Shown one piece after another: positions 1 to 64,000 of a stretch of 64,000 bases of DNA. The notes beneath the pieces are model-generated. The model did not search any database. It saw only the letters and a program-made list of their open reading frames with translations, and was not told where the DNA came from. Position 1 is the first letter of the stretch, and the number at the start of each line of letters is the position of its first letter. Origin of the DNA: Nitrosopumilaceae archaeon (GTDB lineage: Archaea; Thermoproteota; Nitrososphaeria; Nitrososphaerales; Nitrosopumilaceae); assembly GCA_965203465.1 (NCBI GenBank), contig CBDBCR010000001.1:256001-320000 (forward strand). The letters are read 5' to 3'. The position numbers and the translations under genes are program-made.

Positions 1-15
1 CGCGCCATGGTATCT

Positions 16-876
16 TCAGTCCCGCAGCAGGCGCGCGCCGCGCCCGTCTATCCCGCACTCGAGCACCTCTGCTTCCGGATAGCGCCCGCAGAGGCGCCGG
101 CGCGCCCCTTCGGCCTCGCGCGCGGGCACCAGCGCAAAGACGGTCTCGCCGAACATGGCCACGCCGCAGCCGTAGTCCCGCAGAACCCCGGCCGCGCGCC
201 TCATGCGCGGCGTCATGACGTCGATGTACTCTGCGAATTCGAGCGACATTTCCTGGAACCTCTTGGCGCCGCCGCCGCGCAGCAGCTCCGAGACCATCCT
301 GCCGCCGAGGCCGTTTATGCCGGACATGCGGTTCTTTATGAATTCGGTCGTCGGCACGGGCGCAAAGCAGGCTATCACCGCGCGCACGCCCCCGTGCGGC
401 ATCTTTACTATCCTGCCGCGGCCCGGCGCGCCGGCCGAGACCCTGATCTCGAACCCGCCGTGGTAGGCCGCCAGCACGTCGCCCAGGCCCGTCCTGCATT
501 CGATCTCCGCCTCGTGGGCGACGCGGGCCGCCCCCTGCCGGCCCAGATTCGTGCCGAGCGCCGCGTCGAGCGCGTAGGCCAGCGAGAGGGCCGCCGCGGC
601 GCTGCAGCCCAGCCCGTATCCGACCGGCACGCCCAGCTCGTGGGTTATCCGGAGCTTTCCGGCAAAGCCGGACATCTGCCGGAACCGCCCGGCCACGTGC
701 TCGGACACCCGCAGGTCGCCCGGCTTGCGGCCCCGGACCAGGATCTCGGTGCCCTCCCCCTCCGAGGCCGAGACCTCGGTGGTCACGCCCAGTTCTATGG
801 AAAACCCGGCGCCCAGCGAGCCTCCCTCCTCGGCCTTGAAAAAGCCGGTCACGTGGGCGGGGCAGAAGGCCTTCAT
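16..876 (-). CDS. poK: Pantoate kinase (GHMP kinase family)
   Basis: N-terminal AFCPAHVTGFF, GHMP motif PVGYGLGCSAA, and AEIECRTGLGDV typical of archaeal pantoate kinase. Confidence 0.9.
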   Translation of the reverse strand: MKAFCPAHVTGFFKAEEGGSLGAGFSIELGVTTEVSASEGEGTEILVRGRKPGDLRVSEHVAGRFRQMSGFAGKLRITHELGVPVGYGLGCSAAAALSLAYALDAALGTNLGRQGAARVAHEAEIECRTGLGDVLAAYHGGFEIRVSAGAPGRGRIVKMPHGGVRAVIACFAPVPTTEFIKNRMSGINGLGGRMVSELLRGGGAKRFQEMSLEFAEYIDVMTPRMRRAAGVLRDYGCGVAMFGETVFALVPAREAEGARRRLCGRYPEAEVLECGIDGRGARLLRD

Positions 877-940
877 AGGCCCGGTTTAAACGGGGCAGAA
901 AATATAAGAATATGGCTTAAACGGTATAGGCCGATACTAA

Positions 941-1909
941 TTGGCTAGGTTCGTAAGAAAGCTGCAAAAGATAGGGAACAGCATACTGGTGACGCTGCCC
1001 AAAGAGTGGGTCGAGGCCAACGGGCTCGAAAAGGGCGGCCAGGTGGACTTGGAGACCGGTGCCAGCACGGTGGCCATCTCGGCGGGCCGCCGGGGGCGCG
1101 AGCGCGAGCTGGCCATACCGTACCCGCTGCCCCGGGGCGAGAACATAGCCGCCGACATCACCGGCGGGTACCTTTTGGGGTACGACGCGATCACGGTGCG
1201 GTCGGATTCGGCGATATCCGAGACGGACAGGGAGCTGGTGCGCGATTCGATGAGGCGGCTGGTGGGCATGGAGATAACCGAGGAGGAATCCTCGCGGATA
1301 CGGATGCAGTTTTTGCTGGACATCGGGACGGTCCGGCCCGACCAGGTGCTGCGGCGGATAAGCTCCATCGCGGCCGGCATGTTCAGCGACGTGGCCGGCG
1401 CGCTGCTCTCCGAGGAGCGCTCGGCCCTCGCGTCGCTGCGCAACCGGGATCTGGAGGTCAACCGGCAGTACTTTTTGCTGGTCAGGCTCACGCGCAGCGC
1501 CTCGGCCGGGCTGCCGGGCATGCCGGACATGGAGAACATCGACATACTAGACTACCGCGTGGCCGCCAACCTGCTCGAAAGCGGCGGCGACCAGATAGTG
1601 GAGCTGGGCAGGGCCGTGCTCGGCTCGGAGCTTGCGCCTTCAGAGCTGGGCGATTTGCACGGGGCCGCCTCGGGGTTCGAGGAGATGTCCTCAAAGTCGC
1701 TCGACGCGTTCGTCAACCGCGACCGGCCGCTGGCCATCGAGGCCATCTCGATGCACCGCCGGTACCGGGAGTCGCTGGCCCGGATGCGGGCCGACCTGCA
1801 CGCCAGCTCGGCGCCGGCGGCCCTGGTGGACCTTGCGTACGCGTTCGGGCGCGCGGCAAAGCCGTGGGAGGACGTGGCAGACCTGGTCACGCCGGTGTAC
1901 GGGCCCTAG
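941..1909 (+). CDS. phoU: Phosphate uptake regulator, AbrB-type DNA-binding domain plus PhoU domains
   Basis: RKLQKIGNSILVTLPKEWV AbrB N-terminus, GYLLGYD, and PhoU repeats (DLEVNRQYFL; ANLLESGGD); TTG start. Confidence 0.85.
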   Translation: MARFVRKLQKIGNSILVTLPKEWVEANGLEKGGQVDLETGASTVAISAGRRGRERELAIPYPLPRGENIAADITGGYLLGYDAITVRSDSAISETDRELVRDSMRRLVGMEITEEESSRIRMQFLLDIGTVRPDQVLRRISSIAAGMFSDVAGALLSEERSALASLRNRDLEVNRQYFLLVRLTRSASAGLPGMPDMENIDILDYRVAANLLESGGDQIVELGRAVLGSELAPSELGDLHGAASGFEEMSSKSLDAFVNRDRPLAIEAISMHRRYRESLARMRADLHASSAPAALVDLAYAFGRAAKPWEDVADLVTPVYGP

Positions 1910-2421
1910 AGGCGGGCGCGCCACGCAGAGTACGCAAGGGCAGCGCACACGGTCTTTGAGTCGCGCACGCGGCCGGCGCGGATCATGCGCAGCAGCCTGC
2001 CCATCTCTATCTTTTCGACCGAGATTATCTCGTCGGGGTCCGGCGAGGGCGCCGACGAGGGCCTGGCCGAGCGCGCCAGGTAGCAGTGGATCTCCTCGGT
2101 GTTGTAGCCTATGGACGGGTGGTACGTGAGAAGGTGCACGAGGCGGCCGGGCGCGTAGCCGGTCTCTTCGAGCATCTCGCGGCGCGCGCACGCCCTCGGA
2201 TCCTCGCCCCTCTTCATGGTGCCGGCCGGTATCTCGAGGACGTAGCCGTGGGGGAAGCGGTGCTGCCTGACCATTATCACCTTGCCGTCGGGATCGAAGG
2301 CAAGCACGGCTGCCGCGCCCGGGTGCTCTATGACCTCGCGGACCACGAGCCTGCCGGCCGCGCGCGTGCGGTGCACGCTCAGGCCAAGCACCCTGCCCTT
2401 GTAGATGCGCTTCCTGACCAC
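1906..2421 (-). CDS. NUDIX hydrolase (ADP-ribose pyrophosphatase-like)
   Basis: Nudix box GTMKRGEDPRACARREMLEETGY; REVIEHPGAAAV; DSKT. Confidence 0.9.
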   Translation of the reverse strand: MVRKRIYKGRVLGLSVHRTRAAGRLVVREVIEHPGAAAVLAFDPDGKVIMVRQHRFPHGYVLEIPAGTMKRGEDPRACARREMLEETGYAPGRLVHLLTYHPSIGYNTEEIHCYLARSARPSSAPSPDPDEIISVEKIEMGRLLRMIRAGRVRDSKTVCAALAYSAWRARL

Positions 2422-2466
2422 GAGGCGCGCTCCGGCCGTGTATATTCAAGGGTTGCGGGGCGGGGC

Positions 2467-4209
2467 TCAGAAGCGGATGCCCAAGAGGCCCCCGTCGTCG
2501 CGCGCGTCGGTGAACGTCGCCGCTACCTTGGAGTCGAAATCGAAAGTCGGATCAAAGTCGCCGCGCGGAACCGTGTCCGAGTTTAGCATGCAGACGTACT
2601 GGAACGACTCCTTTTCGGCCTCGTCTGATGCAAGCTGCAAGGCGAGGGCGGTCTGGCGCTCGTCCACGCCGTCGAACAGCGCGCTGTCGTGCACCAAAAA
2701 CCCCGGGGAAGTTTTCCGGCGCGCCCACAGCTTTGCGAGCATCAGATCGTAGCAGAATATCTTCATGTTTTCGAGGCCGGCGCTTCCGGAGCGCTCGATC
2801 TCGACTTTGAAGTCGTAGCCGCCGTCCCCGGTGTCTATGGACAGGGCGCCGGGCGCCTCGTACAGCTTTTGCGAAAAAGAGTTGAAGGCGAGGATCGCCG
2901 CTTCCTTTTGGGCCCTGCGCTCGTCCAGATCCGCGTTTGTCTGCTGTATTGCCGTTTTCACCTCTATCTCGATCCTGTTTTTCTCCTCGCTCAGCTTTTT
3001 CATGTTTTCAAGCTTTGCAGCGACGGCTTCCAGTTCTCCTACCAGCCGCTGGTGGTTTGCCTGCATCCGGGAAAACTCCTCCAGCGCGCCGTGCGTTTCG
3101 AGGATCTTCATTAGTTCGGACTTTTCAAGATCTACCGCCTTCATCCGGGCAGTTCTTTTCTCAATATCGTTTTCTAGGCGGGCGATCTCCGACGCCAGAA
3201 AACTTCTTCGGTTGGCAACTACTTGGCGGTGGAACGCCGTGACCTCGTCCAGTTGTTTCAGCAGCCTTTCTGAAAACACCACTCCGGCCTCCGCATACAT
3301 CTCGGCGACCTGCTCGGCGCTGGCGTCTTTCTCGCTTACGGTGCTGTCCCTGTACGAGGACAGTAGCCTTTTGTCGCCAAAGTTCAAGTTGGACAGGCCT
3401 ATGACGGTTTTGGCCATCTCGTCCGCTTTTGCCTCGACCTCGTAGTACTGCTCGTGTACCCTGAACGCCTTCAGGTTTTTTTCCTCCCGCGCGATCTGGT
3501 CTTCCAGCCGTATCTTGGCAGACTCTATCTCGCCTTTTTTCCCCACCATGTCGGACATGATGCCGGTGGTGACCGCCTTCCTCAACTCCCTGAGGGTTCT
3601 GCGCTCGTCCTGCAAGAGCCGCAACCGCGCCGCAAACTCCCATCCAAGCCCTAGCAGGTACGCGTTGTTCACGTTGATGTCCCACGGCTGTTGCTGTCGG
3701 CTTTGCCTGTAAAATTCTCCGTAGCCGTGCGCCTTGCCGCCGCGCCGGACAAAGTACGAGATCAGGCTCCTGAACGTGGGGTGATATTTCGTCCCGTACC
3801 CAATATCCAAACCGCACATCAGCGCGCCGAGTACATCGTTCCATACAGTTTGTGAGAAATACTGGTCGCCGTTGTGATCGACGGACGGCTCGACCGGCCA
3901 CCCCGAGCAATCGCCCTCAACGACGATGTTTTTTGAGTTGCCGGTGTTTCTGCGTACGTTGTATGTGCGGGTGCCGATGTCAAGCGAGACTACAAACTCC
4001 CATCCGTCGACCTCTTTTTTGGCCAGCGTTCCGGAAGGTTTCCCGCCCAGGCAGAAATGCACGATCTCTGTCAACGTAGACTTTCCAAGTCCGTTACGAG
4101 AGTCCCGTTCGGTCGCCTGCTCTACGCGATCGGCCAAGATTACGTTCATGCCTCTTTTGAAGAGGATTTTTCTAAAAGATGGCCGATCGGAGCTGACGGA
4201 GCGTATCAT
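2467..4209 (-). CDS. lmuB: SMC/Rad50-like ABC ATPase (DUF2326-type) of an ABC-three-component/Lamassu system
   Basis: Walker A RNGLGKST, long coiled coil, signature GSAG, Walker B FLVHDS..FDGVD; ATGA overlap with the upstream small gene. Confidence 0.85.
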   Translation of the reverse strand: MIRSVSSDRPSFRKILFKRGMNVILADRVEQATERDSRNGLGKSTLTEIVHFCLGGKPSGTLAKKEVDGWEFVVSLDIGTRTYNVRRNTGNSKNIVVEGDCSGWPVEPSVDHNGDQYFSQTVWNDVLGALMCGLDIGYGTKYHPTFRSLISYFVRRGGKAHGYGEFYRQSRQQQPWDINVNNAYLLGLGWEFAARLRLLQDERRTLRELRKAVTTGIMSDMVGKKGEIESAKIRLEDQIAREEKNLKAFRVHEQYYEVEAKADEMAKTVIGLSNLNFGDKRLLSSYRDSTVSEKDASAEQVAEMYAEAGVVFSERLLKQLDEVTAFHRQVVANRRSFLASEIARLENDIEKRTARMKAVDLEKSELMKILETHGALEEFSRMQANHQRLVGELEAVAAKLENMKKLSEEKNRIEIEVKTAIQQTNADLDERRAQKEAAILAFNSFSQKLYEAPGALSIDTGDGGYDFKVEIERSGSAGLENMKIFCYDLMLAKLWARRKTSPGFLVHDSALFDGVDERQTALALQLASDEAEKESFQYVCMLNSDTVPRGDFDPTFDFDSKVAATFTDARDDGGLLGIRF

Positions 4210-4430
4210 GACTGCCTCCGCAACATGCCGTCCTCATACGCGACTATTCCGAGCATGAACAAGAGATCCAGGCCCAGGATGAACCTGTCGAACGTGCCTA
4301 CTTCGGGCCTGCGCCGGCACCTGTCCCAAAGCACAGTCACGGTGGAGGCGCGTTCCATCTCCTCTATTATGACGCCGCCTGCATAAAGCATGGATCTCGA
4401 AAGCGTGAGGTGTTTTGTAGGCAGTATCAC
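4206..4430 (-). CDS. lmuC: ABC-three-component middle component (MC6-like / LmuC)
   Basis: 74 aa, MILPTKHL...SMLYAG...FILGLDLLFMLG; lies between effector and ATPase with 4-bp overlaps on both sides. Confidence 0.8.
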   Translation of the reverse strand: MILPTKHLTLSRSMLYAGGVIIEEMERASTVTVLWDRCRRRPEVGTFDRFILGLDLLFMLGIVAYEDGMLRRQS

Positions 4431-5167
4431 TTTTCAAACACCTCGCATTTTTCGAACAAATAGACAAGCACCGCCAGTCCGGCAGCCTCGTAAAGAAAGT
4501 CCTTGTTCTGGCATGCAAACAGCCGCAGGGCTTCAAAGAGATCGTCTCCGACAAGCCCCTTGCCCGACTGCATCTCGTATTGACGTACAAAGCCTGCTGC
4601 CAACCGCTCTCCAAAGCGGGCGTCCGGATGCTTGTCTATAAAGCTGCCCACCTGTTTTACCTGTGTCGTTCCGATTAGGATGAGCTGGCGCGTGCGTGCG
4701 GACAGGTGGTTTTTGTTGATTTTCTCTCGTATGTGGGTGAGAACATACGACGGTTCGCCCTCGGGCTCGTTTTCCGCCAAATACCGCGTGATGCCGTCCA
4801 ACTCCGCAAAGGACACCTCGTGCATGTGTTCCTCCGTGGATTTTATTATCCATTCTTCGTGTTCTTGCTTGATTCTGCGCAGCCTGCCGATCGTGTATGT
4901 CTTGGGATCGCCGTCGATCTTTTTGTGGCAGTTTGCGCATACGAGGATCAGGTTGCCGGCGGAGTTCCTGTCGGACTCGGGCATTTCTGCGTCAAATCTG
5001 GCCGAACCCGGCCTGTTGCCGGCAATGTGCGCCAGCTCGCCCAAAACGCCGCCGTATGCCGAATCGTCTGCAGTTTCCACCAGTCTTTTGCGGCATTCGG
5101 GCAGCGCGCAACGGTTCCCGCTGCTAATCCAGACGGGCCTTTTAGAGCGATCTGGCGGGCGTTCCAT
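4427..5167 (-). CDS. lmuA: HNH endonuclease effector fused to an ABC-3C C-terminal domain (LmuA-type)
   Basis: SGNRCALPEC...AHI...NLILVCANCHKKID HNH; C-terminal EKINKN...YLFEKCEVFEK. Confidence 0.85.
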   Translation of the reverse strand: MERPPDRSKRPVWISSGNRCALPECRKRLVETADDSAYGGVLGELAHIAGNRPGSARFDAEMPESDRNSAGNLILVCANCHKKIDGDPKTYTIGRLRRIKQEHEEWIIKSTEEHMHEVSFAELDGITRYLAENEPEGEPSYVLTHIREKINKNHLSARTRQLILIGTTQVKQVGSFIDKHPDARFGERLAAGFVRQYEMQSGKGLVGDDLFEALRLFACQNKDFLYEAAGLAVLVYLFEKCEVFEK

Positions 5168-5298
5168 GCCCTGCCGCGTTTTTGATCGTATTTAAAACCA
5201 GAATGTCTGATCGGCGCACCAGCGGCTCGCTGAAAATCGCCGACACCGGCCGGCGACCCGCAGCTGCACGGAAGGCTCGATCCGCGGAGGCCCCAACG

Positions 5299-5490
5299 CT
5301 AAGCCTTCCCCCTGATGTCTATGCTGAATTCGCCGCCTCCGCCCAGTTCTTCGTGCATCAACTCCACGGCTTCGAGCGCGTTGCGCGTCGTCCGCATTTC
5401 TGCCCTGCGTTACGACGCCGAGTTCGGGGCATCTTGCCACAAACATCCCGTCCTCGCCGCCCTCGAGCGTCACCACATGCGCGTCTCTTA
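5299..5490 (-). pseudogene. Frameshifted HicB-like antitoxin
   Basis: EDGMFVARCPELGVVTQGRNADDA continues after a frameshift as NALEAVELMHEELG...IRGKA*. Confidence 0.65.
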
Positions 5491-5738
5491 GATTGGACTG
5501 CGCCGTGTGGGCCTGCACGCCAATCTCTGTATGAACAACCAACTCTGTCGGCGTTTTATCCGCTCCAATATATTACGATTGGTGCGGCGCCGGTATGCGC
5601 CGGCCCTCCTACCGGACAGGCTCGTCGGTGGCAGGAGGGGGCCAGCCAAAGACGGCGTGTTACGACCGTCCGCGATATGTTTTTAATGGTCGGTATTAGC
5701 GCATCGCCATGTCTCCTGTATTCGCCCGCAGCTTTAAC

Positions 5739-5756
5739 GGGGGGGGGGGGGGGGGG
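5739..5756 (+). repeat. G18 homopolymer directly after a TATA-like TTTAAC, upstream of the 5800 operon
   Basis: gctttaac followed by 18 G, then catt. Confidence 0.85.
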
Positions 5757-5799
5757 CATTTGCGGCATACGTTGACATTTTGCACGCGAGCTGGTCTCC

Positions 5800-7626
5800 A
5801 TGAAGCTCCACTGGTCGTTCCCGCCCACCAGCGGAGGCGTATCCCAGGGCTTCCATGACAGCGGGCAGGCGATATTTGGCGCGGACGCGTGGGACAAGAC
5901 AGTGCGCGAGATCATACAAAACTCGCTGGACGCCGTCCGCGACTCGGGCAAGCCTGTCACAGTCCGCATATCTCGCATGCAGGTGCCAAGCTCCGAGATC
6001 GGCGCGGCAGATCTTGCAAGGCACATCGAGAGCGCGCTGAAGCGCACGCGCAGGGACGGGTACGAAAGGGGAGTCAAGTTCTTCCAGCGCGCCCTCAAGA
6101 TCCTGAAAAAGCGCCAGATTCCCACGTTGGCCATAGTCGATTCCAACACGTCGGGTCTGGTCGGCCAGAAATGGAACGCGCTTGTGCACGAAGAGGGCAC
6201 GTCCAGCAAGGGCACGATGAAGGCTGCAGGCGGAAGCTTTGGCATAGGCAAGAACGCCCCGTACCTGATCTCGGGAGTCAAGACCATCTGCTATTCGACC
6301 CGCTACTTGGACAGGGGCAGGCAGGAGTGGTTCATAGCGCGCTCCAAGATATCGGCGCACCAGGATCCCAAACAAGCGGACAGGGAACTACAGCACATAG
6401 GGTTCGGCACCAAACCCAAAGTCGCCAAAGGAGAGCGCGCCCCGCCAACCCGGGGGAAGGAGATCTACCGGGGATTCCGACTTGCCGAGCCCGGCACGGG
6501 CATCTTCATCGTCGGCTCTGACATACCCGAATCGTGGATCAGCAAGTCGGAGCAGTCGCTGGCGCGCAACTTTTTTGCGGCAATACACGAGAAGAAACTA
6601 GAGATCGTCATAGACCAGAGGCGCCTCGACTACGAAACGCTCGATTCGGTGTTCGAATCTGACAAAAAGCACAGGACGTACCACTACTACCGCCTTATGC
6701 GCGGATCAAAGCCCGCTTACGTAGAGGGCGAGTTCGGAAAGTTCGAGGTCTATCTGTCCACGGACGAGGAAGACGCGCCAAACCGCATGGCGTACGTCAA
6801 CCGGAGGGGGATGATGATCACAGACGTCCGGCAGTTTGGGAAAAACCCGTTCCACACGTCGGTGGGACAGGGCTGGGCCCAATACGCGGTGGTGGTAAGG
6901 GCCGCGGACGACAAAACCGACGAGCGCGTGCGGGCCATGGAGCCGCCCAGCCACGACTCGATAGAATATGAGCGGATCAACGACCGCGACCACGCCAAAG
7001 TCCGCGGCCAACTCAAGGAGATACAGAAAAAGATCGAGCAACTGACGCTCGACGCTCTCAACCAAAGCGGCAAATCCGGCGAGACCGTCTTGTCAGAGAT
7101 CGAAGCGCTCGGGGAAGAGGGCCCAGACGGCTCTGGAAACGGCAAAAGCGACCAGAATCTGACAATCCGCACGATACGCACAAGGCACAAAAAAACCATG
7201 GACAAGCCCGGCGATCCGGGCCCAGAGATCATAGTGGACAAACCTGGCCACGACGGCAAGAAAAGAGTTCCAAAGCCTCCCCAAGAACCCTCTCCAGAGA
7301 CGGTCATCAAGGGAATCTCGTCACTTGACAGGCAACGCGTAATGCGCCACCGCAACAAGATCAGAGTCGCCTTTACCCCGCGGGCGGACAGCGTGCATTT
7401 TGCGCTAAAGCCGGCAGGCGAGGAGCCAAAACGCCAACGCTCAATCAGCATAAAGCAGGCAAAGATTGTCCTGCCTGCCGATATACGGGCAGACGTTCGA
7501 GACGATGTGGTGTCTATACGTGCAGGCGACTGCCCGAGGGTTGTAGTGGATCTAGAGGTGGACGACGATGCGGCCTATACAGGCTACGAAATCCTAGAGT
7601 ACGTCGTTCCGGGTGGCGCGCGATGA
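5800..7626 (+). CDS. GHKL (HATPase/MORC-like) ATPase domain protein
   Basis: Bergerat-fold motifs VREIIQNSLDA, D-SNTSGL, GGSFGIGK and GT. Confidence 0.75.
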   Translation: MKLHWSFPPTSGGVSQGFHDSGQAIFGADAWDKTVREIIQNSLDAVRDSGKPVTVRISRMQVPSSEIGAADLARHIESALKRTRRDGYERGVKFFQRALKILKKRQIPTLAIVDSNTSGLVGQKWNALVHEEGTSSKGTMKAAGGSFGIGKNAPYLISGVKTICYSTRYLDRGRQEWFIARSKISAHQDPKQADRELQHIGFGTKPKVAKGERAPPTRGKEIYRGFRLAEPGTGIFIVGSDIPESWISKSEQSLARNFFAAIHEKKLEIVIDQRRLDYETLDSVFESDKKHRTYHYYRLMRGSKPAYVEGEFGKFEVYLSTDEEDAPNRMAYVNRRGMMITDVRQFGKNPFHTSVGQGWAQYAVVVRAADDKTDERVRAMEPPSHDSIEYERINDRDHAKVRGQLKEIQKKIEQLTLDALNQSGKSGETVLSEIEALGEEGPDGSGNGKSDQNLTIRTIRTRHKKTMDKPGDPGPEIIVDKPGHDGKKRVPKPPQEPSPETVIKGISSLDRQRVMRHRNKIRVAFTPRADSVHFALKPAGEEPKRQRSISIKQAKIVLPADIRADVRDDVVSIRAGDCPRVVVDLEVDDDAAYTGYEILEYVVPGGAR

Positions 7627-8468
7627 GCCACGAGACCCTGCTGCTGCCACACCCCGTGCTCAGGCCGGACGGCTTTGACTACAAGGACGCGAGTTTTGAA
7701 ATGGAGGTCAAGGCCAGACGGGCCGACGGCCAGCTGCTCGCGGACGTTTCGTTCGCGTTGTCCAGCTCCACCCTGAACGAGATGGTCGAATCGGGCCGGG
7801 CGCGGTTCTTTGTGCTCGCAAAATGCGCTAGGACGTACCACCGCTGCGCGTGCAGCTCCGGCCGCACCGCGCTCCGGCTCGCAATACCGTCGGGAGACGT
7901 CACGGACTCGGTCAAACTCACCCCGTACGTGGTCGCCTCCCGGGAGATCCAGTGGTTTGCATCCGACGAGCACGACGACGAGATCAGAGACATGGGTGTA
8001 TCTGGAACCGTGCCGCCCGGCGCGATACTGGCGGTGGGGGAGTCGCGCGCGATCGAGCTCGATTCCCTCAATTCCGTCCAGACTTACATCAAGCTGAGCT
8101 CGCAAGAGAAGATGAGCAAAGGCCTGTATTCGCTGGGAGCTCAGGGGGACTCTATCGTGATTACGATGAATCCCGAGACATACGCGGCCGTCACCCTGAT
8201 ACGCGGCCATGCAAGGGTCCTGCTGTATTCTTCGATATACACGGCAGCCCTCGAATACGCCATCCACAAAATGGACGACTGCAGCGAAAGCAAGTGGGCC
8301 AAGGCGCTCAGAAAAGCGTTGGAGGAAAACGGCATAGACGCCGAAACCGCGCGCGACAAGGCCAACCTGCACGCGCAGACCTTGCTGAAACTACCGCTGG
8401 CGATGCTCATCGATTGGCACAGCGCGCGGGGCGGGGTTTCGCCGCCGGGAGAGGAAGATGCCGAATAG
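7623..8468 (+). CDS. Hypothetical protein (PHPVL N-terminal motif), partner of the GHKL ATPase
   Basis: 281-aa ORF with ATGA overlap to the upstream gene and overlap with the downstream gene. Confidence 0.7.
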   Translation: MSHETLLLPHPVLRPDGFDYKDASFEMEVKARRADGQLLADVSFALSSSTLNEMVESGRARFFVLAKCARTYHRCACSSGRTALRLAIPSGDVTDSVKLTPYVVASREIQWFASDEHDDEIRDMGVSGTVPPGAILAVGESRAIELDSLNSVQTYIKLSSQEKMSKGLYSLGAQGDSIVITMNPETYAAVTLIRGHARVLLYSSIYTAALEYAIHKMDDCSESKWAKALRKALEENGIDAETARDKANLHAQTLLKLPLAMLIDWHSARGGVSPPGEEDAE

Positions 8469-10080
8469 CCTGTACAAGCTTTCGGACGAGGCGTTCATCT
8501 GGCTGTACGATAACGTCGACAGCAACCTCGATGCGTACAGAGATCCCGACGCGGACTTTGGCCTCTTGCTGAGCAAGTTTGGCAATTATCTAGAGCCGGT
8601 CAATGCGCGCTTTGAGCGGCCACCCGAACTCCGGGATCCGGCCGAGTACGACGCAAGCGCCAGAAAAAGCCACCTTTCGGACGTACAGGCGCTGGATTTC
8701 TACCGCTCCATCAAGGGGATGACGCCCGAGCTTGCAGCAGATCCGCGAGTTCTTGCGTACATGAACCATTTCCACCTGCACCGCTACGGCATAAGCCGGT
8801 GGCCCGTAGGCGGCAAGGATCCGGCCCACCACGCGCGCCTCCACTGGCTCACGCAGGGCACTGAAATCAGCCAGATATGGAACGGGAGCATCAGCGGACG
8901 CATGTGGTGGATAGCGCACACGGCCACCATGGCGGCGAAGGCGTCGGGCGGAGCATTCGAGGCCGAAGAAGCGATGCAGATCTTTTCGCGCTCGCCCGAA
9001 TACTACCACCGGACGATGGAATACGCCGTGCTCCGGAACCCGCTTCTCATGGCAGAGTGTGTGCGGGCATTGATGCGCGAGGCGCGCGGCATTAACCGCG
9101 ACGGGTACCGGGAGATTGGCATGGAACTGAACCGGGAGGCGGGCGCGCGGTTGCTGGATTCGCTCGATCGCGCCAGTTTGCGAGATCTGGTCAAGAGATC
9201 CGCGGGCCGGATAATGAAGGAGCCCAAGTTCGTGACCAGCAGGCACGATCTTGCCGGCGTCAGGAAATACCGGGTCCTCAGCTTGGGGGCGGGCGCGCAG
9301 TCGACGGTGCTGGCCCTGATGGCCGAAGAGGGGTGGGAGGGGCTGGAAAAGCCCGATTTGGCAGTCTTTGCGGACACGCAGTGGGAGCCGCCGGCAGTCT
9401 ACGAGCACCTAAAGTGGCTGGAAGGCAAGCTCTCGTACCCGGTAGCGCGTGTCACGGCGGGCAACATCCGGGAAAACATCATGCGCGGCGTCAACTCGGA
9501 CGGCGACAAGTTTCTTGACGTGCCCGTGTTCCTGCGCAACCGGGACGGCACGCCTTCGGTGGCGGCAAGGCAGTGCACCAACCACTACAAGATAACGCCC
9601 ATACGCAAGGAGATCCGGCGGCGGCTGCAGATCCCGGACGGGCAGAGGGCCCCCAAGGACATACAGGTGGAGATGTGGCTGGGAATAAGCGCCGACGAAT
9701 CGGAAAGGATGAAGCCAAGCAGGGACGAGTGGATAGACAGGCGCTTTCCGCTGGTCGAAATGGATCTTACGCGGGCCGACATCTACAACTGGTTCGCTGA
9801 CCGGTATCCGGGACAGCGCCTGCCGCGCAGCGCCTGCGTGGGGTGCCCGTACCACGACGACATGGAATGGAAGTGGCTAAAGGAGAACGAGCCCGATTCC
9901 TTCCGGGAGGCGGTGCTCGTGGACAGGGCAGTGCGCACCATCCCGGAGGCGCGCGGGTCGCTGAACGGAGAAGCGTACCTGCACAGGTCGAGGAAGCCTC
10001 TGGACGAAGTGGACTTTGACGGCACGCGCGACTATGACGAGTATATGGCCAGCGAATGCGAGGGGTTGTGCGGTGTCTGA
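8458..10080 (+). CDS. Fusion: DUF6339-like N-terminal domain plus PP-loop / PAPS-reductase-like (adenine nucleotide alpha hydrolase) domain
   Basis: N-terminal A(A)DPR..AYM.H, Y..SRW, NGSISGRMWW; C-terminal VLSLGAGAQST, FADTQWEP, RQCT..YKI.PI, LGISADE..R, SACVGCP, ECEGLCG. Confidence 0.7.
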   Translation: MPNSLYKLSDEAFIWLYDNVDSNLDAYRDPDADFGLLLSKFGNYLEPVNARFERPPELRDPAEYDASARKSHLSDVQALDFYRSIKGMTPELAADPRVLAYMNHFHLHRYGISRWPVGGKDPAHHARLHWLTQGTEISQIWNGSISGRMWWIAHTATMAAKASGGAFEAEEAMQIFSRSPEYYHRTMEYAVLRNPLLMAECVRALMREARGINRDGYREIGMELNREAGARLLDSLDRASLRDLVKRSAGRIMKEPKFVTSRHDLAGVRKYRVLSLGAGAQSTVLALMAEEGWEGLEKPDLAVFADTQWEPPAVYEHLKWLEGKLSYPVARVTAGNIRENIMRGVNSDGDKFLDVPVFLRNRDGTPSVAARQCTNHYKITPIRKEIRRRLQIPDGQRAPKDIQVEMWLGISADESERMKPSRDEWIDRRFPLVEMDLTRADIYNWFADRYPGQRLPRSACVGCPYHDDMEWKWLKENEPDSFREAVLVDRAVRTIPEARGSLNGEAYLHRSRKPLDEVDFDGTRDYDEYMASECEGLCGV

Positions 10081-10402
10081 AATCGCAGATCTTCGTTCTC
10101 CGCGTGCGCCGTTTGGCAGCGGTTCTCATGAACGCATTTCAGCCAGTCCTGGCCTGTACGCATTCTGGCTACGCGGTACCTGCCTGTATGTGGGGATGAG
10201 CGAGGATCTAAAGCGGCGGATATACCAGCACGAGAACTTCGAAGACAATCCAGAGCTGGACAGGCATTTCCAGGCCTACCCGCACGAGATCGAAATATCG
10301 GTAGCCTACAAAGACGCCGACTCGGTTGTCTTGCGCGGACTTGAACAAGAGGCTATCATAGAACTGAATCCGTTGGCTAACGTACAGAGGGACAAACCAT
10401 GA
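10073..10402 (+). CDS. GIY-YIG nuclease family protein
   Basis: PGLYAF...LYVGMS.DLKRRI.QH...LE...I.ELNP.AN; GTG start overlapping the upstream stop. Confidence 0.8.
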   Translation: MSEIADLRSPRAPFGSGSHERISASPGLYAFWLRGTCLYVGMSEDLKRRIYQHENFEDNPELDRHFQAYPHEIEISVAYKDADSVVLRGLEQEAIIELNPLANVQRDKP

Positions 10403-11634
10403 GCTTGTACCCGGCGCTTAAAGGCAAGTTTGGCAGCACTGAGTATTTTCTGATCTCCATGCCGGTAGGAGATCTGGTCCAACGGGTTAGGTTTCCGTCT
10501 GACATGCCAGAATGGGACGAAAAATCACTAGAGGATAGGTACCAACGCAAACTACAGTCAAAGCGCATAGAGAAAGTACTCGTACCCTATTTCGCATCCG
10601 ACAATAACCGGTTCTCCGGTTCGCTGGTGATGGCGGTAATGGCCAATCAAGTGCGCTTTGAACCGCTCTCTACAATAACACGTGGACCTGCGACCTTTCC
10701 CATCCCGTACCAAGATCCAAGCAACGGGATGGGTTTTGTGACGTTGGTCTCCGAATCACTGGTACCGCTGGACGGCCAGCACCGAGCTATGGCGTTCAAG
10801 AAGGCAATTGAAGAGGCTCAGGGAGAAGCAGCGCACTCCGGCGGACTCGCGCAGGACATGATCTCTGTCATACTTGTGCAGTTTGACGAGAAAAAATCTC
10901 GATATATTTTCAACAAGATAAACCGCTATGCCAAACCCACATCCAAAGCAGACAAATTGATCACCGACGACGACGACGCGGTGGCCGTGATCACGCGGAG
11001 TCTGATTTCTGAAAACGTGTTTCCGGCAAAAATCGTCCGCCACATACCCAACACGCTAGGAAAGAAGGCGACCGAGTTTACCACACTGGCTACGCTGTAC
11101 GAAGCAAACAAAAGGCTGATTCCTGCACTACCCATCAAGAGCACCTGCAAGCCGGAAAGGCTGGGCGAAAAAGAACGGGAGGCCAGACTCGCAGATCTGA
11201 AGAAAGAATGGGGCAGGTTGCTTTCAGGAATTGGCCTGTGGAAAAAAGCCACCGCAGATCCCGAGGATTCAGGAGCTCGCACACGTATCAAGCTGCGCGA
11301 GCAGTATGTATTGGGCAGACCTATAGGACAGCTGGCGCTGATCAACGGTTACGTGCGGGCATGCGAGAATGATCGGGGCGTGGATCGCGACAGGTTGGTG
11401 GCAACACTGGATCGGGTTGACTGGAAACACGGCGCAAAGCACTGGCGCGGACTGCTGGTCACGCACAACGGCAAGATGATGTCGGGCAAGCCTGCCTCCC
11501 GCAATGCTGGGTTGTTCATAGCTTACCTGATCGGCACAAAACTAACCCCACAAGAGAAAGAGAACGTGCGGACTTTCATGTACGGGCATGCATCGGGACG
11601 CAATCTTCCGTCTCCGTTGCCAAAGATTGACTGA
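10399..11634 (+). CDS. DGQHR domain protein (DndB-like, ParB/Srx fold)
   Basis: YQRKL...R, PLDGQHR, IFNKINRYAKP; ATGA overlap. Confidence 0.85.
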   Translation: MSLYPALKGKFGSTEYFLISMPVGDLVQRVRFPSDMPEWDEKSLEDRYQRKLQSKRIEKVLVPYFASDNNRFSGSLVMAVMANQVRFEPLSTITRGPATFPIPYQDPSNGMGFVTLVSESLVPLDGQHRAMAFKKAIEEAQGEAAHSGGLAQDMISVILVQFDEKKSRYIFNKINRYAKPTSKADKLITDDDDAVAVITRSLISENVFPAKIVRHIPNTLGKKATEFTTLATLYEANKRLIPALPIKSTCKPERLGEKEREARLADLKKEWGRLLSGIGLWKKATADPEDSGARTRIKLREQYVLGRPIGQLALINGYVRACENDRGVDRDRLVATLDRVDWKHGAKHWRGLLVTHNGKMMSGKPASRNAGLFIAYLIGTKLTPQEKENVRTFMYGHASGRNLPSPLPKID

Positions 11635-11712
11635 ACCGCACTCAACTTGTCGCATGCAAGACGTAGCAATGCAGACTGGACACGACGCTTTCCAACTCTT
11701 GGTAGGCAAACA

Positions 11713-12612
11713 TCACGCCTGCCTGAGGTGCAGCGTGGGCGACGAGCGCGCGCGCCGTATGGCGTCCCTGACCCACTCCTGCGGGAAGACTATCCGCTTG
11801 GGCACGAAGATGTCCGTCGATTCGACCGAGCCGGCCTTCCTCACCAGGCCGGCGGCCTCGTCCATGCCGAACACGCTGTCGCTGTACATGAACAGCACCA
11901 CCTGGTCGCGCGTGCAGATGGGCGCGCGCATGTACGAATCCGAAAAGCGCCCGTCCAGCTCGCGCTTGGCGCGCTCGGCGCTGCCGCGCACCCAGGCCAG
12001 CACCACGTAGGGGACGTACCGGCCCAGCCGAGCCGGCTCGTACAGGGCCGTAAACTGCACGGCCTCGTCGGCCTGGAGCTTGTCGAGCGACCTGGCGACG
12101 GTGCGCGCCGAAAGGCCCGTCTGCCGCGCCACCGAATCTATCCTGCGGCGCGGATCGTCCAGCAAGGCGTCGATGACCTCGAGGTCGGTGCGCGTCAGCC
12201 CCGCCCCGGACGTCGGCCCGCCGGCCTCCAGGGTGGTAAGTACCCGCACGTCGTCGCCGAGCGCCTCGGACGCGAGGTGCGTCTTGGACACCGCGGCCCC
12301 CTCCACCACTATGCCGCGCACCGTCACGCCGCCCACGCACGGCACGGTATAGAACGGCTCGCCTATCAGGCGCAGGCGCCTCAGCTTGGCCTCGGCCAGG
12401 TCCCCCGAGACCACCACGTAAAACACGCCGTACCCGAGCGCCGGCGGCTCGACGCCGACCGCGTACCCCGCCACGGCGCCGGCCTTTTCCATCTTTGCTA
12501 TGCGGGCCCGCACGGCCGGCCCCGATATCCCGACCGCTTTTCCCATCTGCCTGTCCGATTCGCGGCAGTTGCGCACGAGGCGGGCCAGTATCTCCATGTC
12601 AGTTTTGTCCAA
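11713..12612 (-). CDS. Lrp/AsnC-family transcriptional regulator with two HTH domains
   Basis: MDKTDMEIL...ISGPAVRARIAKM and a second LTRTDLEVIDALLDDPR HTH. Confidence 0.8.
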   Translation of the reverse strand: MDKTDMEILARLVRNCRESDRQMGKAVGISGPAVRARIAKMEKAGAVAGYAVGVEPPALGYGVFYVVVSGDLAEAKLRRLRLIGEPFYTVPCVGGVTVRGIVVEGAAVSKTHLASEALGDDVRVLTTLEAGGPTSGAGLTRTDLEVIDALLDDPRRRIDSVARQTGLSARTVARSLDKLQADEAVQFTALYEPARLGRYVPYVVLAWVRGSAERAKRELDGRFSDSYMRAPICTRDQVVLFMYSDSVFGMDEAAGLVRKAGSVESTDIFVPKRIVFPQEWVRDAIRRARSSPTLHLRQA

Positions 12613-12706
12613 TTTGCAAGGTGCGGGCGCTGTTTACTATTAATTACTTACTGAATCCTGCCGGAAATGTCAGGTTTGCCACTAGATCCGGAATATACAT
12701 TATATA

Positions 12707-13915
12707 GTGGACTATTTTCCCCGACCCGTGGACTACCGCCTGAGGCTGGCCGTCAGGATGCTCTCCAACAAAAAGGGCAGCATGGCAGCCGCCGTGCTGG
12801 CAGTCTCGGTGGGGATACTGGTGATGCACGTCAACTTTGTCATATTCCAGGGGCTGTTCGACGCGTTCGTGCGCGACATGAGCGACTACCGGTTCGGCGA
12901 CATTTACGTGACCGACGAGGAAAACTACATCACCAAGGCCGACACGGTGCTGGTCGGCTGGTTCGAGCGCATGCCGTACGTCGAGGCGGCAACGCCGCGC
13001 ATGTCCGCGTCGGCCTCGGTCAACGCGACCGCGTCGATCGGCCGCGTGCAGCAGTACGGGATACCCATAGTCGGGGTGGATCCGGTCACGGACCGGCGCG
13101 CCTCGGGGATACACGCGACGGTCTTCGAGGGCGAGTACGTGACGGGGCGCAACTCGCTCGTGCTGGGGGCCACCGTCGCGCGCGACCTGGGCCAGATCGG
13201 CGTGGGCGACAGCGTCCGCATAAAGGTCACCGACAGGTGGGGGCAGGATCAGATGAAGCGCTTCCCCGTCACGGGCATATCCGGGACGGCCGGCGGGCAG
13301 GGCCTCGACAGCAGCATGATAATGCACATCGACACCCTGCGCGACCTGATGAGCAGGCAGGGGCAGACCGATTCGATGCTGGTGCGCCTCTCCGAGCCGG
13401 AGCACTCGGCGCAGGTGCGCGACATATTCCTGGAGTCCTTTCCGGCCGACGACTTTGTCGCCGAGACCATCGAGGAATCGGCCGAGGAATCGCTGAGCGG
13501 CTTCCGCTCCGGCATAGCCATGATTAACATGATAGGGATGTTCGGCATGATGTCGTCGGCGTTCGCCATAGTGACGATACAGATGATGCTGGTGACCAGC
13601 AAGACGCGCGAGATCGGCATAATGAGGGCCATCGGCGCCCGGCGGCGCGACATACTCGTATTGTTCATACTGCAGGGGCTGGTGATAGGGGCCGTGGGGG
13701 CCGGCTGCGGGACGGCCCTGGGCCTAGGCTACACGTTCTACGCCAAAGAGACCAAGATGTCGTTCGACGGCAGCATAGAGCTGGAGGTGTCCTACGACTG
13801 GCAAAAGATAACGCAGACCGCGCTCACGGCGCTGAGCCTGGCCATCGTGGCGTCGGTGTATCCTGCCTACCGGGCCACAAAGCTGCAGCCGGTGGAGGCG
13901 ATGCGCGCTGTCTGA
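12707..13915 (+). CDS. ABC transporter permease (FtsX/LolE/MacB family)
   Basis: KTREIGIMRAIGA, PAYRATKLQPVEAMR; four TM segments. Confidence 0.9.
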   Translation: MDYFPRPVDYRLRLAVRMLSNKKGSMAAAVLAVSVGILVMHVNFVIFQGLFDAFVRDMSDYRFGDIYVTDEENYITKADTVLVGWFERMPYVEAATPRMSASASVNATASIGRVQQYGIPIVGVDPVTDRRASGIHATVFEGEYVTGRNSLVLGATVARDLGQIGVGDSVRIKVTDRWGQDQMKRFPVTGISGTAGGQGLDSSMIMHIDTLRDLMSRQGQTDSMLVRLSEPEHSAQVRDIFLESFPADDFVAETIEESAEESLSGFRSGIAMINMIGMFGMMSSAFAIVTIQMMLVTSKTREIGIMRAIGARRRDILVLFILQGLVIGAVGAGCGTALGLGYTFYAKETKMSFDGSIELEVSYDWQKITQTALTALSLAIVASVYPAYRATKLQPVEAMRAV

Positions 13916-13916
13916 G

Positions 13917-14585
13917 GTGCTCTCCGTCGAGAACCTGGGCAAGATCTACGGCAGCGGCTCGACCGAGGTGCGGGCCCTCTCGGGGGCGACCTTTTCGGTC
14001 GAGCGCGGCCAGGTGACCCTCGTGGTGGGCAGTTCGGGCTCGGGCAAGTCCACGCTGCTCAACATGATGGGCCTGCTGGACAGGCCGACCTCGGGCCGCG
14101 TGATGCTCGACGGGATCGACACGTCGGGCATGGGCGACGGGCGGCTCTCTTCGCTGCGCAACTCGAAACTGGGATTCGTATTCCAGTTCTCCAACCTCTT
14201 GCCGGACCTGACCGTCCTGGAAAACGTCATGCTGCCCGTCCAGATAGGCGGCGGCTCGGGCAGGGCCGAGGCCGAAAGGCTGCTCGAGACGGTCGGCCTC
14301 AAGGATCAGATGCACCAGCGCGCCAACAAGGTCTCGGGGGGGCAGGCGCAGAGGGCCGCCATCGCGCGCGGCCTGGTGAACAGGCCGGCCTTGGTGCTTG
14401 CAGACGAGCCGACCGGCAACCTGGATTCGGTGACGGCGGCCTCCGTGGTGGATCTCATAAAGTCGATGGCCTCGAGGCTGGGCCAGGCGTTCGTGATAGT
14501 CACGCACGACCGCGAGCAGTTCGGCGAGGTGGACCGGATAGTGACGGTGCGCGACGGCAGGGTGATGCAGGAGGTGGCCGCTTGA
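13917..14585 (+). CDS. ABC transporter ATP-binding protein (LolD-like)
   Basis: GSSGSGKST, SGGQAQR, LADEPTGNLD, VTHD. Confidence 0.95.
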   Translation: MLSVENLGKIYGSGSTEVRALSGATFSVERGQVTLVVGSSGSGKSTLLNMMGLLDRPTSGRVMLDGIDTSGMGDGRLSSLRNSKLGFVFQFSNLLPDLTVLENVMLPVQIGGGSGRAEAERLLETVGLKDQMHQRANKVSGGQAQRAAIARGLVNRPALVLADEPTGNLDSVTAASVVDLIKSMASRLGQAFVIVTHDREQFGEVDRIVTVRDGRVMQEVAA

Positions 14586-15844
14586 AGGCCGCCGCGCTGG
14601 TCCTGCTGCTGGCCGCGCTGCCCGCAGGCGCCGCGTGGGCGCAGCAGGCCCAGGGGTTCGGGAATTCGCCGTTCGAGCGCGAGTTCGGGGCGGTGCGGTT
14701 TCTGGACGCGTACTTTGGGCTGCCCGGCGACAAGGCCGAGGTGGGGCCGGGCGACCGCAACGTGCCGCTGACCGTCGTGATGGCCAACGTGGGCACGCAG
14801 GACATCACCGGAATCAGCGGCCAGCTCTCGCTGCCGACGCAGTTCTCGCCTTCTTCGGGGACGGGGCCGGCGTACGCCGACGCCGAGGCCAGCTCGCGCG
14901 CGGGCGAGAACTTTTCGCTCACGTTCTTCGTCGACGTCTCGGAGGCCGCCGAGCTCTCGTCGTACCCGGCCACCGCCAAGGTGGACTTTTCGCGCATCCG
15001 CGAGTCGGGCACGCGCAGCGCCTACCTTGACTTTGAGTTCAGCCTGCCCGGCGACACCATAATCAACATGAGGGCCCTCGATCCGTTCCTGACCTCGCTG
15101 CGCGAGAACCGCGTGACCGTCGAGATATCAAACGACGGCACGGCGCCCGTCTCCGACGTGGAGCTGGTCCTGCAGAACACGGCCATGGCCGATACGGACA
15201 CCAACGTGGAGAACGTGGTGATGCTCGGCAGCAACTGGGAGGTGGGCAACATCGGGCCCGGCCAGGCGCGCACCGTCGAGATGGGCGTGTACGTGCCCGA
15301 ATCTGTCCGGGGCGATTCCCTGCGCGCGCCCATCCGCATAACGTACTTTAACGCCAACGGCGACGAGCAGTCGGCCGACCGCGTCGTGGACTTTTTCGTC
15401 CAGGGGCTCATAGACCTGGACATATACGACGTGCGGGCAAGGCAGCTCGCCGACCGCATGCTCGTGGTAGGCGACGTGATAAACGAGGGCAACGCCGACG
15501 CGCTCTTTGCGTTCGTGACGCTCAGCCCGCGCGCCGGCTCCAACATCGTCGAGACGCGCCAGTTCGTAGACGAGATAGACACCGACTCGCCGGTGCCGTT
15601 CAACATACCAGTCGAGTTCGACGGCGAGCCGCGCTACGGCGATCACGACGTGACCGTCACGGTCCGCTACAAGGACACCCTGCGCGACGAGCAGTTCGTC
15701 TCCGAAGATCACACGGTGACGATACCTGCCCCGCCCGCCGAGGACGGCTCGGGGCCCGACGTCATGATGCTCGCCATGATGGGCGGCGCGGCCGCCGCGG
15801 TGGCCGGCGGCGCGGCGGCCTACAAGCGCCGCAAGTCCGGCTAG
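14582..15844 (+). CDS. S-layer-domain (COG1361-like) secreted protein with C-terminal anchor
   Basis: Signal peptide, Ig-like repeats (N.G motifs), C-terminal TM and basic tail; operonic with the ABC transporter. Confidence 0.75.
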   Translation: MKAAALVLLLAALPAGAAWAQQAQGFGNSPFEREFGAVRFLDAYFGLPGDKAEVGPGDRNVPLTVVMANVGTQDITGISGQLSLPTQFSPSSGTGPAYADAEASSRAGENFSLTFFVDVSEAAELSSYPATAKVDFSRIRESGTRSAYLDFEFSLPGDTIINMRALDPFLTSLRENRVTVEISNDGTAPVSDVELVLQNTAMADTDTNVENVVMLGSNWEVGNIGPGQARTVEMGVYVPESVRGDSLRAPIRITYFNANGDEQSADRVVDFFVQGLIDLDIYDVRARQLADRMLVVGDVINEGNADALFAFVTLSPRAGSNIVETRQFVDEIDTDSPVPFNIPVEFDGEPRYGDHDVTVTVRYKDTLRDEQFVSEDHTVTIPAPPAEDGSGPDVMMLAMMGGAAAAVAGGAAAYKRRKSG

Positions 15845-17304
15845 CGTATCGCGCCTATCTCCATCAGGTACTCGACGGCCCGCACGAACTCCGCGTCCGA
15901 CAAGATCCCGCCGGTCCACAGCCCCGCCGTATCCCTTATCCAGCCAGGTATAGGGCCGCCCGGGCCGGCCTCGGGGGGCGCCTCGGCGGCGATCACGCCT
16001 ATCGAGACCAGGTAGCCGGTAGCGGCCGAAAACTCGGCGTCCGACACGGCCCCGTCCACCCAGAGCTGCACCGTCCCCCCGACCCACTCGGGTATCTGGG
16101 TACCGGACAGGACGGGCAGCCGGGCCTCCGCCAAAGAGCTGCCCCCTATCCGCTCAAAGCCGACGTGCACGGGGCTCTGCGCGCCGGCCGGCACCGGGAT
16201 CTCGGCGCGGACGTAGCCGCCGTCGCCCCTGCTGGTCCTGCTTTCTTCGAAGAACCGCTCCCCGCCCGCCTCGGCGTACAGGACGTGCTCTGCAGAGACG
16301 GGCCTGTCCTTTACGAAGACGTCCTCTATCCGGTACGACACCTCCAGCTCCCCGCCCGGCTCGGCCTGGCGCGGCGAGATCTCGGCCGTTATCCGGTACT
16401 GCCCGTTGCGCGTCACGGTGGCAAACGGCAGATCTTTTTCCGCGGGGCCCACCGAAAAGCTCAGGCCCGATCCGAGCTTGCCGCCTTTGTACAGCTCTTC
16501 GAGGTGGCCCCTGTCGAGCACCACGTGTATAGTCCTGTACCCGTCGGCAAAGTCGTCTATCTGGACCGCCTCGGGCGGCATCCTCTCGCCGTTGACCTCG
16601 GCCGAGATCTCCGAGACCATCAGGGAGCCGAACTCTTTGGACACCCGGACTTCCTCGTGGACCGTCGCCGTCTGGGCTATGGTCTCGGCGGTGCCGTCGA
16701 ACGGCATGTCGAACGATATCCGGCCGCCCGCGTACCCCAGGTTCTCCACGGTGTCGTAGTAGGACAGGTGCCGTATCTCTTGCTCGCCGAATCCGGTCGG
16801 CACCCGTATCTCCTGCACGTCCAGGAGCGAGACGCCCCCCTTCCAGCGCGGCGGCGCGTCCAGCTCGGCGCCGAGGCGGGTCAGCTCCACGTCGAACGAG
16901 TACAGGCCGCCGGAGCCAAAGTGCGGCCCCGAGACCCTCACGCGCCTGTCCCCGAAGAGCCCGAACAGGCCCTCGCCGTAGTCTGTGCCGCCCTCGCCGT
17001 CCTCCAGCTCGAAGACGAGCGCGCCCGAGGCGGACGCGAAAGAGCCCTCGAAGAGCAGGTTGCCCGCCTTTTGCGCGCGTATCCTGTACTCTGCGTCCGG
17101 TATCTGCTCGCCGGTCTGCGCGTCGAACGCCCTGAACGTAAACTCCCTTTGGTACTCGCCCTCGGTCTGCGCGCCGGCTATCTCCACCGAGACGCCCCTG
17201 CCGCCGGCGTCCTGGGCGGGCAGGATCTCCGAGCCTATCCCGTGCCCGTAGGCGCACGCGAAGCCGAGCGCAGCCAGCGCGCAGGCCGCCGCCAGCGCCC
17301 TCAA
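15841..17304 (-). CDS. Secreted thaumarchaeal protein with C-terminal IP.WI repeats
   Basis: Signal peptide, HGIGSE, two IP(E/G)W(V/I)...W..G..SD.EF repeats; paralogue of 46972-48273. Confidence 0.75.
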   Translation of the reverse strand: MRALAAACALAALGFACAYGHGIGSEILPAQDAGGRGVSVEIAGAQTEGEYQREFTFRAFDAQTGEQIPDAEYRIRAQKAGNLLFEGSFASASGALVFELEDGEGGTDYGEGLFGLFGDRRVRVSGPHFGSGGLYSFDVELTRLGAELDAPPRWKGGVSLLDVQEIRVPTGFGEQEIRHLSYYDTVENLGYAGGRISFDMPFDGTAETIAQTATVHEEVRVSKEFGSLMVSEISAEVNGERMPPEAVQIDDFADGYRTIHVVLDRGHLEELYKGGKLGSGLSFSVGPAEKDLPFATVTRNGQYRITAEISPRQAEPGGELEVSYRIEDVFVKDRPVSAEHVLYAEAGGERFFEESRTSRGDGGYVRAEIPVPAGAQSPVHVGFERIGGSSLAEARLPVLSGTQIPEWVGGTVQLWVDGAVSDAEFSAATGYLVSIGVIAAEAPPEAGPGGPIPGWIRDTAGLWTGGILSDAEFVRAVEYLMEIGAIR

Positions 17305-17305
17305 C

Positions 17306-18196
17306 CTAGGCCCTCCTGCGCCTGACGAGCAGTGTGAGCAGCGCGCCGGCCGGTATCCCCACTATGGTGCCGATGCTGACGTACGGCGCGATGAAGAACC
17401 CGCCCACCCAGATCCCGCCCTCGGCGGTTATCTCGGCGAACGCGCGCGGGCGCAGCGTGATCTGCACGGTATGGGAGTCGGCGTGCTCGGCGCCGAGCGC
17501 GTCGGTGTATTTCACGGCGACGGCGAACGGCAGCTTTGATTCCGACGAGACGTCCATGGCCGGCGTCAGTATCCGCGAATCGACGCTCACCTGCTGGCCC
17601 GCCTTGGCCGACGAGAAAAAGTGACGCGTCTCGCCGAGGAACCCGATGCCGTCGGGCGGCACCACGCGCACCTCGAGGTCCCGCACGTCCGCGTCCGGCG
17701 TCACCCTCACGCCGAACGGGAATTCGGCGTCCTCGAATATGGATTCGGGCGCCGAGGCGCTCACCTCGACGGCGGGGCCGGCCGAGACCCGGACGGGCAC
17801 GGCGATGTCCGCATAGTACGGCTCGCGCGGCGTCTCGTTGTTTTCCAGCAGGACGTGCGAATAGTCTATGTTGATGTAGTAGGTGGCCGGCGGGCCCGAC
17901 GACGAAAAGTTGAGCGTGGCGCCGTGCGAGCCGCCCTCCGAGATCGAGCCGACGGGCAGCGACTGGGGCGGGGATATCTGCGGGTCGGGCCTGAACTCGA
18001 GCAGCACGTCGCGCTTTTCCTCCCACCCGCGGTTCTCGACGAGTATCGATACGGAGAACCGCTCGCCGGCGACCACCGAGCCGGGGTGCGTCACGGACAG
18101 CTCCACGCCCCCCTCGAGGGACCGCTCGACGGTCTGGCCGTAGGCCAGGGGCGCCGCTGCCGCGAGCAGCAGGAGCGGCAGGGCGAGGCGTTCCAT
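17306..18196 (-). CDS. Secreted/membrane-anchored Ig-like protein
   Basis: Signal peptide, C-terminal TM followed by RRRR. Confidence 0.7.
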   Translation of the reverse strand: MERLALPLLLLAAAAPLAYGQTVERSLEGGVELSVTHPGSVVAGERFSVSILVENRGWEEKRDVLLEFRPDPQISPPQSLPVGSISEGGSHGATLNFSSSGPPATYYINIDYSHVLLENNETPREPYYADIAVPVRVSAGPAVEVSASAPESIFEDAEFPFGVRVTPDADVRDLEVRVVPPDGIGFLGETRHFFSSAKAGQQVSVDSRILTPAMDVSSESKLPFAVAVKYTDALGAEHADSHTVQITLRPRAFAEITAEGGIWVGGFFIAPYVSIGTIVGIPAGALLTLLVRRRRA

Positions 18197-18297
18197 GGTG
18201 CGGGGGGGCGGCCGGCAAATATAAGGCCGATGAGCCTAAAAGACTTGCTTAAAAGCATGTGGGGTTAATATAGAGCTTTGGGGGGAATGCGCCGCTT

Positions 18298-19203
18298 ATG
18301 GTGACCAAGCGCGCGAGCGACCTGTGCAAGAGGTGCAAGGGGAGCCTCGTGACGGACAGCGACACGGGCGAGCTCTTTTGCTCGCACTGCGGGTTCGTGG
18401 TCAACGAAAAGATACAGGAATCGGGCCCCGAGTGGCGGGCCTTCAGCCAGGACGAGCACGGCGACAGGGCCCGGGCCGGCGCGCCCACCTCGCTCACGAT
18501 GCACGACATGGGCCTCGCCACGGTCATAAACCCGGTCAACAAGGACGCCTCGGGCAGGCCGCTCGCGGCCCCGATGAAGAGCACCATAGACAGGCTGCGC
18601 ACGTGGGACAGCCGCAGCCAGGTTCACGAGCCGGTCGACCGCAACTTCCGCCAGGCCTTCAGCGAGCTAAACAGGCTAAAGGACAAGATGGCCATATCCG
18701 AGCCGGTCATAGAAAAGGCCGCCTACATCTACCGCAAAGCCTTGGAGAAGGGGCTGGTCCGGGGGCGCTCGATATCTGCCTTGATGGCCTCGGCGCTGTA
18801 CGCGGCGTGCCGCGAGACGCGCACGCCGCGCAACCTAAAGGACGTCGAGCAGGCGGCCAACATAAAGCGCAAGGACATCGCGCGCTGCTACCGCCTGCTG
18901 ATAAAGGAGCTGGACCTGCAGATGCCGGTGACCGACGCCATACAGTGCGTGGCGCGCATCGCCAGCCGCATCGGCATCGCCGAGAGGACAAAGCGGCACG
19001 CGACAAAGGTGCTAAAGATGGCGCAGGAAAACGAGGTCTCGGCCGGCAAGGACCCGATGGGGCTTGCCGCCGCCGCGCTCTACCTTGCGTGCGTAAAGAA
19101 CGGCGAGGAAAAGACGCAGCGCGACATCGCAGAGGCGGCCAACGTCACCGAGGTCACGATACGCAACCGGTACAAAGGGCTCAAGGATTCGCTAAACATC
19201 TAG
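18298..19203 (+). CDS. tfb: Transcription initiation factor IIB (TFB)
   Basis: Zn ribbon CKRC...CSHCG, GPEWRAF, cyclin repeats, GKDPMGLAAAALY, VTEVTIRNRY. Confidence 0.97.
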   Translation: MVTKRASDLCKRCKGSLVTDSDTGELFCSHCGFVVNEKIQESGPEWRAFSQDEHGDRARAGAPTSLTMHDMGLATVINPVNKDASGRPLAAPMKSTIDRLRTWDSRSQVHEPVDRNFRQAFSELNRLKDKMAISEPVIEKAAYIYRKALEKGLVRGRSISALMASALYAACRETRTPRNLKDVEQAANIKRKDIARCYRLLIKELDLQMPVTDAIQCVARIASRIGIAERTKRHATKVLKMAQENEVSAGKDPMGLAAAALYLACVKNGEEKTQRDIAEAANVTEVTIRNRYKGLKDSLNI

Positions 19204-20498
19204 CCTACGAACCCGCCCCTCTCGGCCTCGGGGGGCCGTATCTTTTTGGCGCGGCCCAGGCCTGCCGTCGTTATAATGACGGACGAGAGTATGATGAAGA
19301 ATATTATCTGCGGGTAGGCCTCGGCGTTGGGCAGCCCGTAGGTGATGGGCAGCGTGGCCAGCACCGCGGCGGCCAGGCCGCGCGGTATCATGGCAGAGGC
19401 CACGGCCCTGTCCAGGCGCGAGAACCTGCGCGCCAGGGCCGCGCGCGCTACCAGTATCCTCAATACGTAGACGGCCACCGCGGCCCCTATCCCGAAGGCC
19501 ACGTACTCGGGCCTGCCAAAGCTGGCCAGCAGCCCCACGAAGACGAAAAAGAACGACCTGACCAGGAAGGTGAGCTGGCTGTGCGTGGGGTCCTCGGCGC
19601 CCATGCGGGGCAGCCGGAAGCGCAGCTTTCTCGCAAAGTGGTGCTTGTTGCCCATCATCAGGCCGAAGACCAGCGCGGTCAGGGCCCCCGATTCTCCCAG
19701 CTGGTTTGCCATGAAGAACAGGACGAACAATACGCCGAGGGTCAGCATGTAGCCGTGCTGCGCGTTGCTCAGGCGGGTGGTCAGGTACATCCAGGGGACC
19801 CCCACGCCCAGGCCCAGCACCAGCCCGACTATCACGGCGCGCCCCAGCGTCTCGCCGAGCAGGTCGGGGCTGAACTGCCCGCTCAGCACGGCCTCGAAGA
19901 GCACGAAGGCTATTACGGTCGAGAGTATGTCGGTGACGGCCGACTCGAAGCTGAGCATGGACTTTGTCTCTTCGCTCACGCGCAGGTTGCGCACCAGCCC
20001 GAATACTATTACGGAGCTGCTGCCTCCCACGATGACGGCCAGCAATATACTGTCGAGAAGCTGCCAGCCGAGCGCAAAGTGGGCCATGGCGGCCACGGCG
20101 CCGGCCGAGGCGGCAAAGCCGAGGAACGCCAGCGCCGAGGCGTAGTGGCCTATGCGGGCGATGTGGCCGAAGTCGAGGTTGAAGCCGCCGTCGAACATTA
20201 TGATGATGAGGGCGACCGCGGCGAAGAACGGCACTATCTGGATGACGGCCTCGTGGCCGACGATGCCCAGGACCGGGCCTATCAGGACGCCGAGCACCAT
20301 CAGAAAGGCCACGTCGGGTATGCCCGTCCTCTTGAAGAACGCCTCGCCGACGACGCCGAGGAATATGACCACGCCGGCAGCGAGCAGCACGACCGGGGCC
20401 CCCGAGGCGCCGCCCTGCGCGGACTCTATGGCCGCGTGCAGGTCCAGCCGGGAGGCCTGCGAGAGCAGCTCTTGAAGGGAGTCGAAGGGCTCTGCCAT
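19200..20498 (-). CDS. Cation:proton antiporter (CPA1/NhaP type)
   Basis: About 12-13 TM segments, IIMFDGG, ESAVTD, PRGLAAAVLA; ATG at 20498 chosen as start. Confidence 0.88.
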   Translation of the reverse strand: MAEPFDSLQELLSQASRLDLHAAIESAQGGASGAPVVLLAAGVVIFLGVVGEAFFKRTGIPDVAFLMVLGVLIGPVLGIVGHEAVIQIVPFFAAVALIIIMFDGGFNLDFGHIARIGHYASALAFLGFAASAGAVAAMAHFALGWQLLDSILLAVIVGGSSSVIVFGLVRNLRVSEETKSMLSFESAVTDILSTVIAFVLFEAVLSGQFSPDLLGETLGRAVIVGLVLGLGVGVPWMYLTTRLSNAQHGYMLTLGVLFVLFFMANQLGESGALTALVFGLMMGNKHHFARKLRFRLPRMGAEDPTHSQLTFLVRSFFFVFVGLLASFGRPEYVAFGIGAAVAVYVLRILVARAALARRFSRLDRAVASAMIPRGLAAAVLATLPITYGLPNAEAYPQIIFFIILSSVIITTAGLGRAKKIRPPEAERGGFVG

Positions 20499-20561
20499 CC
20501 GGATCCCCGGCGGGCAGGCGAGATAAAAACCGTAATTACCGGCCCTTTGGGCAAAGTGCGC

Positions 20562-21101
20562 GTGGGCGGAACCGAGGTGCTGCGCGAGGACCACAGGCAC
20601 GTGCGGCGGCTGGATTCTGTGATCGTAAAGTGCTACTCTGCCTTGGAATCGGGCGGGGGGGTGACGCTCGAGGACATGCGCCGCATCACGTGGGTGATAT
20701 CCGAGTTCATAGACGCCATACACTATTCGCGCGAGGAAGACTCGCACTTTGCGTGCGTCTCGGCGTACGGCTCTTTGAACGAGCAGGTGCGCAAACTCCT
20801 GATAGAGCACGAGTTCGGGCGCAGGATAGCCTCCAGGCTGTCCGGGTACGTGCGCGAGTGGGGCTCGGGGCGCGGGCCCCTGGAGCCGGTGATCCGGTAC
20901 CTGAGGACGTACCACATCTACTTGGAAGACCACTTGGCCAAGGAGGACAGGTTCTTTGACGAGGCCGAGGGGATCCTGTCCGCAGAAGAGGACGCCGAGC
21001 TCCGCAGGCAGTTCCTGTCCGTGGCCGCCTCCGCGCGGACCGTCTCGGAGATGGTCGCCGAGCTCGAATACCTGGAGGGGCGGCCCTGGTGCCGCGCCTA
21101 A
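20562..21101 (+). CDS. Hemerythrin/HHE cation-binding domain protein
   Basis: LREDH, HYSREE, LIEHEFGR, HLAKED motifs; the real gene is the 3' end of the 925-aa shadow ORF. Confidence 0.85.
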   Translation: MGGTEVLREDHRHVRRLDSVIVKCYSALESGGGVTLEDMRRITWVISEFIDAIHYSREEDSHFACVSAYGSLNEQVRKLLIEHEFGRRIASRLSGYVREWGSGRGPLEPVIRYLRTYHIYLEDHLAKEDRFFDEAEGILSAEEDAELRRQFLSVAASARTVSEMVAELEYLEGRPWCRA

Positions 21102-21133
21102 GATACAAATACGCCGCGCCCGGGGCCTCGGCG

Positions 21134-22090
21134 TTGAGACTTTTTGAGACAGGCAAGGGCGGATTTGAAGAGATCGAAGAGATTGATTTCAAACTAGAGT
21201 CGGAGATCAAACGCACGGTTGTAGACAACTTTGGCGTGTTTTTTCCCGGCTTGGAACTGATCGCGAGCGAGTTCACGATAGGGAACAATCACCTAGACGC
21301 GCTTGCTTTCGACGACGAGAAAAAAACATTCGTTATCATAGAATACAAGAGAAAAGACAACCATGACATAAAAGACCAAGTTTCTATCTACTATGACAAT
21401 TTGCTACAAAGTAAAGCAGAGTGCATTAACGCCTTAAACGAAAAGAGGCACGAGTCTGCGAGACCGGGCGACTTTGTGAAGATGAAAGACATATCGTGGG
21501 ACAAACCGTACCTGATACTAGTCAGGCCAGAATTCTCCAAATCCCAGATCCAAGCATCAAATTCGATGGATCAACGAGTTACTAAACTTTACGAGATTCG
21601 CAAGTATCCAAATCACCTGACTATATCACAAGTCAATGTAGCGGGCAAAGAACAACCTACAAAACGCTCCAAGCGTACAAAAAAGTCTCGCTCTGTTGCA
21701 CGTCCTGTCCATTCTGAAGCTGACTGGCTTGCTGGCAAATGTGGCGGGCCAAAACTCTCACAACAGATCCGTGATCTGTACTTTACTCTAAAGGAATCCT
21801 TGCTTGCTGAGTTCCACTTAGAGCACGTACAGAAGCAGCGATATGCCACATTTGATCTAAATGGTGATAGGGTGTGTCGTGTGGATCTACGCAAAAACGA
21901 ACTACAAATCACATACTCGACCGACAAAACAGATCTCTTGCCGCTCAATGACTTCGTAAAAGCTCATTCTACAAGTGGAATTAAGTATGGAATAGGCCAC
22001 CACCGTTCTTACATATCTACAAAATCCGACGTATCGCGAGCTCTAGAATATGTAGATCTTGTGTGCAAGGACAAGTCTGGCTCATCATAG
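21134..22090 (+). CDS. NucS/DUF91-like PD-(D/E)XK endonuclease with probable DUF5655 C-terminal domain
   Basis: FKLESEIK, SEF, LDALAFD, IIEYKR, Q...Y; C-terminal GIGHH; lower GC than the flanks; TTG start after ACAAATAC. Confidence 0.7.
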   Translation: MRLFETGKGGFEEIEEIDFKLESEIKRTVVDNFGVFFPGLELIASEFTIGNNHLDALAFDDEKKTFVIIEYKRKDNHDIKDQVSIYYDNLLQSKAECINALNEKRHESARPGDFVKMKDISWDKPYLILVRPEFSKSQIQASNSMDQRVTKLYEIRKYPNHLTISQVNVAGKEQPTKRSKRTKKSRSVARPVHSEADWLAGKCGGPKLSQQIRDLYFTLKESLLAEFHLEHVQKQRYATFDLNGDRVCRVDLRKNELQITYSTDKTDLLPLNDFVKAHSTSGIKYGIGHHRSYISTKSDVSRALEYVDLVCKDKSGSS

Positions 22091-22094
22091 ACAT

Positions 22095-22150
22095 CGACCG
22101 GCGCAACGAGAACCAATCCTACACACAGATGGTAAAGTAGTTCAAAAGAG
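22095..22150 (+). pseudogene. 3' remnant of a DUF3800-like gene
   Basis: ctacacacagatggtaaagtagttcaaaagag aligns with the end of 22823-23407 (ctaccagcagatgataaagcggttcaaatgag). Confidence 0.6.
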
Positions 22151-22280
22151 GCCGCGTACCCACATAAACCCAAGGTCAGTCGCCGACATACCGTCGACCC
22201 TAGGGGTTCGAGTACGGGTACCTTGGCTACGGACCGTTAGTATAAGTGCCTATCGAATCTAGCTTATAAAGACGGGAGCG
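22151..22280 (-). ncRNA. Putative structured ncRNA unit with own promoter, copy 1
   Basis: 130-bp repeat; on the minus strand TTTATAAG is followed by a long hairpin GTACCCGTA/TGTGGGTAC, AACCC/GGGTT, AGGGTC/GACCTT. Confidence 0.65.
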
Positions 22281-22294
22281 TGTAGATGCATAAG

Positions 22295-22370
22295 AGTCTA
22301 TGCGTAAACGCGCCGGTTGTGGTTTTCTAGGCACGGATCTGCGAGATTTGTGGGATTACGCATAACCTCT
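22295..22370. repeat. 76-bp dispersed palindromic element, copy A
   Basis: Terminal inverted TATGCGTAA...TTACGCATA; 65 of 76 positions identical, ungapped, to 43616-43691. Confidence 0.75.
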
Positions 22371-22402
22371 ATAGTCTCCGTCTGTTGGGAACCACCCACC
22401 TG

Positions 22403-22557
22403 TTCTAGCGAGCATTGAAAATTTCGCCTTCACGCATCAGGCAGGCGGGGACGAAATCTTCCATGACCGGCAGAATCGGTCAACCTTGGAGGGGCTGGAT
22501 CTCTACTAGGATGTTATTTGTACACCAGACTACGAGTAGATGGAGGATAAAACGAGT
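22403..22557 (+). pseudogene. Possible decayed DUF3800-like gene remnant
   Basis: IENFAFTHQAGGDEIFH resembles VEKFLHQHGYGIGDVVFQ; ends ctacgagtagatg, like ctaccagcagatg, just before repeat copy 2. Confidence 0.4.
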
Positions 22558-22687
22558 GCCGCGTACCCACATACACCCAAGATCATTCGCTGACACACCG
22601 TCGATTCAAGGGGTTCGAGTACGTGTACTCTTAGTACGGACAATCGGTATAACTGCCTACCGAATCCGTCTTATAAACGCGGGAACG
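22558..22687 (-). ncRNA. Putative structured ncRNA unit with own promoter, copy 2
   Basis: Diverged copy of 22151-22280 that retains TTTATAAG, the GAC-GGTNT-GTC hairpin and GGGTACGCGGC. Confidence 0.6.
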
Positions 22688-22822
22688 CGAGAGGAAATTT
22701 ACGACTTGTCACAGCTGCGGTCACACTCTATCGATATGGGGCAGTTGTCAGACTGGGCCCTACACCTAAACCTACATACAAAAAACCAAAACAGTTATAT
22801 TTACACCATATGTCGCACGGAT

Positions 22823-23407
22823 GTGCCGATACTGCTAGTAGGAATGGACGCATCTGGAAATCCCACATCCGGCAACCACAAATTCGTGGCGATCATAATA
22901 GGCACAGAGGAGCGCATTGCTTCCCTAATCCGGCGCTTGGGAAATAGAGCGATCCACATGCACATGATTCGAAGCAAAAAAGAGCAGGATCGCATAATTG
23001 AAGAGCTCTGCTTTGATCACACGGAATGCATTGCTTTCTGTATCCGCCTTGAAAGAAAGCAAATATTCGAAAAACTCTACCGTGGCAAACTAAAGAAGAG
23101 CCGTTATATCCAAAACACGACAATTTTGCGCACATACCATTATCTGGTATGGCGCGACATACGCGACCACGTCGAAAAATTCCTTCACCAACACGGTTAC
23201 GGGATAGGCGATGTGGTTTTTCAATGCGACGGCGACTGTAGGGATTTTGCCAAAGATATGGGGTGGCATCACGAGGCGGCGGGTTCAGCGCACATGTTGG
23301 CAGATATCGTGGCTTGGGCAAATGCTCACGGTAGGGAACCGGCCGGTGCGGTGCGCTTGGACTTGACGGACTCTGTCTACCAGCAGATGATAAAGCGGTT
23401 CAAATGA
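22823..23407 (+). CDS. DUF3800-like RNase H-fold protein
   Basis: N-terminal VGMDASG (D-x-S-G), central FQCD, C-terminal HMLADIVAW; GTG start about 25 nt after TTATATTT. Confidence 0.65.
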   Translation: MPILLVGMDASGNPTSGNHKFVAIIIGTEERIASLIRRLGNRAIHMHMIRSKKEQDRIIEELCFDHTECIAFCIRLERKQIFEKLYRGKLKKSRYIQNTTILRTYHYLVWRDIRDHVEKFLHQHGYGIGDVVFQCDGDCRDFAKDMGWHHEAAGSAHMLADIVAWANAHGREPAGAVRLDLTDSVYQQMIKRFK

Positions 23408-23409
23408 GG

Positions 23410-23540
23410 GCCGCGTACCCACACTAACCCAAGGTCAGTCACCGACAAACCGTCGGCCCAAGGGATTCAGGTACGGGTATCCTTAGATACGACTAGCTAG
23501 TATAACTGCCTATCGCCTCTGGCTTATAAAGACGGGAGCG
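23410..23540 (-). ncRNA. Putative structured ncRNA unit with own promoter, copy 3
   Basis: 131-bp copy starting 3 nt after the DUF3800-like stop codon; TTTATAAG, TACCCGTAC/GTGTGGGTA stem, CCGAC-GGTTT-GTCGG hairpin. Confidence 0.65.
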
Positions 23541-23599
23541 AATTGGCGGCCGACCGGCCATTCAAAAGCTCTTTAACCCCTGCCCCGGGCGGCGCCTCC

Positions 23600-24112
23600 G
23601 TGGGCTTCATACTGTGGATGACAGGCCTGCCCTGCTCGGGCAAGACCACCATACTGCGCAAGATGCAGGAGAGCGTGCCCAACTTGGCCATGCTCGACGG
23701 CGACGAGCTGCGCGAGTGGCTCTCGCCCAAGGACTTTAGCAAGGCCGGCAGGGACGAGCACAACGTAAAGGTGGCACACCTCGCCAAACTCCTGCACAAG
23801 CACGGGGTGCCGGTGGGCGTCTCGCTCGTCAGCCCCTACCGCGAAAACCGCTCCAGCGCGCGCCGCATAGCCGACGCGGGGGAACGGTTCCTCGAAGTGT
23901 ACGTAAAGTGCGCGCTAGAGACCTGCGAGGGGCGCGACGTAAAGGGCATGTACAAAAAGGCCCGGGCCGGCGAGATCAAAAACTTCACCGGCCTCGACGA
24001 CCCCTACGAGGCCCCCGAAAGCCCAGACATCGTGGTCGACACGGGCAGCGAATCGCTCGAAGAGAGCGTCTCAAAGATTACGGGCGACCTCAAGTCCCGC
24101 GGGCTTTTCTGA
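23600..24112 (+). CDS. cysC: Adenylyl-sulfate kinase
   Basis: WMTGLPCSGKTT, LDGDELR, SPY, RDVKGMY, FTGLDDPYEAP. Confidence 0.95.
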   Translation: MGFILWMTGLPCSGKTTILRKMQESVPNLAMLDGDELREWLSPKDFSKAGRDEHNVKVAHLAKLLHKHGVPVGVSLVSPYRENRSSARRIADAGERFLEVYVKCALETCEGRDVKGMYKKARAGEIKNFTGLDDPYEAPESPDIVVDTGSESLEESVSKITGDLKSRGLF

Positions 24113-24899
24113 CCGCCTCGAGCACGGCCCCGTGCACCGCCCCGTTCGTAGCTACCACGCCGTCCCTGTGGAACGTATCGCCGTTGTAGCGCAGCGGCCC
24201 GCCGAGCGCGTCGGTCATGCGGCCGCCCGCCTCGATCAGTATGCAGCAGGAGGCGCACGTGTCCCACTCGCGCATCTTGCCGGTAGTGGCCACGTACAGC
24301 TCTGCCTCGCCGCTGCTTATCCTGCCGACTTTCAGCGAGCTGCCCACCTTGTCTATCCGGACCGCGCCGGTATTTTCCAGCGCGCGCCTGTCCAGCTCTG
24401 CCAGGTGGTTGCGGCTGGCCACGGCCCTGCATTTTTCCGGCCTGGATTCGGAGCTGACCCGTATCCTTTCCCACCCGCCGGCCCTCCGCCGAAAGGCCCC
24501 CCGCCCGGCCTGCGCGGCCCACAGCGTGCCGCCCGCGGGCCAGTATATGGCCCCCGCCTCGGGAGCGCCGCCGCGCGCCAGGCCGGCCATGACGGTGAAC
24601 TCGCCGGTCCTGTCCACAAAGTCGGCGGTGCCGTCGAGCGGGTCTATTATCCACACGCGCTCGCTTTGGCGCCTCGCGCCGCCGTGGTCGCCCTCTTCGG
24701 ACAAGACCGGGTACCCGGTCTTTTCCAGCATATCGGCCATGATCTCGTGGCTCTTTGTGTCGGCCTCCGTTATCGGCGAGCTGTCTACCTTTGTTTTCAC
24801 CTCGAAATCCCCCGAATAGACCTCCATGACGGCCCTGCCGGCCGCCAGCACGGCCTCGACGGCGGCGCCAACCTCCGCGCCGGACGGCTCAGTCCCCAT
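24090..24899 (-). CDS. cysQ: 3'(2'),5'-bisphosphate nucleotidase CysQ
   Basis: SPITEAD, LSEE, WIIDPLDGT, GSSLK, EWDT. Confidence 0.92.
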   Translation of the reverse strand: MGTEPSGAEVGAAVEAVLAAGRAVMEVYSGDFEVKTKVDSSPITEADTKSHEIMADMLEKTGYPVLSEEGDHGGARRQSERVWIIDPLDGTADFVDRTGEFTVMAGLARGGAPEAGAIYWPAGGTLWAAQAGRGAFRRRAGGWERIRVSSESRPEKCRAVASRNHLAELDRRALENTGAVRIDKVGSSLKVGRISSGEAELYVATTGKMREWDTCASCCILIEAGGRMTDALGGPLRYNGDTFHRDGVVATNGAVHGAVLEAVRKARGT

Positions 24900-25107
24900 G
24901 GCCTTCCCTTGCAAGCTCCGGCTTTAGCGACCAGACCACGCCTAGCACCACGAACGGCACCGACATTATCCCGATGATCCCCAGTATCGTGTACAGCTGC
25001 CCCTCCGGGATGTCGGCGTTGAACAGGAACGGCAGCGGGAGCGTGATGACGAACCAGATGGCCCCCATCAGCGCGTACAGCTTTGCCCTGCTCTTGCGCC
25101 CCTGCAC
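24889..25107 (-). CDS. Small two-TM membrane protein
   Basis: Two hydrophobic segments, ending WSLKPEL. Confidence 0.65.
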   Translation of the reverse strand: MQGRKSRAKLYALMGAIWFVITLPLPFLFNADIPEGQLYTILGIIGIMSVPFVVLGVVWSLKPELAREGHGD

Positions 25108-25202
25108 GCCCGGCGCTTCGGCGCGCCCGTATTAATTTGGTACCCGCCCCTAGTGCCGCCAAGGCGGCAAGGTAAAAGTACGGCCCGCCCGCCGCCGGCC
25201 GC

Positions 25203-26294
25203 GTGCCCCCCAGCAACTTCGAGATACTGGGAATAGGCGAGGACGCCACGCCCGCCCAGATACGCGAGGCGTTCCGGCGCCTGGCCCTCGAGCACCACTC
25301 GGACCGCGGCGGCCAGGACGAGCGCTTCAAGGTCATAAAGCAGGCCTACGAGGATCTGAAGCGCGGCAAAAAGTACGCGGCCCAGGGCGCGCAGCCGGGC
25401 ACCGGCATCAGGCCCGGCGAGACCGAGGCGGACGCGCAGAGGCGCAACGCGCAGCTTGCGGCGCGCACCGCCGAGCAGATGGCAGCCGCCGCCGAGTGGA
25501 TATCCGCGCTCGAGAGGGGCGGCTCGCAGGGCACGCGCGTCTTCGGCGTGCCCGAGGCCGGCCAGCTCGAGATAGAGCGCAACAGGGCGGGCACCGTCAT
25601 ACTCAAGGGAAAATACATGGCCGGCTCCATCTCGTGCCGCGGCCCGGTCCACATGCGCGGCTCGGTGACGAGCCCGTCGTGGACAGAGCCGAGCACAATA
25701 CGCGCCGGCGGCGACTTCCGCATGGCAAACCCCGTGGCCAACCGCTACACCATAGACAACGGCGCCCGCGTAATATCCGAGACGGGCGACATCGTGGCCG
25801 GCAACGTCTCGGGCCGCAAGCTGCGCGTGCCCGACCCGCAGGGCAGGGTGGGCGTATCGACTGTGCGCGAGCTGCGCACCGAGCTAAAGGCCCCGGCGGG
25901 CAAGGTCATAGTGGAGAACGCGGTCGGCACCGTGCTGCTCGACGCGGACACGGTCATACTGCTCAACGCCGAGGACGACGTGCGGATACGCGGCAAGCAT
26001 ATCATGGTGTACGGCGGCCGAATAACCTACGACGTGGAGTTTTTCCTGGCCGAGGGGGGCACGATACGGTTCTTCGAAGAGTCGTCGGTCCAGGGCATAA
26101 GCGACGACGCGGTCATACGGCTGGCCGGCGGCAGGTCGGTGCGCCTCTACGACGTAAAGACCAAGAAGGTCAGCGACGTGGACGGCACCGCGGCACCCGG
26201 GCGCACGATGGTCGGCGGCGGCTTCGTGATCACCTACGGGATGCTGGAAGGGCTGGGCGGCAAGCGCGGCCTGTTCGGCCGCTTCAGAAAGTGA
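25203..26294 (+). CDS. DnaJ-domain protein
   Basis: N-terminal J domain (FEILGI...IREAFRRLALEHHSDRGG..ERFKVIKQAYE; HSD variant of HPD) and beta-rich C-terminus. Confidence 0.8.
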   Translation: MPPSNFEILGIGEDATPAQIREAFRRLALEHHSDRGGQDERFKVIKQAYEDLKRGKKYAAQGAQPGTGIRPGETEADAQRRNAQLAARTAEQMAAAAEWISALERGGSQGTRVFGVPEAGQLEIERNRAGTVILKGKYMAGSISCRGPVHMRGSVTSPSWTEPSTIRAGGDFRMANPVANRYTIDNGARVISETGDIVAGNVSGRKLRVPDPQGRVGVSTVRELRTELKAPAGKVIVENAVGTVLLDADTVILLNAEDDVRIRGKHIMVYGGRITYDVEFFLAEGGTIRFFEESSVQGISDDAVIRLAGGRSVRLYDVKTKKVSDVDGTAAPGRTMVGGGFVITYGMLEGLGGKRGLFGRFRK

Positions 26295-26312
26295 AAAAAG
26301 GGTTTTCGGCAG

Positions 26313-26618
26313 CTAGGCGCCGTCGACCAGTTCGGTCCAGCCCTTTTCAAAGACGGAGTTTTTGTACAGGGGGACCGGCTGCCCCACGGTAAAGTCCATG
26401 GGCCTCATCCAGAAGATCGCCTTTGTGGGGCACACGCCGATGCACGCTCCGTCGGAGATGCAGCGCTCTGGGTAAAAGACAAACGCCTTTCCCCTCTTCC
26501 AGCCTTCGACCGGCTTTACCCGGAGGACGTCAGGGCCCAGCGAGGTGCATATCTCCACGCAAAGTGCGCAGCCTATGCACATCTGCTCGCTGATGTCCGG
26601 AATAATTCCAACCGGCAT
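26313..26618 (-). CDS. 4Fe-4S dicluster ferredoxin
   Basis: CIGCALCVEIC and CISDGACIGVCP. Confidence 0.93.
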   Translation of the reverse strand: MPVGIIPDISEQMCIGCALCVEICTSLGPDVLRVKPVEGWKRGKAFVFYPERCISDGACIGVCPTKAIFWMRPMDFTVGQPVPLYKNSVFEKGWTELVDGA

Positions 26619-26664
26619 TGTACCACCCGTGGCCCCGCGGATCTTAATATAACTTGCCGAATAT

Positions 26665-26706
26665 GGCCCCGTATAACGGCGTTTACGGCCCCGTATAACG
26701 GCGTTT
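26665..26706. promoter_or_regulatory. Two 20-bp direct repeats, each with palindrome CCGT-ATA-ACGG, upstream of the ferredoxin TATA box
   Basis: ggccccgtataacggcgttt at 26665-26684 and 26687-26706. Confidence 0.55.
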
Positions 26707-27212
26707 CAGAGGCGCCCGGCCGGGCCGCCCAGTTTCCCCACGCGCCTGGCAGCGTCGACGAAAAAGAGCGCCCCCGGCTCGGGCACGCGCGCCCCGCCGG
26801 GCCGCAGCACCCACGCGCCGCCCGCCTCCCTGGCCACGGCCATCACGAACGCCTCGGCGCCCGACGCGCGCGCCGCGCACGAGAGCAGCGCCGTGTACGA
26901 TTCGGCGTACATGCCCGAGCCGGGCCCCATGGCCAGGCAGAGCCCGTTGAGCGAATCCAAGACCACGGTGCGCCCGCGCGCGGCGGCCTCCACCGCGCGG
27001 GCCAGGGCCTCGCGCAGCCGCCCCGGTTCGGGCAGCTCGGCGCGCCCTTTCAGCACGCCGGCCCGGACGTACCCCGAATACAGCATGTCGATGTCCAGAT
27101 AGTGGGCGCCGGGCCTGCCCGCCACCCTCGAGGCGGCCCACTGCTTTGCGAACGCGTCGTGGCAGAGCAGCACGTTGGCCCCCTTTTCGAACCGGGCAGG
27201 ATTTTTATCCAA
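26706..27212 (-). CDS. Hypothetical protein (degenerate RecA/P-loop-like)
   Basis: YLDIDMLYSGY and VVLDSLNG motifs. Confidence 0.65.
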   Translation of the reverse strand: MDKNPARFEKGANVLLCHDAFAKQWAASRVAGRPGAHYLDIDMLYSGYVRAGVLKGRAELPEPGRLREALARAVEAAARGRTVVLDSLNGLCLAMGPGSGMYAESYTALLSCAARASGAEAFVMAVAREAGGAWVLRPGGARVPEPGALFFVDAARRVGKLGGPAGRL

Positions 27213-27241
27213 CGCCGGCCCCGCGCCCCGCTGTATTATAA

Positions 27242-28363
27242 TTGGACTACAGGGACGACTTTGCGCACGGGGGCCTGACCTACCTCAACAACGCCTCGAC
27301 CTCGCCCATGCCGCACTCGAGCATACGCGCCGTGTCCCGGTTCCTCGAAGAGTACAGCTGCGCAGGACCCGACTCGGAAAAGGCCTCCGGGATGATCGAA
27401 AATCTCTTCGGGTCGGTGCGCTCCAAGATATCCTCGATGATAAACTGCAGGCCCGACGAGCTCGTAATGACGCAGAGCGTCACCGACGGGGTCAACGCGG
27501 TCGCCTCCGGGCTGGGGGCCGGCTCCCGCATAATAGTGCGGGGCATGGAGCACGAGCACCACGCCAACCTGTACCCGTGGATCAGGGCGGGCCAGATCCA
27601 CAGCCTCCCCATAGACGGCGACGGGTTCTTCCAGATGGCAGACCTGGAGCGCGAGGCGGTCCCCGGCACGCGCCTTGTCGCGCTCAGCCACGCGCTGTAC
27701 AACACCGGCGCGATAATGCCCGTGGAGGGGGCCGGCAGGCTGCTTCGCGGCAGGGGCGTGCCGTATTTCGTGGATTCGGCGCAGACGGCCGGCTCGACCG
27801 ACCTGGTCGACGTCGAAAAAATCGGCTGCGACTTTATGGCGTTCAACGGATCAAAGTGGCTGTGCGGCCCCATGGGCACCGGCGTGTTCTACTGCCGTCG
27901 CGGCTCGGCGCGCCTGCTCGAGCCGGTCTCGGTCGGCGGCGACTCTGCAGAGCTGGGCCCCGGCGGGCAGCTGCGCCACAAGGAGATGCCCGACCGCTTC
28001 CAGGCGGGCTTTCGCAACTACGCGGGTTTGGCGGGCCTCGAGGCATCGCTCGACTACGTTTTGCGCGTGGGGCTGGGCCGCGTGCGCTCGCGGGTGTCGC
28101 GGCTCGCCGACATACTGCGCGAGGAGCTGGACAGCTCGCCTGGCATATCGGTGCTCGGGCCCGGCGATCCGGGCGCGCGCACGAGCATAGTGCCGTTCAC
28201 GGTAGAGGGCCGCGAGCCCAAAGACATCGTCTCGGAGCTGCAGAAAAAGCACGGCGTGGTGCTGGCCGTCCGGGAGGCCGGAGACCGCAAGCTGGTGCGC
28301 GCATCGCCGCACATTTTCAACACCGAAGAAGAGATGGTCCGCACCGCGGAGCTGCTGCGCTAG
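27242..28363 (+). CDS. Aminotransferase class V / cysteine desulfurase-like (SufS family)
   Basis: YLNNAS, EHHAN, DSAQTAG, NGSKWLCGPMGTG, RASPHIFNT. Confidence 0.88.
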   Translation: MDYRDDFAHGGLTYLNNASTSPMPHSSIRAVSRFLEEYSCAGPDSEKASGMIENLFGSVRSKISSMINCRPDELVMTQSVTDGVNAVASGLGAGSRIIVRGMEHEHHANLYPWIRAGQIHSLPIDGDGFFQMADLEREAVPGTRLVALSHALYNTGAIMPVEGAGRLLRGRGVPYFVDSAQTAGSTDLVDVEKIGCDFMAFNGSKWLCGPMGTGVFYCRRGSARLLEPVSVGGDSAELGPGGQLRHKEMPDRFQAGFRNYAGLAGLEASLDYVLRVGLGRVRSRVSRLADILREELDSSPGISVLGPGDPGARTSIVPFTVEGREPKDIVSELQKKHGVVLAVREAGDRKLVRASPHIFNTEEEMVRTAELLR

Positions 28364-28611
28364 CCCTGGCCCTCGACTACCATCATGGTCAGCGTGGCGC
28401 GCACGCCCCGTATCCGGCGTATCTTGGCGGTGACGGCCTCGCGCAACAGCTCGGGGCTCTCCGAGCTTATCCGCACCACGATGTCGTAGACGCCGTATAC
28501 CCCCTGTATCTCCAGCTCGACCGGCTCGGACTCGAGGGCCGAGCGTATCTCCGATATTATCCTCTCCTCGGAGCCCAGCTCCGAGTTGACCAGCACGTAC
28601 GATGTGGGCAC
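28360..28611 (-). CDS. Lrp/AsnC ligand-binding domain protein
   Basis: YVLVN.ELG.E, GVYDIVV, KIRRI.GVRATLT. Confidence 0.85.
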   Translation of the reverse strand: MPTSYVLVNSELGSEERIISEIRSALESEPVELEIQGVYGVYDIVVRISSESPELLREAVTAKIRRIRGVRATLTMMVVEGQG

Positions 28612-28694
28612 GGCCCGGGGGCGGGGGCGGAGTTATTTTAACGGTGCGCCGCCCGCCCCGAAATAGGCAAATACGACCGGCCCGGGGGCCACGC

Positions 28695-29984
28695 GTGGCG
28701 GGATACCGAGGCGGCCCCCGCGGGGACGAGCCGCGCACGTACGAGGAGGGGATGAAGATTGGGTATCCAGAAGGCGCGCGGGAATATTTCGCCGCGATGA
28801 TAGCAGACGATCCCGAAAACCCCGACGGGCACGCGGGCATGGGGCGGGCGCTCCTGTACGAGGACGACGAAAGGGCGCTGGAGCACCTCAAAAAGGCGGT
28901 AAAGCTGGGGGACGGGCGCGCCTCCACGCGCGTCTGCCTCGCCAGCGCCTGCAGGGCGCTGGACATGAGCCGGGAGGCGCTAAAGTGGTACCGCGCAGCG
29001 CAGGCGGAGCTTGGCGACTCCGCGCTGGTACCGGCCAACGCGGCGTACCTGCACCTGAGGCTGGGCGAGCCCGGCGAGGCCGCAAAGAGCGCCGACGAGG
29101 CCCTGCGCCTCGAGCCGGAGCTCGACGACGCAAAGATAGTCAAGGGAATGGCGCTGCTCGAGTCGGGTAAGCGCGGGGCCGGCGCGGCCCTCTTGGCGGA
29201 GGCCGCGCGCGAGCGCGACTACGGCTCGGCCCTGCTGGGCATGGCCTACGGGCTGCTGCACGGCGGCGACGACGAGGGGGCGCTAAAGTGCCTCGTCGGC
29301 CCCGTCGGCGAGGAGCCCCGCGATCCGCAGGACCGGTTCAAAAAGGGCTTCCTGTTGTCCCGCAGCGGCGACCACGCCGGCGCCTACGAGGAATACGCGG
29401 CGGCCGCGCGGGCCGAGCGCTCGGCCCAGATATGCGCCAGCATGGCCGCCTCGCTCACAAGGCTGCACGGGGGCGGCCGGGGCAAGAAATGGCGCGCCGA
29501 GGCGCTCGGCCTCATATCGAAGGCCGTCGCCGACGATCCGTTCGGCATGTACGCGGGCCTCGAGGCGGACTGCCTGCTGGAACTGGCCGACGGCCGGCCC
29601 CGGCGCGGGGTCCGCGATGTCTCCGAGCCGCGGCCCGTCGCCGACAGGGAGGCCAGGCTCAACATGGGCGCGTTCCTGTACATAGGGGGCAAGGACGTAC
29701 CCGGCGCGCTGGCCCACCTAAAGGCCCTGGTGGAGGACGAGCCGGATTTCGGGGAGGCGCGGTACTCCCTCGGCATCGCCCTGCACATGGCCGGCGCCCA
29801 CGAGGAGGCGCTGGCCCAGCTGCGCGAGGGGCTAAAGCTGGGAGCCGATCCCGAGTCGACGTACCGCGAGATGGCCGAGGCATACCGGGCGCTGGGCATG
29901 AAGAGGGAGGCCAACAAGTGCGAGAGGGCCATACAGGAAGTCTGGGAGAAGAGGTGGCCCAAGCGGCGCAGGAAAAAGTCCTGA
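28695..29984 (+). CDS. TPR-repeat protein (array member 1)
   Basis: TPR motifs; GTG start after GCAAATAC; paralogous to the following genes. Confidence 0.8.
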   Translation: MAGYRGGPRGDEPRTYEEGMKIGYPEGAREYFAAMIADDPENPDGHAGMGRALLYEDDERALEHLKKAVKLGDGRASTRVCLASACRALDMSREALKWYRAAQAELGDSALVPANAAYLHLRLGEPGEAAKSADEALRLEPELDDAKIVKGMALLESGKRGAGAALLAEAARERDYGSALLGMAYGLLHGGDDEGALKCLVGPVGEEPRDPQDRFKKGFLLSRSGDHAGAYEEYAAAARAERSAQICASMAASLTRLHGGGRGKKWRAEALGLISKAVADDPFGMYAGLEADCLLELADGRPRRGVRDVSEPRPVADREARLNMGAFLYIGGKDVPGALAHLKALVEDEPDFGEARYSLGIALHMAGAHEEALAQLREGLKLGADPESTYREMAEAYRALGMKREANKCERAIQEVWEKRWPKRRRKKS

Positions 29985-30027
29985 CGCGCCCGCATACACA
30001 AATACCTCCCGCGCGCCGGGCGCCGCG

Positions 30028-31932
30028 TTGGCGAGGAGGGCGGGCCCGGGCGGCTCGCGCAAAAAAGGGCGCGGGGCGCGCGCCGGCAAGCGCGGGCGGA
30101 CCAGCACGGGGCTGGGCGCGCGAGAGGACGAATTCTACCGGACGCAGAGGGATCCGTCCGATCCCAGGGAGGTCCGGATATCGATAGGAATGGAAATGTT
30201 CGAGGAGGGCGACGCGCCAGGCGGGCTGTCGTACCTGAGGGCACTGGCGCGCGACGAGCCCGACTACGGGTACGTGCGCGCGGCCATCGGCGCGGCCCTC
30301 TCGTCGACGGGCGCCTACGGCGAGGCGATCGCCGAATTCAGGGAGGCGCTGAGGCTGGGCGCCGGCGACGCGGGCACCTACAACAACCTGGGCATCGCGT
30401 ACGACTCGGCGGGCCTGACGGAAAAGGCGCTGGAATGCTACCGGGAATCGATCCGGCAGGATCCAGAGCAGGCGCCGCCGCGGATCAACCTGTCTGACAT
30501 GTACAGGATCCAGGGCAGGTGCGAAGAAGCGGTAAAGGCGGCCGACGAGGCCTTGCGCCTCGAGCCGGGCCACCCGGACGCCTGCCTGGCAAAGGGCGCC
30601 GCGCTGGCCGACATGGGCAGGTTCTCCGAATCGCTGGAGCCGCTGAGAGACGCCGTCGGGGCCGCGCCGGAATCGTACGATGCCCTCATGTGCCTGGGCC
30701 AGTCCCTCCTGTGCACGGGCGACGGGGAGGGGGCGCTGAAGCGCTTCGAGGAGGCGGTGAGGCTCGATCCAGGGAACCCGTGGGGGCACCACGACAGGGG
30801 CACCGCGCTGGCGCAACTGGCCAGGTTCCACGAGGCATACGATTCGTACTCGAGGTCTGCCGAGCTCGAGCCGCGCGCGCCGACCTACTCCCACATGGCC
30901 GAGGCGGCCTCGAGCGCGCGCGGATCCGGCGATGCCGGGGCGCTGGCCCTGGCCGACAAGGCGCTCGAGATGGATCCAGACTATGCGTTCGGCCACCTCG
31001 TAAAGGCGCGCCTGCTCCGCGCGGCCGGCCGGGATTCGGAGGCAGAAGGGCACTTTTTGCGCGCCCGGATGATGGATCCCTCCCTGGCCGACGGGCCCGG
31101 CGGCGCCCCGGGCCGCGCCGAGAAACCGGCGGCGACGGGCGCGGCCGACCGCATGCGGGCGATCACAGAGTCCAACTTGGCCAAAAGCTGCAGGCTCAGT
31201 GGCAGGAGCGAAGACGAGGCAAAGTCTGCCGACGAGTCGCCCCGCCCGGTTCCGGGCGACTGCCAGGCCAGCGCCGCAAAGGGCGCCGCGCTGGCAGGCG
31301 CGGGCGGGTTCCCCGAGTCCGTCGGGCCGTTGCTGGGCGCAGCCCGGGCCCTGCCGGGATGCGTCGACGCCCTCGTGCAACTCGGCCAGTCGCTCTCGGC
31401 CGTAGACGCGGCGGGGGCGCTGAGGTGCTTCGAAGAGGCGGCGCGGCTGGATCCGATCGATCCGCGGGGGCACCACGAGACGGGCAACATGCTGGCCAGG
31501 CTGGGAAGGTACCAGGACGCGTACGACGCGTACGGGATGGCCGCCAGGCTGGAAACAAACGCCAAGACCCTGGCCAGCATGGCCATGGCGCTGCACAACA
31601 TGCATGTCGGCCATACCGGCGCACCCGGAGACTGGCACGCACACGCGCTGCTTTTGGCGGACAAGGCCATAGAGGCGGATCCAGAGTACGGGTACGCCTA
31701 CTTTGTAAAGTCGCGCCTGCTCCGCGCGGCCGGCAGGGATCCGGAGGCAGAAGATCACCTCCTGCGCGCGAGGATGACGGATCCCGACTCTGTCTGGGAC
31801 GACAACGCGTCCCGCCTCATCTCGGACGACGTAACGTACAAGCGGGCCGCGCTCGGCCTGGACGCCGGCTGGGACAAGCCGGGAGTCTGGCGCGGCAAAA
31901 AGCGGCCTTGGGCCGAACCCACAAATACCTAG
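30028..31932 (+). CDS. TPR-repeat protein (array member 2)
   Basis: YNNLGIAY...EKALECY and similar motifs; internal duplication of a TPR block. Confidence 0.85.
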   Translation: MARRAGPGGSRKKGRGARAGKRGRTSTGLGAREDEFYRTQRDPSDPREVRISIGMEMFEEGDAPGGLSYLRALARDEPDYGYVRAAIGAALSSTGAYGEAIAEFREALRLGAGDAGTYNNLGIAYDSAGLTEKALECYRESIRQDPEQAPPRINLSDMYRIQGRCEEAVKAADEALRLEPGHPDACLAKGAALADMGRFSESLEPLRDAVGAAPESYDALMCLGQSLLCTGDGEGALKRFEEAVRLDPGNPWGHHDRGTALAQLARFHEAYDSYSRSAELEPRAPTYSHMAEAASSARGSGDAGALALADKALEMDPDYAFGHLVKARLLRAAGRDSEAEGHFLRARMMDPSLADGPGGAPGRAEKPAATGAADRMRAITESNLAKSCRLSGRSEDEAKSADESPRPVPGDCQASAAKGAALAGAGGFPESVGPLLGAARALPGCVDALVQLGQSLSAVDAAGALRCFEEAARLDPIDPRGHHETGNMLARLGRYQDAYDAYGMAARLETNAKTLASMAMALHNMHVGHTGAPGDWHAHALLLADKAIEADPEYGYAYFVKSRLLRAAGRDPEAEDHLLRARMTDPDSVWDDNASRLISDDVTYKRAALGLDAGWDKPGVWRGKKRPWAEPTNT

Positions 31933-31950
31933 CGCACGGCCGATCCGGCG

Positions 31951-34227
31951 TTGGCAAGGAGGGTCAATCCGGGCGGCTCGCGCAAAGACAGGGGGCGCAG
32001 GGCGCGCGCCGGCAAAAGCCCCGCGGGCCCGCCCCGATCGGGCGCCCCGCCGCGCGGCACCGCCGCCGACTCCGGCAAAAGCCCGGGCCGCCCCGAGGGC
32101 CTGTTCGGGCCCCCCTGGCCGGAGGCGCGCCTGGGCCAAGGCGCCGGCCGGGCGCGCCCCGGCGCCTACGAGGAGGGCATGAAGATGGCCGACGAGGGGG
32201 ACGTGGCCGACGCGCAGCTGCACTTCGAGGACATGATCGACGCCGATCCGGACGACCCGGACGGGTACGCCGGCGCCGGGTTCATGTACGTCTCGGGCGG
32301 CGGCGCCCGTATGGCAGAAGAGTACCTCGAGACGGCGATAAAGCTGGGCGACGAGCGGGCCGACACCGTCTTCAACCTGGGCAACGCGCGCAAGACGCTC
32401 GGCGCGCACAAGGAAGCCATGGAGTGCTACCGCGGCGCGCTGGCCAAGCGGCCCGACTACGCCGCGGTACACTTCAACATGGCTTACATACACGCCGTTG
32501 AAGGCGACTACGAAGGGGCGCTGAAGAGCGCCGACGAGGCCATGCGCCTGGACATGCCGCTTTTGGAGGCGGGAATAATACGGGACATCGCCCTGCTGAA
32601 CCTGGGCAGGCGCGAGGAGGCGGTGGCCCACCTGGCGGCGGCTCTGGACGCCTCGCCCGGCTCCGGCTCGGCCAAGATGGGTTTGGGCTACGCGCTCCTG
32701 CGCGACGGCGACGACGAGGGGGCGCTAAAGTGCTTCGAGGACGCGAGCAGCCGGGATCTGCTCGATCTGAGCGGCGACTTCAAAAAAGGCCTGGCGCTCT
32801 CGGAGGCCGGCGACCACGCCAGCGCATACGAGGCGTACGCCGCCGTGGCCGAAGACGAGCAGCTGCTCACGGCGTACGCGCGCATGGTGTCCTCGTTCGT
32901 ACGCATGCACTCTGGCGATCCGGGCGACGAATGGCGCGCCGAGGCGCTGCGGCTAGCGATAAAGTCCGTCGGCCTCGACGCGAGCTACACGTTCGTGCAC
33001 ACGATGCGCGACCGCCTCAAGCGGGCGGGACGGGAGGCGCTGCGCGGCGGCCCGGCCCCGCGCACGGGGGCCAGCTCGCCCGAATCCAGAAATGCCAGAA
33101 TCGCGGAAGGGATGCGCATCCTGATGCAGAAGGGCGACATCGCGGCCGGGCTGTCGCACTTTAGGGCCGTGGCCGAGACCGAGCCGGACTTTGCGGAGGG
33201 GCACGCGGGCCTGGGCGTGGCCCTTGGGATGTCGGGCGACGGCGAGGGGGCCCTATCCGAATTCAAGGAGGCGCTGAGGCTGGGCGCCGACGACGCGGTC
33301 ATCTACAACAACATGGGCAACGCGTACGGCATGCTGGGCATGCCCAAAGAGGCCGAAGAGTGCTACCGCAAGGCGGCCTCGCCGGGCCGCATAAAAAAAC
33401 TGGGGGACCGGGACGCCGTCGAAAACCGCCGCCGCACCGATGGGGGCGCGGCGGCCCGCGTGCAGGCGCTTTCGCACTCCAACCTGGCCAAGAGCTACCG
33501 GGAGCGCGGCAGGAGCGCCGACGCGGCAAAGTCGGCCGACGAGGCGCTGCGCCTGGTTCCGGGCGACTACCTGGCCAGCATCACAAAGGGCGCCGCGCTG
33601 GCCGACATGGGCAGGTTCTCCGAATCGCTGGAGCCGCTGCGGGACGCCGTCAGGGCCGCGCCGGAATCGTACGAGGCCCGCATGAGCCTGGGCGAGTCGC
33701 TCTCGGCGCTGAAGAAGACAGACGAGGCGCTGCGCTGCTTCGACGAGGCGGTGCGGCTCGACCCCGGCGATCCCAACGGGCACCACCAGAGGGGCATCAT
33801 GCTCTCGAGGCTCAAAAGGCTCAAGGAGGCATACGATTCGTACGCGAGGGCCGCGGAGCTGGGGCACCACCCCAAGACCTACGCCAACATGGCCATGCTG
33901 ATGTCCAACATGCACTTCGGCGACCCCCCCGGCGCGCACGGCGGGTGGCACGCCAAGGCGATGGGCCTGGCCGACAAGGCGCTCGAGCTGGACGACGACT
34001 ACGCCTTCGGCCACTTTACAAAGGCGCGCCTGCTCCGCGCGGCCGGCAGGGATTCCGAGGCGGACGAGCACGCCCTGCGCGCGCAGATGCTGGATCCGGA
34101 CTTTGTCTGGGATACCAACGCGTCCCACCTGGGCTCGGACAACGCAGCGTACAGGCGGGCGGCGCTGGCCTGGGAAAGGGGCAAGGGCCCCCGGCCGGGG
34201 GGCTGGCGCGACGGAAGGATGCCCTGA
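31951..34227 (+). CDS. TPR-repeat protein (array member 3)
   Basis: Multiple TPR motifs (FNLGNA, YNNMGNAY). Confidence 0.85.
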   Translation: MARRVNPGGSRKDRGRRARAGKSPAGPPRSGAPPRGTAADSGKSPGRPEGLFGPPWPEARLGQGAGRARPGAYEEGMKMADEGDVADAQLHFEDMIDADPDDPDGYAGAGFMYVSGGGARMAEEYLETAIKLGDERADTVFNLGNARKTLGAHKEAMECYRGALAKRPDYAAVHFNMAYIHAVEGDYEGALKSADEAMRLDMPLLEAGIIRDIALLNLGRREEAVAHLAAALDASPGSGSAKMGLGYALLRDGDDEGALKCFEDASSRDLLDLSGDFKKGLALSEAGDHASAYEAYAAVAEDEQLLTAYARMVSSFVRMHSGDPGDEWRAEALRLAIKSVGLDASYTFVHTMRDRLKRAGREALRGGPAPRTGASSPESRNARIAEGMRILMQKGDIAAGLSHFRAVAETEPDFAEGHAGLGVALGMSGDGEGALSEFKEALRLGADDAVIYNNMGNAYGMLGMPKEAEECYRKAASPGRIKKLGDRDAVENRRRTDGGAAARVQALSHSNLAKSYRERGRSADAAKSADEALRLVPGDYLASITKGAALADMGRFSESLEPLRDAVRAAPESYEARMSLGESLSALKKTDEALRCFDEAVRLDPGDPNGHHQRGIMLSRLKRLKEAYDSYARAAELGHHPKTYANMAMLMSNMHFGDPPGAHGGWHAKAMGLADKALELDDDYAFGHFTKARLLRAAGRDSEADEHALRAQMLDPDFVWDTNASHLGSDNAAYRRAALAWERGKGPRPGGWRDGRMP

Positions 34228-34275
34228 TCCCCGGATGCTGAACCCACAAATACCTCGCGCGCCGCCGGCCCGGCG

Positions 34276-36366
34276 TTGACCAGAAGATCCGCACGCGGCC
34301 TGCGCAAAAGGGCGCGCGGCAGAAGCGCGAAGCGGGCACGCGGGCCGAACCTGTGCGAGAAGGGGCTCGAGATGCTGTTCGGCGGCGACCCGCGCGGGGC
34401 CGCGGACCTGTTCGCGTCCATGATCCGCGACGATCCGCAGGATCCGGGCGGGCACGCGGGGATGGGCGCCGCGTTCTCGATGGCCAGCAGGCCCAAGGAG
34501 GCGCTCGAGCACTTCAAGAAGGCGCTCAACCTCGGCGACGAGCGGGCCGACACGCGCCTCAACATGGGCAGCGCGTACAACGATCTGGACATGTACGACG
34601 AGGCAGCGACGTGCTACCGCGCGGCGCTGGAAAAGGCGCCCGACGTCGCGGCCATCCACTTCAGCCTGGCCGACGTGCGCCTCTCACAGGGAATGTACGA
34701 AGACGCGCTGAAAAGCGCCGACGAGGCGCTGCGCCTCGATCCGCGGTTCTACGAGGCCGCGGCGGTAAAGGGCGAGGCCCTGATCGCGCTGGAGAGGCAC
34801 CGGGAGGCCGCCGCGTTCCTCAGAGAGGCCGCACGCGCGCACCCCGGATCGGGCTCGGTGCAGGCGGCCCTCGGCCGCGCGCTTTTGGCCGGCGGCGACG
34901 CCGAGGCGGCCCTGCCGCACCTCGACGCGGCGATCGCCCGATCGCCGGGATCGGAGCTGCACCGCCAGAGGGGCGAGGCCCTGGCAAAGCTGGGGCGCCG
35001 CGGCCCAGCATACGAGGCGTACGCGGACGCGGTCGAGCTCGCTCCGGACGCCCGGACGTACGCGGCCATGGCCGAGCTGCTCCTCGGCATGCACGAGGGC
35101 GAGGCCGTCGGGGAGTGGCACGCCGAGGCGCTCTCGCTCGCCGACAAGGCGATAGGAAAGGATCCCGACTACGCGCCGGCGCACGCCGCAAAGGCCCGCC
35201 TGCTGGAGCTGTCCGGCGGGGATCCAAAGGCGCACGGGGACGCGGCGGCCCGGCTAGAAAAAAAACCGGACACGGGCGACCCGTCCGATCCCCTGCAGGT
35301 GCGGCTCTCGCGGGGCATGCACATGCTCATGGAAGAGGAGAACACGGAGGGCGCGCTGTCCCATTTCAGGGCAATGGTCCGCGACGCGCCCGGCTTCGGG
35401 GAAGGGCACGAGGGCCTGGGCATGGCGCTCGGGATATCGGGCGACGCCGAGGGCGCGCTGGCCGAGCTAAAGGAGGCGCACCGGCTAGGCGTGGACGACG
35501 CGGGCCTCCACTCCAACATGGGCAACGCCTACCACCTTTTGTGCATGACCAAAAAGGCCGAAAAATGCTACCTAAAGTCCGCGTCGATAGATCCGGAGCA
35601 CGCGCTGGCGCACGCCAACCTGGCCCGAATCTACCAGGAGGGCGGCAGGAGCGAGGAGGCCGTGGAGCGCGCCGACAGGGCGCTGCGCCTCGAGCCGGGC
35701 AACCCCGAAGCCAGCATGGCAAAGGGCCTGGCGCTGGCCGACATGGGCAGGTTCCCCGAGTCGCTAAAGCCGCTCGAGGAGGCGGTGCGGGCCACGCCGG
35801 AATCGTGCGAGGCGCGCGTGTACCTGGGCCAGTCGCTCTCGGCCGTAAAGGACACCGGTGGGGCTCTGCGCTGCTTCGAGGCGGCCGTGCGGCTCGACCC
35901 CGAAAACCCGGCGGCCCACCACGAGAGGGGCAACATGCTTGCAAGGCAGCAGAGGTTCCAGGAGGCCTACGATTCGTACGCCAGGTCGGCGGAGCTCGAG
36001 CCGCGCGCGCAGACGTACGCCAACATGGCCACGGCGCTTTCGAACATGCACGTGCTCGACGGCTCGGCCGTGCCGGAGGTCTCGGCCGTCGGCCAAGAGT
36101 GGCACGACAGGGCCATGGATCTCGCCGACAAGGCGCTAAAGATGGATCCCGGCTACGCGTACGGCCACTTTGCAAAGGCCCGGCTGCTCGAGATGGCGCA
36201 GCTGTACGCCGAGGCCGAGAGGCACTTTGAGCGGGCCGGCCAGCTCGACCACAAATTCATCGGGAGCGAGGACGGCTCGCACGTCAGCTCGGACAACGTC
36301 GAGCGCAGGCGGGCCGCCCGCGAGATGCACATGGAGGGCCGGCGCAGGCGCGCGGGCAGAAAGTGA
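34276..36366 (+). CDS. TPR-repeat protein (array member 4)
   Basis: Multiple TPR motifs. Confidence 0.85.
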   Translation: MTRRSARGLRKRARGRSAKRARGPNLCEKGLEMLFGGDPRGAADLFASMIRDDPQDPGGHAGMGAAFSMASRPKEALEHFKKALNLGDERADTRLNMGSAYNDLDMYDEAATCYRAALEKAPDVAAIHFSLADVRLSQGMYEDALKSADEALRLDPRFYEAAAVKGEALIALERHREAAAFLREAARAHPGSGSVQAALGRALLAGGDAEAALPHLDAAIARSPGSELHRQRGEALAKLGRRGPAYEAYADAVELAPDARTYAAMAELLLGMHEGEAVGEWHAEALSLADKAIGKDPDYAPAHAAKARLLELSGGDPKAHGDAAARLEKKPDTGDPSDPLQVRLSRGMHMLMEEENTEGALSHFRAMVRDAPGFGEGHEGLGMALGISGDAEGALAELKEAHRLGVDDAGLHSNMGNAYHLLCMTKKAEKCYLKSASIDPEHALAHANLARIYQEGGRSEEAVERADRALRLEPGNPEASMAKGLALADMGRFPESLKPLEEAVRATPESCEARVYLGQSLSAVKDTGGALRCFEAAVRLDPENPAAHHERGNMLARQQRFQEAYDSYARSAELEPRAQTYANMATALSNMHVLDGSAVPEVSAVGQEWHDRAMDLADKALKMDPGYAYGHFAKARLLEMAQLYAEAERHFERAGQLDHKFIGSEDGSHVSSDNVERRRAAREMHMEGRRRRAGRK

Positions 36367-36565
36367 TCCGCGCGCAGCGGATCCGAGCGGGGGAAATACA
36401 TCTGAGCGGCGCTATAGACGCCCTGCTACCGCGCCGTTCCGGCCGGAGTTGCGGGTGCGGCGCTTCGTTTCAGCGCAGGACCGCGCGCGCCCGCCGGCAT
36501 GCGCGAACCGCCCGCCGGAACGGCGCCCGGCAAGCCACAAATACTGCCGGCGCCGAAGCCTCGCG

Positions 36566-38453
36566 TTGGCAAGAAGAGCGCCCCCGGGGGGCCCCCGCAA
36601 AAAGCAAAAGCGCAAGATCCCCCGGATCCGCGCCGACACGTACGAGGAGGTGCTAGACAGGTTCTTCGACGGGGACGTGCCGCGCTCCCTGGACCGGTTC
36701 GCCGCCATGATCCGCGACGATCCGTCCAACCCCGACGGGCACGCGGGCCTGGGGTTCGCGTTCTCGTGGGCCTACGACAGCATCGGGGCGCTGCGCCACC
36801 TCAAAAAGGCGCGCCATCTGGGCGACGAGCGGCCCTACACGCTGCTCGCCATGGGCAACGCGTACAAGCTGATCGACATGCACGACGAGGCCGCCGAGTG
36901 CTTTCGCGCCGCGCTGGCCGCGCGCCCCGACTTTGCGCCGGCCCACGCCAACATGGCGTACCTGCACGCCAAGCGCGGTGCGCACCAAGACGCGGTGGAA
37001 AGCGCCGACAGGGCGCGCGAGCACGACGAATCCTCCGAGGCCGAGGCGGTGAAGGGGATCGCCCTGCTGAAGATGGGAATGCGCGGGGAAGCCGACGCCG
37101 TCCTGGCCGAGGCGGGGCGCGACAACCCCGAATCCCCCCATGTCAGGCTGGCCGCGTGCTACGCGCTGCTCGACGGCGGCGACGCGCGGGGGTTTTTGGG
37201 GCGCGTCAAGGACGCGCGCTGCCTCGAGCCCGACGATCTGGGCGGCCACTTCAAGAAGGGCCTAAAGCTCGAAAAGCGCGGGGACCACGCCGGCGCCTAC
37301 GGGGCGTACGCGGCGGCCGCGCGGCTGGAGCCGGCAGCGTCGGTGCACGCGGCCATGGCCGCCTCGCTGGTCCGCATGCACGGGGGCGACCCGGGCGAGC
37401 GGCCGCGGGCCGAGGCGCTGGAGCTGATACTGGACGCGGTAGGAAAGGATTCATGGTACACGTACATGTACTTTGGGCGGATCCACCTGGCAAAGAACCT
37501 GAACGTCGACGGGCGCGATCCGCTCTAGGCCCGGCCGGAAGCGGGCCCGGACATGCGCGACGGCGGCGACGCGCCCGGCGCGCTGGCTCATTTCAGGAAG
37601 GCGCTAAAGCTGGGAGACGACCGGGCCGAGACGCGCCTGCACATGGGCAACGCGTGCAGGATGCTCGACATGCACGGCGAGGCATTGGAGTGCTACCGGG
37701 CCGCGCTGGACAGGCGCCCCGACCTCGCGCCGGCCCGCTTCGGCATGGCCTACACGCACGCCATCCGGGGCGAATACCAAGAGGCCGCTAAAAGCGCCGA
37801 CGAGGTGCTGCGGCACGACGGGCTCCTCGCCGAGGCCGGGACGATCAAGGGCATCGCCCTGCTGAACGCGGGACGGCGCGAGGAGGCGCTCGGCCTCTTG
37901 GCCGGGGCCGAACGCGCCGACCCGGGATCCGACCACGCCAAGATCGGCCTCGGAGCACGCGATCGAGACGTACGCGCGCATGGCCGCCTCGTTCATACGC
38001 GCGCACTCGGCCGATCCGGGCAAGGCGTGGCGCGCCGAGGCGCTGGAACTCGCGCTAAAGGCTGCAGGCAAGGACATGGGCTACGCGCTGTCGCAGTACA
38101 AGCGGTTCCGCTCGCGCGCGGCGCCGGCCCGCGCGGACGCGTCCGATCCGCGCCGGATCCGGCTGAAAGAGGGAACGGACATGCTGGCCGATCTAGACGT
38201 ACCCGGCGCGCTGTCGCGCCTAAAGGCGCTTGTAGAGGACGAGCCGGACTTTGGGGAAGGGCGCGCGGCCCTCGGCGCGGCCCTCGGCATGTCCGGCGAC
38301 ACCGACGGGGCGCTCGCGGAGCTCCGGGAGGCGCTGAGGCTGGGTGCCGACGAGCCGGAGGTATACCACAACATGGGCGCAGTATACGACATGGCGGGCA
38401 TGAAAAAAGAAGCGCGAGAGTGCCGCCGCCGGGCCGGGTCGGTTGCGCGGTAG
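36566..38453 (+). pseudogene. TPR-repeat gene (array member 5) with an in-frame TAG at 37526-37528 and a deletion/frameshift near 37955
   Basis: DPL*ARPEAGPDMRDGGDAPGALAHF aligns with paralogue DPLQVRLSRGMHM...GALSHF; the frame changes after HAKIGLG. Confidence 0.75.
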
Positions 38454-38498
38454 CGGCGGCTACAACAACCACAAATACCGGCGCGCCAAAGCCCCGCG

Positions 38499-46971: not shown

Positions 46972-48273
46972 GTGAAGTTCCTGGCCGCGCTGGCGCTTGC
47001 CGCCCTCGTACCCGCGGCGTACGGCCACGGCATAGGCCTGGACACGGCCCCCCCGTTCGCCGTCGGCGGCGAGCAGATCTCGGTCACAGTCGAGATACCC
47101 TCGTACGCCGAGCCCTCCGAGCGCAGGACCGTCGCGGTCACGGCAAAGGACGGCGACGGAAACCCGGTCGAGGACGTGACCTACCTCATAGGGCTGTACC
47201 GCGGGGACCAGATGGTGTTCCGCAACTACTTTGCCGGCGGCGAGCGCCTCTCGATGGACCTGGTCGCCTCCGACGGCGACGTGCAGATAAGCGGCCTGCA
47301 GGAGCCGCTGCTGGGCGCCTGGACCTCGGCGCCCGGCTCGCCGCTGGAGATATCCGGCTCGCAGCTCGCAAAAGGAGGGCTGTACACCTTCGAGATAGAG
47401 GTGCGCGCCATAGGCGGCCCGCAGGGCGCCGTCGAGGGGCTCGGCGCGCGCACCGCCGACGTGACCGTGGTGGACGAGGCCGAGTTCGCCAGGGACGGCT
47501 CGGAGGGGCAGGTGCGGTTCACGACGCGCTCGTACTTTGACTCGGTGCGGGACCTGGACTACGACCCGCGGGCCGGCGCCGTCTCGCTGTTCATGCCCTT
47601 CGACTGGGGCGCCGAGCGCATATCCCACATACCGGTGGTCCACGTCGAGGTGCGCTTCCCCAAGGATTCCGAGATGGCCTCGCCCGGCTATACGGGCACC
47701 CTCAACGGCGTGGAGCTGTTCGATTCCTCGGTGGTAGTGGACGACTATACCTCGGAAGAGGACCGCATCGTCCATTTCGTGCTGCTGCAGGAGCACGTGC
47801 GGTTCGTAAAGAACAGCGGGGCCGGCCAGGACGGCATGCTGTTCACGCTATCAAAGTCCGACGAGGCCGCGTTCCCGGTCACGGCCTGGACGCGCGACGA
47901 ATCGCTGCGCGTGGACCTCTCGTGGGACCCGCCCGAGATTCTGCCCGGCCAGCAGACGCGCTTCGTCTATACCATACGCGACGGGGCCACCGCCGAGCCG
48001 CTGCGCGACTCCTCGTACGACCTGGTGATACTGCAGGGGGGCGAGGAGCTGCACCGCCAGTCGGGCAACGCGCGCGTGGGCGGCGACTATGCCGACTATG
48101 CCTTCCCGGAGGATTCGGGCGGGCCGGCCGTCGTGCGCTTCGAGAATTTGCGCGGGACGGGGCAGTCCACCGAGTTCGGCGTGGTCGTGGCCCCCGAGTT
48201 CGGCGCGGCCGCCCTTGCCCTCGCGGCCGCCTCGGCGCCGGTAATACTGCTACGGCTCCGGCGCCCTGCGTGA
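46972..48273 (+). CDS. PEFG-CTERM surface protein
   Basis: Signal peptide, HGIG, C-terminal APEFG followed by TM and basic tail. Confidence 0.8.
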   Translation: MKFLAALALAALVPAAYGHGIGLDTAPPFAVGGEQISVTVEIPSYAEPSERRTVAVTAKDGDGNPVEDVTYLIGLYRGDQMVFRNYFAGGERLSMDLVASDGDVQISGLQEPLLGAWTSAPGSPLEISGSQLAKGGLYTFEIEVRAIGGPQGAVEGLGARTADVTVVDEAEFARDGSEGQVRFTTRSYFDSVRDLDYDPRAGAVSLFMPFDWGAERISHIPVVHVEVRFPKDSEMASPGYTGTLNGVELFDSSVVVDDYTSEEDRIVHFVLLQEHVRFVKNSGAGQDGMLFTLSKSDEAAFPVTAWTRDESLRVDLSWDPPEILPGQQTRFVYTIRDGATAEPLRDSSYDLVILQGGEELHRQSGNARVGGDYADYAFPEDSGGPAVVRFENLRGTGQSTEFGVVVAPEFGAAALALAAASAPVILLRLRRPA

Positions 48274-50904
48274 TTCCGAGACGCTGCGCGCCAAAAATAC
48301 AGCGGAGGCGGCGATCCCGGCGGCCATGAGCGGCCCGGCAAGCTCCGAATACCTGTACGAGGCCGGCTCTTTTTCGGCCCGCACGGGCGCCCCGTCGGCG
48401 ACTGCCACGTACCCCACCTTGCCGCCGTTCTGCTCGGCGAACCAGACGTTGCCGTCCCCGTCCGAGGCCAAAAACTGCACGAACGAGGACTGCGTCGGTA
48501 TCGGGATCTCGTCCGAGCCGCCCCCGTGCGGGTCGTGCACCCCGATATAGTCCACGACGTGCTCTGCGTACCATATGTTGCCGCGCGCGTCGCGCGCCAT
48601 CCCGAAGGGCAGCGCGTCGGGGTTGCCCACCGGCACCCTCTCGGCCGAATCGAGCAGCACGTTGTACTTTACCAGCCCGGGCCCCGAGTGCTCCGTTATC
48701 CACACGTTGCCCTCGCCGTCGTCGAGCAGCGCCTCGGGGCTAGCTAGCGGGCCCGTCGAGGCGTACCGGACCCCGCCGGTGCCCGGATCCAATATACCGA
48801 GCCTGCCCGTTCCGGATTCGGTAAACCAGACTTTATCTCCGCGCAGCATCACGGCGAACGGGCCGGACCGGCCGTCCTCGAGCCTGTACTCGCTGAACTC
48901 GCCCGTCTCTGGCGAGTACTTTAGCAGCGCCCCCTTTGCGACTATGGTTATCCACACGCCGTCGGCGCCGGCCGCGATGCCGCCGGGCACCGACTTTATG
49001 TGGAGCGGGACCACGCCGGGCAGCGGTATGTCTTCCGTATCCCCGGTGCCCGGATCCACGTACCCGATGCTGCCGCCGGCCCCGTCCGTATACCATACCT
49101 TTCCGTCCGGCGCGCCGGCCAGCATCTGCGAGGCCTGCCCCCCTATGGGGTACCTTTCCATCGCGGCCCCGTCGAACCTCCACACGGCCGGCATGCCGCT
49201 GTCGCTGACCCACACGTAGCCGCCGTGGTATATGGGGTGGAGCGGCCTGGATCCCTCGGGCATGTCGTACTCGTTTACGTCGGTCCTCGTGTCCCGTATG
49301 GACGGCTTTACCAGAAGGTCCAGGGCGACCTGCTCGTTGGGGGCCTCTGTCCGGCGCGCCTCGATCTCTACGAGCCACGTGTCCGTGAACCCGAACGTCA
49401 CCTCGCCGGCGTAGGCCTCGCCCTCGCGTGCCAGCTCCGTCCTTATCGGCGGTATGTTTTTGGCCGGGTTGGACACCTTGACCGAGACCCCGTCAAGATC
49501 GGGCAGCTGCTGGCCGTCGGCCGCCGAGGCCACCACCGCCACGGCGTTCGGGCCGGGCGCGAACGGGAACACCTCGAGGTCGAAGCGCACGCTCTGGGCA
49601 AAGGCCGACGCGTCCAGCCCGTACTCTGCCGCCGCAGCCTGGCCGGCCTCGCCGCCGGGCAGCGCCGAGTTGGTCAGCAGCGCGACCGCGCCGAGCAGCG
49701 CCACGCCGAGGGCCGATTCCGCCTTGAGGGCCCCGCGCATGCGCGCGTGCACGTTGGGGCGGCGCGCCACGAAGAACTGGTGGTACCCGCCTATGCAGGC
49801 CATGGCCCCCGCCAAGGCTATCTTTGAGGCGATCAAATGCCCGTACGTAGAAGAGGCGATGGCCGACGGGTCGTCGTCGAGCGTCCACATGAGCAGCGGC
49901 CCGGTTATCACCACTACGCCGATGCACGCGGTGGCCAGCACGGAGAACCTGGGTATGACCGCCAGGGCCAGGCGGTCGCGGCGCGGATCGGCGGCCGACG
50001 AGGGCAGTACCCCGAAGCACAGAAAGATTATCCCGCCTATCCACAGGGCCGCGACTATGTTGTGCATGTAGTCGAGGGCCGCGGCCTCGAACAGCCCGGT
50101 GGCCGCGCCGTGGCCGGTCATGGTGGACGTGGCCGCAAGGGCCAGCGCGGAGGCCAGCATGGGCAGGCGCGCCCGGGCCGAATGCATGCGGTTTTTGGCG
50201 GCAAACCAGCAGGCCAGCACGGCCCCCGTGAGGCCCATCCTCAGCATCCATGTCTGGCCGAACGAGGTGCCCAGCGCCTCGAGCGGGGAGGCCTCGAGCC
50301 TCCATGCGTGGACCGCCAGCACCAGTACGTTGGAGGCCAGCACCGCCACGGCGCCGGCGCCGGCCACCGAGGCCAGCCCGCCCGACGGGTCGGCCGCGCG
50401 CGAGGCCGGGCCCTTTCCGCGCCAGCCCCAGACGAGCAGAGATGCGGCCAGCGCGCCGATCACCGCGGACTGGCCCACCAGGCCGGGAAACGCGGCCGCA
50501 GCTTCGGGATAGTACGCCGCCTCGGAGGCCGCCGCTTGCTGCTCCACGACGGCGCCGCCGACGCCGAAGACGAACGCGTCCGGAACAAGGTGGCCGTCCA
50601 CCTTTGAGAGCACCTTGCTGGACACCGTATAGATGCCCTCGCCGAGGGGCGGCACGCTGACCCTGAGCGCCTTTTCGCCGCCGTGGTACCCGGTGTCGCC
50701 GTTGTCTATCCTGTTTCCCGAGCCGTCGAACACCTTCAGCTCGCTGAACTCTATCTCTACTTCCTCGGAGTACTGCACGGTTATTACAGACGTCCCCTCG
50801 CGCGCGCTCGAGAGGCGCTCGGGGTCCGTCTCAAGCATGAACGGGTGGGCGTGGGCCTGCGCGACTAGCGCGAGGGCCAGCACCGCGGCGAGCACCAGTT
50901 TCAC
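48250..50904 (-). CDS. Copper resistance CopC/CopD fusion with YtkA-like and Vgb/NHL beta-propeller domains
   Basis: AHAHP...SKVDGH CopC, CopD TMs (TGH, H...W.GG), repeated VWFTE/IWYAE propeller blades. Confidence 0.85.
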   Translation of the reverse strand: MKLVLAAVLALALVAQAHAHPFMLETDPERLSSAREGTSVITVQYSEEVEIEFSELKVFDGSGNRIDNGDTGYHGGEKALRVSVPPLGEGIYTVSSKVLSKVDGHLVPDAFVFGVGGAVVEQQAAASEAAYYPEAAAAFPGLVGQSAVIGALAASLLVWGWRGKGPASRAADPSGGLASVAGAGAVAVLASNVLVLAVHAWRLEASPLEALGTSFGQTWMLRMGLTGAVLACWFAAKNRMHSARARLPMLASALALAATSTMTGHGAATGLFEAAALDYMHNIVAALWIGGIIFLCFGVLPSSAADPRRDRLALAVIPRFSVLATACIGVVVITGPLLMWTLDDDPSAIASSTYGHLIASKIALAGAMACIGGYHQFFVARRPNVHARMRGALKAESALGVALLGAVALLTNSALPGGEAGQAAAAEYGLDASAFAQSVRFDLEVFPFAPGPNAVAVVASAADGQQLPDLDGVSVKVSNPAKNIPPIRTELAREGEAYAGEVTFGFTDTWLVEIEARRTEAPNEQVALDLLVKPSIRDTRTDVNEYDMPEGSRPLHPIYHGGYVWVSDSGMPAVWRFDGAAMERYPIGGQASQMLAGAPDGKVWYTDGAGGSIGYVDPGTGDTEDIPLPGVVPLHIKSVPGGIAAGADGVWITIVAKGALLKYSPETGEFSEYRLEDGRSGPFAVMLRGDKVWFTESGTGRLGILDPGTGGVRYASTGPLASPEALLDDGEGNVWITEHSGPGLVKYNVLLDSAERVPVGNPDALPFGMARDARGNIWYAEHVVDYIGVHDPHGGGSDEIPIPTQSSFVQFLASDGDGNVWFAEQNGGKVGYVAVADGAPVRAEKEPASYRYSELAGPLMAAGIAASAVFLARSVSESRRAPEP

Positions 50905-51111
50905 GGGGCGCGTTCTTTCTGTTCAAATTTAAGTCGTCAAGGTGGGCGTTTGGGAGGCGTTGCCTGCGAGAATCCGCAGGTTTGCCTGTCGCTGCCTGCC
51001 TAGGGCCGGGCAGATGCCCGTGCCGCGAAAGGCCAGCGTGCTGATTTTTACACGTCCTATGCCTCGCCGCCCGACAGTTAGGCATAAAGGGCCCCGCAGT
51101 TCAGATCGGGC

Positions 51112-52002
51112 ATGGGTCAGGGGGACAAGGAAGTCCAAACAGGGATGAGAAGATTTGTAGACGTCGAGGTCGAAGAAGACGCGGAACTCCAAATTATGCG
51201 ACGACAAGAACGTCGTGCTTTTGGCCTTTGTTAGCTCTTACGTACCAAGAAAGTACAATTCCACAAGTTCAGTACGTGCCACGATTAGCATCGGGGACGA
51301 ATTCGGGATAGAAGAGGCTCTAAATCAGATTAAACGGAGCACAAGCAAGGCAAAGACCAAGAAGGCATACCTGCTGATTAATTCGCCTGGAGGTTTAGAA
51401 AGCTCGTCGTTTAAGATAGCCCAAGCAATAAGGGACACGTTTGAGGATATTACGGTATTTGTCCCGCACATTGCAGCTAGCGGCGGCACGCTTTTGGCCT
51501 TGACTGGAAACAGGATCAGAATGGGAATAATGAGTCAGCTCCAGTTGACCCCCAAATACCATATTCGAATCGCGTGCTTGTGTCGGTAAACTCTATCATG
51601 CGAGCCAAAGAAATGTTAGATCAGAAATTTGAAAAACAACCAGAACAAGAAATTAGTTCTCTGGACAAATATATGGTAGAAATGTTAGATCCAGTAATAT
51701 ACGAAGAGGTTTGCGGGTTACTTAAGGCTAGTAAAGCATACCTTTCTATCATTCTTCAGAAGACAAAATACACACCAGAAGAAATAGACAAAATATCGCG
51801 CATTTTGATATTCGGTCTGCCAACACACAGTTGCGTGATTGACAAGAATTTAGCCGCAGAGATAGGGCTGAAAATCGTATCAGATGGGGATGCAACGGAA
51901 TGGGATTTAATGAAAAAGTGGTTAGCAAAATATGTAAACGAAGAAACCGATCACCATTTCATTAGGTATTGTATTCCCAAAACAGAGAAAGTGGCGGATT
52001 AG
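51112..52002 (+). pseudogene. SDH/ClpP-like serine protease pseudogene with two frameshifts
   Basis: LINSPGG, VPHIAASGGTLLAL, PVDPQ in a shifted frame, PTHS; frameshifts near 51193 and 51540; low GC. Confidence 0.8.
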
Positions 52003-52100
52003 TCGTCGTTGCTGAGCTTCTCCCACTTGTCGTAAGCTTTCTTGGCGCGGGTATCTTCGACATCCGCCAGTTTCATGGTTATGTCCTTTGCTTCAGTCAT
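51999..52100 (-). CDS. Small ORF, 33 aa (MTEAKDITMKLADVEDTRAKKAYDKWEKLSNDD)
   Basis: GGGGAGG ribosome-binding site and CTTATAC box upstream. Confidence 0.45.
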   Translation of the reverse strand: MTEAKDITMKLADVEDTRAKKAYDKWEKLSNDD

Positions 52101-52316
52101 GCCTCCCCTTGCGCCAACTTTGTATAAGAGTGTTTACGGCTTTAGCCCGCTTGGTTTAGGCACGGCGAGCACCCACTCGCGAATATCCGAACTAGCGGAT
52201 CCAAGACATGCCTAGACGGGTGTCTGAGCACCGACTTGCAACGCATGCGCCCGCCCCTCCCGGCCTATCGTGTTTAACAAAACCGGATTCGTGGGGGGGG
52301 GGGGAGAGCTGAGCGC

Positions 52317-52578
52317 ATGCACCGCCTCATCCCGGAGACTTACGTCCGCGGCGCGGATCTGCCCGCCTGCGAGGTCGCGTATTCGGAGGCTGGCCTGCGG
52401 GTTGGGCGCCGCCCCGGGCAGGATGGCCTGCCGGCGCGGCTCGATGGCTGCATGGCGGACATGTCAAGGGACGAAGGCGGGCTCCGTATGCACGGTTCCG
52501 GCGTTGCCGGGGCAGTCGGCTACGGCGAGAAAGGGGGCCGCGCCGGACGGCGGTTCGGAAGAGGCGCCGAATCGCTAG
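52317..52578 (+). pseudogene. Degenerate copy of the HicB gene at 59702-60025
   Basis: VRGADLPACEVAYSE...DGLPARLD...MSRD, then after a frameshift VCTVPALPG. Confidence 0.75.
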
Positions 52579-53111
52579 CCGCCCCGGACGGATCTGATCA
52601 ACGCCACGGAATCTTCCCCCTCGTCGACGCAGCCGGCCAGCATGGAATCGAGGTCGCGCGCGGTTATGCCGGGGTCCGCGGGCCGGTCCATGGACGCCTC
52701 GAGCACCTCTATGCACTCCCGCGCGCTTTCGGGCAGTCCGGGAGGATCTGCGCCCGCGTACCTGAGGTGCAGCCTGGCCGCCTCGAAACTGAGATCCTCC
52801 AAGATCGCGTACACTCTAGCTCTGTTCCCCTCTCGGCACGCGGACGACAGGCGCGAGAGGCTTTCGCCCGCGCGGGCCGCCGCGTCCGCCCGGTCCCGGG
52901 GCGGGACGCAGCGCCGCGACAGCAGCGACTCGAGCCCGGAAAACGCGCCCTCGAGGACGCCCGCGACGAACACCCCGTGCTTGGAGCCCGACGCGGCCGC
53001 AGCCGCGCCCAGTCGGCGAAAAGACGCCGAGCACGCCCCGAACCTCAGGTCTCTGGCCAACGCCGCCGCGTCGCCCAGCTTGCGTGCAAACGCCGCTTCG
53101 GCTACGTCCAC
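52575..53111 (-). CDS. Fusion paralogue of 45662-46072 (N-terminus) and 45211-45657 (C-terminus)
   Basis: ALARD..F..C, KHGVF, LEDL.F match gene 1; LEAS..RP...IT..DLDSMLA..VDE.EDSV.L.RSVR match gene 2. Confidence 0.7.
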   Translation of the reverse strand: MDVAEAAFARKLGDAAALARDLRFGACSASFRRLGAAAAASGSKHGVFVAGVLEGAFSGLESLLSRRCVPPRDRADAAARAGESLSRLSSACREGNRARVYAILEDLSFEAARLHLRYAGADPPGLPESARECIEVLEASMDRPADPGITARDLDSMLAGCVDEGEDSVALIRSVRGG

Positions 53112-53177
53112 GCCCGCGGGGGGGCCGCGGTTCGGATAAATTCATTCCGCCCCGTTCCGGCGAAGCCGGCGCCGCGC

Positions 53178-53492
53178 TCACGCGGCCTCTTGGGGCTCGC
53201 CGGACGGCCTGCGCCCGCGCGCGGCAGTCGGCGCCTCGATCTCGGGCGCGCCCGTCACGCGCCACCCGCCGTCGCCCGTCGCGGCCCACACCGCAAAGCT
53301 GTCCGGCAGGCGCGCGCCCGGATCGTGCCACGCGATCCAGGGCCTGTCCCACCCGCGCCCCACGAGCGCGGCGGCGGACTCTTCGGAGACGCACGCGGGC
53401 CTGCCGTCCGGCGAGAGCACCGGCGACATGTCGCCGCACTCCCCGTGCGCGGCCGCGGCCAGTGCGAGCGCGAGCGCTACCGCCGGAGCCAA
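53178..53492 (-). CDS. Small secreted thaumarchaeal protein (C...DG.PACV...L..RGW motif), possibly truncated
   Basis: Signal peptide followed by CGDMSPVLSPDGRPACVSEESAAALVGRGW. Confidence 0.55.
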   Translation of the reverse strand: MAPAVALALALAAAAHGECGDMSPVLSPDGRPACVSEESAAALVGRGWDRPWIAWHDPGARLPDSFAVWAATGDGGWRVTGAPEIEAPTAARGRRPSGEPQEAA

Positions 53493-53596
53493 GGGCGGGG
53501 TCGGGGCCCGCGTTTCGTAAATGGCTTTCGGCCGGGCCCGGTTCCTGCGGACGAAAGATCGGCAGCGCTTAAACCAAAGCGCGGGCTCTTTACCGC

Positions 53597-53693
53597 ATGG
53601 GCCAGAGGCCGGGGCGGAAAAGCCGACTTGGGCAGCCACGCCAACCAGCTCAACCCCAACAACCCAAAGTACGGCGGTTCCAAAGAGGACTAG
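53597..53693 (+). pseudogene. Small HANQLNPNN-motif peptide gene, apparently frameshifted just after the ATG
   Basis: ATG-G then ARGRGGKADLGSHANQLNPNNPKYGGSKED*; CTTAAAC about 27 nt upstream. Confidence 0.5.
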
Positions 53694-53895
53694 CCGCTCT
53701 CCTTTTTTCGCGAAACGGGGCCGAGCTCCCCGGAACCGTCACCCGGCGGCCCGACGGTTTTCGTAGCGGTCTTGCGCGCTTTGGATCCGCCGCCCGGCCC
53801 GGGCGCCGGCCCGCGCCCCCCAAATTACAACATTCTGCAATTCTGCCCCCGCCGGCGTTAGCTATATTACGGGGTGGTCGGGCCATAGTGCCAAC

Positions 53896-54120
53896 ATGAG
53901 TGAAGAAGCACTCGCAGAGATCCTCTCCATCCTAAAGGAGAACAACACTCTGCTAAAGGCAAACCACGAGTACCTAAAGGAGAACAACTCCCTCCTGAAA
54001 GAGAACGACTCCCTCCTAAAGGAGAACGACACGTTCCTGAGGGAGAACAACGCCTTCCTGAGGGAGAACAACGGCCTACTGAAGGAAAACAACGCCATCC
54101 TCAAGAACAAGTCCTGCTAG
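53896..54120 (+). CDS. Small coiled-coil protein built from heptad (21-bp) tandem repeats L(K/R)EN(N/D)xL
   Basis: About 9 tandem heptads; TATATTA upstream. Confidence 0.7.
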   Translation: MSEEALAEILSILKENNTLLKANHEYLKENNSLLKENDSLLKENDTFLRENNAFLRENNGLLKENNAILKNKSC

Positions 54121-54147
54121 CGCGATTGCGCGGCTTTTTTTATCCCA

Positions 54148-54744
54148 TCAGCGGCGCCTGATCATGGACGCCGCGGCCACGGCCACCCCGGCCGCGCCCA
54201 GCGAGACCCCGAACACGGCCAGGTCGTAGGCGGCCCCGCCGTCGCCGCCCCCGCCGGCCTCGCGCTGCAGCGAGGCCAGCGCGTTCTTTATGGCCCCGAT
54301 CTCCTCCGAGCCGCCCGAGGCGCGGGGCGGAAAGTCGAGCACGGCGGTCCGCTCGACGTCCTCGACGGGCACGCTCAGCTCCACCGGCTCCCCGCCAAGC
54401 TCCCCCTCTATCCGCACAGAGTACGAGCCGGCGCTGGTCGGTATGATGTCGGCAAAGTAGCGGCCCGGCCTCTGGTCGGCCGAGATGTCCAGCCGCTTGG
54501 AGGCGCCGCCGAACTCTACGTGGGCCTCCATGGAGCGGAACGCGTGCGGCACGCCCCTTGCGACCCCCTCGGTCTCGCCCGGCTCGGTGACGTGGAACAC
54601 CAAGGCGTTCCTGTACGATACCACGGGCGGCTCGGTGCCCCACCCCGCCTCTATGGAGTAGATCCCGGCCTCGACGGTGGTGTGCGCGTACGCCTGCGCG
54701 GCGCCGGCGGCCAAGACCAGGACGGCCGCGGCCAGAACCTTCAC
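54148..54744 (-). CDS. Secreted/membrane-anchored protein in the copper cluster
   Basis: Signal peptide ending AYAH, GW.TEPP, C-terminal TM. Confidence 0.75.
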   Translation of the reverse strand: MKVLAAAVLVLAAGAAQAYAHTTVEAGIYSIEAGWGTEPPVVSYRNALVFHVTEPGETEGVARGVPHAFRSMEAHVEFGGASKRLDISADQRPGRYFADIIPTSAGSYSVRIEGELGGEPVELSVPVEDVERTAVLDFPPRASGGSEEIGAIKNALASLQREAGGGGDGGAAYDLAVFGVSLGAAGVAVAAASMIRRR

Positions 54745-54844
54745 GGAAGTGGGAGGGGGCAGGAATCTCTTTAAACATTGCGAAAGGGCCCGCCCCCGGG
54801 CCCGTCCAATAAAACAAACGCTGTTGAAAAAGTGTGTTGGGTTC

Positions 54845-55837
54845 CTATATCCTGGGAACCAGTCTGGTCTTTGCCGTTATCGCTATGATGCTCACGATGG
54901 CTACGCCGAGCACGGCCATGGCGACCGCGCCGAACTCGGGCACGACCTTGTAAGAGGCAACGTCGCCCGACGGGCCCGTTATCTCTTCAACGCCGAAGCC
55001 GTACAGGTACACCGAGACGTCTACGGGCGTCTCGCTAGCGTCAGCGAGCAGCGGCGCCGTGCTGTGGTCGCCCATTCCGGTGTGGCTGTGGGCGGGGCTG
55101 CTCTCGGTGCCGTCCTCCAGCACCGTCCCGTCTCCCTGCATCGCGGTCACCCTGTAGTTTACGTGCGACAGCTCATTGCCGTCAGAGTCGGTGAACGCCA
55201 CGCTGATCTGCACCGGGCTTCCCATGTCGCCGCCCTGCGTCTCGATCGAGACCATCACGTCGTCAAGGGATTCGGGCACCTTGCCTTCCATCATCATAGT
55301 ACCGTCGCCCATCATCATCTTGTCATCGTCCATCTTTTCTCCGTCCATCATCTTTTCGCCGGTCATGGCGTCCCTGTCGCCGTCCATCATCTTTTCGCCG
55401 TCCTTTTCCATCATGCTGCCGTTTGCCTCCATGCTGTCGCCGTGGGATTCGGTCACGTACAGGGTGCCGACCATCCACGGATGGACAGTGCAAAAGTACG
55501 GGTACGTCCCCTCTACCAGATCCTCTACGGTGTATGCGTCACCCGCATTTATGAGGCCGCTTTGGAAGCCGTTGGGATAGTCGTATCCGACCATGTTCGG
55601 ATCCTCTTTGAGGTTGCCGGCCGCCACAGTGTGTAACGCCGAGTCGTCGTTGGTCCACGTGATGCTGCCGCCCACGTCGACCGAGACTTCCGACGGGATA
55701 AAGCACTCGTCGGTCTTCTCACAACCGGGAGTGACGGATCCTTGGGGCATCGAGACGGTGGCGGTGGGGTGGTCTGCGAACGCCGCCGGCACCAGTGCCA
55801 GCAGCGCAAAAAGCGATATCGTCGTTAGTATCTTCAT
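54845..55837 (-). CDS. Plastocyanin-like blue copper protein with Met-rich linker and PEFG-CTERM
   Basis: W.NDD.ALHTV, YFCTVHPWMVG, MMDGEK repeats, VPEFG. Confidence 0.9.
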   Translation of the reverse strand: MKILTTISLFALLALVPAAFADHPTATVSMPQGSVTPGCEKTDECFIPSEVSVDVGGSITWTNDDSALHTVAAGNLKEDPNMVGYDYPNGFQSGLINAGDAYTVEDLVEGTYPYFCTVHPWMVGTLYVTESHGDSMEANGSMMEKDGEKMMDGDRDAMTGEKMMDGEKMDDDKMMMGDGTMMMEGKVPESLDDVMVSIETQGGDMGSPVQISVAFTDSDGNELSHVNYRVTAMQGDGTVLEDGTESSPAHSHTGMGDHSTAPLLADASETPVDVSVYLYGFGVEEITGPSGDVASYKVVPEFGAVAMAVLGVAIVSIIAITAKTRLVPRI

Positions 55838-55887
55838 TGGGGCCGGTTTCCGGCGTTTCACATAAAAACCGTGCGCCTTTTAACAGG

Positions 55888-57702
55888 GTATGCACTCACC
55901 TCCCCATCCGACGCCTGAGACGGACTGACGCTGCCCGTAGCGCGTCCGGCGGCCCGTCAGGAGCGGTCAGGCAACAGCCGCCGCCGGAGCCGGTAGCTGC
56001 CCCGCCTCGGCCCCGGGCGGCCTCGACAGGCCGGAGGCGGGCGAATCGAATACCGACCAGTCGCGCGGCGCCGGCGGCCCGGGGTTGAACATGTCCCATC
56101 CGGGGTCGCGCAGCATCTCGACTACGGCCCTGCACGGAAAAATATGGTTCATGCCGCACGTCATGATGAACGTCAGCAGCCTGGAAAAGACCTCGCGCCC
56201 CTCCGGCGTCGTGATCTGGTGGCGCACGTTGCGGTGCCTGACCGGGCCGTCCCTTATGGCAAGCTCGGTGGCGTTGTTGTGCGGCGGCATGCCCGGGTAC
56301 GACAGGAACGTGAACATGTCCGGCACCGCCTTGGCCAGGTGGTTTTTCGCCTTGCCTTCCGGGTACGCCGAGATCATCGACCGCACCTCGCGGGTAAGCT
56401 CCGTCACGGTGAACGGCGCGGCCGTCTTCATGCGCTTGATCTTGTGGTAAAAGCCCGAGGCCTGCTCGTGCCTCGCCCGATCGCCCGCGCCGCCGTCCAC
56501 GGCCGGCGCCTCCACGTGGCCGAGCAGGTGCCTCCAGCAGCACTGCCGGTCAGCGAACGCGTTGTACGACTGGTTTCTGTCGGAGACCACGGGCAGGTGC
56601 AGGAGCCAGCCGAAATGCTCCCGCAGGAACGGGATACTCTTGTGGGTCGTGGCCACGACGAACGCCGCGCGCTTGCATATGAACACCCACACGGTGCCCA
56701 CCTTGCCGACTATCCCTATCTTGATGCCGGTCTCGTCGCCCTGCACGAAGTTGCACGTCAGGAACGCCTGCTGTATGAGGTACAGCTGCCTGTCCAGCGC
56801 GCAGGAGACGGCCTTGCGCGCCGAGGCTATGGCAGTCTCCGACACCTTGAACTCGAAGAACGATTCGAGAAGGCGCGAAATGTCCGCGTCGGTGCACCGC
56901 ATCCCGTACAGCTCCGTTATCAGGCCCAGCAGCACCGGCCCCATCGACGTGCCCTCCAGGAACGGCGACGGGGCGACTATGCGCTTCTTGCAGTCGGGGC
57001 ACCACCCCGTCTCCAGGACGGCGGTGAACGTGACTACCTTTTTGCACTTGTCGAAATCCGAAACCGTCTTGTGTATGCATTCCCCGCGCTCGATCCGCGC
57101 CCCGCACCCGCAGCGCGAGACGTGGTACCTTATGCACAGCACCGGCACGTTGGCGTGCGAGACGCCGGCGTGCCCCATCGGCGGGCCCCTCTTGCGCCCC
57201 TTGCCGTCCGGCCGCACCGGCCTGTCCGAGCCGGACCCGTCGCTCCCCCGCGCCCCGTGCTTTTTGCGGTACTTGTTGCGCCTGTGGTTGAACTGCGACT
57301 TTGTCGACGACGGGGCGTTGGGGCCCTCGTACAGGGCCAGCCTGGCCTTGTACTTTTCCTTCTCTGCCCTCTCCGAGGCCGCCTGCTCTTTCAGTACCAC
57401 GATCTGGTTGTCCCGGTCGAAGATCGTGATGTGGGCCGCGACCAGTTCCCCGCGCAGCAGCACAGCTTCCGACGTCATGGGCGCGGCCCGAAAGACCCCG
57501 GATCTAAAGGTGTCGATCAATTTTTGTTGACTTTTTGTTTACTCTGTCTTGACAACGGGAGGATGGACAGGCCCCGGTCGGGGCGGCCCGGACGGGCGCG
57601 CGCCGCGGCTGCGGGCGCCCGACCGTGGGTTCACTCGCCCCCGTAGTGCGTCAGATTGGGCGTTTCGTGCCTACGGGCCGGGGGGGGGGGGTGAGTGCAT
57701 AC
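55888..57702 (-). mobile_element. IS66-family element (single-ORF, ISBst12-like)
   Basis: Terminal inverted repeat GTATGCACTCACC at both ends; 9-bp direct target duplication TTTAACAGG (55879-55887 and 57703-57711). Confidence 0.92.
55967..57520 (-). CDS. IS66 transposase
   Basis: Coiled coil, NAPSS, Zn finger, DETG, SD...Y, QCCWRH, NNATELAIR. Confidence 0.9.
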   Translation of the reverse strand: MIDTFRSGVFRAAPMTSEAVLLRGELVAAHITIFDRDNQIVVLKEQAASERAEKEKYKARLALYEGPNAPSSTKSQFNHRRNKYRKKHGARGSDGSGSDRPVRPDGKGRKRGPPMGHAGVSHANVPVLCIRYHVSRCGCGARIERGECIHKTVSDFDKCKKVVTFTAVLETGWCPDCKKRIVAPSPFLEGTSMGPVLLGLITELYGMRCTDADISRLLESFFEFKVSETAIASARKAVSCALDRQLYLIQQAFLTCNFVQGDETGIKIGIVGKVGTVWVFICKRAAFVVATTHKSIPFLREHFGWLLHLPVVSDRNQSYNAFADRQCCWRHLLGHVEAPAVDGGAGDRARHEQASGFYHKIKRMKTAAPFTVTELTREVRSMISAYPEGKAKNHLAKAVPDMFTFLSYPGMPPHNNATELAIRDGPVRHRNVRHQITTPEGREVFSRLLTFIMTCGMNHIFPCRAVVEMLRDPGWDMFNPGPPAPRDWSVFDSPASGLSRPPGAEAGQLPAPAAAVA

Positions 57703-57703
57703 T

Positions 57704-58483
57704 TTAACAGGCGCGGCGCGCGCCCAGCACGAGCGCGGCGGGCAGCCCCGCGTAAAAGCCGAGGTTTATCAGTATGGCCGCCGCGCCGTAGCCGGCCACC
57801 GAGGCCTCCGAGTCGGCGAGCTCCATGACCGAAAGCGAGTGCAGCATGGGCGTTATGGCCATCTTGACCGCCTCCCGGAAGAGGGGGCTCTGCCGCTCCA
57901 GGTCGGCGACGGCGGGCGAAAACGAATAGTAGGCGGCCTCAAAATACCTCATGAACTCGGAGCCCGCTCCGGTCTGGCGCAGCTGCGAGTCGCGGATCTC
58001 GCGCAGCTTTTGCACCTGCGGGGCGAGCTCCGTGCCGTGGGCCGCAGTGGCCACGAGGCAGCCGTTCTGCCCGCCCATCGGGTCCGTCTGCGCGGCGGCG
58101 CCGCCGACGATTATGGGGAACGATGCGGTCTCTTCGTCTATGGGGTTGAACAGTATCCCCTTTACGGCCACGTCCAGCGTGTACTGCCCGTCCCTCTCGA
58201 AGGTGAACGGCACGCTGATCCTGCCCTCCGAGGTGTGTATCAGGTTGGTGGGCCCGAAGATCTGCTCGCCGCCCTCGCTGACGGTCAGAAAGTAGTCTAT
58301 GTGGACCTGCGTCTTTTGCGTGCTGGGGTTGAGGAAGTCTATGCGCATCTTGGCCTCCTGGCCGGCCTCGAGGGTCTCGGGCACGGTGACCAGCTCCACA
58401 TCCAGGGTGCCCCCGTCGGTAGGCTGGACGGCGGCGAACGCGGGCAGGGGCGCGAACGCCAGCAACACCAAGAGAGCCTTCAC
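57704..58483 (-). CDS. CFI-box-CTERM surface protein
   Basis: GCLVATAAHGTELAPQVQKLREIRD...YYSFSP; signal peptide from GTG at 58483. Confidence 0.85.
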   Translation of the reverse strand: MKALLVLLAFAPLPAFAAVQPTDGGTLDVELVTVPETLEAGQEAKMRIDFLNPSTQKTQVHIDYFLTVSEGGEQIFGPTNLIHTSEGRISVPFTFERDGQYTLDVAVKGILFNPIDEETASFPIIVGGAAAQTDPMGGQNGCLVATAAHGTELAPQVQKLREIRDSQLRQTGAGSEFMRYFEAAYYSFSPAVADLERQSPLFREAVKMAITPMLHSLSVMELADSEASVAGYGAAAILINLGFYAGLPAALVLGARRAC

Positions 58484-59440
58484 GGAGCCTGTCCGGGCGC
58501 GCGTAATAATAGGATTCTCAATTCCGGCACCTTGTTCCACGCGGGGGAAACGGCCGCCCGCGCGGTTCAAAGGGGCCAGCCGGGGGCCTATCGACGTGCC
58601 GTTTATCCCGGGCGTCGGCGCCTGCGTGTCCGCGCCGCATCCGGCGCGCGTGACTCTGCACCGCGTGCGCCTCAGTCGCGGCTTTGGGCAGCCGCGGCAT
58701 GCCGGCGGTCAGCTTCGGCCTGCATGTCCTTGACGAACTCGGCGCAGCCGCGCTTGCCGCATTTTTCGGTCACGTGGTGGACCATCTCCGATGCCTTTCT
58801 GCCGTGAGGTTTGCCCGGGCGCCCCTCTTTGGCGCCGCCCGTGTTCCTGAGCCCGGCCTTGCCGCTTCCGTTCTATGGACTCGACGGGGGGGCTGTGCGG
58901 GTTCCCGTACAGGTTCGGGCGGTGCCCCGTCTAGGCCGTCTCGGCCTGCATCTCTGCGAGAGAAACCACCTCCGCCGCGAACGCGACCAGCTCGCAGATC
59001 GCGGCGTCCTCGGCTCTGCCGTTCTAGATCCCCTCGGCGAGGCCGGCCCGGAGGATCCCGGACTCGGACTCGGGCATGCGCCGCACCCTCTAAAACGCCC
59101 GTGTCAGAAAAAATTGCGCCAAGGGCACCGGAGAACCGCGCCGGACCTGGCCGCCTGCCCGGCCCGGTGCAGACTCGGGTCGGGCGCGCAGAGGCCGAAC
59201 CGCCTCTCAGCACTTTTTTGGGGACGGCATTGCCCGCGCGGGGACGGCGAGATCCGGCGCGGGCACGGCGACGCACGCGCCGTCGACGCCGGCACCGTGC
59301 CGCTCAACGTAACGGACAACGCCATGAGGACAGAAGGGCACGCTCTGGGCCGCGATCTGGTTCGGGCTCAACGCCCCGAGGCCGGCTGCGGGGCGGCCGA
59401 TCCGCATGCGAGCGGCGCGAACGGCGCCTTGCCTACGGAT

Positions 59441-59689
59441 TCAACGCCCGCCGCGGGTTTTGCCGCTTTTCCATTCGAGGAATTCAAGCTTGGGGATCTC
59501 TGCCTGCCGCAGTATCGCCAGCAAAACCCCGCGTCCCATTTCCTTTCTTTTCGGAACCGAGAGCATCCTGCGCGCGTCTTTTTTCAGAATCACGTGATCG
59601 CCCCGCACGTGAGCTTGAACGTACCCTCTAGTATTCAGGAACCGAATCAGTTCTTCAGACGACGGTCTGGGAAATTTGGCCATTGTCAT
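59441..59689 (-). CDS. hicA: HicA family mRNA interferase toxin
   Basis: ELIRFL..RGY...RGDH.IL...SVP...G.L.AILRQA. Confidence 0.85.
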   Translation of the reverse strand: MTMAKFPRPSSEELIRFLNTRGYVQAHVRGDHVILKKDARRMLSVPKRKEMGRGVLLAILRQAEIPKLEFLEWKSGKTRGGR

Positions 59690-59701
59690 GCACGTGATCG
59701 T

Positions 59702-60025
59702 TTACTTTACGCTAAACACGACGAACTTTTTCTTTATTCCCATGGCCTCGTGCATGGCCTCTATGGCTTCGGCTACGTTGTCCAGCGCGGCGCCTTTTGT
59801 CCCGCCGTCGCTGATCGCCCCCGGCAGCGCCGGAACCGTGCATACGTAGCGCCCGTCCCCGTCTCTCGACACATCCACCATGTAGCTGTCAAGCCGCTCC
59901 GGCAGGCCGTCCCGTTCCTGCCCGGGGCGGCGCCTCACCTGCAGGACTGTCTCCGAATACGCAACCTCGTACGCGGACAGATCCGCGCCCCGAACCATTT
60001 CTAGCTGCTTCTCGACGGTGGCCAC
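59702..60025 (-). CDS. hicB: HicB family antitoxin
   Basis: YVCTVPALPGAISDGGTKGAALDNVAEAI. Confidence 0.85.
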   Translation of the reverse strand: MATVEKQLEMVRGADLSAYEVAYSETVLQVRRRPGQERDGLPERLDSYMVDVSRDGDGRYVCTVPALPGAISDGGTKGAALDNVAEAIEAMHEAMGIKKKFVVFSVK

Positions 60026-60568
60026 GCAACATCTCCCGTATTATACCATAATAACCTATCAGTTAACTCCAGTTAACCCAAAAGTACCTTGCCAAGGCCG
60101 GAAAAGCGATCGCCGGCAGGGCCCACCGAAAGATCCAAAAACGGGCGCCCGCGCGGCGGCCCGGGATCCGGCCTCCGCTGCCGGATCAGCGACAACCGCG
60201 GGGCGCCACATTATACAAATATCACCCCGACAGCGCGATCCGTGGTTCCCGCAAGCGGCGCGTTTGAACGGCGCGGCGATCTTGGCCCGCGCCCGCTGGC
60301 GTGCCTCACAGGCGCGGGTTGCAAAGCCGGACCGTCAGGACGCTGGACTAGGCACTCCCTGCGACACGCGTCGGCACGCCGCCAGATCCGTAAAAACCGC
60401 GGAAGGGCGTGCAGCGCCCCGAACGGCAGATCCTGTTGCCCCGGCACGTCGGCTGTTGGAGAAGCGGGGCTCAGGCGGGGCAAACTGCAAACTCTAGACC
60501 GAGGATCTTTGCGCCAAAGGGGAAACGGCCGGACGGGGGCGGCGGCCATCGGAGGGCCGGGAGGGTAA

Positions 60569-61519
60569 ATGCCGTTCCAGAGGGGCGACGATTCCGGGCA
60601 GAAAGCGCCCGGGCCTGCCGGCCGAAATCCAGACGAGCTGCTCCGGCAGGGGAACGGCGGGGCCGGGCCGGCGTGCGGACTGCCAGAGTTCGACGAAAAG
60701 ACGATTGCCAAGAACACGGACGAGTACGACGTTAAGATGCGCGCTTATGCGGAAAAATACGAGCAAGAGCTCGAGACGCTGGAGAAACAGATAGATAAAA
60801 CAGCCATGGCCTACCTTGAATTTGGTCAGATTACAAAAGAAGAGGCGGTTGCGTTGGAGGAGACCTACGACATTTCTGTAAAGTCTAGCATATACGAGAC
60901 GGGCGAGCCGAACTACATCCAGTTGTGGAACCGGCTTGCGGCGAAATCGCCCGTTGTCAAACACGTATGGAGATTCGTGACCGGCATGCTGGAAAGCGCC
61001 AGACACGAAAGCAAAAAATCCTACAAGGAAAGCAAGTCGTTTTACAGGGGCACCTCCATGTCGGAGTTGGCGAAGGTGGTGCGGGACGGGGGCATTGCGG
61101 TCCGCCTGCCGGGCGAGGGGGCCGTCGGAGACAGCGACCCGACATCGCTCACGCCCGTCTTGGAGGTGGCAATGCAGTATGCCAGCGGCAGGGGCGAAGG
61201 CGGCAGCGATACGAGGCCGGACGGGGTCGTATTGGAGTACGACGCAGAGTCGATCAGGAGAACCGGCAAGGCCAGACTCATGGAATACAACGTCATGGGC
61301 AGGTGGAGCAGGCGCAAGATACTGCCCCTGCGATGGTCACACCAGCGGGAAATCACGATACCGCACGGTTTAAAAGAGCCCGAGCTGGTAGGGGTGATAA
61401 TGCATGAAAGCGGGGCCCGTCTCAACCCGGACATCGTGGCGGCGTTGAAGGACAAGGGCATAAAACTGACGGTGATCAAGGAATGGAGCGATGCGTCCAT
61501 CTACCCAAGAGATGGCTAG
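60569..61519 (+). CDS. Putative ADP-ribosyltransferase (R-S-E class) domain protein
   Basis: FYRG ... TSLT...VA.QYA ... QREI. Confidence 0.5.
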   Translation: MPFQRGDDSGQKAPGPAGRNPDELLRQGNGGAGPACGLPEFDEKTIAKNTDEYDVKMRAYAEKYEQELETLEKQIDKTAMAYLEFGQITKEEAVALEETYDISVKSSIYETGEPNYIQLWNRLAAKSPVVKHVWRFVTGMLESARHESKKSYKESKSFYRGTSMSELAKVVRDGGIAVRLPGEGAVGDSDPTSLTPVLEVAMQYASGRGEGGSDTRPDGVVLEYDAESIRRTGKARLMEYNVMGRWSRRKILPLRWSHQREITIPHGLKEPELVGVIMHESGARLNPDIVAALKDKGIKLTVIKEWSDASIYPRDG

Positions 61520-61928
61520 TCCGGCAACCCTAATGGCACGGAGCATACTCCGCGGCGACAAGGACATGAGCGACGAGGAGGCTACAAGAGCGGTGGCGTC
61601 CTACATACGCAGCTGGCTCCCGGTGGACGAACGGGACAGGGCCGAAAAGATAGGGGCCGAGGCCGTCAAGGACGCGCGCGAATACCTCAAAAAGCCGAAA
61701 AAAACGCTCGGGATCGACCGGCGTCGGGCCTTGGTCGAGGAGATCAAAAAAGAACTCCAAGATGCCGAGGTGCAGCCAAGGCGCATCGTTTTAGCCAAAC
61801 TGTCTACCGAGGAGACAAGAGCTCAAAAACGCGAGCTCGCGCCAAACACACACGACCCGCCAAAGCCCGTCGTTCTGCACAAACGGCGGGATCCGCGATC
61901 CGGGCCGCCCGATCACGACGCCGCCTAG
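61512..61928 (+). CDS. Hypothetical protein overlapping the ART-like gene (possible immunity/partner)
   Basis: ATG overlaps the upstream stop; helical, charged. Confidence 0.55.
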   Translation: MASPATLMARSILRGDKDMSDEEATRAVASYIRSWLPVDERDRAEKIGAEAVKDAREYLKKPKKTLGIDRRRALVEEIKKELQDAEVQPRRIVLAKLSTEETRAQKRELAPNTHDPPKPVVLHKRRDPRSGPPDHDAA

Positions 61929-62074
61929 AGCTGGTTGCAACCCGGCAGTCGCGGAAAGCCGCGCCGGCGCCAGGCCGCCCAAGATCCGAACGGCGGGCGC
62001 GCCGCGGCGGAGTCTTCTCCCGCGCGGGCACCGGTTCGTATCGACTTATTAACGCAGAACCCGCACCGCCGCCG

Positions 62075-63052
62075 TTGGTCGGAAATCCAGGATACGACGC
62101 GATGTTCACCAAGTTCTTCAACTCGGCCCAGCTCGCCAGCACGTACAAGCCCGTCTTCCTCAGGTCGCTCTTGGACGTGGGCGATCTGGCAGACAGATCC
62201 AAAAGGGCCAAGATCGTCGGCAGAAAATGGCTCAAGTTCAGGTGCAACGGCGAGAGGCTATTCGTCGATCTCAACTTTATCGCGGTCCGGTTCGCAAAGT
62301 ACTACTGGGACATGGAATACAGGTTCAAGCTCAGGCAGTCGCAGGATCGCCAAGACGCGAACATCCTGAAGATCATAAGAGGAGCGCAGGCCGCTAGGAA
62401 AAAACCGCCCACGATCAGGGCGCTGGCGAGCACTTCCATGTCCGAGTTCCGCGCACAAGTAATCCGAAAGAGCATAAGGCCGGAAGTCCTCGTGCACCTC
62501 AAAACCAACATGCCCAGCCTCTACAAAAAAGAGAAGACCGGCGAGATATCATTCAATGCTAAAATAGTGCCGTACATCAAACGCAATAGGACGCTGCTGA
62601 GGAACGGGCTCAACTACACCATCGCCCGATACCTTGAAAAAATAAACCGGGGCACGCCCAGCATAGCCAAAAAAGTAGGCTACAACTCCGACAGCATCGT
62701 CAAGCCCATGCTCTGCCCCGGCGCGATCAAGGACATGCGCAGGTGGCAGTATTCGCGCTGCTTTTACTGCGGGGGCAACTTGCGCAAGCACCACGTAGAC
62801 CACGTCATACCGTTCAATTTCGTCTTCTCCACAGAGCTTTACAACTGCGTCCTGTCGTGCCCGGGTTGCAACTGCAAAAAGTCTGACACGCTGCCAGAGA
62901 GGAGCCGGTTCGCCAAAGTGGTGGCCCGCAACCGGAAAAAACTAGACTACATCCAAAAGCAAGAAATAGCGTACAAAGAAGAGTCGTACTGCCTGCTGTT
63001 CAACACCTGCGTGATTCAATACAACGGCAAAAAGTTCTTCAGGCCAAGCTAG
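62075..63052 (+). CDS. HNH endonuclease (McrA-like, with N-terminal STYK domain)
   Basis: STYKPVFLRSL; CFYCG...HVDHVIPF...NCVLSCPGCNCKKSD. Confidence 0.85.
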   Translation: MVGNPGYDAMFTKFFNSAQLASTYKPVFLRSLLDVGDLADRSKRAKIVGRKWLKFRCNGERLFVDLNFIAVRFAKYYWDMEYRFKLRQSQDRQDANILKIIRGAQAARKKPPTIRALASTSMSEFRAQVIRKSIRPEVLVHLKTNMPSLYKKEKTGEISFNAKIVPYIKRNRTLLRNGLNYTIARYLEKINRGTPSIAKKVGYNSDSIVKPMLCPGAIKDMRRWQYSRCFYCGGNLRKHHVDHVIPFNFVFSTELYNCVLSCPGCNCKKSDTLPERSRFAKVVARNRKKLDYIQKQEIAYKEESYCLLFNTCVIQYNGKKFFRPS

Positions 63053-64000
63053 GCGCCGCGGCCCCGTACCGGCTCGGCTTTCCGATCCATGTCTCTGGCC
63101 AGTTCAGGCCAGAGTTGGCGGCGCCGGACTTAATCCCGGTCAACCCTTGGGCTTCTTGTTCGAGCCTGCACCATGCAGCTTTCAGCGCCTCGCTAGTCAG
63201 AGTCGACTGCCTCGGCACGGCCTTTGCGGATCAGTCCGTACAGCGCACTATCGCATTGGCGGCAGCCGGGCGCGCACCATTCCGGCACGCCGTCCTTGTT
63301 TTACGATAACAGACCGGGCAGTTCTTGCCAGACTGGCGAATTTGAGACCGAGCTGAGTTCGCGGCGGTGCTGTTGCCGACGTAAAGCCCAACGACGGCAA
63401 TTCGGGAATCCGTTCAACAACCCAGTCCACAATCTCTGGATTATTCTAGAAAAACCTGTTTATCCTGACGGCAGACCGGAATGCCCTAATCCATTGCATT
63501 GTAGACGACATGGCGGCTCTCCCTCCTGCATTGCCTGAACCCGGGCCGTTTGCCGGGGTTCCAGATCGCGACACTTTCGACTCCACACGATCTTTGATCG
63601 CAACGTGCTCCACGGCGCCGGCTTCATAATGCATACCCTGCGTCATGCGTGTGGTTATTAACCCTGCCGGTCGACTCCCCCGTCGGCTTACATCAAGCAC
63701 ATAAACGAAGTGGATTAGCAACCCGTCCGTGTATCTTTTCTTCGTGGTTCCGGGCCTGCAAAGGGGCGCGTGACGCCTGACATGAAAGACTGAGACGCGG
63801 TGATTAAAACAATATCCCAGTAAGGTCAGGGATCTTCCGGATCCGGGCCGACGTCGGGGTAGTCCAAGCCCAGAGTCTTGGCTATCTTGCCGGAAACCGG
63901 GCGCCCTTTGGGTTGCCCGTCCAAGATATCGTCGCCATGGCCCTTGGCGGGTTGATGGACTATCAAAACATCGCATTGGCCGGCAGTTGACCTCGGTCCC

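Follow-up and report, generated by a model that had tools for sequence, protein, structure and literature searches.

Among the described systems closest to the locus considered here, SspABCD-SspE combines the PP-loop enzyme SspD with SspB (DUF4007), SspC (P-loop) and SspE, while DndABCDE occurs with either the FGH or the PbeABCD module. To our knowledge, SspE and PbeABCD are known solely as partners of phosphorothioate modification. In BREX type 4 (BrxP-BrxC-PglZ-BrxL), phosphorothioate is described as the product of BrxP, a fusion of SspD and SspB, and, regarding the TdpABC system of thermophiles, the same source reports that tdpC can be sufficient on its own for making phosphorothioate (PMC12914056). 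Canonical DndB is presented as a regulator of modification and not as an effector (PMC4507180; PMC12914056). Type IV systems of the GmrSD / BrxU kind couple a ParB/Srx-type DGQ(Q/H)R NTPase domain to a nuclease, and GmrS/DUF262 and DGQHR domains are reported to have the QR, DGQ(H/Q)R and FxxxN motifs in common (PMC4619093). Finally, PDC systems are introduced by their source as bioinformatic candidates without experimental test (bioRxiv 10.1101/2024.01.29.577857).

In the window, that is the whole stretch of 64,000 nucleotides analyzed, five ORFs, all on the + strand, form one operon across 5800-11634 (Table 1). As in SspABCD-SspE, it contains a PP-loop enzyme homologous to SspD, followed downstream by a DGQ[HQ]R ParB-like domain and a nuclease, and a true SspE lies 3' of the same core in two relatives (L014 and L023, 1.2e-236 and 9e-240). 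However, the operon has a GHKL-motif ATPase, an FnIII-like protein and DUF6339 instead of SspB and SspC, its putative sensor and its nuclease are two proteins, the latter being GIY-YIG and not HNH/DUF1524, and no sspA adjoins it. With the Dnd systems it has in common a DGQHR/DndB-family protein adjoining the PP-loop enzyme, and PbeABCD follows the same core in five relatives (L012, L015, L017, L027 and L028; PbeA 2e-170 and 3e-199). By contrast, gene 5 falls below the cut-off of the DndB equivalog TIGR03233 (81 vs 328 bits) and is 23% identical to the DndB of the genome, the PP-loop half is not DndC-like, and the operon contains neither DndD nor DndE. BREX type 4 likewise joins a PAPS-reductase-type domain to an accessory one in a single protein that works with an ATPase, but the partner domain of gene 3 is DUF6339 and not DUF4007, the operon is devoid of BrxC, PglZ and Lon genes, and PADLOC returned no BrxP match for gene 3 at E 0.01. 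The likeness to TdpABC is by description only: tdpC sufficiency would fit the stand-alone PP-loop genes found in 43 related loci, on plasmids and in phages, and no Tdp chain is among the matches listed in the PDB searches. Compared with GmrSD / BrxU, the operon splits the domain and the nuclease over two genes, uses a GIY-YIG nuclease and does not leave the two on their own but links them to a putative modifying enzyme; in 12 related loci, this slot is filled by GmrSD-like proteins.

An earlier note on this DNA had stated that the layout matches no recognized system. This does not hold for the core, since the A, B and C models of the candidate system PDC-M33 find their matches, in the same order, in gene 1, gene 2 and the N-half of gene 3 (Table 1). 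The three-gene order also occurs on Ligilactobacillus and Deinococcus plasmids, the two contexts examined of 24 matching records, where DUF6339 is a stand-alone protein (264 aa; the C model has 247 positions) and no PP-loop gene is present; the activity of the trio can therefore not depend on a PP-loop enzyme in general. In the operon, the C domain instead shares its polypeptide with an SspD-like domain, and GIY-YIG and DGQHR genes come next.

Table 1. Features of the operon and its upstream region (positions in the window).
Feature	Position	Strand	Evidence or remark
G18 homopolymer	5739..5756	+	44 nt 5' of first start codon, in 632-bp divergent intergenic region
Gene 1, GHKL-motif ATPase (putative), PDC-M33A-like, 608 aa	5800..7626	+	PADLOC PDC-M33A 2.8e-76, residues 1-453
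Gene 2, PDC-M33B-like protein, 281 aa	7623..8468	+	PADLOC PDC-M33B 3.8e-34
Gene 3 N-half, DUF6339 / PDC-M33C, ~residues 1-262, all-helical model	8458..9243	+	Pfam PF19866 1.6e-18; PADLOC PDC-M33C 4.8e-18
Gene 3 C-half, SspD-family PP-loop ATP-pyrophosphatase, PAPS/APS-reductase fold	9244..10080	+	PADLOC SspD 2.5e-19, residues 272-492
Gene 4, minimal GIY-YIG nuclease, 109 aa from GTG 10073	10073..10402	+	Pfam GIY-YIG 23.6 bits, cut-off 22.6
Gene 5, DGQHR-domain (DndB-like, ParB/Srx-type) protein, 411 aa	10399..11634	+	Pfam DndB 3.3e-35; TIGR03187 103 bits, above cut-off 58.85

Operon layout and genomic setting

The gene junctions overlap by 4, 11, 8 and 4 bases (genes 1/2, 2/3, 3/4 and 4/5, respectively), so that the coordinates and all four overlaps listed in the earlier note were reproduced. 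In its longest form, the GIY-YIG ORF starts at TTG 10016; GTG 10073, eight bases after GAGGGG, is an alternative start giving the 8-base overlap with gene 3. The placement of the operon between core genes was also borne out: it lies inside a 9.8-kb low-GC insertion separating two genes that are ~0.56 kb apart in relatives, at a variable site. The operon thus appears to be carried by a horizontally acquired, mobile island, whose host is most likely a thaumarchaeal sponge symbiont. As to the divergent neighbor, its orientation was correctly described; its proposed identity was not, the neighbor being an ABC-3C / PDC-M68 system, only distantly LmuB-like, and not a classical Lamassu.

The genome has 49 G/C runs of at least 10 bases, the G18 homopolymer among them, and 20 of these runs are located at most 150 nt upstream of a same-strand ORF (random mean 3.1, maximum 8, in 200 trials). 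It is uncertain whether the homopolymer is part of the operon's system. In one contig of run X5, the G18 run is 6 bases shorter.

Gene 3, a fusion of DUF6339 and an SspD-family domain

Gene 3 (8458-10080, 540 aa) fuses DUF6339 to a PP-loop domain. The DUF6339-like half anticipated by the earlier note was retrieved by Pfam (residues 80-246); among 401 genomes of the phylum, 3 were seen to have DUF6339, and this half has no structural match among those listed for the gene 3 model. Regarding the C-half, it had been proposed to be a PAPS-reductase-like PP-loop enzyme of the DndC or SspD kind: the fold and the SspD kinship stand, whereas a DndC-like identity is rejected (hhalign 0.6%, against 96.9%, E 1.9e-10 and 32% identity for the canonical SspD of the genome). 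SspD is the only significant profile match of this domain to a characterized family. Invariant cysteines comprise C373, C460xxC463 and a C-terminal ECEGxC tail; C373 and C460xxC463 are inside the SspD-aligned region and are also present in the SspD of the genome, while the region of the C-terminal tail aligns with the PAPS/APS reductase 6vpu_G (gene 3 model residues 261-540). The best structures reach VIA Z 11.8 (7rge), 10.9 (2goy) and 10.5 (4Fe-4S sulfur transferases LarE and NcsA), with no solved phosphorothioation enzyme among the matches listed. Fold and profiles put the C-half among PP-loop sulfur or adenylate enzymes, without naming its substrate. Moreover, the fused PP-loop domains cluster together in a quick domain tree (38 rows, SH-aLRT 94), which suggests a single origin of the fusion, and the fusion protein is 50-74% identical across archaeal and bacterial members.

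Genes 1, 2, 4 and 5

The N-box, G1 and G2 motifs of gene 1 do not vary among 28 homologues (E37, N41, D44, D114, G119, G145, G148 and G150). These motifs and a weak hhalign match to HATPase_c_3 (56%, E 1e-4) point to the GHKL ATPase previously proposed, but Pfam makes no such call (0 families at E<=1), and the PDB sequence search returned no match. Gene 2 consists of an FnIII/Ig-like beta-sandwich followed by a helical bundle (AlphaFold2 model, pLDDT 91.8). Structure comparison of this model recognized no catalytic fold and gave generic sandwiches only (VIA Z up to 8.8, residues 10-147).

For genes 4 and 5, profile scores (Table 1) agree with their earlier description as GIY-YIG and DGQHR proteins. 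Gene 4 has intact catalytic residues, Y29, Y39, R49, H53, E91 and N103 being invariant among 11 homologues. The QR (49-50), DGQHR (125-129) and FxxxN (171-175) motifs of gene 5 show no variation across 17 sequences. The domain matches thus agree with the earlier proposal of one operon whose products are an ATPase, a nuclease, a DGQHR protein and a PP-loop enzyme belonging to the kind that modifies DNA with sulfur.

Conservation and modular context

Of the 80 related loci fetched, 37 contain the gene 1-3 core, gene 2 being present in all 37 (by tblastn in 36, by clustering in the remaining one). Gene neighborhoods, by which recurrence was to be checked, revealed all five genes together in 4 of the 80 loci, from 4 other genomes, with order kept and 36-74% protein identity. 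Because of this recurrence of the core and of the complete set, the layout is not due to chance.

The modules 3' of the core are interchangeable and include SspE, PbeABCD, GmrSD-like proteins, a helicase-GHKL-PLD trio and DGQHR proteins. Verified SspE occurs in only 2 of the 37 core loci; an ~800-aa protein lies between gene 3 and PbeA in two others (L015 and L027) and has no PADLOC match. Of the 37 core loci, 22 encode a DGQ[HQ]R-type protein in the slot that follows the PP-loop gene (2 SspE, 6 full GmrSD-like, 6 GmrSD_N-type and 8 DndB-like). The DNA-modification link suggested by the earlier note is thus strengthened, relatives of the operon adjoining known phosphorothioate-dependent restriction modules. 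Of note, in five searched genomes with the core and SspE or PbeABCD, dndC was found in none (0/5) and the best match to the SspD model was in each case the fusion itself (~1e-14). Among the other 43 loci, 12 also have the GIY-YIG and DGQHR pair, 3' of a PP-loop gene that stands alone. These stand-alone genes form a separate clade (99), and the pair therefore attaches to PP-loop genes of different lineages.

Profile searches found no SspB, SspC, DndD or DndE at the operon locus, in agreement with what had been noted. Another contig of the genome, however, carries canonical SspC-SspD and DndA-B-C-D clusters, and the operon is therefore not its only possible source of phosphorothioate; genes 4 and 5 could instead read the marks of these clusters. 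A DndA/SspA-type desulfurase is encoded in trans (4e-140), which makes donor supply plausible.

Discussion

We tentatively favor, at somewhat less than an even chance, the reading of this operon as a self-marking module of Ssp-like, probably phosphorothioate type that has new accessory proteins and is joined to a split SspE/GmrSD-like sensor-nuclease. Its phosphorothioate-type component is argued for by the kinship with SspD, by SspE and PbeABCD located 3' of the core and by the lack of dndC or of a better SspD match in the five genomes searched. The four overlapping junctions and the recurrence of the core argue for a coupled system, and the split sensor-nuclease is suggested by the DGQ[HQ]R proteins in the slot of 22 core loci, the invariant motifs of gene 5 and the intact catalytic residues of gene 4. 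Sensing of modified viral DNA, the other role raised in the earlier note, may be considered beside this reading.

The roles might be reversed, with modification carried out jointly by the PP-loop domain, a GIY-YIG nickase and a DGQHR protein serving as ParB-like NTPase or DNA binder, and with the PDC-M33 trio, tethered by the fusion, acting in restriction or as effector. This would parallel SspD with SspB and SspC, or the DndB-DndC pairing, as dndB adjoins dndC in dnd operons, that of this genome included; Ssp modification is indeed stated to require a nickase and an NTPase (PMC12914056). Moreover, the 12 loci with the PP-loop, GIY-YIG and DGQHR genes alone have no conserved neighbors, and the PDC-M33 trio is itself found alone, embedded in restriction-modification loci as a defense candidate. 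We nevertheless consider such a reversal fairly unlikely: profile and structure searches recognized no nuclease fold or motif in genes 1-2 or DUF6339, stand-alone PP-loop genes of phages and plasmids are devoid of both partners, and other contents, including the known restriction modules SspE, Pbe and GmrSD-like, replace the GIY-YIG and DGQHR pair in 33 other core loci, so that the position looks more like a slot for restriction than like an accessory to modification.

Quite unlikely in our view is that the PP-loop domain leaves a different mark on DNA (base thiolation, amidation or adenylylation), or has a substrate other than DNA, still in defense. The SspD match and its common cysteines, top folds that are sulfur-handling PAPS/APS reductases with the Cys-tail region aligned, and SspE or PbeABCD adjoining the core in genomes where no other dndC or sspD was found speak against it, even though the fold is common to many ATP-pyrophosphatases, near-tied structures include GMP synthetase, TilS, QueC and the CBASS protein Cap9 (Z 8-10.6), no cysteine desulfurase is located within 8 kb of the locus in any of the 80 loci, and the PP-loop motif of gene 3 is SLGAGxQST vs SGGKDS in the SspD and DndC of the genome. 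It would be very improbable that two independent systems, one of PDC-M33 type and one made of PP-loop, GIY-YIG and DGQHR proteins, merely occupy one transcription unit, with gene 5 perhaps a simple transcription regulator as reported for canonical DndB (PMC4507180). Each half does occur separately elsewhere, and defense islands crowd unrelated systems, the ABC-3C system directly adjoining the operon being an example; yet 38 sequences have DUF6339 and the PP-loop domain on a single polypeptide, both halves being strongly conserved, every junction overlaps, and the five-gene order is kept in the 4 other genomes.

This five-gene arrangement, which has no previous description, constitutes a candidate defense system. 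According to the phosphorothioate-type reading, it would constitute a two-module, modification-linked defense system on a mobile island. The first module, genes 1-3, would consist of the PDC-M33 trio, with gene 2 as adaptor and DUF6339 covalently joined to the SspD-family enzyme; the GHKL protein, gene 2 and DUF6339 may fulfill the DNA-handling and ATPase role of SspB/SspC or DndD/DndE. The PP-loop domain would use ATP to activate a phosphate of the DNA backbone and install sulfur in place of an oxygen, the sulfur being supplied by the cysteine desulfurase encoded elsewhere in the genome and passed via the conserved cysteines and the CysH-like C-terminal Cys tail. Host DNA would thereby be marked with phosphorothioate or a close chemical relative. 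In the second module, genes 4-5, a split functional analogue of SspE/GmrSD, the ParB/Srx-type DGQHR protein would sense DNA or its modification state and control the minimal GIY-YIG nuclease, which would nick or cut invading DNA.

Genomic setting of the operon

The five ORFs claimed by the earlier note are all present on one strand, with every junction overlapping (by 4, 11, 8 and 4 bases, in gene order). Their placement between core genes likewise holds, as the flanking PhoU-domain and AsnC-type regulator genes are separated by 553-559 bp in four relatives (G317, G068, G044 and G147), by 1.3 kb in G406, by 6.35 kb in G407 and by 9.8 kb in the window. Since G407, of the same genus, has a different 6.35-kb insert there (L097, contig 2, 1006500-1013200), in which IS630-type DDE transposase ORFs accompany a weak STAND/AAA NTPase, the PhoU/AsnC intergenic site is a recurrent integration spot. 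G147 has the five-gene system too, at another chromosomal place. GC content is 0.53-0.62 across window positions 2500-11500 versus ~0.68 in the flanks, within a genome (G000) of 2.26 Mb, 4 contigs and 0.65 GC. The island's other occupant, divergent from the operon, had been taken for a Lamassu system; it is instead a three-gene ABC-3C system (2467-5167) matching the PADLOC candidate PDC-M68 A/B and only distantly LmuB-like. Elsewhere in the window, GC falls to 0.48-0.57 at ~20500-22000, which may mark another foreign segment.

Features of the operon, its neighbour and the flanking genes in the window
Feature	Position	Strand	Remark
PhoU-domain gene	941-1909		flank
ABC-3C DUF2326/CTD10 ABC ATPase	2467-4209	minus	
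ABC-3C MC6 middle component	4206-4430	minus	
ABC-3C HNH + CTD10 effector	4427-5167	minus	
Gene 1	5800-7626	+	GHKL-motif ATPase
Gene 2	7623-8468	+	FnIII-like/helical protein
Gene 3	8458-10080	+	DUF6339::PP-loop fusion
Gene 4	10073-10402	+	GIY-YIG; GTG start 8 bases past GAGGGG; longest in-frame ORF from TTG 10016
Gene 5	10399-11634	+	DGQHR
AsnC-type regulator gene	11713-12612	minus	flank

Within the phylum, 3 of 401 sampled genomes, G000 among them, yielded DUF6339. Because G000 belongs to the same family as genomes with five-gene loci labelled Nitrososphaerota (Nitrosopumilaceae or Cenarchaeaceae) and derived from sponge or marine metagenomes, its host is most likely a thaumarchaeal sponge symbiont. 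The operon stretch is present in 14 sequencing runs from 6 studies, in all cases as contigs, and contigs from 4 studies span nearly the whole operon at 90-100% identity.

Besides, G000 contains 49 homopolymer runs of G or C, each 10-18 bases long; nearly all those on contigs 1, 2 and 4 are G runs, and nearly all those on contig 3 are C runs. Among the 49 are those at window positions 5739-5756, 52293-52304 and 57680-57691. The first of these three lies 44 nt before the operon, and one contig from run X5 shows it shortened by 6 bases; another G/C run is located 76 nt before dndB. Genome-wide, 20 of the 49 precede the start of an ORF on their own strand by at most 150 nt, whereas 200 random trials on a crude ORF map averaged 3.1 and never exceeded 8. 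Such homopolymers may serve as promoter or 5'-UTR elements, or else as switches of variable length.

The core proteins

Gene 1 matches the PADLOC model PDC-M33A (PDLC04582, 2.8e-76), its residues 1-453 aligning to positions 1-438 of the 627 in the model, which leaves its C-terminal 155 residues uncovered. Pfam, NCBIfam and PDB sequence searches gave no match, and the protein atlas returned only unnamed clusters of 612-666 aa. The GHKL motifs, that is the N-box ExxxNxxD (E37, N41, D44), G1 DxGxG (D114...G119) and G2 GxxGxG (G145, G148, G150), are invariant in 28 aligned homologues. Yet the family profile reaches HATPase_c_3 with an hhalign probability of 56%, and Pfam HATPase_c is matched by 2 of the 28 homologues at E 0.023, with the window protein itself matching no Pfam family; gene 1 is thus best termed a GHKL-motif ATPase, not a proven one. 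Regarding gene 2, it matches PDC-M33B (PDLC04583, 3.8e-34), and its AlphaFold2 model (pLDDT 91.8) predicts an FnIII/Ig-like sandwich followed by a helical bundle. Its structural matches are all generic (VIA Z <=8.8), with none among those listed for residues 148-281.

The third gene is a fusion. Its N-terminal half (residues 80-246) corresponds to DUF6339 (Pfam, 1.6e-18) and equally to PDC-M33C (PDLC04586, 4.8e-18); it had no match among the structural matches listed and no usable one in the protein atlas. The C-terminal half (residues 272-492) partially matches the PADLOC SspD model (2.5e-19, positions 2-202 of 277). In the AlphaFold2 model (pLDDT 86.6), this half is predicted to adopt the PAPS/APS-reductase fold, with VIA Z scores of 11.8 to 7rge (167 residues, rmsd 4.0) and 10.9 to 2goy, and of 10.5 to the 4Fe-4S enzymes LarE and NcsA; SspD, DndC and TdpC were not among the structure matches listed. 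Compared by hhalign with G000's canonical SspD, the family profile gives 96.9% (E 1.9e-10, 32% identity), with the PP-loop present in both, as are the motifs RxCT (C373) and CxxC (C460, C463). Hence the PP-loop/PAPS-reductase-like character proposed in the earlier note stands, through fold and SspD match; of the two enzymes named there, SspD and DndC, this half is like SspD and not like DndC, the profile giving 0.6% against G000's own DndC. A disordered C-terminal ECEGxC tail contains the invariant C534 and C538, and the tail region aligns to CysH in structure comparison; PAPS reductases have a mobile Cys tail, of which this one is reminiscent. Searched against PDB sequences, genes 1, 3 and 5 and the gene 3 profile produced no meaningful match.

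Relation to known systems

The claim that the layout matches no known system has to be revised, as the PADLOC candidate PDC-M33 A/B/C models match genes 1, 2 and the N-half of gene 3. PDC-M33 belongs to a set of 145 untested candidates, as presented in the available part of the source (10.1101/2024.01.29.577857). Proteins A and B are adjacent in the operon as in the candidate; protein C, however, is a separate ~250 aa protein there and stand-alone on plasmids, whereas in the operon DUF6339 forms the N-half of a 540-aa fusion. Short stand-alone DUF6339 proteins were represented by one of 288 aa in a word-index search too insensitive for counting. Literature searches (the PDC-M33 supplementary tables lying outside them) found nothing on PDC-M33, DUF6339, or phosphorothioate combined with PAPS reductase and GHKL, MORC with PAPS reductase returned only unrelated plant work, and DndB with GIY-YIG and PAPS reductase a review on restriction-modification.

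According to the portion of PMC12914056 available to us, the established phosphorothioate gene sets are dnd, ssp, tdp and BREX type 4. With Ssp, the operon has in common the SspD-type PP-loop ATP pyrophosphatase domain of gene 3 (PADLOC, hhalign), but at E 0.01 its five proteins match no model of SspB (DUF4007 nickase) or SspC (P-loop ATPase). For Dnd, neither DndC nor DndD was matched at the same threshold, and gene 5 falls below the DndB equivalog cut-off though it passes the DGQHR model and Pfam DndB. The absence of SspB, SspC, DndD and DndE from the operon, noted earlier, is therefore upheld. Similarly, no BrxP, BrxC, PglZ or BrxL model was matched by the operon proteins at E 0.01. Judged on gene content, the operon would be a variant apart from the dnd, ssp and BREX type 4 sets. 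As described in the same portion of PMC12914056, the neighbourhood screen of that work demanded a P-loop NTPase beside the PP-loop gene, so a GHKL-linked set like this one would be passed over.

In contrast to the operon, the rest of G000 has genuine SspC, in a cluster on contig 3 (L092, ~343.6-352.8 kb) with SspC (6.6e-298) and SspD (5e-110), then a helicase and an MzaB-like GHKL protein; calling the ORF upstream of sspC an SspB is a guess, and the gene 3 profile gives 0.7% against it by hhalign. A second contig 3 cluster (L093, ~828-834 kb) encodes DndA (4e-140), DndB (2e-110), DndC (4e-180) and DndD (2e-160). G000 is hence confounded as phosphorothioate evidence, canonical Ssp and Dnd clusters being also present. 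Window operon included, this 2.26-Mb genome has three PP-loop 'DNA sulfur' loci.

Diversity of the relatives

Members of the family are not rare: in a pattern scan limited to one genome per species, at least 553 stretches were confirmed, and a word-index search gave 465 homologues of the fusion, the 120 matches listed all having DUF6339 and 503-567 aa. From the at least 553 stretches, 80 loci were retrieved, mostly from sponge-symbiont metagenome-assembled genomes, and layouts were derived from these 80 by tblastn and clustering. The gene-neighbourhood check proposed in the earlier note gave a positive answer, as genes 1, 2 and the fusion occur together in 37 of the 80 loci (L003-L039) and the five-gene order, with close GIY-YIG and DGQHR homologues, recurs in 4 of these 37 (L003-L006, all Nitrososphaerota). 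What follows the fusion is otherwise diverse.

Genes downstream of the fusion in core loci (cluster labels from one to three representatives scanned per cluster; L007 ends 95 bases past gene 3)
Module	Loci
SspE	L014 (1.2e-236), L023 (9e-240)
PbeABCD	L012, L015, L017, L027, L028
Full GmrSD-like	L008, L011, L012, L013, L035, L036
GmrSD_N / HEC-05-like	L019, L020, L024, L025, L028, L034, L035
Helicase + GHKL (MzaB-like) + PLD trio	L009, L022, L026, L030
Distant DGQHR proteins	L016, L018, L021, L036, L039
Other or unrecognised genes	remaining core loci

SspE and PbeABCD are described, in the available parts of PMC8092258, PMC12914056 and PMC7848895 (the last citing archaeal Pbe work), only as partners of phosphorothioate modification. 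Candidate modifiers were searched in the five genomes behind L012, L014, L015, L023 and L027. The DndC model matched in none of the five, while the best SspD-model match in each was the fusion itself (~1e-14), which makes the fusion, by sequence models, the only evident candidate modifier for these SspE and PbeABCD modules; in the genomes behind L012 and L027 no other SspD-like gene was found. Further SspD-model matches comprised one stand-alone relative, in G402, and two weak ones containing stops, of which G401 and G402 have one each; Pfam PAPS_reduct found CysH-like genes in two genomes and a weak match in a 603-aa ORF of G403.

Stand-alone PP-loop genes form two further layouts, one followed by GIY-YIG and DGQHR with no conserved neighbours (layout C, 12 loci) and one followed by a helicase-GHKL-PLD trio (layout D, ~21-25 loci). 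A quick maximum-likelihood analysis of the PP-loop domain (81 rows, midpoint root) brings the fused forms together (SH-aLRT 94) and places the six archaeal five-gene sequences, as a clade of their own (99), among the bacterial members of this group; as the tree is only midpoint-rooted, it does not indicate the direction of transfer. Layout C (99) and layout D (26 rows, 99) each make up a distinct clade, and the position of layout C apart from the fused forms implies that the GIY-YIG and DGQHR cassette pairs with two PP-loop lineages.

Several neighbouring genes deserve mention in their own right. The trio of helicase (ResIII/DEAD), GHKL protein (HATPase_c_3, MzaB-like) and PLD nuclease, present in L048, L052, L055, L056, L061-L065, L068-L078, L080 and others, also has its helicase and GHKL members behind G000's canonical sspCD (L092:3608-7563). 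The trio is a candidate for a restriction module that would be linked to phosphorothioate and as yet undescribed; it departs from the published description of SspFGH, in the available part of PMC8092258, with its Walker A motif in SspF and its FtsK-like SspH. Another, divergent trio adjoins the core in three bacterial loci (L014:1178-4863, minus; L023:14702-17425; L038:9695-13469, minus) and comprises a PDC-M33A-like ATPase (1e-24), a ~265-aa gene-2-like protein and an unmatched 306-332-aa protein. Finally, an unannotatable ~800-aa protein lies between the fusion gene and PbeA (L015:9478-11958, L027:9653-12022); its position had suggested SspE, a label withdrawn as it has no PADLOC match at 1e-8.

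The two halves on mobile elements

Gene 1 homologues occur in 24 plasmid records (tblastn). In both contexts opened the three genes occur together, DUF6339 standing alone and a PP-loop gene being absent, the Ligilactobacillus plasmid trio being inside a type I restriction-modification locus and the Deinococcus one adjoining dcm/vsr. The PP-loop half alone (residues ~245-540) was found in 252 plasmid and 86 phage records at 29-47% identity. Of their contexts, one phage and one conjugative plasmid were opened: ORF3 of Thermus phage P23-77 (L095, 1889-2656) is a PP-loop homologue two genes past the replication gene, and on the Agrobacterium vitis plasmid (L096, 5022-5960) the homologue shows translational coupling to the anti-restriction gene ardC and has a ParB-domain gene nearby. 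The PP-loop half is thus solitary on mobile elements and accompanied by restriction-like modules in cells. DNA methyltransferases are likewise solitary on mobile elements and paired with restriction in cells, and this resemblance favours, by analogy, a self-sufficient DNA-marking enzyme.

A putative marking and sensing system

Gene 4 encodes a minimal GIY-YIG domain (23.6 bits versus a cut-off of 22.6), whose catalytic Y29, Y39, R49, H53, E91 and N103 are invariant in 11 homologues. Gene 5 is recognised by the DGQHR domain model and by Pfam DndB but falls short of the DndB equivalog TIGR03233 (81 versus 328 bits), its QR, DGQHR and FxxxN motifs being invariant in 17 sequences. According to the part of PMC4619093 available to us, GmrSD-type enzymes, among them SspE, have a GmrS/DUF262 domain in which QR, DGQ(Q/H)R and FxxxN motifs occur as in DGQHR domains; this GmrS/DUF262 domain is interpreted as a ParB/Srx-type NTPase. 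An SspE, GmrSD-like, GmrSD_N-type or DndB-like protein lies beside 22 of the 37 cores (23 with the NsnA-like protein of L031). From these common motifs and neighbours, genes 5 and 4 look like a split version of the SspE/GmrSD design, namely a ParB-like sensor/NTPase and a nuclease. Co-folding of both proteins scored 0.00 in a run whose controls were not run and carries no verdict either way.

Our preferred reading, to which we give somewhat less than an even chance, is that genes 1-3 mark host DNA and that genes 4-5 are the sensor-nuclease arm. The SspD-like domain of gene 3 would perform the marking chemistry, and the GHKL, gene-2 and DUF6339 part would stand in place of SspB/SspC. The main rival, which we regard as unlikely, has these roles reversed. 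No DndA-type desulfurase was found in the 80 loci, and this counts against the fusion as modifier. A different chemistry is nonetheless improbable in our estimation, the cysteine motifs common to gene 3 and SspD being on the other side of the balance. We consider it very improbable that two independent systems merely share one operon; the GIY-YIG and DGQHR cassette does occur with stand-alone PP-loop genes, and all five genes are coupled by overlaps. A small share of the probability is assigned to none of these readings.

Beyond the preferred reading, a broader one, doubtful as a whole, would make the PP-loop family autonomous single-protein DNA-backbone modifiers and the trio a new ATP-driven machine, amounting to a fifth phosphorothioate-type immunity architecture. 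Phages and conjugative plasmids would then carry the PP-loop gene alone to escape restriction, while cells would use the enzyme as the marking half of a modular restriction-like kit, in which the GHKL, gene-2 and DUF6339 trio would direct or read the mark. Such an architecture would be widespread, with exchange between the bacterial and the archaeal symbionts of sponges. Should genes 1-3 indeed make the mark, this would explain the SspE and PbeABCD modules where neither dndC nor an SspD match beyond the fusion was found, provide a biochemical handle on the candidate PDC-M33 and suggest a function for many phage and plasmid 'PAPS reductase-like' genes.
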